Shown: positions 1 through 28,209 of the stretch, piece after piece | How the letters are laid out: each line of letters begins with the position of its first letter | How positions within the stretch are numbered: position 1 is the stretch's first letter | Source of the DNA: Bacteroidia bacterium | GTDB taxonomy: Bacteria; Bacteroidota; Bacteroidia; AKYH767-A; OLB10 | Direction: 5' to 3' | Assembly: GCA_044341715.1 (NCBI GenBank) | Contig: JBIIRF010000001.1 | Span: 1 to 28,209 of the forward strand | DNA: 28,209 bases | Position numbers and translations under genes: made by a program | The notes under the pieces: generated by a model | The model's database searches: none | Told to the model about the DNA's origin: nothing | What the model saw: the letters and a program-made list of their open reading frames with translations, nothing else

Positions 1-1332
1 ATTCAGACGACAAACTGTACCACCGGGAGCAGCAGTAAACTCCGAAGTCATCTGCACAGTTTGACCAAGTGCATTCCGCAACACCAGCTGCAAGTCACCC
101 GACTCTTTCAAAGCAGGGAAAGACACCGTTGTAAAATCAGTACAAGGATTCGGATAAACACGCAAGGTTACCTGTGAAGGAACAACATCCTCTGCAGAAG
201 TAAGCAACAACCAGTTATTGTATGTTTTCAGCAATGCAGACACCACAGGCAACAAACTCCATGACGTAAGTCCATTGTGATTCATCAGCACCGAGATACT
301 GATATCGCGATCGGTGATATACCAGGAGCTTGCAGCATACGCCAGATCACCACCATGACCATAAGCCTCTAATCCCTGAAAAGTATTCCGCATCAATCCC
401 AGGCCATATTTTCCACCCTGTGAACCCGAAGCATTGATCACTGTTTTTGCCTCCGCCATCATCGCCGGAGATACAACATCACCCCGCATATACGAACGCA
501 TCCAACGCGATAAATCAGACGGTGTAGCATAATATCCACCGGCAGCACCGGCAGCAGAATTCAGCGAGAGATAATTGAAATAAAAACTATGCGCATCATC
601 CAACACACCATCTCCATTCAGATCGAGCCATAGATGTGCCACCGGCTGAGCATACGGTTCGAAGGAAGGAATTCCGAATGTTGTATATCCATAATTGTTA
701 TAAAAGCGGTTACGTAATTCAAGATAATAGGGATTACCTGTTGCTGATTCGATGATCATGCCAAGTAGAAAATAATTGGTGTTGCAATAATTCCACACAC
801 CACCGGCACTGGCAATAGGAGGTAAAATAAACGTGGTAATTAAATCATTCGCCGACCAGATAGCAGAAGTATTTCCGATCAGTGCAGGCTGACAGGCCGG
901 ATTATTTAACACATCGTATAAACCACTCTAGTGACGCAACAACTGACGAATGGTAATATCGGGATTGATATACTGAATTGTATCCAGCCATTCATGCAGA
1001 CTATCGTCTAACGATAAAACTCCCTGATCAACCAATTGCAGAATACAGGCAGAAGTAATTGTCTTGGTAACACTACCGATGAGGTAAGCATCATCCGTAG
1101 TCACATTCACACCGGCACCTGAAATACCGGATGCATCCGCCCAGACCGCAGTATCCGGAAACTGAATGGCAGCACTCAGTGATTTTGCATTCAATACTGT
1201 CCGCATACTATCCAGCGTATTTGAAAGCAAGGTGTCCAACTGCAGATAACCGCTAGACTGCGCCCTCGACACTGTACTGCCCGAGAGCAGGATGAACAGG
1301 AATAAATATTTCAGGAGATTTTTCATGTGCAT
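1..1332 (-). pseudogene. Secreted serine hydrolase (beta-lactamase/PBP-like, class C/S12 family) with type-A T9SS C-terminal domain. Interrupted by one in-frame TAG at 930-928; the 3' end runs off the window.
   Basis: Signal peptide (MKNLLKYLFLF...SRA|Q) and SxxK motif (GSVTK) come first, then LLRH-TAG-SGLYDVL. By manual translation the same frame stays open for 309 codons to base 1 and contains YCN (YxN), GHGG and RVYPNP (T9SS CTD start). The start is at 1332 or 1326. Confidence 0.85.
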
Positions 1333-1343
1333 AAACTATTCTT

Positions 1344-1351
1344 CAAAACTA
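1344..1351 (-). promoter_or_regulatory. Candidate Bacteroidota sigma70 -7 element (TAGTTTTG) for the serine hydrolase
   Basis: Exact TAnnTTTG match 11 nt upstream of the ATG at 1332. No well-spaced -33 TTG was found. Confidence 0.35.
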
Positions 1352-1429
1352 TGGTTTCCCGACGGAAGTACTTTGTCAAAATCTGCAAAGTCATTTCCAA
1401 AAAATAACCACACCGATAAGCCGACGAGA

Positions 1430-1882
1430 TTATCCTCTCATCTTATCCAGCAACATATTCAATTGCTGAACATCCTGCTTTGTCATATCTTTAAACTGCT
1501 CTTCAAAATTCTCGCGGAGTTTATCGAGTTCAGCAAGCAGATCGAGACCCTTTTGCGTAATCCAAATATCTACCTGGCGACGATTGTGCTTACAGATTTC
1601 CCGCTTAACAAAATTTTTCGTGCGCAACTTCTCTACCAGACGGGTCGCATTGGAGTTTTTATCGATCATCCTTTCGGTGATATCAGACAGACGCAAGGCA
1701 TTCGGATAAGAACCTCTGAGAATCCGTAATACATTGAACTGCTGGGGAGAAATACCATACGGTTTAAAATGCTGAATATTGGTAGCATCCAGCCAACTTG
1801 CAGTAAATAAGATGTTTACAACCGCTTTTTCGTATTCATTTGTAAACTTTCGTTGCTTGATCGCCTCTTCAATGGTACCCAT
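1430..1882 (-). CDS. MarR family transcriptional regulator
   Basis: Winged-helix pattern GISPQQFNVLRIL...LSDITERMIDKNSNATRLVEKL...DRR-like HNRRQVDIWIT. The start is placed at MGTIEE (1882) because a promoter box overlaps the longer start at 1897. Confidence 0.93.
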   Translation of the reverse strand: MGTIEEAIKQRKFTNEYEKAVVNILFTASWLDATNIQHFKPYGISPQQFNVLRILRGSYPNALRLSDITERMIDKNSNATRLVEKLRTKNFVKREICKHNRRQVDIWITQKGLDLLAELDKLRENFEEQFKDMTKQDVQQLNMLLDKMRG

Positions 1883-1886
1883 GGTG

Positions 1887-1918
1887 CAAATATACAATTA
1901 CAATTGTTGTTTATACAA
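1887..1918 (-). promoter_or_regulatory. Bacteroidota sigma70 promoter for the MarR gene, with an overlapping candidate operator
   Basis: TTG-N21-TATATTTG on the minus strand, 4 nt before the ATG. A direct repeat TATACAA (1891-1897, 1912-1918) and a palindrome ACAATTGT (1900-1907) lie within it. Confidence 0.65.
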
Positions 1919-2020
1919 GTTTAATGCGAAAAATCATACTTTTACGGCATCTACAGGCTGAAGAAATTATCAATTGCCGTAAATTCAGCCCATCAATCTG
2001 ATTTAGCGAAGCATCAAACT

Positions 2021-2446
2021 ATGAGAGACATCACCAAAAAATATTCAAACGGAGAGGTAACCGTTGTATGGAAGCCATCGATGTGTATTCATTCGGCCAT
2101 TTGTTTTAACGGTCTGCCGGGAGTTTTTGACCCACGCCGTCGTCCGTGGATTGAAATGGAAAATGCCGAAACCGCTTCGATCATTGAACAGATAAAAAAA
2201 TGTCCTTCAGGTGCATTGTCCTATTTCATGAATAACGAAGATCCACAACCGGTTTCTGTCACGGGAGAGAGCATTGTGGAAGTAACACCGGATGGACCCT
2301 TGCTGGTATATGGAAACTTAACCATCAAGGACCGCGACGGAAACACCACGAAAAAAAATCAAGTCACAGCCTTCTGTCGTTGCGGATTTTCTGAAAACAA
2401 ACCTTACTGCGACGGATCACATAAGAAGAAAGGATTTGTCGGATAG
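2021..2446 (+). CDS. Divergent 4Fe-4S mono-cluster domain fused to a CDGSH iron-sulfur domain
   Basis: N-terminal CIHSAIC...CPSGAL and C-terminal AFCRCGFSENKPYCDGSH. Confidence 0.92.
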   Translation: MRDITKKYSNGEVTVVWKPSMCIHSAICFNGLPGVFDPRRRPWIEMENAETASIIEQIKKCPSGALSYFMNNEDPQPVSVTGESIVEVTPDGPLLVYGNLTIKDRDGNTTKKNQVTAFCRCGFSENKPYCDGSHKKKGFVG

Positions 2447-2504
2447 TTACAGGTCTGCGTCAGGTTATTTTATGCGACACCATTGCTAAAGTTAATTTCA
2501 TCCT

Positions 2505-2543
2505 AAATAAAAAACCCTGCCTCCGAATGAACGAAGAGCAGGG
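2505..2543 (-). terminator. Rho-independent terminator of the beta-propeller gene
   Basis: Minus-strand hairpin CCCTGCTCTTCG-TTCATT-CGGAGGCAGGG followed by TTTTTTATTT, 22 nt after the stop at 2566. Confidence 0.8.
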
Positions 2544-2565
2544 CTGAAATCCGAAAAGGAAGGTA

Positions 2566-4275
2566 CTATCGGTTTACTTTAATTTTTTGCACGCCTTTCC
2601 CTCTGAAAGAGAAGATGTATTCTCCATCGTCCGTAACATCCAGGCCATCTCCGTATACATCTCCGCCTCCTTTCCCTTTAGACTTCACAATTCCTTTGAT
2701 GACACCGGTTTTTAAATCAACCGCTGCGATGGTATTGCTGCTTTCTTTTTCACGACGCAGGAAGAAGTTGTTTCCGAGATGGTGATAATTGGTCACCCCT
2801 CTAAACTTATCGGTATTGTACACTTTTGCGCCATCTTTTTTACTGTATGCTGCCATACCATTGTCGCATACGAGTGCAACATTATCTCCGTTATCAAAAG
2901 CCCACATGGTTTTTCCAACCTTGCCCTTGCTATGATCTACGTTGATTTTCATTTCCCCCGACTTCACATCAAAACCATAAAACTCATCTCCTGATCCGGC
3001 AAACACCATTCCTTCACCGAACACGAGATTGCTGATACGCTTATCGAATTTCTCTGAACGCCAAACTTGTTTTCCATCGGCTGTATTGAGTGCAAGCACC
3101 CCGAAGCTTCCCATGAAATCGTATTCATTGTTGTAATAGGTGATGGTTTCCGTTCCGGTTTGTGTGCGATTAATTACCCGCTCAATGGTTTGTTTGTTCA
3201 CGATACCACCTACCTGCACCACAAGGCGATCACCCTGCAGATGAATAGCAGGCAATGCCATAGCACTTGTAATTTTTTCAGATGTCCAGAGAATTTTACC
3301 GGAGTTCAAATCATGCTTCTGCACAAATTTTGTTTTGAGTTTATCGCTTCCCAACACAATATAAACTGCATCTTCGGTGTACAATGGTTTGCTGATGGCA
3401 CCATACACTCCACCCTTCAATACCTTTCCACCATGAGGACCACGGTTCCAGAAGTTGGTACGTACTCCCTGATCGCTTTCATACACAGCGCTCCAGATTT
3501 CTTTTCCATTCTGAAAATCGAACACCTGTAATCCATCAAGTTGCAGGAATATTTTATCACCCTTCACATCGATATCTACAATTGGTTTGCGCGTCAGCAC
3601 TTCTTTCTCAACGATACCTCTGTATTCAACATCCCAGATCACATTTCCATTGGTAGCATTGATGCGCACCAATTGATTCTTGAATCCGGAGAATAAAGCA
3701 CTCAACCAGGTTGGTTTGTAGTTGATCATTAACATTTCCTTCGATGATGGAAAATAAATATACTTTCCTACTGAACCTTTGAAGATACTTGTCTCCCAGA
3801 TTTTACGACCTGTGCGGGCATCCACCAGGACATTGGCACTCTTCATACAAAACATAAATGCATCCATCTCTGCGATGTAGTCGATATTGTCTTCACCGAG
3901 TCCGGAATACTCATTCGAGTTCCATAAACCCTTTCCTGTTTTCACATCTACAACAGATACACGATCTTTTCCTGCCTTTTTATCGAACAGAAAAAGCAGA
4001 TCCGGACCCCAATACACATACTGGTATTCAGATTCACCTGCTCCACCGTCGCCGTTGATCGTTTTGTATTTCCCCGACCATGTAACTTTCCCGCTACCAT
4101 CCATACCGGTAGCTTCATTCGGATCGGAACCAATCAGCAAGGAGCCGTCGCCATTGCAGATCGATAATACTTTTGCTTTGTTTTCGAATTCACTTTCCCA
4201 AACTACCGGAAGCTCGTCGTCTTGTGCCATGATCGATGTACTGATAAACATCGCAGCGATTAATAACCTTTTCAT
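2566..4275 (-). CDS. Secreted PQQ-like (BamB-type repeat) beta-propeller protein, function unknown
   Basis: Signal peptide ending MA|Q and many D/N-x-x-T-G-K-x-x-W repeats (DVKTGKGLW, DARTGRKIW, NATNGNVIW, DLNSGKILW, TADGKQVW). Confidence 0.85.
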   Translation of the reverse strand: MKRLLIAAMFISTSIMAQDDELPVVWESEFENKAKVLSICNGDGSLLIGSDPNEATGMDGSGKVTWSGKYKTINGDGGAGESEYQYVYWGPDLLFLFDKKAGKDRVSVVDVKTGKGLWNSNEYSGLGEDNIDYIAEMDAFMFCMKSANVLVDARTGRKIWETSIFKGSVGKYIYFPSSKEMLMINYKPTWLSALFSGFKNQLVRINATNGNVIWDVEYRGIVEKEVLTRKPIVDIDVKGDKIFLQLDGLQVFDFQNGKEIWSAVYESDQGVRTNFWNRGPHGGKVLKGGVYGAISKPLYTEDAVYIVLGSDKLKTKFVQKHDLNSGKILWTSEKITSAMALPAIHLQGDRLVVQVGGIVNKQTIERVINRTQTGTETITYYNNEYDFMGSFGVLALNTADGKQVWRSEKFDKRISNLVFGEGMVFAGSGDEFYGFDVKSGEMKINVDHSKGKVGKTMWAFDNGDNVALVCDNGMAAYSKKDGAKVYNTDKFRGVTNYHHLGNNFFLRREKESSNTIAAVDLKTGVIKGIVKSKGKGGGDVYGDGLDVTDDGEYIFSFRGKGVQKIKVNR

Positions 4276-4279
4276 TTTT

Positions 4280-4669
4280 CTATTTTTTTATTGCCTGGAA
4301 TCGGAATGTATAGCGGATTTTTTGTCGATCTCCTTTCGGAAGTTTAAAATCAAAATCCATGTCTTTGAGGAAATTCGAAAAAGCATTGTTGAACATCATC
4401 GGCTCTACCGTTGACTCAACAATAAACACTGTTTCTACTTTTCTACCCTTGATCACAAGATCAGCGGTAATATGTCCATGTGTTTCGGGATAATGTTTGA
4501 GTTTGAAGCGGTTCAGCTTCTCTCCAAGACTAAACTCCTCGAGTTGAGCCAGGGCCTGCTGACGTGTCGCCGTAGTATCCCCCGACTGCGCTCTGCAAAC
4601 CTGTAAAAACAGGAGCAAATCTACCAGCACCAGCAGGAGAAGATATTTTCGGCGGAAGAGGATGGACAT
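4280..4669 (-). CDS. Small exported hypothetical protein, possibly with a TonB-C/AgmX-like fold
   Basis: Hydrophobic N-terminus ending CRA|Q. Its stop lies 4 nt before the ATG of the propeller gene. The start is uncertain (4669 preferred over 4729) and the fold call is a weak pattern impression. Confidence 0.6.
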   Translation of the reverse strand: MSILFRRKYLLLLVLVDLLLFLQVCRAQSGDTTATRQQALAQLEEFSLGEKLNRFKLKHYPETHGHITADLVIKGRKVETVFIVESTVEPMMFNNAFSNFLKDMDFDFKLPKGDRQKIRYTFRFQAIKK

Positions 4670-4707
4670 AACAGGACAAAGGTCGGGCTGTAGAGAGCGC
4701 CTGACAA

Positions 4708-4723
4708 TCCGTCGCAACACGGA
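4708..4723. promoter_or_regulatory. Candidate dimeric transcription-factor site TCCGT-N6-ACGGA
   Basis: Perfect inverted 5-mers between the NarL gene and the downstream gene pair. CACGGA recurs at 4741-4746. Confidence 0.3.
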
Positions 4724-4783
4724 AATCATATACCCACCAGCACGGATATTCGCCCTGTAAGTAGAGTATTACCGGAAAAAGGA

Positions 4784-5419
4784 TCAGATTATTTTTTTAT
4801 CCATCGCGTACTTCAGCAAACCAACAACACCCTTCGTTCCGGTTTTCCGAAAAATATTTTTGCGGTGTGTTTCAACGGTACGTTCGGAGATAAAAAGTTC
4901 ATTCGCGATTTTCTCATTGCTATACTCTTTAGCGATGAGTTTAATAATTTCGATTTCGCGTTGCGTGAGTTTAGGAGCCGGATCTTCTGCTTCCTTCCGT
5001 TGTGCCATCAGCGCGCGGGTTAAGGCTGCGGCAATTTCCGGACTTAAATACGTCTCACCACGTACAATCGTCATGAGTGCATTTTTTAATTCCTCTTGTC
5101 CGGTATTCTTCAATACATAACCATTAACACCGGCATTCAGCATCTCACTCACCATCGCATCTTCCCCCGACATCGACAGCGCCAGAATAAAAACTCCCGG
5201 GAACTGACTACGGATTACTTTCGTAAACTCGAGGCCATTCATTTCCGGCATCTGAATATCGGTAATCACCACATCAACATTGTTCATCACGGCCATTGCC
5301 TCTGCACAGCGCGTAAATGTTCCTGCTATAAAAAAGCGTTCATCATTTTTCAGCAATGCACTGATTCCATCAAGCATGATCTGATGATCGTCCACTAAGA
5401 TAATCCGGAGCGGTTTCAT
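4784..5419 (-). CDS. NarL/LuxR family response regulator
   Basis: REC domain (LVDDH, TDIQMPEMNG, GYVLK) and LuxR HTH (LTQREIEII...ISERTVETHRKNI). The start is 5419 or 5428. Confidence 0.96.
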   Translation of the reverse strand: MKPLRIILVDDHQIMLDGISALLKNDERFFIAGTFTRCAEAMAVMNNVDVVITDIQMPEMNGLEFTKVIRSQFPGVFILALSMSGEDAMVSEMLNAGVNGYVLKNTGQEELKNALMTIVRGETYLSPEIAAALTRALMAQRKEAEDPAPKLTQREIEIIKLIAKEYSNEKIANELFISERTVETHRKNIFRKTGTKGVVGLLKYAMDKKII

Positions 5420-5424
5420 AATTC

Positions 5425-7224
5425 TCAATTAAGTTGAAGTCCAATCGTAATCACCGTACCTTTTCCCGGCTGCGTATCCAGTTCCACATCCCCATTTATC
5501 AAACGAAGACGCGATAAGATATTATACCAGCCATTGCCTGTCCCGGTTTCGAGTTTTTCTTTCTCAAAGCCCTTCCCGTTATCTTCCACCATCATCGTGA
5601 GCTGATTCTCTTCACGGATCAACTGCACCTGTGCTTCCTTCGCATCCGCATACTTCAGGATATTATTGATGAGTTCCTGCGCGATACGGAACAGATGTAC
5701 TTCCACATCTGGAGAAAGACGTTGCTCCATCCCATCGGTATCCAGCTCAATAGAAATTTTACCTGTATCATTCAGGCGTGATATCATTTCCTGCAATGCA
5801 GGCACAATACCTCCTTTCGCCAATGCAGAAGGCATCATATTGTGTGAAATCTCCCGCAGATCACGACAACTTCTATCGATGAGTTCCAGTGAATGATCAA
5901 TCTCTGATTTCGTTCCGGCAGAGGCAAGGTTGATTCTTGCGGCAGAAAGTACCTGACCGAGACCGTCGTGCAATTCAGCGGCGATACGTTTTCGCTCCTC
6001 TTCCTGCGATTCGATGACGGCTCTTAAACGGATAGCTTCCTGTCGTTGAATTTCTTCGTTCAGTTTCCGCTCCTGCATCAGTTTCGTACGACTGTTAAAC
6101 AACGACGCACCGAGCGCAATCGCCACCACCAGCGCAATAAGCAATAAGAGATACGTTCGCTGACGAGAGAGAATCAATGCCTGCTCCGCATTTTTCCCTT
6201 GCAGTTGTAAGTTCTCCTTCTCCTTCTTCTCCGTTTCATACTTCGACTGAATCTCGGCCACCTGTTCATTGCGTTTCAGGTTAAATAAACTATCGCTATA
6301 GACTGCAAATTGCTTCTGCAGATTATAGGCTTCCCTGAAATCGCCCATTCCGGCGGAGGCAGTAGCCATCACTTTATAGTTATACGAAATCAGATCAGAA
6401 AATCCCATTTCCATCGCCAGTTGCTGACTCCGTTTAAACAATGGCATCGCTGCTTTAAAATCTTTTTTTGCCAGATTCAGCTCTCCCATGTTTACCAGAG
6501 ATGTAGCCATGGCTTGTTTCTCACCCAGCTCTTCCCGAATAGCAAGCGCCTGTTGCATTGAAGCCAGACTCTCATCATATTGACCCTTGTAGGCATAAAT
6601 CAATCCGATGTAATCATAGCTATAACCCATTCCACTCCGGCTATTGATCTGACGGTAATACTCCAAACCACGTTTATAACAAGCCATCGCTGAATCCAGT
6701 TCGCCGATGTATTCATATACCACACCGATATTGTTATTGGTATTGGCTAAACCATCTTTATCATTCAACGCTGTGTAGATCGACAAAGCTCTTTGCAGGT
6801 ATTTCTTCGCACCGGTAACATCATCATGCTTTCGCAATAGATTTGCGAGATCGTTGCACAACTTTGCTTCTCCACTGCGATCACCCAATTGTTCATGCAA
6901 CTTAATCGACTTTACAAAACTCTCAGTAGATTTTTCGTAGGCACCCTTGTAATACAAAATCAATCCATCCACCTGTAAAGCCATCGCTTCACCACGAACA
7001 TATTTTAAACGACGCGACCACGACAAGGTAGAATCAATCACCATCCGGGCTTTATCAAACTCCTTGAGGTAAACATCAAAAGCATAGGTATTCAGGACAT
7101 TGATAACGGCCGTATCATTTTTTCCGACGAGTTTACTTTTAATGGAGTCGGGTATCTGAAATTCAGCCTGCACTCGGGAAAAAAGAAGCAGCAGAATAAT
7201 CAGGAAGAGATTGCGGATTTTCAT
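5425..7224 (-). CDS. TPR-repeat sensor histidine kinase (HisKA_3/HATPase)
   Basis: Signal peptide, TPR helices (NNIGVVY, VNMGEL), a TM segment, EEERKRIAAELHDGLGQ, ELINNILKYA and EDNGKGF. Confidence 0.95.
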   Translation of the reverse strand: MKIRNLFLIILLLLFSRVQAEFQIPDSIKSKLVGKNDTAVINVLNTYAFDVYLKEFDKARMVIDSTLSWSRRLKYVRGEAMALQVDGLILYYKGAYEKSTESFVKSIKLHEQLGDRSGEAKLCNDLANLLRKHDDVTGAKKYLQRALSIYTALNDKDGLANTNNNIGVVYEYIGELDSAMACYKRGLEYYRQINSRSGMGYSYDYIGLIYAYKGQYDESLASMQQALAIREELGEKQAMATSLVNMGELNLAKKDFKAAMPLFKRSQQLAMEMGFSDLISYNYKVMATASAGMGDFREAYNLQKQFAVYSDSLFNLKRNEQVAEIQSKYETEKKEKENLQLQGKNAEQALILSRQRTYLLLLIALVVAIALGASLFNSRTKLMQERKLNEEIQRQEAIRLRAVIESQEEERKRIAAELHDGLGQVLSAARINLASAGTKSEIDHSLELIDRSCRDLREISHNMMPSALAKGGIVPALQEMISRLNDTGKISIELDTDGMEQRLSPDVEVHLFRIAQELINNILKYADAKEAQVQLIREENQLTMMVEDNGKGFEKEKLETGTGNGWYNILSRLRLINGDVELDTQPGKGTVITIGLQLN

Positions 7225-7330
7225 AGGAGGGGCTTAATCTCCGGGAATGCAAGTGGTAGGTTGTCCCGGACAAGAATGAAAACGAAAATACCGTTTTGTC
7301 ATTCATGGTTTCAGGAAAAGCGGGGAACTT

Positions 7331-8212
7331 TTAAACAAGATATTTTCGCAATATCTGCACTGTTTCTGTAAGATAAGAATCACCGAACAAATTGACATGC
7401 ACAAGCAAAGGATAGAGATTCCAGAGATCCATTCGCTCTTGCCATCCTTGTGTAAGTGGAAAGGCTGAATGATATGCATCATAAAATTTATCATCGAAAC
7501 GTCCGAATAACATCGTCATGGCCAGATCTGCTTCACGATGACTATACGCAACGGCGGGATCAATCAGGCAGGCATCTCCATCGGGACCTTCTATCACATT
7601 CCCTGCCCATAAATCGCCATGTATCAATGAAGGTGGTTCTGCGGGTAATATCTGCGGCAGTTGAATGTATAAGCGCTCGAACTGATGCACATGAACAGCT
7701 GCAATCTTCTTTCGCTCCAGCGCTAATTTCACCTGCGGCATCAACCGTTGTTGAATAAAAAATGTGACACCATCGGTATGCTGGTGATTGAACTGCTCCA
7801 ACGCACCCATCCGGTTATCATGATCGAGTCCGAAGTAAGCATGTGTATTGCGGTGAAGTGCAGCCAATGAACAACCAAAGCGTTCCGGATAATCCTTTCT
7901 GCGTGGCCCTTTATCGAGATATTCCAATATTAAAAACTGATAGTTGCCGATGACCGACTGAGCAATCACTTCCGGCACACAGGGCGCATCGGGCTGACGA
8001 AGCAACTGCAATCCTTTTGCTTCTGCCAGAAACATTCCCGGATACCGATCATTCTGGTTCACCTTCATCACGAGGGTTTGATCCGGTAAAATTACTTTAT
8101 ACACCTGGTTAATGCTTCCGCCACCCAATGGAAGTACCATTTGCGGATCAGCGTCCATATCAAACGATTTTTTCCAGACTTGCCGGAATGCATCAGCAGG
8201 GTTCATCATCAT
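7331..8212 (-). CDS. Fructosamine/ketosamine-3-kinase family protein
   Basis: LGGGSIN, AEAKGL, LIHGDLWAGN and LIDPAVAYSHREADLAM. The start is moved to 8212 because the 8368 start overlaps the divergent gene and a -7 box lies at 8237-8244. Confidence 0.93.
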   Translation of the reverse strand: MMMNPADAFRQVWKKSFDMDADPQMVLPLGGGSINQVYKVILPDQTLVMKVNQNDRYPGMFLAEAKGLQLLRQPDAPCVPEVIAQSVIGNYQFLILEYLDKGPRRKDYPERFGCSLAALHRNTHAYFGLDHDNRMGALEQFNHQHTDGVTFFIQQRLMPQVKLALERKKIAAVHVHQFERLYIQLPQILPAEPPSLIHGDLWAGNVIEGPDGDACLIDPAVAYSHREADLAMTMLFGRFDDKFYDAYHSAFPLTQGWQERMDLWNLYPLLVHVNLFGDSYLTETVQILRKYLV

Positions 8213-8236
8213 TTCCCGATGAGGATCAATTTCATC

Positions 8237-8244
8237 CAAATATA
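8237..8244 (-). promoter_or_regulatory. Sigma70 -7 element (TATATTTG) for the fructosamine kinase
   Basis: Exact TAnnTTTG match 24 nt upstream of the ATG at 8212. Confidence 0.5.
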
Positions 8245-8285
8245 GTAACAATGTTATTGCCTGTTTCATTATATTAGCTTTCGAT

Positions 8286-9443
8286 ATGCCAGTATTCAAC
8301 GGAATTGTAAAAAGCAAGCTACCCAAAGCCGGGACCACCATCTTCGCGATCATGTCGGGGTTGGCCAACGAAACGGGAGCGATTAATCTGAGTCAGGGAT
8401 TCCCGGGATTTCCGGTGTCGGATGAAATCATCCATCTCTACCATTCAGCAATGAAAGCGGGCCATAATCAATATGCGCCGATGCCCGGATTGATGTCCTT
8501 ACGGGAACGCATATCCGAAAAAATGGAAAAGGCGTATTCCTGCAAGTATGATCCTGACACAGAAATCACCATTACTGCCGGTGGAACGCAGGCACTGTAC
8601 ACTGCTATCACCGCGCTGATTCATGAGGGAGATGAAGTGATTGTACTGGAGCCTGCGTACGATAGTTATGTCCCTGCAATCGAGCTGGCCGGTGGCGTGC
8701 CGGTGCATGTACATTTACGTCCGCCGGGGTATGAAATTCCCTGGGAGGAGATCAGGAAACTGATTACACAACGTACACGGATGATAATGATCAATACGCC
8801 GCAAAATCCGACCGGGACTATACTAACGGCGAAGGATATGCTACATTTAGAAAAAATCACTGAAGGAACAGATATTGTTATACTCAGCGATGAAGTATAT
8901 GAGCATATTATCTTCGATGGCTACGAGCATCAGAGTGTGGCGAGGTATCCTAAACTGGCGGAAAGGAGTCTGATCGTTTACTCGTTCGGCAAAACATTTC
9001 ATGCCACCGGATGGAAAACAGGTTACTGTGTTGGTCCGGCGAGTCTGATGAAAGAATTCCGAAAGGCACATCAGTTTATTGTTTTCTCGGTCAACACACC
9101 ACTACAACATGCCCTCGCAGAATACATCCGCAACGAAGCTAACTATAACGCATTACCGCAATTCTATCAGGAGAAACGGGATTACTTCCGCCAACTGATC
9201 ACCGGTTCGCGGTTTAAATTACTGCCTTGCCTGGGATCCTATTTCCAGTTACTCGATTACAGTGCTATCACCGAAGAAAAAGATACCGAATACGCCATAC
9301 GACTCACGAAAGAACATCGGATAGCATCCATTCCGGTATCGGTATTTTACAATGTACCGCAGGATTTCAAATTGCTTCGTTTCTGTTTTGCCAAAGAAAA
9401 CGAAATGCTGGAGAAAGCAGCTGAGCTACTGCATAAGGTATAA
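8286..9443 (+). CDS. ybdL: Methionine/glutamine aminotransferase, class I/II PLP-dependent (YbdL/MtnE-like)
   Basis: SKLPKAGTTIFAIMS, AINLSQGFP, NQYAPMPG, NTPQNPTG, LSDEVYEHI and SFGKTFHATGWKTG (PLP lysine). Confidence 0.92.
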   Translation: MPVFNGIVKSKLPKAGTTIFAIMSGLANETGAINLSQGFPGFPVSDEIIHLYHSAMKAGHNQYAPMPGLMSLRERISEKMEKAYSCKYDPDTEITITAGGTQALYTAITALIHEGDEVIVLEPAYDSYVPAIELAGGVPVHVHLRPPGYEIPWEEIRKLITQRTRMIMINTPQNPTGTILTAKDMLHLEKITEGTDIVILSDEVYEHIIFDGYEHQSVARYPKLAERSLIVYSFGKTFHATGWKTGYCVGPASLMKEFRKAHQFIVFSVNTPLQHALAEYIRNEANYNALPQFYQEKRDYFRQLITGSRFKLLPCLGSYFQLLDYSAITEEKDTEYAIRLTKEHRIASIPVSVFYNVPQDFKLLRFCFAKENEMLEKAAELLHKV

Positions 9444-9480
9444 AAAAAACTCCTGTATACTATGAAAGTACACAGGAGTT
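9442..9480 (-). terminator. Rho-independent terminator between the convergent ybdL and LipL32-like genes
   Basis: Minus strand AACTCCTGTGTACT-TTCAT-AGTATACAGGAGTT followed by a T run. The stem may also act on the plus strand. Confidence 0.85.
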
Positions 9481-9497
9481 CATATTTTACAGGTAGC

Positions 9498-10208
9498 TTA
9501 TTTACCCAGCAGTTCGATCATCTTATCGAGTGATTCTGCCACAATTACACCAGGAAGTTTCACCGGAGCACCAATCTGCGCAAGGAAACCACCGTTTACT
9601 TCACCAACTTTATAGGTAGTAAATCCAATGCGGTATAAACCAGCCACGAGTGATTTCGTTGGATTACTTGCATCGCTGGTAATACGCATTAAAGAATTGT
9701 ACTTGCTACCTGAAGGTTGAGCAGGCATTTCACCACTGTCATCGTTTTGTTCGATCATGGTCCACTCGGCAGATTTACCTTTCGCAGCAACCGCTTCCTT
9801 ACTCACCACGCCTTGTGCTCTTTCAAATGAAATCCAGGTATCGAAATAAGACTTGGTTTCAGCCACATTCTCCTGATAAGGCATCGAAACAAAATCTGCA
9901 TCGCCCGGCAACTGTTTATCAGGAATAGGAGAAATCATCCGGATTCCAATTTCAGGCGCAGCAGCAGGAATCCATACATAGATGTAATAATATTTTTTAC
10001 CGCCCTTTTCTGCATCCGGTTTCAGTCCGGGTTTGATGTACCCGTAATAGCTGATCACATCTGTATAGGGAACACGAATCTCTTTCCCCATCACTGTTTT
10101 TTTACCCATATCTGCGCCGAACTTCTCCAGCTTCTGAGCAAAAGAGGCAGATTGACTCATACAGGCTACAATGCCCAGTGCAATCACTTTTTTCATTGTT
10201 GTTTTCAT
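9498..10208 (-). CDS. lipL32: LipL32-family surface protein (homolog of the Leptospira major outer-membrane lipoprotein)
   Basis: Colinear motifs PYTDVISYYGYIKPG, YYYIYVWIPAAAPEIGIRMISP, YFDTWISFER, KYNSL and GLYRIGFTTYKVGEV match my recollection of LipL32 (PYGSVINYYGYVKPG, YYLYVWIP, WFDTWIRVER, KYNSL, GLYRISFTTYKPGEV). The start is 10208 or 10196. Confidence 0.88.
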   Translation of the reverse strand: MKTTMKKVIALGIVACMSQSASFAQKLEKFGADMGKKTVMGKEIRVPYTDVISYYGYIKPGLKPDAEKGGKKYYYIYVWIPAAAPEIGIRMISPIPDKQLPGDADFVSMPYQENVAETKSYFDTWISFERAQGVVSKEAVAAKGKSAEWTMIEQNDDSGEMPAQPSGSKYNSLMRITSDASNPTKSLVAGLYRIGFTTYKVGEVNGGFLAQIGAPVKLPGVIVAESLDKMIELLGK

Positions 10209-10238
10209 AAATAAGTACATTTTAAGGTTATCCTGTTC

Positions 10239-10268
10239 CGAAACTAAACAATATTCTGGTATATCCAA
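10239..10268 (-). promoter_or_regulatory. Candidate sigma70 promoter for the LipL32-like gene
   Basis: TTG-N19-TAGTTTCG, one mismatch to TAnnTTTG. Confidence 0.4.
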
Positions 10269-10335
10269 CGTACCGAGGGAAATTTGCAGGAATAATTATC
10301 GGACGGCTGCTGAATTTCCATGGATACTGCCCGGA

Positions 10336-10365
10336 TTTGCGGGTGTTGATATATTGCTATATTTG
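10336..10365 (+). promoter_or_regulatory. Sigma70 promoter for the amidase gene
   Basis: TTTG-N18-TATATTTG, 28 nt upstream of the ATG at 10394. Confidence 0.6.
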
Positions 10366-10393
10366 TCAGATCACCCTTTAGACTAAATTATCT

Positions 10394-11203
10394 ATGCCAA
10401 AAGATCTCTCTCTGACAATGGTCCAGCCTAAATTGGCCTGGGAATCGCCCGTTGATAATTATAAAACCCTGAACAAGATGTTATCCTCGGTTGGAAAAGG
10501 GGAAACAGATCTGGTGGTGCTGCCGGAGATGTTCAGCACAGGTTTCAGCATGAATGCGAAGAAACTGGCGGAGGAGATGGAAGGTCCGTCGATGCAGTGG
10601 ATGTTCGAGACAGCGCAGGGATTGAAGGCGGCGATTAGCGGTTCTTTGATGATTAAAGAGAATGGTAAATTTTTTAATCGCTTTATCTGGATGGAACCGG
10701 ATGGTCATTATGATCATTATGATAAGCGGCATTTGTTCCGGATGGGTAAGGAAGATAAAACCTATACCGGTAGTAAGGAAGGTCTGGTGATTGAATACAA
10801 AGGCTGGGGATTTTGTCCGATGGTTTGTTATGACCTGCGTTTCCCGGTTTGGAGCCGTAATCGTATCGAGGGAAAAGGTGCGAAAATGAAATACGATTAC
10901 GATGTTTTACTTTATGTGGCGAACTGGCCTGCTGTGCGTAGTTATGCCTGGGAACATTTGCTGATTGCCCGTGCGATTGAGAACCAAAGCTATGTGGCTG
11001 GTGTAAATCGTATTGGCAAAGATGGCAATGAGGTGAATCATACCGGAAACAGTATGTTGCTGAATCCGCTGGGGGAATGTATCAGCAATATCAAGCCGAA
11101 TAAAAGCAGCGTAGAAACCGTTGTGCTGAACTGGAAGGCCCTGCAGGATATCCGTAAGAAGTTCCCGGTGATGCTGGATGCGGATACTTTCGGTCTGGTG
11201 TGA
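10394..11203 (+). CDS. yafV: Nitrilase-superfamily omega-amidase (YafV/MtnU-like)
   Basis: Catalytic triad motifs LPEMFSTGF (E), YDKRHLF (K) and VCYDLRFPVW (C), plus ARAIENQ. Confidence 0.92.
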   Translation: MPKDLSLTMVQPKLAWESPVDNYKTLNKMLSSVGKGETDLVVLPEMFSTGFSMNAKKLAEEMEGPSMQWMFETAQGLKAAISGSLMIKENGKFFNRFIWMEPDGHYDHYDKRHLFRMGKEDKTYTGSKEGLVIEYKGWGFCPMVCYDLRFPVWSRNRIEGKGAKMKYDYDVLLYVANWPAVRSYAWEHLLIARAIENQSYVAGVNRIGKDGNEVNHTGNSMLLNPLGECISNIKPNKSSVETVVLNWKALQDIRKKFPVMLDADTFGLV

Positions 11204-11236
11204 TTTTCGGTAATACGTAACCGTTAGCCAACCATT

Positions 11237-12610
11237 TTATTTCCCAACTCCGTATTCGCTGAGAATCCAGGCGAGTGCGGCCATGCTTGCTGCTCCAAGC
11301 TCGAGTTCGCGTTTGTTGATTTTGTCAAACGTATCCGTCTCGGCATGGTGTACATCAAAATACCGTTGTGAATCGGGACTGAATCCAATCAGCAATGTGC
11401 CTTGCTTTTCCATGTGATTGATATCTGCTCCTCCATATCCCGGACGCCAGTCGCGTAATAAATACGGATACAACATTTCCTGATGTTTCATGATACCCTG
11501 CATCATCAGTGAATCGCCTTTGAATGTAAATCCGCGCGGTGTAAATCCACCGGCATCACTTTCAATAGCGGCGATATGTTTGCGGCCCGACTTTGCTGCT
11601 TCCTCTGCGTACTTCGCTCCACCACGTCCTCCGTTTTCTTCATTCATAAATGCTACGCAGCGAATGGTCCGTTTCGGTCGCAAGCCAAGTGCTTTCATTA
11701 CACGTATCACTTCCATCGATTGCACCACACCGGCGCCATCATCATGTGATCCATCACCTGTATCCCATGCGTCGAGGTGTCCGCCTACTACAATGACTTC
11801 ATTCGGAAATTCAGTGCCGGTAATTTCTGCAATGACATTGTACGATAAGGTATCAGGCAATGTACTGCATGACTGACGAAAACCGACTTTCGTTCCCGGC
11901 TCTATTTTAAGCGTCTTGCTGAGTAATTCTGCACCGCGTGTACTGATCGCACAGGCCGGAATTTTTGTGATCGCTGAATCATATCCCATCGCACCGGTAT
12001 GCGGATTATCATCGAGTGAGAGTGTCATAGAACGAACAATCACTCCAATGGCACCTAGTTTAGCCGCACGCATGGCCGTTCCCCAGCGATACTTGGCCGC
12101 TTCACCATACGCTTCAAACGTATTGATGAACTCCGGCTTCATCGGATGGTTCATGAAAACAATATTTCCCTTGATCCGCTCTGTGCCGATTTTTTCCATC
12201 TCTTCCCAGTCACGTACCTCGACAACATTACCCGAAATACCGGAAGGAGGAGAGGCAATACTTCCACCCAGTGCACAAATACGCAATGGAGTTTTATTGC
12301 CTTTGGCTTCGATCCATGCTTCTTCTTTTCCGCCACGTACCCAATGAGGAACCATGACATCCTGCAGAAGAACAGAGTCGGCACCCAGTTTCTTTAATTC
12401 CATGCGGACATAATCTACAGCCTGCGCTGCTTCTTTCGAGCCACTCAGTCTTCCGCCAATACGGTTGCTGAGATAATCGAGCCAGGAATAAGATTTACCG
12501 TTGTTCAGAATGTCATCGTAAATTCGACGAATAGTGAGCGAATCTGTTGTTTGAGCTTTCGCAACCGAAGCAAACAAGCAGAGCGCGGCAATGCAGGAGC
12601 AGATTTTCAT
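11237..12610 (-). CDS. M28 family peptidase with PA domain (carboxypeptidase Q-like), secreted
   Basis: Signal peptide ending AKA|Q and zinc-ligand motifs GGHLDAWD, DDGAG, EENG, ESD and HHAETD. Confidence 0.92.
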   Translation of the reverse strand: MKICSCIAALCLFASVAKAQTTDSLTIRRIYDDILNNGKSYSWLDYLSNRIGGRLSGSKEAAQAVDYVRMELKKLGADSVLLQDVMVPHWVRGGKEEAWIEAKGNKTPLRICALGGSIASPPSGISGNVVEVRDWEEMEKIGTERIKGNIVFMNHPMKPEFINTFEAYGEAAKYRWGTAMRAAKLGAIGVIVRSMTLSLDDNPHTGAMGYDSAITKIPACAISTRGAELLSKTLKIEPGTKVGFRQSCSTLPDTLSYNVIAEITGTEFPNEVIVVGGHLDAWDTGDGSHDDGAGVVQSMEVIRVMKALGLRPKRTIRCVAFMNEENGGRGGAKYAEEAAKSGRKHIAAIESDAGGFTPRGFTFKGDSLMMQGIMKHQEMLYPYLLRDWRPGYGGADINHMEKQGTLLIGFSPDSQRYFDVHHAETDTFDKINKRELELGAASMAALAWILSEYGVGK

Positions 12611-12641
12611 AGAGAGACATGGCAGAATGGCTACCGTCCCT

Positions 12642-12649
12642 CAAAAATA
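12642..12649 (-). promoter_or_regulatory. Candidate -7 element (TATTTTTG) for the M28 peptidase
   Basis: TAnnTTTG match 31 nt upstream of the ATG. No properly spaced -33 element. Confidence 0.3.
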
Positions 12650-12665
12650 AATCTTTTCAGCAAAC

Positions 12666-13754
12666 TCAGGCTTTTACTGCACGATCATATAATCGACCAC
12701 CCATCCGACCGTATAACAAAGCCAGCCAGGACATGCTCAGTGTATTCATTGTCAGCATTCCAAGACAAACCGACAGAATAATAAAACTATTCATATCAAT
12801 CTTCGGAAAAAGAATGGCGATACCAACGTACATGAGATTAAATCCGGCAATCATCACGGTTGTCATGCGCTGACCGAATCCTTGTCCAACCATCATATGA
12901 TGCACATGGTTGCGATCGGGATGAAATGGTGAGTAGCCGGTGATGATTCGAATGACCGATACACGCAGCACATCGTACAATGGTACAAACAGCACCGCAG
13001 CAATGAGCGCAGGAGTAAGTGCAGGTACATCTGAAACGCCATGCGTAAAATGCTGGAACAAGGCAATCGCTTGTACAGAGAGTAAAAATCCAAGTACCAG
13101 TGAACCGGTATCTCCCATAAATATTTTAGCAGGATGGAAATTATAAATCAGGAATCCGAACACAGCGCCACAAATACTGAATGACAACATCGCCATTGTA
13201 ATATCACCGGCTTGCAGGAACAGAATTCCAAAGATCATACTCGACATCAACATCAGACTACCCGCAAGACCATCCAGACCGTCAATCAGGTTCAGTGCAT
13301 TGGTCACAGCAATGATGAATACAATCGTCACCATCCACGATACCGCATCCGGCAATTCACCAATACCACAGAATCCATACAAACTTTCGATGCGGAAACC
13401 GGCAAGGATCACCAGAATACTCGCCACAAACTGTAACACGAGTTTACGCGATGGTTTCAAGTCGATCAGATCGTCGAAGAATCCGGTGAAGAATAACAAC
13501 ACCATGCCTGCAACCAACTGCGCTGCGTTATGGCCGGGCATATCACCTACGAATGCGAGAAAACTGACAGCAATACCGGCGAATATAGAGATACCTCCCA
13601 TGGTAGGGATGTTCTCCTTATGACGTTTCCGGTCATCTGTCTTCTCAAATAAATTCCACTTCGCACACACTCTTATCCACGCAGGAATAAGAACCGTTGT
13701 CGTCAACATCGCAGCAATGCTGCTCATAATAATTAATAAAGAATTCGAAAGCAT
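12666..13754 (-). CDS. wecA: WecA/TagO-like undecaprenyl-phosphate GlcNAc-1-phosphate transferase (MraY family)
   Basis: PTMGGI, GFFDDLIDL, NALNLIDGLDG, IFMGDTGS and HVHHM; polytopic membrane protein. Confidence 0.92.
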   Translation of the reverse strand: MLSNSLLIIMSSIAAMLTTTVLIPAWIRVCAKWNLFEKTDDRKRHKENIPTMGGISIFAGIAVSFLAFVGDMPGHNAAQLVAGMVLLFFTGFFDDLIDLKPSRKLVLQFVASILVILAGFRIESLYGFCGIGELPDAVSWMVTIVFIIAVTNALNLIDGLDGLAGSLMLMSSMIFGILFLQAGDITMAMLSFSICGAVFGFLIYNFHPAKIFMGDTGSLVLGFLLSVQAIALFQHFTHGVSDVPALTPALIAAVLFVPLYDVLRVSVIRIITGYSPFHPDRNHVHHMMVGQGFGQRMTTVMIAGFNLMYVGIAILFPKIDMNSFIILSVCLGMLTMNTLSMSWLALLYGRMGGRLYDRAVKA

Positions 13755-13762
13755 GATCCCAA

Positions 13763-15844
13763 TTATTGTTTCTCTTTTCTAATAATATGTACTTCTACTC
13801 TTCTGTTCCGTTGTTTTCCTTCGTCGGAGACATTGTCGCGGATCGGCATATTTTCACCGTAGGCGACAGTTGTAATACGTTCTTCAGGAAGTCCCTTTTT
13901 CATGAAGATGGCTTTCACCACATCGGCTCTCGATTGGGAGAGATGCATGTTGAATGGTGCGTCTCCTTCGCTGTCGGTATGTCCTGTGATCACCAGCATC
14001 ATCGAATTGTTTTCCAGCAATGAATCCAGCGCCGGTTCAATGATGTCGAGCTTATACAAGCCATGGACTTCTGCACTTCCTGTTTTAAATTCTATATTTC
14101 CAATATGCTCTGCGGATGAAGTTCCTGCTTCTGCAATACTTTTCTCCGTAGCGCAACCATTATTTTCTTTTGATCCTGCTACCATCGGACACTGATCATC
14201 GGTATCAGGGATGCCGTCTTTATCTGTGTCGGGACAACCACCTGTTCCGGGTTCTCCTTTCATGTAAGGACATTTATCCTGGCTGTCTGTGATTCCGTCA
14301 CCATCCGCATCGGGCATAGTTACTGTAGTTGGAACGGATGTTTCTTCCTCAGGTTTCAAATCAGGGAGTCCCGCAGTAAGATTTTTACCATTCCCTTCCG
14401 GACGCAATTCAGGAACAGCAACTTTCACTTTGGCTACGTTCTTTCTTGGCACCAATAATGTGATAGCAGATTTATCAGTTTCCAGCTCATCCGGAATTTC
14501 ACGGACAGGTATAGAAGCAGATTTGATCGCTTTTGTTGTAACAGGTTGTGGTTTATTTACCACCGGCATTGTTACGGGTGATACTTTTCGTATTGGCGCT
14601 AACGTTATATTCTCTGCTGGTGCAGCAGGTGCAGGTTTCGCAGCCGCTTTCGGAGCTGTACCCGCCGGAGTAGCTGGTTTAGCAGGAGCCGGTTTGGTCA
14701 CCGGTTTTCCTACAGGTTTAGCTGCCGGTGCAGGAGTACTTCCTGTTGGTTTTCCGGTTTCCGGTTTTTTCGTTTCTGCAGGCTGGCTTTGTACCGGTGT
14801 AGAATTCGACGATGTTACCGGAACTTTTGAGGCAGTAGATGACTTTTTATCGTCCTTCTTCGCTTCCTTCGCCGGCTTCTGCTTTTTCTTTTCTTCTTCT
14901 TTTTTCGGACGTGCTTTCGGAATATAGGTCAGGGAAATTTCGAAGGCTCCGGGTCCGCCTGTAGCTCCGGAGATATTGATATCATAACTGATACCGGCCA
15001 TGAAACTGTTCCATTGGTATCCGGTGTAGAGTGCGATAGCATCATTATTGCGGAAGATGATTCCTCCTTCGAGGTTGTTACGGTCTTCCATCGGGAGACG
15101 TATCATCACACTGCTGATAAACTCCTGTGCAAACTGCTGCTTTGAAAACTGCACTGCAGGAGTGATCGTCCAGTCGTTTTTCATCACAAAACCGGCTCCC
15201 GCATTGGCCGTAATTTTTCGCGGAATAAAATTGTTCTGCTCGATATAACTTTCTTTCGGCTGATTGAGGTGTTGTACAGAAATTCCGGCAAATGGGAATA
15301 CACTGTTCTTTCCCTTTTTACCGTATGTCCAGAGGAAACCCAAGCCAAAATCAGGTCGTGTAAGTTTGGTATAGCTGAATGATTCGCTTGTAGGATTAGA
15401 CGGATCAAAACCATTGTCGGGTGTGTACTGATCATCAAAGGTCATCTTCGATGGATCAAAACTTTTCTGAATAAATCCGATTTGTAATCCGGAGGCGAGC
15501 ATGTGTCGTCCGAATGCATGGCGATAACTGAGTTGTCCGTTCAGGAACATTTGTCGCATTCCTGATTCGCCGGCGGTATTATTGACAATGTTTGCACCGA
15601 AGCCAACTTTGCTGACTTGTTTATCAAAGAAAACGCCTTCGGTCTTGAACGGACTCATCACACTCGACCATTGATTCCGGTATAACATAGTTAAGCGGAT
15701 ATGCTCTACGTTATGTCCGCTCGCCGCAGGGTTGTACCAGGTTGGAATCCGATGTGCCTGCGTGAAGTGAGGATCCTGCGCATAGCCTATCATCCCCACA
15801 AGGAGGAGAAGGAATAAACCGATGATGGAATATTGTCTGCGCAT
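13763..15844 (-). CDS. PorP/SprF family T9SS outer-membrane barrel fused to a K/P/A-rich linker, TSP3-like repeats and an OmpA C-terminal domain
   Basis: QDPHFTQ...WYNPAASG...YRNQWS N-terminus; barrel ending FEISLTYIP; linker of about 200 aa; DADGDGITDSQDKCP/DTDKDGIPDTDDQCP; GHTDSEG...LSQSRA...YGE...NRRVE. Confidence 0.9.
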   Translation of the reverse strand: MRRQYSIIGLFLLLLVGMIGYAQDPHFTQAHRIPTWYNPAASGHNVEHIRLTMLYRNQWSSVMSPFKTEGVFFDKQVSKVGFGANIVNNTAGESGMRQMFLNGQLSYRHAFGRHMLASGLQIGFIQKSFDPSKMTFDDQYTPDNGFDPSNPTSESFSYTKLTRPDFGLGFLWTYGKKGKNSVFPFAGISVQHLNQPKESYIEQNNFIPRKITANAGAGFVMKNDWTITPAVQFSKQQFAQEFISSVMIRLPMEDRNNLEGGIIFRNNDAIALYTGYQWNSFMAGISYDINISGATGGPGAFEISLTYIPKARPKKEEEKKKQKPAKEAKKDDKKSSTASKVPVTSSNSTPVQSQPAETKKPETGKPTGSTPAPAAKPVGKPVTKPAPAKPATPAGTAPKAAAKPAPAAPAENITLAPIRKVSPVTMPVVNKPQPVTTKAIKSASIPVREIPDELETDKSAITLLVPRKNVAKVKVAVPELRPEGNGKNLTAGLPDLKPEEETSVPTTVTMPDADGDGITDSQDKCPYMKGEPGTGGCPDTDKDGIPDTDDQCPMVAGSKENNGCATEKSIAEAGTSSAEHIGNIEFKTGSAEVHGLYKLDIIEPALDSLLENNSMMLVITGHTDSEGDAPFNMHLSQSRADVVKAIFMKKGLPEERITTVAYGENMPIRDNVSDEGKQRNRRVEVHIIRKEKQ

Positions 15845-18792
15845 TATTTAATGACCGTGATTGGTCCGTTTAATTCCTGTGATTGATTTTCCTGATTGCT
15901 GATTTTAATCCGGTAGAGATAGGTGCCGTTTTGTACGGTGACACCATTCACTGTTCCATCCCATTCGGGGCGTGCACTGTCGGTGGTATAGATCAAGGTT
16001 CCCCATTGATCATAAATCCGCATTTCTTCGAGACGGAATTGCTCGCCACGTACACGGAACACATCATTTTTACCATCTCCATTAGGCGTAAATGTGGTAG
16101 GCACGAATGCAGGGAGATTAATACCGATGTACACTGTTTTTATAAGTGTATCTGTACAACCGAGTGCATTCGCTGTAATTAGTGTTACTGTATAATTTCC
16201 CTCCAGCGGATAGGTAAACTGCGGATCAATCTGCTGTGATGTATTTCCGGGGATTGTAGTATCTCCGAAAATCCAGTAAACAGTAGCGGGATTTATAGTT
16301 GTGCAATTAAAGGTAGTTGTGAATTGTCCGCTCTGTGAACTTACATTGTAGGTAAATGTAGCAGCCGGAATTGCAAACACATTGACATTTACATCCAAAC
16401 GCGCCGGAGAAATACAGCCAAAGCCGTTCATCGCTTCCACGTAATAAGTCGTGTTGGTTGTTAGTGCTGGTGTAGTGTATGAAAGTGATGATGCCAGTAA
16501 ATTACCTGCAGTGTATTCATCGTACCATTTATAAGTGAGACCGGGTTCTGGAACGACACTCAGTTGCACTGCATTTCCTTTACATACTGAAGTATCAGCA
16601 GCCTGCGGAACATCCGGATTGCGATACACTTTTATCAGCGTAGAATCGGAGTACATCCAATTACCACCCTGGAAAACGGCGACATAATACCAACCGCTAT
16701 CTACCGCTACATACTGCGATCCCGTAGCGCCGGTAACCGGAAGTCCTTCGTAGTACCATTGATTCCCCGTTGGAAAAACAGAACTTAATACCACACTTTC
16801 TCCTTCACAAAAACTGACAGGACCCAGTGCCGTAATAATGTTTGAACTATTAATCAGCGTAACAGTAACTGCGGCTGATGATGATGTACATCCATTTGCA
16901 TTGGTGGTTGCTACAGTATAGGTTCCTCCTGTTGTAACATTGAGCGTACTACCGGTGATACCGTTCGACCAGGTATAAGCTGATCCGCCGGATGCGGTTA
17001 GTGTTAAAGTATCACCCTGAATCAACATTACTGCTCCGGAGGGTGTAACGGAAGGCGTAACGGTTGAATAAACTGCAATGCTTTGTACGGTTGATTGATC
17101 TGTACAGCCACCTGTTCCGGTCACGGTTACAGAGTAGTTTCCTTGTCCAACTGTTATACTTTGTGTATTGGCTCCATTCGACCATAGCCATGCACTTCCT
17201 GCAGATGCAGTGAGGACCGTAGTTTTTCCCGGACAAACAGTATCCGTTGATGCAGTAATAGTTGCTACAGGGGCTGCCTGTACCGTAATACTAATCGGTG
17301 CTGAACTTCCCACACAACCATTGCTGTTAGTTACTGATACCGTAAATGAGCCTGCAGTATTTACCACGATCGACTGAGCAGTTGAGCCATTCGACCAGCT
17401 ATAAGCAGTACCTGTGGTTGCTGTAAGTGTAATAGAAGCGCCATCACAAATTGCTGTTCCTGCGCTGCTGGTAATTGTCGGACTAAACGACGGATATACG
17501 GTAACGTTAAGTGTATTGGAGCTTGCTGTCGCACCCGAAGCATCAAAGGCGATTGCAGTCAATGTATGATTCCCTTGTGTCAATCCGTTTACGGTTACGT
17601 TACCGTTCGCGGAAGTTCCAAGGGTTTGTCCGTTCTCGAGAATAGTATAATTGTACAATCCTGCAGGAGAAATGGTAAAGGAAGCGGGAGCACCGGCACA
17701 AATTGCACTGCCACCGGAAATACTCAGTGTTAATGTAGTTGTAGAAATAGCAGTCACCCGACGAACAGTATGATTACCATTATCACCCACCCATAAATTT
17801 CTTCCTGAGCGGTTATAGGCAATTCCTGTCGGCATTTTGAACTTCGCTGCGATTCCATTGCCATCAACTGCTCCCTGCTGACCACTCGCTCCCACATAGG
17901 TAGAAACGGTAGCAGTTGTCAGATTAATTTTTCGAATTGTATTGGTAATGACATCGGCCACAAAAAGATTATTCAATGTATCTGCTGCAACTGCTGAAGG
18001 ATAGTTAAACGAAGCAGAAAGTGCAGGACCATTCACATCACCCGGAATTCCATTACCGGCAATCGTTGAAACTGTTCCCACCGGAGTCATCATACGGATC
18101 TGACAATTCCATTCGTCGGTGATAATCAGATTTCCGTTTGACAACATCGTCAGTCCATACGGATGATTAAATGTTGCTGCTGTTCCTGTACCATTCGCAT
18201 TGCCGGAGACAAAAACTGTTCCCGCCACGGTAGTCACCTGACCGGCGTTCAGTTTACGAATGGTATGTGTATTATAATCTGAAATATAAATCGTACTTCC
18301 ATCGCGTGTTACTGCAATGCCTGCAGGAAATCCAAAACGGGCAGTAGCGGCAGGACCATTTGTTGTACCAAACACACCGGTACCGGCAAGTGTAGTCACA
18401 TTCCCCGTTGCATCGATTTGACGTACTTTATAGTTTTTTGTATCGGCTACATAGAGATTTCCCAGTGTATCGATCGCGATACCCCAGGGCTCATTAAAAG
18501 AAGCATTCAATCCCTGACCATCGGTACTTCCTGCCACACCGCTGCCGGCAAAAGTTGAAACCACACCCGAAGCAGAAATTTTCCGGATACGATGATTCAA
18601 CCGATCGGCCACATAAACGTTTCCGTTTTTATCCGCCACCAATGAGTGCGGCTCATTGAATCGTGCTGCAGTACCTGTTCCATCCGTTGATCCTGTACTA
18701 CCTGCCAAACCGGCAATAGTCACCACTTGCTGAGCAAAAGCATTGCCCGCAGCAGTCAATATCAGGAACAGAATGAGTACTCTTTTCATCAT
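15844..18792 (-). CDS. T9SS type-B cargo: six NHL repeats, about six Ig-like modules, a PKD domain and a gliding-motility-associated (CHU_C) C-terminal domain
   Basis: Signal peptide ending FA|Q; six AG...G...A.F..P.G repeats; WSNG Ig modules; WIFGD (PKD); FTPNGDGKND...WDGT...GTYLY CTD. Confidence 0.92.
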   Translation of the reverse strand: MMKRVLILFLILTAAGNAFAQQVVTIAGLAGSTGSTDGTGTAARFNEPHSLVADKNGNVYVADRLNHRIRKISASGVVSTFAGSGVAGSTDGQGLNASFNEPWGIAIDTLGNLYVADTKNYKVRQIDATGNVTTLAGTGVFGTTNGPAATARFGFPAGIAVTRDGSTIYISDYNTHTIRKLNAGQVTTVAGTVFVSGNANGTGTAATFNHPYGLTMLSNGNLIITDEWNCQIRMMTPVGTVSTIAGNGIPGDVNGPALSASFNYPSAVAADTLNNLFVADVITNTIRKINLTTATVSTYVGASGQQGAVDGNGIAAKFKMPTGIAYNRSGRNLWVGDNGNHTVRRVTAISTTTLTLSISGGSAICAGAPASFTISPAGLYNYTILENGQTLGTSANGNVTVNGLTQGNHTLTAIAFDASGATASSNTLNVTVYPSFSPTITSSAGTAICDGASITLTATTGTAYSWSNGSTAQSIVVNTAGSFTVSVTNSNGCVGSSAPISITVQAAPVATITASTDTVCPGKTTVLTASAGSAWLWSNGANTQSITVGQGNYSVTVTGTGGCTDQSTVQSIAVYSTVTPSVTPSGAVMLIQGDTLTLTASGGSAYTWSNGITGSTLNVTTGGTYTVATTNANGCTSSSAAVTVTLINSSNIITALGPVSFCEGESVVLSSVFPTGNQWYYEGLPVTGATGSQYVAVDSGWYYVAVFQGGNWMYSDSTLIKVYRNPDVPQAADTSVCKGNAVQLSVVPEPGLTYKWYDEYTAGNLLASSLSYTTPALTTNTTYYVEAMNGFGCISPARLDVNVNVFAIPAATFTYNVSSQSGQFTTTFNCTTINPATVYWIFGDTTIPGNTSQQIDPQFTYPLEGNYTVTLITANALGCTDTLIKTVYIGINLPAFVPTTFTPNGDGKNDVFRVRGEQFRLEEMRIYDQWGTLIYTTDSARPEWDGTVNGVTVQNGTYLYRIKISNQENQSQELNGPITVIK
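16961..17397 (-). repeat. Three diverged tandem Ig-like modules with a 213-bp period
   Basis: The motif cc(a/g)ttcgacca (W-S-N-G on the minus strand) occurs at 16961, 17174 and 17387, each 213 bp apart. Confidence 0.8.
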
Positions 18793-19982
18793 GCAGCCTC
18801 GACAGTTTGTTTAGGAAGGTTCAATTCAATCTGCTCCACCTGACGCTCCGACATTTCATTCAGCAGTTCACGATACGAAGGATCCTGACCGGTGAATGCC
18901 GCTGCGTAGAGCGAAGTAATCCGCTTCCAGGTATAATATCTGCGACCATATTGTTCCATCTCCGCTCCCATGCGTTGTTGCTCGATTGGCGTTAAGCGGT
19001 TCAATTGCTCGAGTAATTCTGATTCATTGTTAAAATAACGGGCGCGGTGATTGGTGGTCTCGCGGTTATACGAAACACCATAGCTGATGATTGGTAAACC
19101 CAGACACATTGCTTCCACCAGACTCGGGTTGGTTCCGCCTGCACTATGTCCGTGCACATAGACGGCAGCGTTAGAACGGATTTCATTCAACTGATCCTGA
19201 TCGTAAATCGGATCCAGCAGATGAATGTTCGGATAGTTGCTATACTTCGCACGCAATTCCATTCCGTAAGGACCATGATTCCACAGACCCACAATCACCA
19301 GATTCTTTTCCGGAGCACGACTAAACGCATCCAGAATCATGTGAATATTATTCTCCGGTTCAATGCGGCTCACATTAAAAGCATAAGGCTCCTGCAGAAA
19401 AGGATACTTCGCAAGTACGGCATCCGTCAATGGAAGTTTCTTCACGTGATCGCCACCGTATTCAATCAGCCATGTATTTTCACAATGATATTCCCGCTCC
19501 ACATACTGCTGAATGATTTTATTATCCGTAATCACTTTATCCGCAAAAGCCACCGCCAGTTTTTCACTCCAGCCTAGAACTTTCCGCGAGATCCAGTTCC
19601 ACTTCGGACGTTTCCATTCTTGTCCATCGATGTTCACCAGAATCGGCTTCTTCGTAAACATCTTCAGGAAAGGAAGCAATACCGCTCCCGAAACACCCAA
19701 CAACAACAGCACATCGTTGCGACGCACTGCATGCAGGATAGAAAGAATATCATAAGGAATACTCTGATACCCGTTCGCATTCAGCGGCAGGTATTCGAGT
19801 TTTGCACCATTGTAATTTTCGAGACGTTTTCCCGGCTTACCGAAATACTTGCTACTGCAGTACACGGTCATATCAAAATCATTCGAGAGATTATTCACCA
19901 GGTGATGAGCCAGCGTTTCAAAGCCGCCGTAACGGGCCGGTAATCCTGTTGTTCCAATCACTGCTACACGGATCTTCTTCAT
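18789..19982 (-). CDS. GT4 glycosyltransferase with DUF1972-like N-terminus (WchF/RgpA-like, putative rhamnosyltransferase)
   Basis: AVIGTTGLPARYGGFET, NIDGQEWKRPKW, SRIEPENN and HGHSAGGTNPSLVEAM. ATGA overlap with the next gene. Confidence 0.9.
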   Translation of the reverse strand: MKKIRVAVIGTTGLPARYGGFETLAHHLVNNLSNDFDMTVYCSSKYFGKPGKRLENYNGAKLEYLPLNANGYQSIPYDILSILHAVRRNDVLLLLGVSGAVLLPFLKMFTKKPILVNIDGQEWKRPKWNWISRKVLGWSEKLAVAFADKVITDNKIIQQYVEREYHCENTWLIEYGGDHVKKLPLTDAVLAKYPFLQEPYAFNVSRIEPENNIHMILDAFSRAPEKNLVIVGLWNHGPYGMELRAKYSNYPNIHLLDPIYDQDQLNEIRSNAAVYVHGHSAGGTNPSLVEAMCLGLPIISYGVSYNRETTNHRARYFNNESELLEQLNRLTPIEQQRMGAEMEQYGRRYYTWKRITSLYAAAFTGQDPSYRELLNEMSERQVEQIELNLPKQTVEAA

Positions 19983-20058
19983 TCTGCAAATGGGTTTTCT
20001 TTGCTTGTTAGAATTTACAGGCATTTGAGACGGCCTGCGATACTAAAGTTGTACGGTT

Positions 20059-20240
20059 CCTTACAGTGTAAGGTTCTTTTAAAAAAGAAAGGAGTTAAGG
20101 GTGGTTCTTGCATCTTCCCGTCGACGTTTAACCGCCTAAAACGGACACTCACCGAAACATTTTTCAGGAACTGTACTCTTTTCAGTGAATTAGGAAATAC
20201 TCCTTACGAAAAAAGTGAGCAAAATGCACTAAAACCTTAC
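20059..20240. promoter_or_regulatory. Internal intergenic regulatory region with repeated CCTTAC/GTAAGG half-sites
   Basis: Palindrome CCTTACA-G-TGTAAGG (20059-20073), CCTTAC at 20202 and 20235, and AGGA-N5-TCCT at 20192-20204. Confidence 0.4.
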
Positions 20241-20259
20241 AAAAATCTGTGACCTTGTT

Positions 20260-21345
20260 TTAGAAATTTTTCAGGATCGATTCCGTGAATTTCCGGTTAC
20301 TAAACTGCTTCGATGTTTCCTTTGCACCTTCACTCAGGGCCGATAAAAATCCGGGGTTTTCTGCGAGGTATTGCAGACGAAAATCGAGTGTTGCTTCGTC
20401 ACGTACATCGATGGTAAAACCATTCACCGAACCTTTCACAATTTCAGCCGGACCACCTACCGGAGGAGCAATCACAGGCACACCGTAACACATCGCTTCC
20501 AGGATGGTCATACCGAATGTTTCAATGCATTGTCCGGGATTGGTCAGATTCACCACCAGCGAAGCAGCACGGTAAAACGGATCCAGGTTTTTCTGCACCG
20601 GATACCATGTAAGGTTTGCGGGAATTACCTCGCGGGAGAAATAAAGTTCAATATCTTCCGGCTGTGCATTCAGCACCAAATCGAAATGGAGTCCGGGATG
20701 GCGACGCGCAAGGGCCACAAACTCCGGAATTCCTTTATAATCTTTTAACGAACAAACCATGAGCACCCTGAACTTTTCTGTTTGTCCGGGGAGATAGGAG
20801 AACTGACCCGCATTCGCTACAAATTCTTCCGGCAGGGCGTTGTACACCACCTGGCTGTTAACTCCATGAATACGTTCTTCCCGCAGGAGATAATCGGACA
20901 CATACAAGACGGTATCGGCAGTATAAGCAGCAACAGTGCGTAGGAATTTTTTCAAAGCTGCAGGACGAATATAACTCTCATGCACATGATAAATCACTTT
21001 CTTGCCCATCATCGCACCGGCAATCGCTGCACCGAAAGGAAGAATGGTATTGATATAAAATGTGACATCCTTCTTCCGGTATCTCCAGAGCTGAAAAAAG
21101 AGAAATACCTGACTAAATGTAAAGGCCAGCAACCGCATCAATGTATTCGGAAAAAACCGATACGGAAAACTCACAAAGGGAGCATCCACGGAATTCAGAA
21201 AACCTTCCTTCTTGCCGCTGGTATGGATCACTACCGAATGTCCCGACTGTTGTAATCCCTTTAACGCTTGCGTAAATACCAGAGGACTACCACTGAAATC
21301 ATTCAGCAGATGAATTGCAACAATCGTATTTTTCTTCTCCGACAT
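20260..21345 (-). CDS. GT4 family glycosyltransferase
   Basis: SLKDYKGI and ETFGMTILEAMCYGVPVI (EX7E motif). Confidence 0.92.
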   Translation of the reverse strand: MSEKKNTIVAIHLLNDFSGSPLVFTQALKGLQQSGHSVVIHTSGKKEGFLNSVDAPFVSFPYRFFPNTLMRLLAFTFSQVFLFFQLWRYRKKDVTFYINTILPFGAAIAGAMMGKKVIYHVHESYIRPAALKKFLRTVAAYTADTVLYVSDYLLREERIHGVNSQVVYNALPEEFVANAGQFSYLPGQTEKFRVLMVCSLKDYKGIPEFVALARRHPGLHFDLVLNAQPEDIELYFSREVIPANLTWYPVQKNLDPFYRAASLVVNLTNPGQCIETFGMTILEAMCYGVPVIAPPVGGPAEIVKGSVNGFTIDVRDEATLDFRLQYLAENPGFLSALSEGAKETSKQFSNRKFTESILKNF

Positions 21346-21349
21346 TTTA

Positions 21350-22606
21350 TCAGCCGGCTTTACGGGTCAGGTTTTCATAGAGATCTTTCAGGCGTTCACC
21401 TTTCAGATCCCAATCAAATCGTTCCTTGAAGGTACGACGTGCACCCTCCGACAACTTCACGTATAAACGGGTATTGTCGTGCAGGAGACGCAATGCCTCT
21501 GCAAACTTGGTAACGCTCGTATTATAACGGCTATACGGTACCGAAATACCACAATCCTTATTTACAAACTCTCCCGGACCTTCATTGCGGAAACATACCA
21601 CCGGTAAACCGTACGACAATGCCTCTGCAACTACCATTCCCGCACCTTCATGACTCGGGAACAGGAATACATCCGACTCGTTGTAGAGTTTTTTATAATC
21701 ACTGCGATGCAACCAGGCGATGAACGTAACACATTCTGCCACCTCCATTTCTTCGGCCAGGTTTTCGAGATACTTTTTATACGGACCATCGCCCACTAAA
21801 ACCAGACGCACAAACGGACGCTGATGCACTGGAAGCTGATGATAAAACCGCGCAAAGGAACGAATGGTAATATCAAAACCTTTCAGCGGAACAAATCTAC
21901 CACTCGATAAAATGGTAAATCCTTGTCCCTTTCTTCCTTCAGGTAACTCTGTTGGTGCTTCGGTACTCACACTCGACATATGCAGCACTTTATCCCGCGA
22001 TACATCCAGTACACGTTCCACTCCTGAATTCATTGCAATAACTGTGTCTGCATGAGAAACTGTCTGACGCAGCAATGGATCTATCTTCCAGAAATATTTT
22101 TTCAATCCCCACTTCATCTCCTCCAGCAAATACGTCTTCCAGCCATACACGTGCAATACATAATCCTTAGGAATACGCGGATGGTGACCAATCGGGCCCC
22201 ATACAAAGGGTTTGCGCAAACGCCAGAGCATAGAAGGTGTCCAGTCGTTATGGAAATTCAGGTTATGCACTATATCAAACTCCAGTTTGTTCTTGCGCAC
22301 AAAACGCGGCATGAAAATCTGCCAGAGGTAATAATACAACAACGCACCACGACCGCCCTTTTTCCAGAAGCGAGCCCAGTAGGGTAAGTCATAATAGACA
22401 AATTTCACATTGGCATAACAGGGATTCGGATGCTCCGCCATGTATCGTTCGATCGGTCCACGGGTATTTTCGCGGGTGATCGCAATTACTTTATTGAAAC
22501 GTGCGATCTGCAGGATAAAATTCCATCCCATGCCATCTTCCGAACCATGATAAGGATTCACAGCATAAGCACTCACCAATACGGTATTTTCTTTTCTATT
22601 CTCCAT
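21350..22606 (-). CDS. GT4 family glycosyltransferase
   Basis: SAYAVNPYHGSEDGMGW, GRFVPLKG and PSHEGAGMVVAEALSYG. The start is placed at MENRKE, after the upstream TAG. Confidence 0.92.
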   Translation of the reverse strand: MENRKENTVLVSAYAVNPYHGSEDGMGWNFILQIARFNKVIAITRENTRGPIERYMAEHPNPCYANVKFVYYDLPYWARFWKKGGRGALLYYYLWQIFMPRFVRKNKLEFDIVHNLNFHNDWTPSMLWRLRKPFVWGPIGHHPRIPKDYVLHVYGWKTYLLEEMKWGLKKYFWKIDPLLRQTVSHADTVIAMNSGVERVLDVSRDKVLHMSSVSTEAPTELPEGRKGQGFTILSSGRFVPLKGFDITIRSFARFYHQLPVHQRPFVRLVLVGDGPYKKYLENLAEEMEVAECVTFIAWLHRSDYKKLYNESDVFLFPSHEGAGMVVAEALSYGLPVVCFRNEGPGEFVNKDCGISVPYSRYNTSVTKFAEALRLLHDNTRLYVKLSEGARRTFKERFDWDLKGERLKDLYENLTRKAG

Positions 22607-22617
22607 CTTCTCTTTCA

Positions 22618-23349
22618 CTAAGCTACACATCCTTGCTGATGCGTAGTATTGGATTGTTCAGTTCTGTATTTTATTACTCTCGCCGGCATACCACCTACTA
22701 CGGCATTGGCAGGCATACTTTTCGTCACCACTGCACCCGCAGCTATCACACAATTGTCACCGATAGTTACTCCATCCAAAATCGTCACCTTCGCGCCGAT
22801 CCAGCAGTTTTTACCGATAACAATTCCTTTACGTTCTGTACCCTGCAAACGAATCAGCTGCTGTTCATCGAAGAAGCGATGATTCTCCGGATGACAACTG
22901 AGGTAGGGACCAATAATACAATCATCGCCGATCTCGAGTCCGCCTGCACCACCGAGGTGTGCATACTCACCCAGTCCTACATGATGACCGATACGGATAT
23001 ACTTTCCCGGATCATTCAGCGAGAAAGAAACCTTGAGATAGGAATGACTGCCGATCCAGCTATAATCACCGATAGACAATCCTTCACGACCCCAGGCGGT
23101 AATGCTCACATCGTTTCCTAACTGCACCGCCTTACCGAACTGCGCCGATGAAGTGCCACTGATAGAAACACGTTTACCGGCAAACAGCAACAACGACCGT
23201 TTCGCCCGCAGGAATTGCAGACCCCGTAACCAGGCGCAGACCTTCCCCCATAAAAATCCGAACAGGACACCCTCTTTTACAGCGGGGTCCAGTTCGAACG
23301 AAGGATTTTTCTTTCGTCCCAGATGGGTGATAATCGTTCGCAGCAGCAT
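22618..23349 (-). CDS. Hexapeptide-repeat O-acyltransferase (LbetaH)
   Basis: IGDDCIIG, IGKNCWIGAKVTILDGVTIGDNCVIAAGAVV. The start overlaps the upstream stop (TAATG). Confidence 0.92.
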   Translation of the reverse strand: MLLRTIITHLGRKKNPSFELDPAVKEGVLFGFLWGKVCAWLRGLQFLRAKRSLLLFAGKRVSISGTSSAQFGKAVQLGNDVSITAWGREGLSIGDYSWIGSHSYLKVSFSLNDPGKYIRIGHHVGLGEYAHLGGAGGLEIGDDCIIGPYLSCHPENHRFFDEQQLIRLQGTERKGIVIGKNCWIGAKVTILDGVTIGDNCVIAAGAVVTKSMPANAVVGGMPARVIKYRTEQSNTTHQQGCVA

Positions 23350-24104
23350 TACATTTTCCAGAAAGTAGTCTGACAAACGAAGAGACCCATCGGTGCAAAA
23401 CCGCTGAAGCGATGCATTTCTTTATCCTTCAATAATTCAGCACCTACCCAGTTCACCGGGTTATCGCTGTTATCGAGGATCAGCCAGCCACCGGGCTTTA
23501 CTTTATTCATCAACACCTGAATGCAATCATTCCGGCGTGTAAAATCATTCATGCAATCTACCAGCACCATATCGAGACTATGATCCGGAATCAATGCCAT
23601 ATCGCCGATCGCTGCTTCTCCCTGCATCACTTTCATGCGACTATTAGTTGGATGAAAACGCATAGGCTGCTCATGCATGGCACACTGCACATACGTTGCC
23701 CAGTCCTGACTATGTTCATAGGTAGTCACCTTTGTTTCCTTCTCCAGAAACCAGAGTGTAGAATTTCCTCCACCTGCTTCCACTACTGACATACCCGGCT
23801 TAACGATGCCTTCCAGAAAACGAATAGCATCCAACACGATAAACGGAACCGGCTTCTGCAGAATTGGCGACTTACGCGTATCGAGCCATGTTTTGAAAAC
23901 ATACGGCAAACGCATAACGCTATACATCGAAGGACGATGACCCTCATAATCGGTGAAGCGCAACGAAGCCTTTAACGAAGTATGTTGACCTTCATCTGTC
24001 ATCCACTCGAGTGTAGTGCGGCCCAGTAACTGGTCGATAACCGGCGTTGTGTACTGCGCGGTAACATTAGATTTGTTAGGAGGAGTAAGTTGTGAACGAT
24101 TCAT
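23349..24104 (-). CDS. Class I SAM-dependent methyltransferase-like protein
   Basis: VVEAGGGNSTLWF (motif I), DMVLVD and LKPGG-like VKPGGWLILDN. Confidence 0.8.
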   Translation of the reverse strand: MNRSQLTPPNKSNVTAQYTTPVIDQLLGRTTLEWMTDEGQHTSLKASLRFTDYEGHRPSMYSVMRLPYVFKTWLDTRKSPILQKPVPFIVLDAIRFLEGIVKPGMSVVEAGGGNSTLWFLEKETKVTTYEHSQDWATYVQCAMHEQPMRFHPTNSRMKVMQGEAAIGDMALIPDHSLDMVLVDCMNDFTRRNDCIQVLMNKVKPGGWLILDNSDNPVNWVGAELLKDKEMHRFSGFAPMGLFVCQTTFWKM

Positions 24105-24128
24105 GGTTATAATTTAATGGTTTTAGAT

Positions 24129-25433
24129 TTAAATAACGGCGGAAACACATTCATTCATTACACGACGAATGGTATCATCCAGATTAATATTATTGATTAC
24201 AAGATATTGCTGTTTACTGCCTGAATTACCCAGCTCATTGAACAGCTGCGTATATTCCGTGGTGAGACTGGTGATATCCTCCTGCGACAACTCCTGCTTG
24301 CGGCTGCGGATAATTTCCGGAGATGCAAAGAGAAATACATTCACCTGTGGTTTGAAGATGAAATGATAACACCATTTCATAAACCCTTTTGGTAAAACGA
24401 TATTGGAACGACGGGAATCAATGATGAAATCGAAATAATAACGATCGTACAATACAGTATAACCGCGCAATGTATAACGGAAATAGATGTAATACTGTCC
24501 GACGAGATAATCGAGGTAATAGTAAGTAAAGCGAAACAGCGAACTGATCACACTTTTATTTGTTCCCTGACGCGGAAGTTTTTCACGGGTACGCTTCTCG
24601 GCCTCTGATTTTCCATGCACCACACTCGAAAGAATCGGCAGCAAGGAAGGACGATGACGCAGTACCACAATTTTCTGACGGTACTTCTTCTGCAAGGTCT
24701 GGCGCACTTCTTCGATGATGGTCGATTTACCGGCACCATCCACACCACTGAAAGTAACAGTGATACCACGCTGGTGCATAAAATCATTTATAACATCGGT
24801 AATATACCGCGCCTTGTTGTACAGAAAATGAAATGCTTTATTGTTGCCATGACCATATACATAACCCAGGATCTTTTTTGTGAATCGTGAGTTTACTTCG
24901 TACAGTTCATCCAGTACATTGATATTCACCTTGTACTTTCCTGTTATATGAGCAAAGATCTCCGCACGCTGCTCAAACGAGAAGGTACTGAAATAGGCTC
25001 TATAACGTTCAGGCACATCCGAACCATTGATCAGATAAAAAAGCAGGATATATTCGAAGTTATGACGATGAGAAGCCATCTTCAGACCATCCGCTGTTTC
25101 AATCGCATGATCCAGGATTTCTTTTGTCTGCAGATAAATCGTTCCCTTCCGGTCGAAGCGGAAAATCAAATCGATTTCCAGGTACGAGCCATCGTTAAAC
25201 AACAGACTCACATAGGTCGCGAATGATTTTTTCGCCAGGTGAATGCGTTTGATATCCGGGCCCTTTCCGATGATATCCAGAAACAGGCGACGCTGATCGG
25301 CTGCGATGAGCATATCCACGTCCGAGCTCTCCGGAATTTCTGCCACAGAACCGTGAATGAACTTCAACAGTGCATACTCCTGAGACTTGATAGCCTCAAA
25401 ATAATAGCGGAGATATGCCTGACGATGGTTCAT
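24129..25433 (-). CDS. Fusion of a nucleotidyltransferase-like N-terminal domain and a thymidylate-kinase-like P-loop domain
   Basis: PESSDVDML (DxD, Pol-beta-like), then FSGVDGAGKST (P-loop) and VLYDRYYFD (TMK DRY motif). The start is coupled to the upstream stop (TAATG at 25435-25431); the 25649 start overlaps the kinase. Confidence 0.75.
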   Translation of the reverse strand: MNHRQAYLRYYFEAIKSQEYALLKFIHGSVAEIPESSDVDMLIAADQRRLFLDIIGKGPDIKRIHLAKKSFATYVSLLFNDGSYLEIDLIFRFDRKGTIYLQTKEILDHAIETADGLKMASHRHNFEYILLFYLINGSDVPERYRAYFSTFSFEQRAEIFAHITGKYKVNINVLDELYEVNSRFTKKILGYVYGHGNNKAFHFLYNKARYITDVINDFMHQRGITVTFSGVDGAGKSTIIEEVRQTLQKKYRQKIVVLRHRPSLLPILSSVVHGKSEAEKRTREKLPRQGTNKSVISSLFRFTYYYLDYLVGQYYIYFRYTLRGYTVLYDRYYFDFIIDSRRSNIVLPKGFMKWCYHFIFKPQVNVFLFASPEIIRSRKQELSQEDITSLTTEYTQLFNELGNSGSKQQYLVINNINLDDTIRRVMNECVSAVI

Positions 25434-26794
25434 TACTTCTTGCTGGCATTCGGAATTGAACTCAGACAATCGCGAATAGCGGCTGTCCACGCATCGACCA
25501 TCCAGTGACTCTGCATGAGCAATTCGCGCTCGCCGAGATACTGACGGAGATAATGACTTACGGTGAAGAGCAGATAGAGACGATGATGAAGTTCCAGGTT
25601 GATACCGTACTTGCTGATCATCTGTTCTGCCAGGGCTGATTGACTCCATTGGTGAATGGTTGATTTAACAGCATTATAATTTCTGCGTTGCTGCAGGATG
25701 GTGCTTTGGTAAGTGAAATGAAATACATCGAACATCATCGGGATGCCGTTGCGGGCCATCTCCCAGTCGTACACGTACAAACGTTGTTCGTCGCAATACA
25801 TATTCCACGGTGTAAAATCTCCGTGTGAAACAGAAACTGGAACAATGTCGGTCTCGGAAATACGGTTATAGAGATCCTGCAGCAATGCCACGAGATCAAG
25901 TGTTTTTTCCTTGCTGAGGTTATTGATAAAAACGGTTTCCTGTCCGAGGAAGCTGATATTATTTTTAATGGTTTCCCAGGCTGCGGTATCGCTGATTTTC
26001 TTTCTATCATTGCTCATCGCATACAATTCCGCCATCGCACTCAGGTGAATCGCATTGATCCGGTCAGCAGGAATCACAATAGCCGGTTTCACATTGCTGA
26101 GACGGGTACGACCATTGATTCGCTTTGAAGCCTTCGGCAGACTCAGCGCAGTAAAATCGTATTGATTGAGAGTATTCACCATTTCGTATTCGTTTTCTAC
26201 GAGTGTATTTGCTTCCGGAGTAAGGGGGATTTTGATAAACCCTGTTGTTTCCTTCTCGTTGTGGATCTCAACTACCAGTTTGCGGGTCGCCCCTCTCGTA
26301 CCGGTGAAGAAGGACGCTGCCTCTCCGATCATGATACCACAGTTCATTTGTACTCTTTCGAACAGCTTTTGTTGCACTCTGAAAGTCCCTGAGGCCAGAC
26401 GATGAGCCTGACCGAGACGGAAAGCAATTCTGGTAATCGTTTTATAGAGCCGGGCTTTCACCGAAGCGGCATTGTAGAGGGAGAGATGTCCCGCTGTCAT
26501 ACCAGCACTCGGATAAAACCAGCGGATGGTCCCATCGGGATTATTGATAAAATCAAAACTGAGCCAGCGTTCCTCCCCAATGGAGCTGCTGTACAAAACA
26601 AAATCATCGTTACGCAAATCAACCACAAACGAAGGACGATCTTCTGCCTCCTGCACTTTCTGCAAAGGGGAAGGGATACGTTCCTGATCGCCGAACACAC
26701 GACCTGCAGGATCAATTAAATAAAATTCTTCTTCCGGAGCAAAGAGCTCACGTAAGATGAGCAGGTCGGTAAGATATACCGTTTGGTTTTTCAT
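25433..26794 (-). CDS. APH/choline-kinase-like phosphotransferase with an N-terminal extension
   Basis: FIKIP (ATP-binding Lys), ENEYEM, VSHGDFTPWNM and VYDWE. Confidence 0.82.
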   Translation of the reverse strand: MKNQTVYLTDLLILRELFAPEEEFYLIDPAGRVFGDQERIPSPLQKVQEAEDRPSFVVDLRNDDFVLYSSSIGEERWLSFDFINNPDGTIRWFYPSAGMTAGHLSLYNAASVKARLYKTITRIAFRLGQAHRLASGTFRVQQKLFERVQMNCGIMIGEAASFFTGTRGATRKLVVEIHNEKETTGFIKIPLTPEANTLVENEYEMVNTLNQYDFTALSLPKASKRINGRTRLSNVKPAIVIPADRINAIHLSAMAELYAMSNDRKKISDTAAWETIKNNISFLGQETVFINNLSKEKTLDLVALLQDLYNRISETDIVPVSVSHGDFTPWNMYCDEQRLYVYDWEMARNGIPMMFDVFHFTYQSTILQQRRNYNAVKSTIHQWSQSALAEQMISKYGINLELHHRLYLLFTVSHYLRQYLGERELLMQSHWMVDAWTAAIRDCLSSIPNASKK

Positions 26795-28052
26795 GGTTGG
26801 TTGCCCCTCTTATACGACGGCTGTCGCTTAAGGTTTCTGAGGAAGCAGTAAAAACCAGGAAGAGATAAAATAAAATTCCGTAGTTCGTTTCACCAAAAAT
26901 TCCGAACTCGGTAAGAGAGTTCACGAGCAAGGGGATCAGGATCAGCCAGACGGTAAGACGGTATTTTTTATCTGCCACCCTACGCAATGTCCATAGAAAC
27001 ACAGTGAGCTGCAACAGAACGATCGAAAGTCCAACCAGACCAAGACCCAGCAACACCTGCATAAACGTATTGTGCGTCATCGCCCCGGCATACGCATTCA
27101 GCGACTCAAACTTATCCGCATAATCGATCCGCATATAACCATAACCCAGCCATGGTTCACGCGGGAAATTATACGTCAGCAGATCCTTCCAGAAAGGCAA
27201 ACGACCGGTAAACGTAAACAGCTCCTGCAACTGATCCTGCTTCACAAAGAACGACCATCCCGCCAACGGCACCAGCGCCAACACCGAAGCAGCCATAAAC
27301 GTACGCTGCGTTTTACTCCCGGTATGTAAGGCATACACCATCAACACCGCCACCAGCGCAATAAACGACGAACGAGAACCGGTCAACAACAACATCTGAA
27401 TCAACATCAGCAGATAAAGAATAATACTGATACGAATCTTTCCCTCCTTCACAATCAGCGGAAGAAAACAACTCACACCGATCACCAGCAACATACCCAG
27501 CTCATTCGGATTGATGATAAATCCACCCAGACGACTCACCGCCCCACCATGTGTCAGACGATAAAACTTATCCGGATCCACATACATACCAATCAGGAAG
27601 CCGATCCCATTCAGCAAAACGGCCGGCGCAATCACCTTATGCAAATCGAAATATCCACCCGGGTGACGATGACGATACATCCCCAACAAATGAATAAACA
27701 GCCAGGCAAAAACGAATCCCTCCGCATCCATCAGCCATTGCAAAACACTTTCCGAAAACGAACTGGTCCATAACAGCGACGCAGCCCCGAAGATCAGGTA
27801 GATTGCATAGAGCCAGATAGGCATCGGGTGTTTAATTGTATCCCCAAACCGGTGCTCCCTCCTCGACTCCAGGAAGATCGCCACCAGCAAGGTAACGGTC
27901 AGGAATATCCGCAAACCGGATTTAATTGCCTGCACCATCAACAGCGAATCAGACAACATAAAATACGAAACAATACGCAGCGCCAGCACCACCACCAGGA
28001 ACATCCTGAAAGCCTTTGCCGGTTCACGCATCCACGATTGCTGCTGCTTCAT
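26748..28052 (-). CDS. O-antigen ligase/polymerase family (Wzy_C/WaaL-like) membrane protein
   Basis: Polytopic protein with RLGG...NPNELG, LTGSRSS, TGRLPFW...P..GYG and THNTFMQ. Confidence 0.88.
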   Translation of the reverse strand: MKQQQSWMREPAKAFRMFLVVVLALRIVSYFMLSDSLLMVQAIKSGLRIFLTVTLLVAIFLESRREHRFGDTIKHPMPIWLYAIYLIFGAASLLWTSSFSESVLQWLMDAEGFVFAWLFIHLLGMYRHRHPGGYFDLHKVIAPAVLLNGIGFLIGMYVDPDKFYRLTHGGAVSRLGGFIINPNELGMLLVIGVSCFLPLIVKEGKIRISIILYLLMLIQMLLLTGSRSSFIALVAVLMVYALHTGSKTQRTFMAASVLALVPLAGWSFFVKQDQLQELFTFTGRLPFWKDLLTYNFPREPWLGYGYMRIDYADKFESLNAYAGAMTHNTFMQVLLGLGLVGLSIVLLQLTVFLWTLRRVADKKYRLTVWLILIPLLVNSLTEFGIFGETNYGILFYLFLVFTASSETLSDSRRIRGATNHEKPNGISYRPAHLT

Positions 28053-28053
28053 C

Positions 28054-28209
28054 TTACCCCTTCGCCGAATAAATTTCTATTAACCGCCTGGAAATTGCTT
28101 TCCAGTTAAACTCATTACTCACCATCTCCCGGGCACGTTCCCCCAACAGCGGATGCTCCTTCTCTTTATACATCTTCAAAAAAGTAAACAAGGCCTTCTC
28201 GATACTCTT
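28054..28209 (-). CDS. C-terminal fragment of a probable GT4 glycosyltransferase (5' end outside the window)
   Basis: Manual translation KSIEKALFTFLKMYKEKEHPLLGERAREMVSNEFNWKAISRRLIEIYSAKG*, a typical GT-B terminus. The stop is 1 nt before the wzy ATG. Confidence 0.75.
   Translation of the reverse strand, partial: KSIEKALFTFLKMYKEKEHPLLGERAREMVSNEFNWKAISRRLIEIYSAKG

What the first reader, a model, noticed from the sequence alone, without database searches (positions are those of the whole stretch)
13763..15844. PorP/SprF barrel fused to a periplasm-spanning linker and an OmpA peptidoglycan-binding domain
Seen: one uninterrupted 693-aa ORF with a PorP/SprF-type N-terminus, about 200 aa of Lys/Pro/Ala/Thr-rich linker (approx. 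14320-14910), two TSP3-like Ca-binding repeats (approx. 14150-14312) and OmpA_C. Known: PorP/SprF proteins are usually stand-alone barrels of about 300 aa that partner type-B CTD cargo, and PorP has been linked to the OmpA-domain protein PorE. Inference: a Rosetta-stone fusion combining the cargo shuttle/anchor and the cell-wall tether. It would fix its cargo in place rather than letting it move as SprB does.
Basis: partly seen in the sequence, partly recalled or inferred. Interest (0 to 1): 0.72.

Follow-up and report, generated by a model that had tools for sequence, protein, structure and literature searches.

The report
Wall-tethered type IX secretion carrier barrel
This gene encodes an outer-membrane carrier for one secreted surface protein, fused through a floppy leash to a cell-wall-binding domain; it is a natural one-protein version of an anchoring scheme so far only proposed for separate proteins, common in one uncultured Bacteroidota family but never studied.

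Summary
Window 13763-15844, minus strand, is one intact 693-aa ORF. It has a signal peptide and a PorP/SprF barrel (Pfam 2e-41; 14 strands in the model). A 197-aa disordered Lys/Pro/Ala/Thr-rich linker follows, then two TSP3 repeats and an OmpA_C domain with intact peptidoglycan-contact residues. Its start overlaps the stop (TAATG) of a 982-aa type-B-CTD cargo, a stalked NHL-propeller protein.

The fusion is no artefact and no rarity. 98 clusters at 90% identity share it, and it occurs in most genomes of the window's family. Cargo and carrier are lost or decay together.

Related stand-alone carriers, in this genome and in Solitalea koreensis, sit in cargo / PorP-like / PorE-like modules. Published work (PMC9143113, PMC12618676) proposes that such trios hold static cargo on the cell wall. 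This protein is a single-chain counterpart. However, its wall-binding module comes from an OmpA-porin-type lineage, not from PorE, and PorE is still present. It lacks SprF's track-linking CxC tail.

Other barrels gained OmpA or SPOR tails independently. Immobilisation of the cargo is inferred, not shown. I found no paper describing the fusion. The scan has noted the same architecture in about 20 other genomes.

The parts
13763..15844 (-). Whole gene: 693-aa PorP/SprF-linker-TSP3-OmpA_C fusion (carrier/anchor)
   Evidence: ORF list and translation; Pfam and NCBIfam domains
15779..15844 (-). Signal peptide, residues 1-22 (hydrophobic core, ...GYA|QDP); no lipobox Cys
   Evidence: Read from the translation; helix 2-19 in the model; Q23 and D24 invariant in the alignment
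14924..15784 (-). PorP/SprF outer-membrane barrel, residues 21-307; 14 strands at residues 48-307
   Evidence: PF11751 E 2.2e-41, TIGR03519 above cut-off; AF2 model with 14 strands at pLDDT about 80-93; best structural matches are the 14-stranded barrels OmpG, FadL and 8gl6_F
14321..14911 (-). Disordered, cationic Lys/Pro/Ala/Thr-rich linker, residues 312-508
   Evidence: pLDDT below 50 over residues 322-506; composition and charge; length 65-334 aa in the 49-sequence alignment, 16-361 aa by motif search
14153..14314 (-). Two thrombospondin type-3 (Ca-binding) repeats, residues 511-564, containing the protein's only four Cys
   Evidence: PF02412; alignment to 5wtl TSP3 repeats; Asp and Cys conserved in 36-42 of 49 homologs
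13778..14113 (-). OmpA_C-like peptidoglycan-binding domain, residues 578-689
   Evidence: PF00691 E 7.4e-16; model pLDDT 84-94; TM 0.84-0.87 and rmsd 1.2-1.5 A to A. baumannii OmpA-like domain with bound peptidoglycan peptide, 3td3/3td5
13928..13975 (-). Peptidoglycan-contact positions D624, N632 and R639 within GHTD...N...LSQSRA
   Evidence: Motifs found; R639 49/49, D624 42/49, N632 37/49 in homologs. By spacing they correspond to OmpA D271/R286 (own knowledge) and PorE D576/N584 (PMC12773672)
15842..15846 (-). TAATG: cargo stop codon overlaps the carrier start codon (translational coupling)
   Evidence: Sequence read; 4-nt ATGA-type overlaps in orthologous loci
15844..18792 (-). Cognate cargo: 982-aa six-bladed NHL propeller (residues 20-350), chain of Ig-like domains, PKD, type-B CTD
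   Evidence: Pfam and NCBIfam; AF2 model with mean pLDDT 83.9; Foldseek hits to NHL domains (TM 0.86-0.89) and the GhpA Ig-like filament
15847..16104 (-). Type-B C-terminal secretion/anchoring domain of the cargo, residues 897-982
   Evidence: PF13585 CHU_C E 8.1e-19; TIGR04131 61.7 bits, cut-off 35
12666..13754 (-). WecA-like sugar-phosphate transferase, 8 nt downstream; conserved neighbour
   Evidence: PF00953 and TIGR02380-like; gap read; found next to the carrier in 8 of 10 loci from other genera and in all genus loci examined
18789..20024 (-). DUF1972/GT1 glycosyltransferase overlapping the cargo start; conserved in the genus and in 3 of 10 other-genus loci

Best explanation
The gene encodes the dedicated type IX secretion carrier for the NHL-propeller/Ig-stalk protein encoded just upstream. 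Its 14-stranded PorP/SprF barrel takes the cargo's type-B C-terminal domain from the translocon and holds the cargo on the cell surface; this step is inferred from family membership and gene pairing. Both ends of an even-stranded barrel face the periplasm. From the C-terminal end runs a roughly 200-residue disordered, positively charged leash, then two Ca-binding TSP3 repeats and an OmpA_C domain that binds peptidoglycan non-covalently. Domain identity, fold and contact residues are shown here; binding itself is inferred. The surface protein is thereby coupled mechanically to the cell wall and kept off the gliding track. The result is a static, load-bearing anchor, equivalent in one chain to the proposed cargo / PorP-like / PorE-like complex. 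The leash leaves slack, and it does not act as a rigid lock.
For: Both domains score well above curated cut-offs. The model shows 14 strands, a disordered linker and a confident OmpA_C domain that superposes on peptidoglycan-peptide-bound OmpA. R639, D624 and N632 are conserved. No Cys follows the barrel, and 0 of 55 homologs have a CxC tail; SprF needs CxC to bond to GldK on the track (PMC12635249). The genus has GldJ and many SprB-repeat proteins, so a track exists to stay off. Cargo and carrier are translationally coupled, syntenic in 21 loci down to 33-42% identity, confined to the same family, and co-absent (G002) or co-decayed (G018, G021). Unfused cargo / PorP-like / PorE-like modules occur in the own genome and in Solitalea. 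None of the genes identified beside a fused carrier is PorE-like. Published work proposes wall anchoring of static type-B cargo through PorP-like/PorE-like pairs and shows that Fjoh_3952 is static. Other barrels independently gained OmpA or SPOR tails.
Against: There is no experiment on any member. Peptidoglycan binding, cargo binding and immobility are all inferred. The linker varies about 20-fold in length and is long enough (my estimate: tens of nm contour length) to allow considerable lateral freedom. OmpA_C binding is non-covalent and reversible. Six of the 49 aligned homologs have Tyr in place of D624, and one lineage (G149) has a degenerate OmpA end. In G010 and G011 the barrel ORF is intact but the tether is frameshifted, so the tether may be dispensable. 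PorE is still encoded, so the tether is not a simple substitute for it.
Confidence: 0.65

Rival explanations
1. The tether acts during secretion, not afterwards. It positions the carrier near the translocon or PorK/N structures, or gives a fixed point against which the cargo-carrier complex is pulled out, as PorE is needed for secretion in P. gingivalis. Final immobility of the cargo would be a by-product or absent.
For: The OmpA_C domain of PorE is essential for T9SS secretion itself (PMC12773672). The PorE-PorP complex is proposed to anchor the PorK/N rings (PMC9143113). The long, variable leash suits reaching a partner more than clamping.
Against: Core PorE and a PorK-linked PorP are encoded separately in the same genome. 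This carrier is strictly paired with a single cargo and is lost together with it, which is not the behaviour of a core machine part. In G010 and G011 the barrel is kept while the tether is broken.
Confidence: 0.17
2. It is mainly an envelope staple, an OmpA-like outer-membrane-to-wall connector whose barrel happens to be of the PorP/SprF type. The pairing with the cargo is secondary.
For: The architecture mirrors classical OmpA (barrel plus periplasmic OmpA_C). The C-terminal half is 42% identical to the genome's own TSP3-OmpA protein and matches the Capnocytophaga OmpA periplasmic portion at E 5e-61.
Against: The genome has other TSP3-OmpA proteins for that role. The gene is absent or decayed in several healthy-looking relatives, always together with the cargo. 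It is translationally coupled to the cargo. The barrel scores as a T9SS carrier.
Confidence: 0.1
3. The fusion is an annotation or assembly artefact: two genes joined by a missed stop or frameshift in the low-complexity linker.
For: Frameshifts do occur in this linker in some relatives (G010, G011, G008, G018). The window comes from a fragmented, 77%-complete metagenome-assembled genome.
Against: 98 clusters from four independent sources, and 16 of 24 family genomes, carry the uninterrupted fusion. The piece downstream of the frameshift in G010 has no signal peptide, so it cannot work alone. Barrel-only close relatives number only four or five, as fragments or frameshifted forms.
Confidence: 0.02

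Closest known systems
PorP-PorE-PG1035 complex of Porphyromonas gingivalis (PMC9143113; PorE C-terminal domain structure 6top, PMC7192894)
   Same: A PorP-family barrel binds a type-B CTD protein and is linked to peptidoglycan through an OmpA_C-like domain.
   Different: There the OmpA_C domain sits on a separate lipoprotein that also has TPR, beta-propeller and CRD domains. PorP is the single core carrier and also contacts PorK. Here the OmpA_C domain is in the same chain, is of the TSP3-OmpA porin type (PorE model 34.7 bits against a cut-off of 600; 6top TM 0.62 against 0.84-0.87 for OmpA), and the barrel is an accessory carrier dedicated to one cargo.
Flavobacterium johnsoniae Fjoh_3952 / Fjoh_3951 / Fjoh_3950 and the other type-B cargo / SprF-like / PorE-like operons (PMC12618676, PMC9143113)
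   Same: A dedicated cargo-carrier pair with a wall-binding partner. The cargo was shown to be static and proposed to be wall-anchored. The same three-gene layout occurs in this genome (C86) and next to the nearest named stand-alone relative in Solitalea.
   Different: That system has three genes and a PorE-like partner. In this system the third gene is missing and its function is built into the carrier through a disordered leash.
SprF, carrier of the mobile gliding adhesin SprB (PMC12635249)
   Same: Same barrel family, the same gene order (cargo then carrier), and the same role in export and surface retention of a type-B cargo.
   Different: SprF has a short periplasmic tail with an invariant CxC that disulfide-bonds to GldK on the moving track. 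This protein has no Cys there and carries a wall anchor instead.
Bacteroidota OmpA, e.g. Capnocytophaga gingivalis OmpA periplasmic portion (PDB 5wtl)
   Same: The C-terminal TSP3 repeats plus OmpA_C module match at E 5e-61, with the same Cys and Asp pattern.
   Different: The membrane part is a 14-stranded T9SS carrier barrel where OmpA has its own barrel. There are two TSP3 repeats compared with several in 5wtl, and a 200-aa disordered linker is inserted.

Membership tests
PorP/SprF family T9SS membrane proteins (PF11751 / TIGR03519) | Full-length match to the family models above the curated cut-offs | tested here: met
   PF11751 142.7 bits (cut-off 22.3), profile positions 3-273 of 273; TIGR03519 170.6 bits (cut-off 90.55)
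PorP/SprF family T9SS membrane proteins (PF11751 / TIGR03519) | 14-stranded outer-membrane beta-barrel with an N-terminal signal peptide | tested here: met
   AF2 model has 14 strands at residues 48-307. 14 strands are stated for SprF in PMC9143113. No solved PorP/SprF chain was available for direct comparison
PorP/SprF family T9SS membrane proteins (PF11751 / TIGR03519) | Encoded next to, and needed by, a type-B CTD cargo | tested here: inconclusive
   Adjacency, coupling, co-distribution and co-loss are met. The requirement for secretion is not testable here
SprF-type mobile adhesin carriers | Periplasmic C-tail with an invariant CxC that bonds to GldK Cys343 | tested here: not met
   The only Cys are at residues 525, 537, 552 and 564, inside the TSP3 repeats; 0 of 55 homologs have CxC within 60 aa after the barrel
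OmpA_C-like peptidoglycan-binding domains (PF00691) | Model match, beta-alpha-beta-alpha-beta-beta fold, and Asp/Arg contacts for the peptide stem | tested here: met
   58.7 bits (cut-off 27.2); TM 0.84-0.87 to 3td3/3td5; D624 and R639 present, R639 invariant
OmpA_C-like peptidoglycan-binding domains (PF00691) | Actual binding to peptidoglycan | not testable with these tools
   Needs a pull-down with purified sacculi
PorE family (NF052230) | TPR + beta-propeller + CRD + OmpA_C lipoprotein; full-length model match | tested here: not met
   34.7 bits against a cut-off of 600, over residues 607-667 only; no lipobox. A genuine PorE is encoded elsewhere (C107, 592 bits)
Thrombospondin type-3 Ca-binding repeats (PF02412) | DxDxDGxxDxxDxCP motif repeats | tested here: met
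   29.4 bits (cut-off 25); two repeats aligned to 5wtl; Asp and Cys conserved in 36-42 of 49 homologs

The most novel reading that the evidence does not exclude
Self-anchoring type-B carriers are a distinct and repeatedly evolved class. They include the f1-type OmpA fusion, a second OmpA fusion and the SPOR-tailed clade. The carrier barrel itself would transmit load from a stalked surface protein to the sacculus through a flexible cationic leash, without needing a PorE-like partner. If so, wall coupling would be the general rule that separates static from track-driven type-B cargo. In this family the anchored protein would also be functionally tied to the WecA-initiated glycan made by the same operon.
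Probability: 0.4. Interest if true: 0.6.

Novelty: new variant of a known kind. Interest (0 to 1): 0.45.

Why it matters
[quoted passage not shown] The wall-anchoring model rests on one pull-down in P. gingivalis, on gene adjacency and on imaging of one cargo in F. johnsoniae. Natural fusions of the carrier barrel to peptidoglycan-binding domains give independent comparative evidence that carrier and wall anchor work together, because they arose more than once and with different wall-binding folds. They also suggest a clean experiment: graft or remove the tether and watch cargo mobility. The protein belongs to an uncultured lineage, so for now its direct value is as a design and a hypothesis.

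Tried and rejected
(1) The fusion replaces PorE. Rejected: PorE-model matches occur in all 41 genomes (23 reach the curated cut-off), including a near-full-length 592-bit match in the own genome.

(2) G010, G011 and G008 show a natural two-gene form. Rejected. The barrel ORF in G010 ends in an out-of-frame Arg-rich tail. The sensible Lys/Pro/Ala reading lies in a third frame, so at least two frameshifts are present, and the OmpA piece has no signal peptide. G008 and G018 contain stops.

(3) The fused module derives from a PorE-like protein. Rejected on identity and domain content.

(4) All OmpA-fused barrels have a single origin. The AU test rejects this (p 0.0048), with a long-branch caveat for P0259. 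A second AU test, for monophyly of the 23 f1-type rows, did not finish; three short-linker members remain unresolved in the tree.

(5) A solved PorP/SprF structure for comparison. None was found by sequence, and none appeared in the Foldseek top 50.

Neighbourhoods were taken from genome handles instead.

(7) Kulkarni 2019 (PMC6755757), the source for the porP-like/porE-like adjacency, is not held. Five literature searches found no description of a single-chain PorP-OmpA fusion. The library lacks most subscription journals, so this is not proof of absence.

(8) The SPOR-type barrel in a Cytophagales genome has no adjacent cargo, so it gives no help on cargo pairing.

(9) A complex model of the barrel with the cargo CTD could not be run, because the structure tool takes single chains only.
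Full report
**Observation.** The ORF list shows one uninterrupted 693-aa frame at 13763..15844 on the minus strand.

- Pfam places PorP_SprF at residues 21-307 (E 2.2e-41), TSP_3 at 512-527 and OmpA at 609-681 (E 7.4e-16).
- NCBIfam TIGR03519 (PorP/SprF family) scores 170.6 bits against a cut-off of 90.55. The PorE model scores only 34.7 bits against 600 and covers the OmpA core alone.
- The linker is 197 aa with P 32, K 31, A 26, T 20 and net charge +16. The protein's only cysteines are the four in the TSP3 repeats.

**Anatomy.** An AlphaFold2 model built on 49 fused homologs (alignment A1) gives three parts.

- Residues 48-307 form fourteen beta-strands at pLDDT about 80-93.
- Residues 322-506 have pLDDT below 50.
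- Residues 510-690 form a confident TSP3/OmpA_C module at pLDDT 84-94.

Fourteen strands is the number published for SprF (PMC9143113). An even strand number puts both barrel ends in the periplasm; this is an established rule for outer-membrane barrels and an inference here.

- Foldseek superposes the OmpA_C part on the Acinetobacter OmpA-like domain with bound peptidoglycan peptide (3td3/3td5; TM 0.84-0.87, rmsd 1.2-1.5 A). The PorE C-terminal domain 6top reaches only TM 0.62.
- The barrel's best structural matches are the 14-stranded barrels OmpG and FadL and a chain of the T9SS complex 8gl6.
- By sequence, the C-terminal 194 residues match the periplasmic TSP3+OmpA_C portion of Capnocytophaga gingivalis OmpA (5wtl) at E 5e-61. 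No solved chain matches the barrel.

The peptidoglycan-contact positions are present: D624 and R639 in GHTD...LSQSRA, plus N632. The D-to-N spacing equals that of PorE D576/N584, which were shown to matter for PorE function in PMC12773672. In the 49-sequence alignment R639 is kept in 49/49, D624 in 42/49 and N632 in 37/49.

**Not an artefact, not rare.**

- A search of 5.8 billion proteins returns 98 clusters at 90% identity with the same PF11751+PF00691 (usually +PF02412) architecture, 420-848 aa long. They come from NCBI, JGI, ENA and Logan and are named at most 'PorP/SprF family T9SS membrane protein'.
- In the 50%-identity library, roughly 60-70 representatives carry the fusion, down to about 33% identity (domain content confirmed for five of them).
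- Of 24 relatives in the window's family (f1), 16 have an intact single-frame ortholog and five have a disrupted one (G008, G010, G011, G018, G021). One is cut by a contig end, and two have none found (G002 at 97% completeness, G016 at 71%).
- In an even sample of 401 genomes from 199 genera of the class, the ortholog appears in 8 of 9 f1 genomes, or 7 of 8 without the unpublished G220. It appears in none of the other families at E<=1e-45; those genomes have only 337-351-aa stand-alone barrels.
- Barrel-only proteins close to the fused clade number just four or five, as fragments or frameshifted forms. The next short relatives are at or below 37% identity.

**The apparent split forms.** In G010 the barrel ORF ends in an Arg-rich tail, which is the Lys/Glu-rich linker read out of frame. 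The sensible linker reading lies in a third frame, so at least two frameshifts separate barrel and OmpA. The OmpA piece has no signal peptide. These are decayed or mis-assembled tethers and not a designed two-gene form.

**The partner cargo.**

- The upstream 982-aa ORF ends with a type-B CTD (CHU_C E 8e-19; TIGR04131 above cut-off). Its stop codon overlaps the carrier's start as TAATG.
- Its model (mean pLDDT 83.9) shows a six-bladed NHL propeller at residues 20-350, a chain of Ig-like domains, a PKD domain and the CTD.
- The propeller matches TRIM and Thin NHL domains at TM 0.86-0.89. The Ig-like chain matches the Aureispira grappling-hook protein GhpA. This is a stalked, adhesin-like surface protein.
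- Cargo and carrier are adjacent in all 21 orthologous loci examined, across eleven genera (counting the window's own) and down to 33-42% carrier identity. A WecA-like transferase and usually an M28 peptidase follow.
- The full-length cargo is confined to family f1 (24 of 24 genomes give a match). Neither gene was found in G002, and both are broken in G018 and G021.

This is the pattern expected of a dedicated pair.

**The unfused counterpart.** The own genome has five PorP/SprF matches, and only this one is fused.

- Two of the others sit directly upstream of GldK-like and GldJ genes.
- One follows a type-B cargo at a contig end.
- One, on contig C86, lies in a cargo / PorP-like (326 aa) / PorE-like module.

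The nearest named stand-alone relative of the fused barrel, in cultured Solitalea koreensis, sits in the same kind of tight module: a 1629-aa cargo with 13 Ig_7 domains and CHU_C, a 330-aa barrel, and a 673-aa PD40+OmpA protein. Of the genes identified next to the fused carriers, none is PorE-like: they are glycosyltransferases, the WecA-like transferase and the M28 peptidase. A few unassigned ORFs were not scanned against Pfam.

Two qualifications apply.

- PorE itself is still encoded in the own genome (592 bits, nearly full length), and PorE-model matches are found in all 40 relatives.
- The fused module is 42% identical, TSP3 repeats included, to the genome's own TSP3-OmpA protein. It is only 33% identical, over the OmpA core alone, to PorE-like proteins. 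The donor was therefore an OmpA-porin-type protein and not PorE.

**What the literature already says.**

- Gorasia et al. 2022 showed the PorE-PorP-PG1035 complex. They noted that six F. johnsoniae porP-like genes lie next to porE-like genes while sprF does not. They postulated that non-mobile type-B proteins are anchored to the wall through PorP-PorE-like complexes.
- Paillat et al. 2025 showed that Fjoh_3952 forms only static foci and proposed a static Fjoh_3952/3951/3950 complex.
- The 2025 Nature Communications study (PMC12635249) showed that SprF's periplasmic tail has an invariant CxC that disulfide-bonds to GldK on the moving track.

The present protein has no cysteine after the barrel, and none of 55 homologs has a CxC tail. 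The genus does have GldJ and many SprB-repeat giants, so a track exists from which this carrier is kept apart. I found no paper that describes the single-chain form. One key paper was not held, and most subscription journals are missing from the library.

**Recurrence of the design.** Using a stand-alone paralog as query against longer proteins turned up three further kinds of extended barrel.

- PorP/SprF barrels with C-terminal SPOR domains, another peptidoglycan-binding fold (P0254 and P0256 clearly; two more weakly).
- One barrel with a CarboxypepD_reg domain (P0252).
- A distant second OmpA fusion (P0259), with the TSP3 repeats placed directly after the barrel.

A tree of 52 barrel domains splits on a branch with 100% support. 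The f1-type fused clade (20 rows, support 96) lies with the Chitinophagaceae/Solitalea-type stand-alone barrels. P0259, the SPOR clade and the own-genome PorK-linked and PorE-linked barrels lie on the other side. Forcing all OmpA-fused barrels into one clade costs 48.5 log-likelihood units (p-AU 0.0048). The caveats are that P0259 is a long branch and that the test was chosen after seeing the tree. Carrier barrels have thus been joined to wall-binding modules at least two or three times.

**Mechanism and its limits.** Shown here: domain identities, fold, conserved contact residues, disorder of the linker, coupling and co-inheritance with the cargo, absence of the track-linking motif, and existence of unfused modules. 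Inferred: that the barrel binds this cargo's CTD, that the OmpA_C domain binds peptidoglycan, and that the cargo is thereby static.

The linker ranges from 65 to 334 aa in the alignment (16-361 aa by motif search). It is always Lys/Pro/Ala/Thr-rich and net positive, so it behaves as a leash with slack and not as a ruler. By my estimate a 200-residue disordered chain has a contour length of tens of nm. 'Fixes in place' should therefore be read as 'confines and bears load'.

Some lineages carry Tyr at D624, a degenerate OmpA end (G149) or a frameshifted tether, so the tether is not indispensable everywhere.

**Verdict.** This is a real, conserved, uncharacterised subfamily. It is a new variant of a known kind: a type-B carrier with a built-in wall anchor. 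It gives comparative support to a model that is already published but still speculative. The scan has recorded the same architecture, including this same operon and SPOR-tailed variants, in about 20 other genomes. Those notes agree with what I tested here but are not independent evidence.

Noticed in passing
window 11237-22630 (minus strand): The cargo-carrier pair is wedged into a tight run of sugar-polymer genes: three GT4/GT1 genes, then cargo, carrier, WecA-like transferase and M28 peptidase. The gaps are a 4-nt overlap, a 1-nt overlap and 8 nt. Downstream, the WecA-like gene follows in 8 of 10 other-genus loci and the M28 gene in 6 of 10; the upstream GT trio is kept in only 3 of the 10. 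Why a T9SS surface protein stays linked to a glycan-initiating transferase is unexplained.
   Followed up: partly
own genome contig C86 (L001:3-3077): An unfused three-gene module lies in the same genome: type-B CTD cargo, a 326-aa PorP-like barrel and a PorE-like protein (TPR/propeller, 734-aa frame).
   Followed up: partly
own genome contig C79 (L005) and C132 (L002): Two further PorP-like genes lie directly upstream of GldJ (389+61 bits) and of a GldK-like gene. The one before GldJ has a tail with two cysteines (EC...SC) that is not a CxC. Whether it bonds to the track is unknown.
   Followed up: no
P0254, P0256, P0257, P0255 and nine 'long' relatives; L066 (Cytophagales bacterium Alg240-R148): A well-supported clade of PorP/SprF barrels of 560-790 aa carries C-terminal SPOR domains, clear in two and weak or undetected in the rest. 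The L066 copy is an orphan between methionine-synthesis genes and FeoB.
   Followed up: partly
P0252 (551 aa); P0251 (965 aa): P0252 is a PorP/SprF barrel fused to a CarboxypepD_reg domain, a domain also present in PorE. P0251 combines PF11751 with RsmE-type methyltransferase domains and may be a gene-call fusion.
   Followed up: no
L017, L018: Two metagenome-assembled records titled 'Bifidobacterium breve' and 'uncultured Bifidobacterium sp.' carry this Bacteroidota T9SS operon. The bins look mislabelled or contaminated.
   Followed up: no
L064 (G149:C26): In one genus the carrier is only 498 aa and its OmpA end is degenerate (23% identity, no NRRVE motif), while cargo and barrel are intact. 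This may be a natural loss of the tether.
   Followed up: no
window 15844-18792: The cargo's Ig-like stalk gives its best structural matches to the Aureispira grappling-hook protein GhpA, a T9SS-dependent surface filament. Its head is a canonical six-bladed NHL propeller.
   Followed up: partly

Follow-up and report, generated by a model that had tools for sequence, protein, structure and literature searches.

What do two overlapping genes, encoding an APH/choline-kinase-fold kinase and a nucleotidyltransferase-like domain joined to a thymidylate-kinase-like domain, contribute to the exopolysaccharide (EPS) cassette in which they are embedded? The question is raised by the window analyzed here, a 28,209-nucleotide stretch of DNA from a member of the Bacteroidia (contig JBIIRF010000001.1). 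The charge of surface glycans, their recognition by phages and the immune system, and their material properties are controlled by phosphate-linked substituents such as phosphocholine, O-methyl phosphoramidate (MeOPN), glycerol phosphate, and ribitol phosphate, to which, to our knowledge, only few biosynthetic routes are known. The domain combination of the present module is uncharacterized: in the literature we found neither a description of it nor a characterized relative of the module, and no paper pairs DUF1972 with thymidylate kinase.

Domain structure and conserved motifs

Gene A (25433..26794, minus strand) encodes a cytoplasmic protein of 453 amino acids, in which residues 144-453 form the APH/choline-kinase-fold kinase domain. 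It has the bilobal kinase fold and scores above the Pfam gathering threshold of PF01636 (ELK fold). Its HGDFTPWN sequence (25802-25825) corresponds to the Brenner motif HxDxxxxN (H324-G-D326-F-T-P-W-N331), which is invariant among 46 homologues and present in the fused forms described below. Likewise invariant are D343-W-E345 (25760-25768), the DFG equivalent with its metal-binding Asp, and E202, while K188 is shared by 90% or more of the sequences; to judge by their positions, K188 and E202 are likely the β3 lysine and the αC glutamate. Predicted structures of the whole gene A and gene B proteins were used for structural searches. The best matches of gene A were small-molecule kinases, the top Foldseek match being LicA (4r7b, E 2.4e-7); a sequence profile search of the PDB with gene A gave nothing useful. 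The structural matches start only at residue 144, and for the N-terminal extension (residues 1-143; 26366..26794, minus strand) no fold match was found, an Atlas search likewise giving nothing useful. The extension carries a conserved INNPDGTIRW motif, and the NNPDG part is retained in distant homologues, in which the first ~70 residues are absent.

Gene B (24129..25433, minus strand) joins an N-terminal domain (N) to a C-terminal kinase domain (T). The program-listed open reading frame begins at an upstream ATG (25649); since all 41 homologues begin at the MNHRQ/MNQR position, gene B in fact starts with the ATG at 25433-25431, which lies within ...AAGTAATGAAC... and forms the TAATG overlap with gene A. 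This overlap is the one described in the initial annotation, and both reading frames were found at the coordinates given there, on the minus strand. The motifs of gene B are DxD (D38/D40, 25314-25322), GVDGAGKS (G230-S237, 24723-24746), and DRY (D330-Y332, 24438-24446). Because the motifs are invariant across 41 homologues of B and 46 of A, at 29-98% identity, they are not chance occurrences.

The N domain (residues 1-215; 24789..25433, minus strand) shows the conserved elements LLK and SDxDhhI and a third Asp. Residues D38, D40, and D88 (the DxD and the third carboxylate) are invariant in 43 cassette-type sequences and recur in the Agrobacterium homologue; judging from the alignment, they would supply the three carboxylates of pol-β-type nucleotidyltransferases (NTases). 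The NTase fold, suspected in the initial annotation from the DxD motif, was indeed recovered by the structure search as a pol-β-type α/β fold, with MenT (the best matches include the MenT1 toxin) and JHP933 as structural relatives. From the DUF1814/AbiEii/MenT, JHP933, and PF14907 families the domain differs in several respects: it passes no Pfam threshold (Polbeta 14.7 bits versus 26.9 needed), the hG[GS] motif ahead of the DxD is not conserved (positions 28-29 are GS, ES, AS, NA, PS, KD, and others), there is no toxin-antitoxin context, and it is fused to a kinase. PF14907 (NTP_transf_5) matches 8 of 43 members, with a best E-value of 2.7e-4, and LicD was not found among the Pfam hits even at E<=10. 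A sequence profile search of the PDB with N yielded nothing useful, and the Atlas search returned unnamed clusters only, with PF14907 at 0.83, a mere lead.

The T domain (residues 216-434 plus the stop codon; 24129..24788, minus strand) has the features of thymidylate kinases (TMKs), namely the P-loop GxxGxGK[ST] with an acidic residue, DR[YH], and a basic LID. In particular, G230-V-D232-G-A-G-K236-S, D330-R331-Y332, and R378-K379 are all invariant and align with the TMK of T. maritima. In TMKs, the nucleotide 3'-OH is contacted by the P-loop Asp, whose equivalent here, D232, is among these invariant residues. Seven arginines (R259, R261, R288, R301, R331, R342, and R378) are invariant as well, a set that would fit a polyanionic, nucleotide-like acceptor. 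In the HMM alignment the segment following DRY, ...AYQG... in TMKs, is replaced by ...IIDSRRSNI..., which only suggests an acceptor other than dTMP. Compared with thymidylate kinase (PF02223), T is fused to an NTase-like domain and has an aromatic-rich insertion of ~40 residues and extra invariant Arg residues. The possibility that it is the housekeeping dTMP kinase was rejected, as the TIGR00041 score of 23.5 bits falls below the cut-off of 83.25 and the match spans the P-loop only; the same genome has a separate small full-length tmk-like open reading frame on contig C214. Similarly, the Pfam APS_kinase model covers only the P-loop of gene B (residues 222-255, 17 bits versus a cut-off of 21.1).

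Genomic context and distribution

The genes of the cassette are ordered Wza-Wzc-Wzx-GT4-Wzy-A-B-(MT)-AcT-GT4a-GT4b-DUF1972 GT-WecA, and the position of the module in this Wzx/Wzy cassette is fixed in all 80 loci compared. In agreement with the placement given in the initial annotation, a Wzy-like polymerase gene (26748..28052, minus strand; Pfam Wzy_C, 8.8e-15; syntenic in 65 of the 80 loci) lies directly upstream and overlaps gene A by 47 nt, and genes for a SAM methyltransferase (MT; 23349..24104, minus strand; Methyltransf_24, 1.8e-6), separated from B by 24 nt, and a hexapeptide O-acetyltransferase (AcT; 22618..23376, minus strand; Hexapep, 2.8e-17; WbbJ/WcaF-like by NCBIfam; 64 of 80 loci) follow downstream. 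The methyltransferase, for which a sequence profile search found no PDB relative, occurs in 24 of the 80 loci, all of the closest clade, and is a lineage-specific addition. Next come GT4a, a glycosyltransferase of the GT-B fold (21350..22630, minus strand; Glycos_transf_1, 2.3e-28), GT4b (20260-21345, minus strand), and a DUF1972/Cps2T-like glycosyltransferase (18789-20024, minus strand), the latter two with Pfam and NCBIfam matches and syntenic across Bacteroidota. The cassette ends with a WecA-type initiating phosphoglycosyltransferase (12666..13754, minus strand; Glycos_transf_4, 1.9e-41), which is syntenic in distant loci.

The module is locked to this one conserved EPS cassette in many Bacteroidota. 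It was matched in 478 species-level genomes, forms 585 clusters at 50% identity (E<=1e-30), and also occurs on plasmids; the EPS locus of Agrobacterium plasmid p1 holds homologues of A, B, AcT, GT4a, GT4b, and the DUF1972 glycosyltransferase together, a six-gene core. Cultured carriers are Agrobacterium leguminum AT13, Hymenobacter swuensis DY53 (plasmid pHsw1), and Phnomibacter sp. MR, the last two with the fused enzyme. GT4a is co-inherited with the module more tightly than any other gene: among 401 sampled genomes, every intact B (22 of 22 genomes) has GT4a within about 2 kb, and the remaining two of the 24 GT4a-positive genomes hold only decayed remnants of the module. This co-occurrence, together with the fixed cassette position, bears out the tie to the polysaccharide locus that had been assumed at the outset.

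Among the 80 loci, A and B are adjacent in 33 and fused into a single reading frame of 800-900 amino acids in another 33; fusion is seen in about two thirds of the best 150 cluster representatives. In a fourth arrangement A and T are adjacent and N is a stand-alone gene. In all five genomes where gene A is unlinked from the locus, it is encoded at another site, which can be far away and in an unrelated context. The counts of adjacency and fusion, the retention of A elsewhere, and the separate retention of N indicate that A and B are one functional unit; the pair is the split form of a three-part enzyme composed of a kinase, an NTase-like domain, and a second kinase. The coupling of the two genes is thus supported by fusions, synteny, and phyletic co-occurrence, far more strongly than could be known from the window. 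Dispensability of gene A was ruled out by the five genomes just mentioned, and a core of two kinases, suggested by the apparent lack of an N domain in loci L093-L109, by a divergent stand-alone N-like gene, found 2.4-3.5 kb upstream in nine of the long loci. Catalytically dead N-like proteins are retained in three lineages: stand-alone forms immediately follow Wzc in sister genera from which the glycosyltransferases have been lost, and dead A*-N* proteins adjoin GT4a. Their retention hints at a scaffold role of the N fold, additional to catalysis or instead of it. Taken as a whole, a three-module phosphoryl-handling unit dedicated to EPS appears likely.

A proposed route to an activated phospho-donor

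The module probably makes or attaches a phosphate-containing group. In our preferred reading, to which we assign a probability of roughly 35%, it constitutes a cytoplasmic pathway of kinase, nucleotidyltransferase, and second kinase that yields an activated phospho-donor; we offer the precise sequence of steps tentatively. Gene A would catalyze ATP-dependent phosphorylation of a hydroxyl on a small alcohol or sugar (X to X-P), N would convert X-P and an NTP to NDP-X, and T would add an extra phosphate to the nucleotide moiety, resulting in a donor of the 3'-phospho-NDP-X type, as in MeOPN, CoA, and PAPS. A co-inherited GT-B enzyme would then move the phospho-group to the Und-PP-linked repeat unit before flipping by Wzx; its co-inheritance makes GT4a a candidate for this transferase. 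In the clade of the window, the additional methyltransferase may methylate the product.

The folds and the intact catalytic motifs of all three modules support this route. It also has precedents, as 3'-phospho-nucleotide donors are made by fusions or pairs of an NTase and a P-loop kinase in COASY (PPAT-DPCK), PAPS synthase, and Cj1416/Cj1415. Like gene B, the first two are NTases fused to a P-loop kinase, which acts once a nucleotidyl group has been transferred to a phosphoryl or sulfuryl compound, and the CoA route has a separate upstream kinase, PanK. The MeOPN genes of Campylobacter jejuni (Cj1418, Cj1417, Cj1416, and Cj1415) produce CDP-phosphoramidate 3'-phosphate for a capsule (PMC11800397) by the same succession of kinase, nucleotidyltransferase, and P-loop kinase that leads to a 3'-phospho-NDP-activated phosphoryl donor, and they too lie within a surface-polysaccharide locus with methyltransferases nearby. 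However, all folds differ: Cj1418 belongs to the PEP-utilising type of kinase, Cj1416 is a cytidylyltransferase of the Rossmann type, and Cj1415 is homologous to APS kinase. The dedicated transferases Cj1421/1422 have no counterpart seen in the present cassette; the two systems have only the pathway logic in common. In a phosphonate gene family (GCF 540), a pair of a "thymidylate kinase" and a PF14907 NTase also flanks PEP mutase (PMC8942020). As counterpoints to the preferred route, N is devoid of the canonical G[GS], its MenT and JHP933 relatives are not small-molecule activators, the cassette has no annotated dedicated phospho-transferase, and the dead N-like proteins persist in three lineages.

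Of the precedents named in the initial annotation, the Lic system and WbdD fared less well. The LicA-LicC-LicD system for phosphocholine decoration in Haemophilus and Streptococcus pneumoniae likewise combines an APH-fold kinase with an NTase-fold protein (LicD) to place a phospho-substituent on a glycan. In contrast, the present cassette has no LicC-type cytidylyltransferase, LicB transporter, or detectable LicD family member, and Pfam and NCBIfam scans of the neighboring genes and conserved loci detected no LicC-like or LicD-like partner; the TMK-like kinase has no Lic counterpart, and gene A is ~15% identical to LicA. WbdD of E. coli O9a, a cytoplasmic protein with a eukaryotic-like kinase fold and a methyltransferase, also acts on a polysaccharide, but it sets the chain length of an ABC-transporter-dependent O-antigen. 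Capping or length control of that type is unlikely here, since the locus is of the Wzx/Wzy type with its own Wzc co-polymerase and the methyltransferase is lineage-specific.

Alternative explanations

WaaP, KdkA, WbdD, and POMK phosphorylate hydroxyls on their glycans, and the main alternative, unlikely but to be taken seriously, is that the module works on the glycan itself. Gene A would phosphorylate a sugar hydroxyl of the Und-PP-linked repeat, T would extend the monoester to a diphosphate by TMK-type chemistry, and N, as a LicD/fukutin-like two-metal transferase, would build or cap a phosphodiester. No separate transferase would be needed; no LicD-, Stealth-, or TagF-type phospho-transferase is annotated in the cassette, which leaves the module as the sole candidate. 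Further, T retains the DRY Arg and the LID residues used by TMKs for phosphate-to-phosphate transfer, its many invariant arginines could hold an Und-PP-linked substrate, the link to particular glycosyltransferases is consistent with a particular acceptor structure, and in PsmK/PsmN a kinase and an NTase-fold enzyme act in turn on one phosphate (PMC6993621). On the other hand, A most resembles small-molecule kinases and can be encoded far from the locus in unrelated contexts, A and B have neither transmembrane segments nor membrane-binding features, and LicD is absent even from the weak Pfam hits of N.

A reading that we regard as improbable is salvage-type synthesis of a nucleotide sugar, in which A is an anomeric sugar kinase (cf. 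NahK, AmgK, MTR kinase, and maltokinase), N converts the sugar-1-phosphate to an NDP-sugar for GT4a, and T provides or regenerates the nucleotide by turning NMP into NDP. It agrees with the lack of nucleotide-sugar biosynthesis genes in the cassette, with the strict co-inheritance of module and GT4a, and with the resemblance of T to nucleotide monophosphate kinases. Nevertheless, known sugar-1-phosphate nucleotidyltransferases are Rossmann-like (RmlA/GlmU type) rather than pol-β-like, a dedicated NMP kinase is not needed, and GT4a persists in genomes where the module decayed, so that it can work without the product of the module.

Very improbable is a regulatory module, in which A would be a protein kinase, with N and T modifying components of the assembly machinery such as Wzc or docking onto them, and the module would control polymer synthesis rather than its chemistry. 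The dead stand-alone N-like proteins next to Wzc in genera without the glycosyltransferases and the dead A*-N* proteins kept beside GT4a speak for it; yet the module lies among biosynthetic genes and apart from the regulators, a response regulator and a sigma-54 activator found at the ends of the locus. Moreover, cassette-type members show no variation in any of the three active sites, and the Wzc of the cassette bears its own BY-kinase domain. Finally, an origin unrelated to the glycan, as a MenT/AbiE-like toxin or defence element or an inserted resistance kinase, suggested by MenT1 among the best structural matches of N and by the resemblance of A to antibiotic kinases, is close to refuted. 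PADLOC matched nothing in A and no more than the P-loop in B (residues 226-252, best E 2.7e-5), there is no antitoxin partner, and membership in AbiE or MenAT systems was rejected. The neighbors are glycan genes, the module keeps its place in the cassette throughout a phylum and on a plasmid of an alphaproteobacterium, and co-occurrence with GT4a is perfect.

Implications

It is possible, if doubtful, that the module represents a new polysaccharide-decorating route, in which an APH-fold kinase, a MenT/PF14907-like NTase, and a TMK-derived kinase would form a new activated phospho-donor (3'-phospho-NDP-X or a diphospho-ester) or a direct phosphodiester on the lipid-linked repeat, and the NTase-like fold may in addition serve as an adaptor that links the module to Wzc or the assembly machinery. 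Such an adaptor role would explain the retained catalytically dead copies. Hundreds of Bacteroidota species, and some Alphaproteobacteria, would then carry the decorating route. Should the chemistry of the module prove to be new, glycoengineering would gain a tool, and a conserved environmental EPS type would gain a marker.

Arrangement of the kinase-nucleotidyltransferase genes

Genes A and B are both encoded on the minus strand, with a Wzy-like polymerase gene on one side and a methyltransferase/acetyltransferase pair on the other. Gene A (25433-26794; 453 aa), which encodes a kinase of the APH/choline-kinase fold, overlaps the Wzy gene by 47 nt, and its TAA stop codon overlaps the ATG start codon of gene B (24129-25433; 434 aa) in the string TAATG; the methyltransferase gene begins 24 nt past the end of B. 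The mechanical ORF of B starts further upstream (25649), and 25433 was taken as the true start because all 41 aligned homologues begin at the position equivalent to MNHRQ. All motifs named in the initial annotation were confirmed at their positions, and they are invariant among homologues with 29-98% identity. A second gene of the APH fold in the window (7331-8368, minus strand) belongs to the fructosamine-kinase family (PF03881, E 2.8e-71); it is not part of the polysaccharide operon and shows no kinship to gene A.

Conserved residues of the three domains

The A protein passes the Pfam APH model marginally (25.7 bits). In the alignment of its homologues the HGDFTPWN catalytic loop, D343-W-E345, and E202 are invariant, and K188 is kept in at least 90% of sequences. 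Residues 1-143 form an extension bearing the conserved motif NNPDGTIRW, for which no structural match was found. The predicted model of B (pLDDT 87.7) consists of two domains, N and T. The early description of N as NTase-like is borne out at the level of the fold, with an atypical active-site entrance: D38, D40, and D88 are invariant in 43 sequences, the customary G[GS] motif is unconserved, and Pfam matches are weak (PF14907 in 8 of the 43 members; Polbeta, E 0.036). The T domain, a TMK-like P-loop kinase, retains its GVDGAGKS (P-loop) and DRY motifs as well as an RKxE LID alignable with the TMK of T. maritima; it also has seven invariant arginines and an insertion rich in aromatic residues. 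Assignment of T as the dTMP kinase of the cell was rejected, given a score of 23.5 bits against an equivalog cut-off of 83.25 and a separate tmk-like ORF on another contig. The module (A, N, and T together) has three intact active sites and a cytoplasmic location; A and B are both devoid of membrane segments.

Co-inheritance of A, N, and T

The 80 loci compared were taken from species-representative genomes, 478 of which matched. A and B are separate but adjacent in 33 loci, often with ATGA, TAATG, or 2-nt junctions, and form a single open frame of 800-900 aa in 33 others, one such fusion being confirmed end to end by profile comparison. Search with B gave 585 50%-identity clusters at E<=1e-30, and fusions account for approximately two thirds of the 150 best matches among cluster representatives. 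A was not found beside B in 13 of the 80 loci (two of these contigs start at B); in a fourteenth, L058, it heads the locus, about 7.8 kb upstream. The remaining loci without adjacent A are mostly from Saprospiraceae, and each of the five such genomes searched has a full-length A elsewhere (E 1e-128 to 1e-150) in unrelated surroundings. A fourth arrangement, revealed by a search for short relatives, is A followed directly by a stand-alone T of about 213 aa. Interpretation of these loci as lacking N was rejected, as nine long ones contain a divergent stand-alone N-like gene, with the DxD and third Asp intact, a few kb upstream, between Wzy and a GT4 gene. Co-inheritance of the module is obligatory. 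That three separable modules are maintained together in four or more gene arrangements strongly supports a role for all three in one process.

The exopolysaccharide cassette and its link to GT4a

ORF clustering and cluster annotation of the 80 loci identified the surrounding cassette as a Wzx/Wzy-dependent exopolysaccharide (EPS) locus, with the order (response regulator), Wza, Wzc (PCP with BY-kinase), MatE-type flippase, GT4, Wzy, A, and B, followed by (methyltransferase), acetyltransferase, GT4a, GT4b, and a DUF1972/Cps2T-like glycosyltransferase (GT), and ending with (NHL T9SS cargo and PorP-OmpA), WecA, and (response regulator or sigma-54 activator). The methyltransferase is present in only 24 of the loci and the acetyltransferase in 64; no nucleotide-sugar genes were found within the cassette. 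Among 401 evenly drawn genomes of the class, intact B occurs in 22, and an orthologue of the glycosyltransferase GT4a (21350-22630, minus strand) is at most about 2 kb away in 22 of 22. GT4a itself is present in 24 genomes; in the two that lack an intact B, the module survives at that site as decayed remnants. The module is dedicated to one glycan cassette. The raw tallies include the unpublished genomes G361 and G287, and no claim depends on either.

In 13 loci (L018, L026, L029, L037, L042, L043, L045, L046, L061, L069, L070, L073, and L079), a single ORF of about 788 aa encodes GT4a and GT4b together, a second gene fusion of the cassette. Between the DUF1972 GT and WecA, the window (13763-18792) contains an NHL/Ig/PKD/CHU_C type IX secretion cargo and a PorP-OmpA fusion. 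This insertion is characteristic of its clade (about 24 of the 80 loci, L002-L025); a weaker NHL/PorP pair at shifted positions occurs in a few distant loci (e.g. L046, L053, L067, and L068), and in most other lineages WecA directly follows the DUF1972 GT.

Decayed and plasmid-borne copies

Decay products of the module came as an unexpected finding. The decayed remnants directly upstream of GT4a are L175:10357-12153 (-) and L091:7239-9143. In genome G032, an A with intact motifs is fused to a dead N (ExD; third Asp changed to Asn), and T is cut to a stub with a degenerate P-loop. The A*-N* protein of G017 has lost every catalytic residue (HGA, NWE, no DxD), and T was not found anywhere in that genome with the query used. 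Three genomes examined from sister genera of the window's family (G299, G225, and G520) have lost the genes from Wzx through the DUF1972 GT, and possess an intact stand-alone N-like ORF of 245-263 aa with all three carboxylates missing (L176:9363-10100; L177:9442-10197 (-); L178:9332-10120 (-)). Wzc lies 8-60 nt before this ORF, and after the ORF comes an NHL cargo-PorP-WecA-M28 block that is syntenic with window positions 11237-18792. Backbone enzymes can thus outlast the chemistry of the module, a point in favor of a decoration over an essential precursor as its product. As the most persistent piece among the remnants, the N fold is suggested to have a second, non-catalytic role.

A complete cassette, in which the module is a fused protein of 823 aa, is also found on pHsw1, a mobilizable 299-kb plasmid of Hymenobacter swuensis DY53 (L081, 119580-144839), where it adjoins genes for BLUF, PAS-sensor, response-regulator, and sigma-54 activator proteins; this setting suggests horizontal mobility and signal-controlled expression. 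Six genes of the Bacteroidota cassette have homologues in an EPS locus between rfbA and rfbC on plasmid p1 of the alphaproteobacterium Agrobacterium leguminum (L082, 400259-421140), namely A, B, the acetyltransferase gene, GT4a, GT4b, and the DUF1972 GT gene; the acetyltransferase homologue is described as acetyltransferase-like. In this locus the B homologue retains every motif (hhalign probability 99.8%), A and B are four genes apart, and a CpsB-type tyrosine phosphatase is present.

Possible function of the module

All substrate assignments for the module are putative. In the favored route (kinase, nucleotidyltransferase, kinase), A would convert X to X-P, N would convert X-P to NDP-X, and T would add a phosphate to the nucleotide part of NDP-X; the donor would be used by a co-inherited GT-B enzyme, for which GT4a is a candidate on co-occurrence alone. 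This order is favored because pairs or fusions of an NTase with a P-loop kinase work in exactly this way in the three known cases, CoA (COASY), PAPS synthase, and the MeOPN donor; because T retains the P-loop Asp, the residue contacting the nucleotide 3'-OH in TMKs; and because its arginine-rich site fits a polyanionic acceptor. In the C. jejuni capsule, CDP-phosphoramidate 3'-phosphate for MeOPN is made by Cj1415-1418 (PMC11800397). However, T resembles TMK far more closely than it does 3'-kinases, which makes phosphate-to-diphosphate chemistry at least equally probable, and the lack of an annotated dedicated transferase in the cassette also counts against the favored step order.

For these two reasons, the main rival is direct action on the Und-PP-linked repeat unit, where A would phosphorylate a sugar, T would extend the phosphate, and N would form or cap a phosphodiester. 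Kinase-step precedents on glycans are WaaP, KdkA, WbdD, and POMK, and LicD/fukutin are NTase-fold transferases; PsmK/PsmN, a kinase and then an NTase acting on one phosphate, provide a further precedent (PMC6993621). Chain capping of the WbdD type, considered in the initial annotation, fits a Wzy/Wzc locus poorly. Less probable readings are a regulatory role and the salvage-type synthesis of an NDP-sugar, and a defence or toxin function is nearly excluded.

In the GCF 540 phosphonate gene-cluster family, the genes flanking PEP mutase encode a PF14907 nucleotidyltransferase and a 'thymidylate kinase' (PMC8942020). This possibly related pair is a hint that, in other settings, phosphoryl or phosphonyl compounds are handled by an N+T-like pair. 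Databases and literature text searches yielded no characterized member of the module, and database labels of these proteins are 'hypothetical', 'phosphotransferase', and 'thymidylate kinase'. By an enzyme combination for which we found no prior description, the module would carry out phospho-tailoring of surface glycans.
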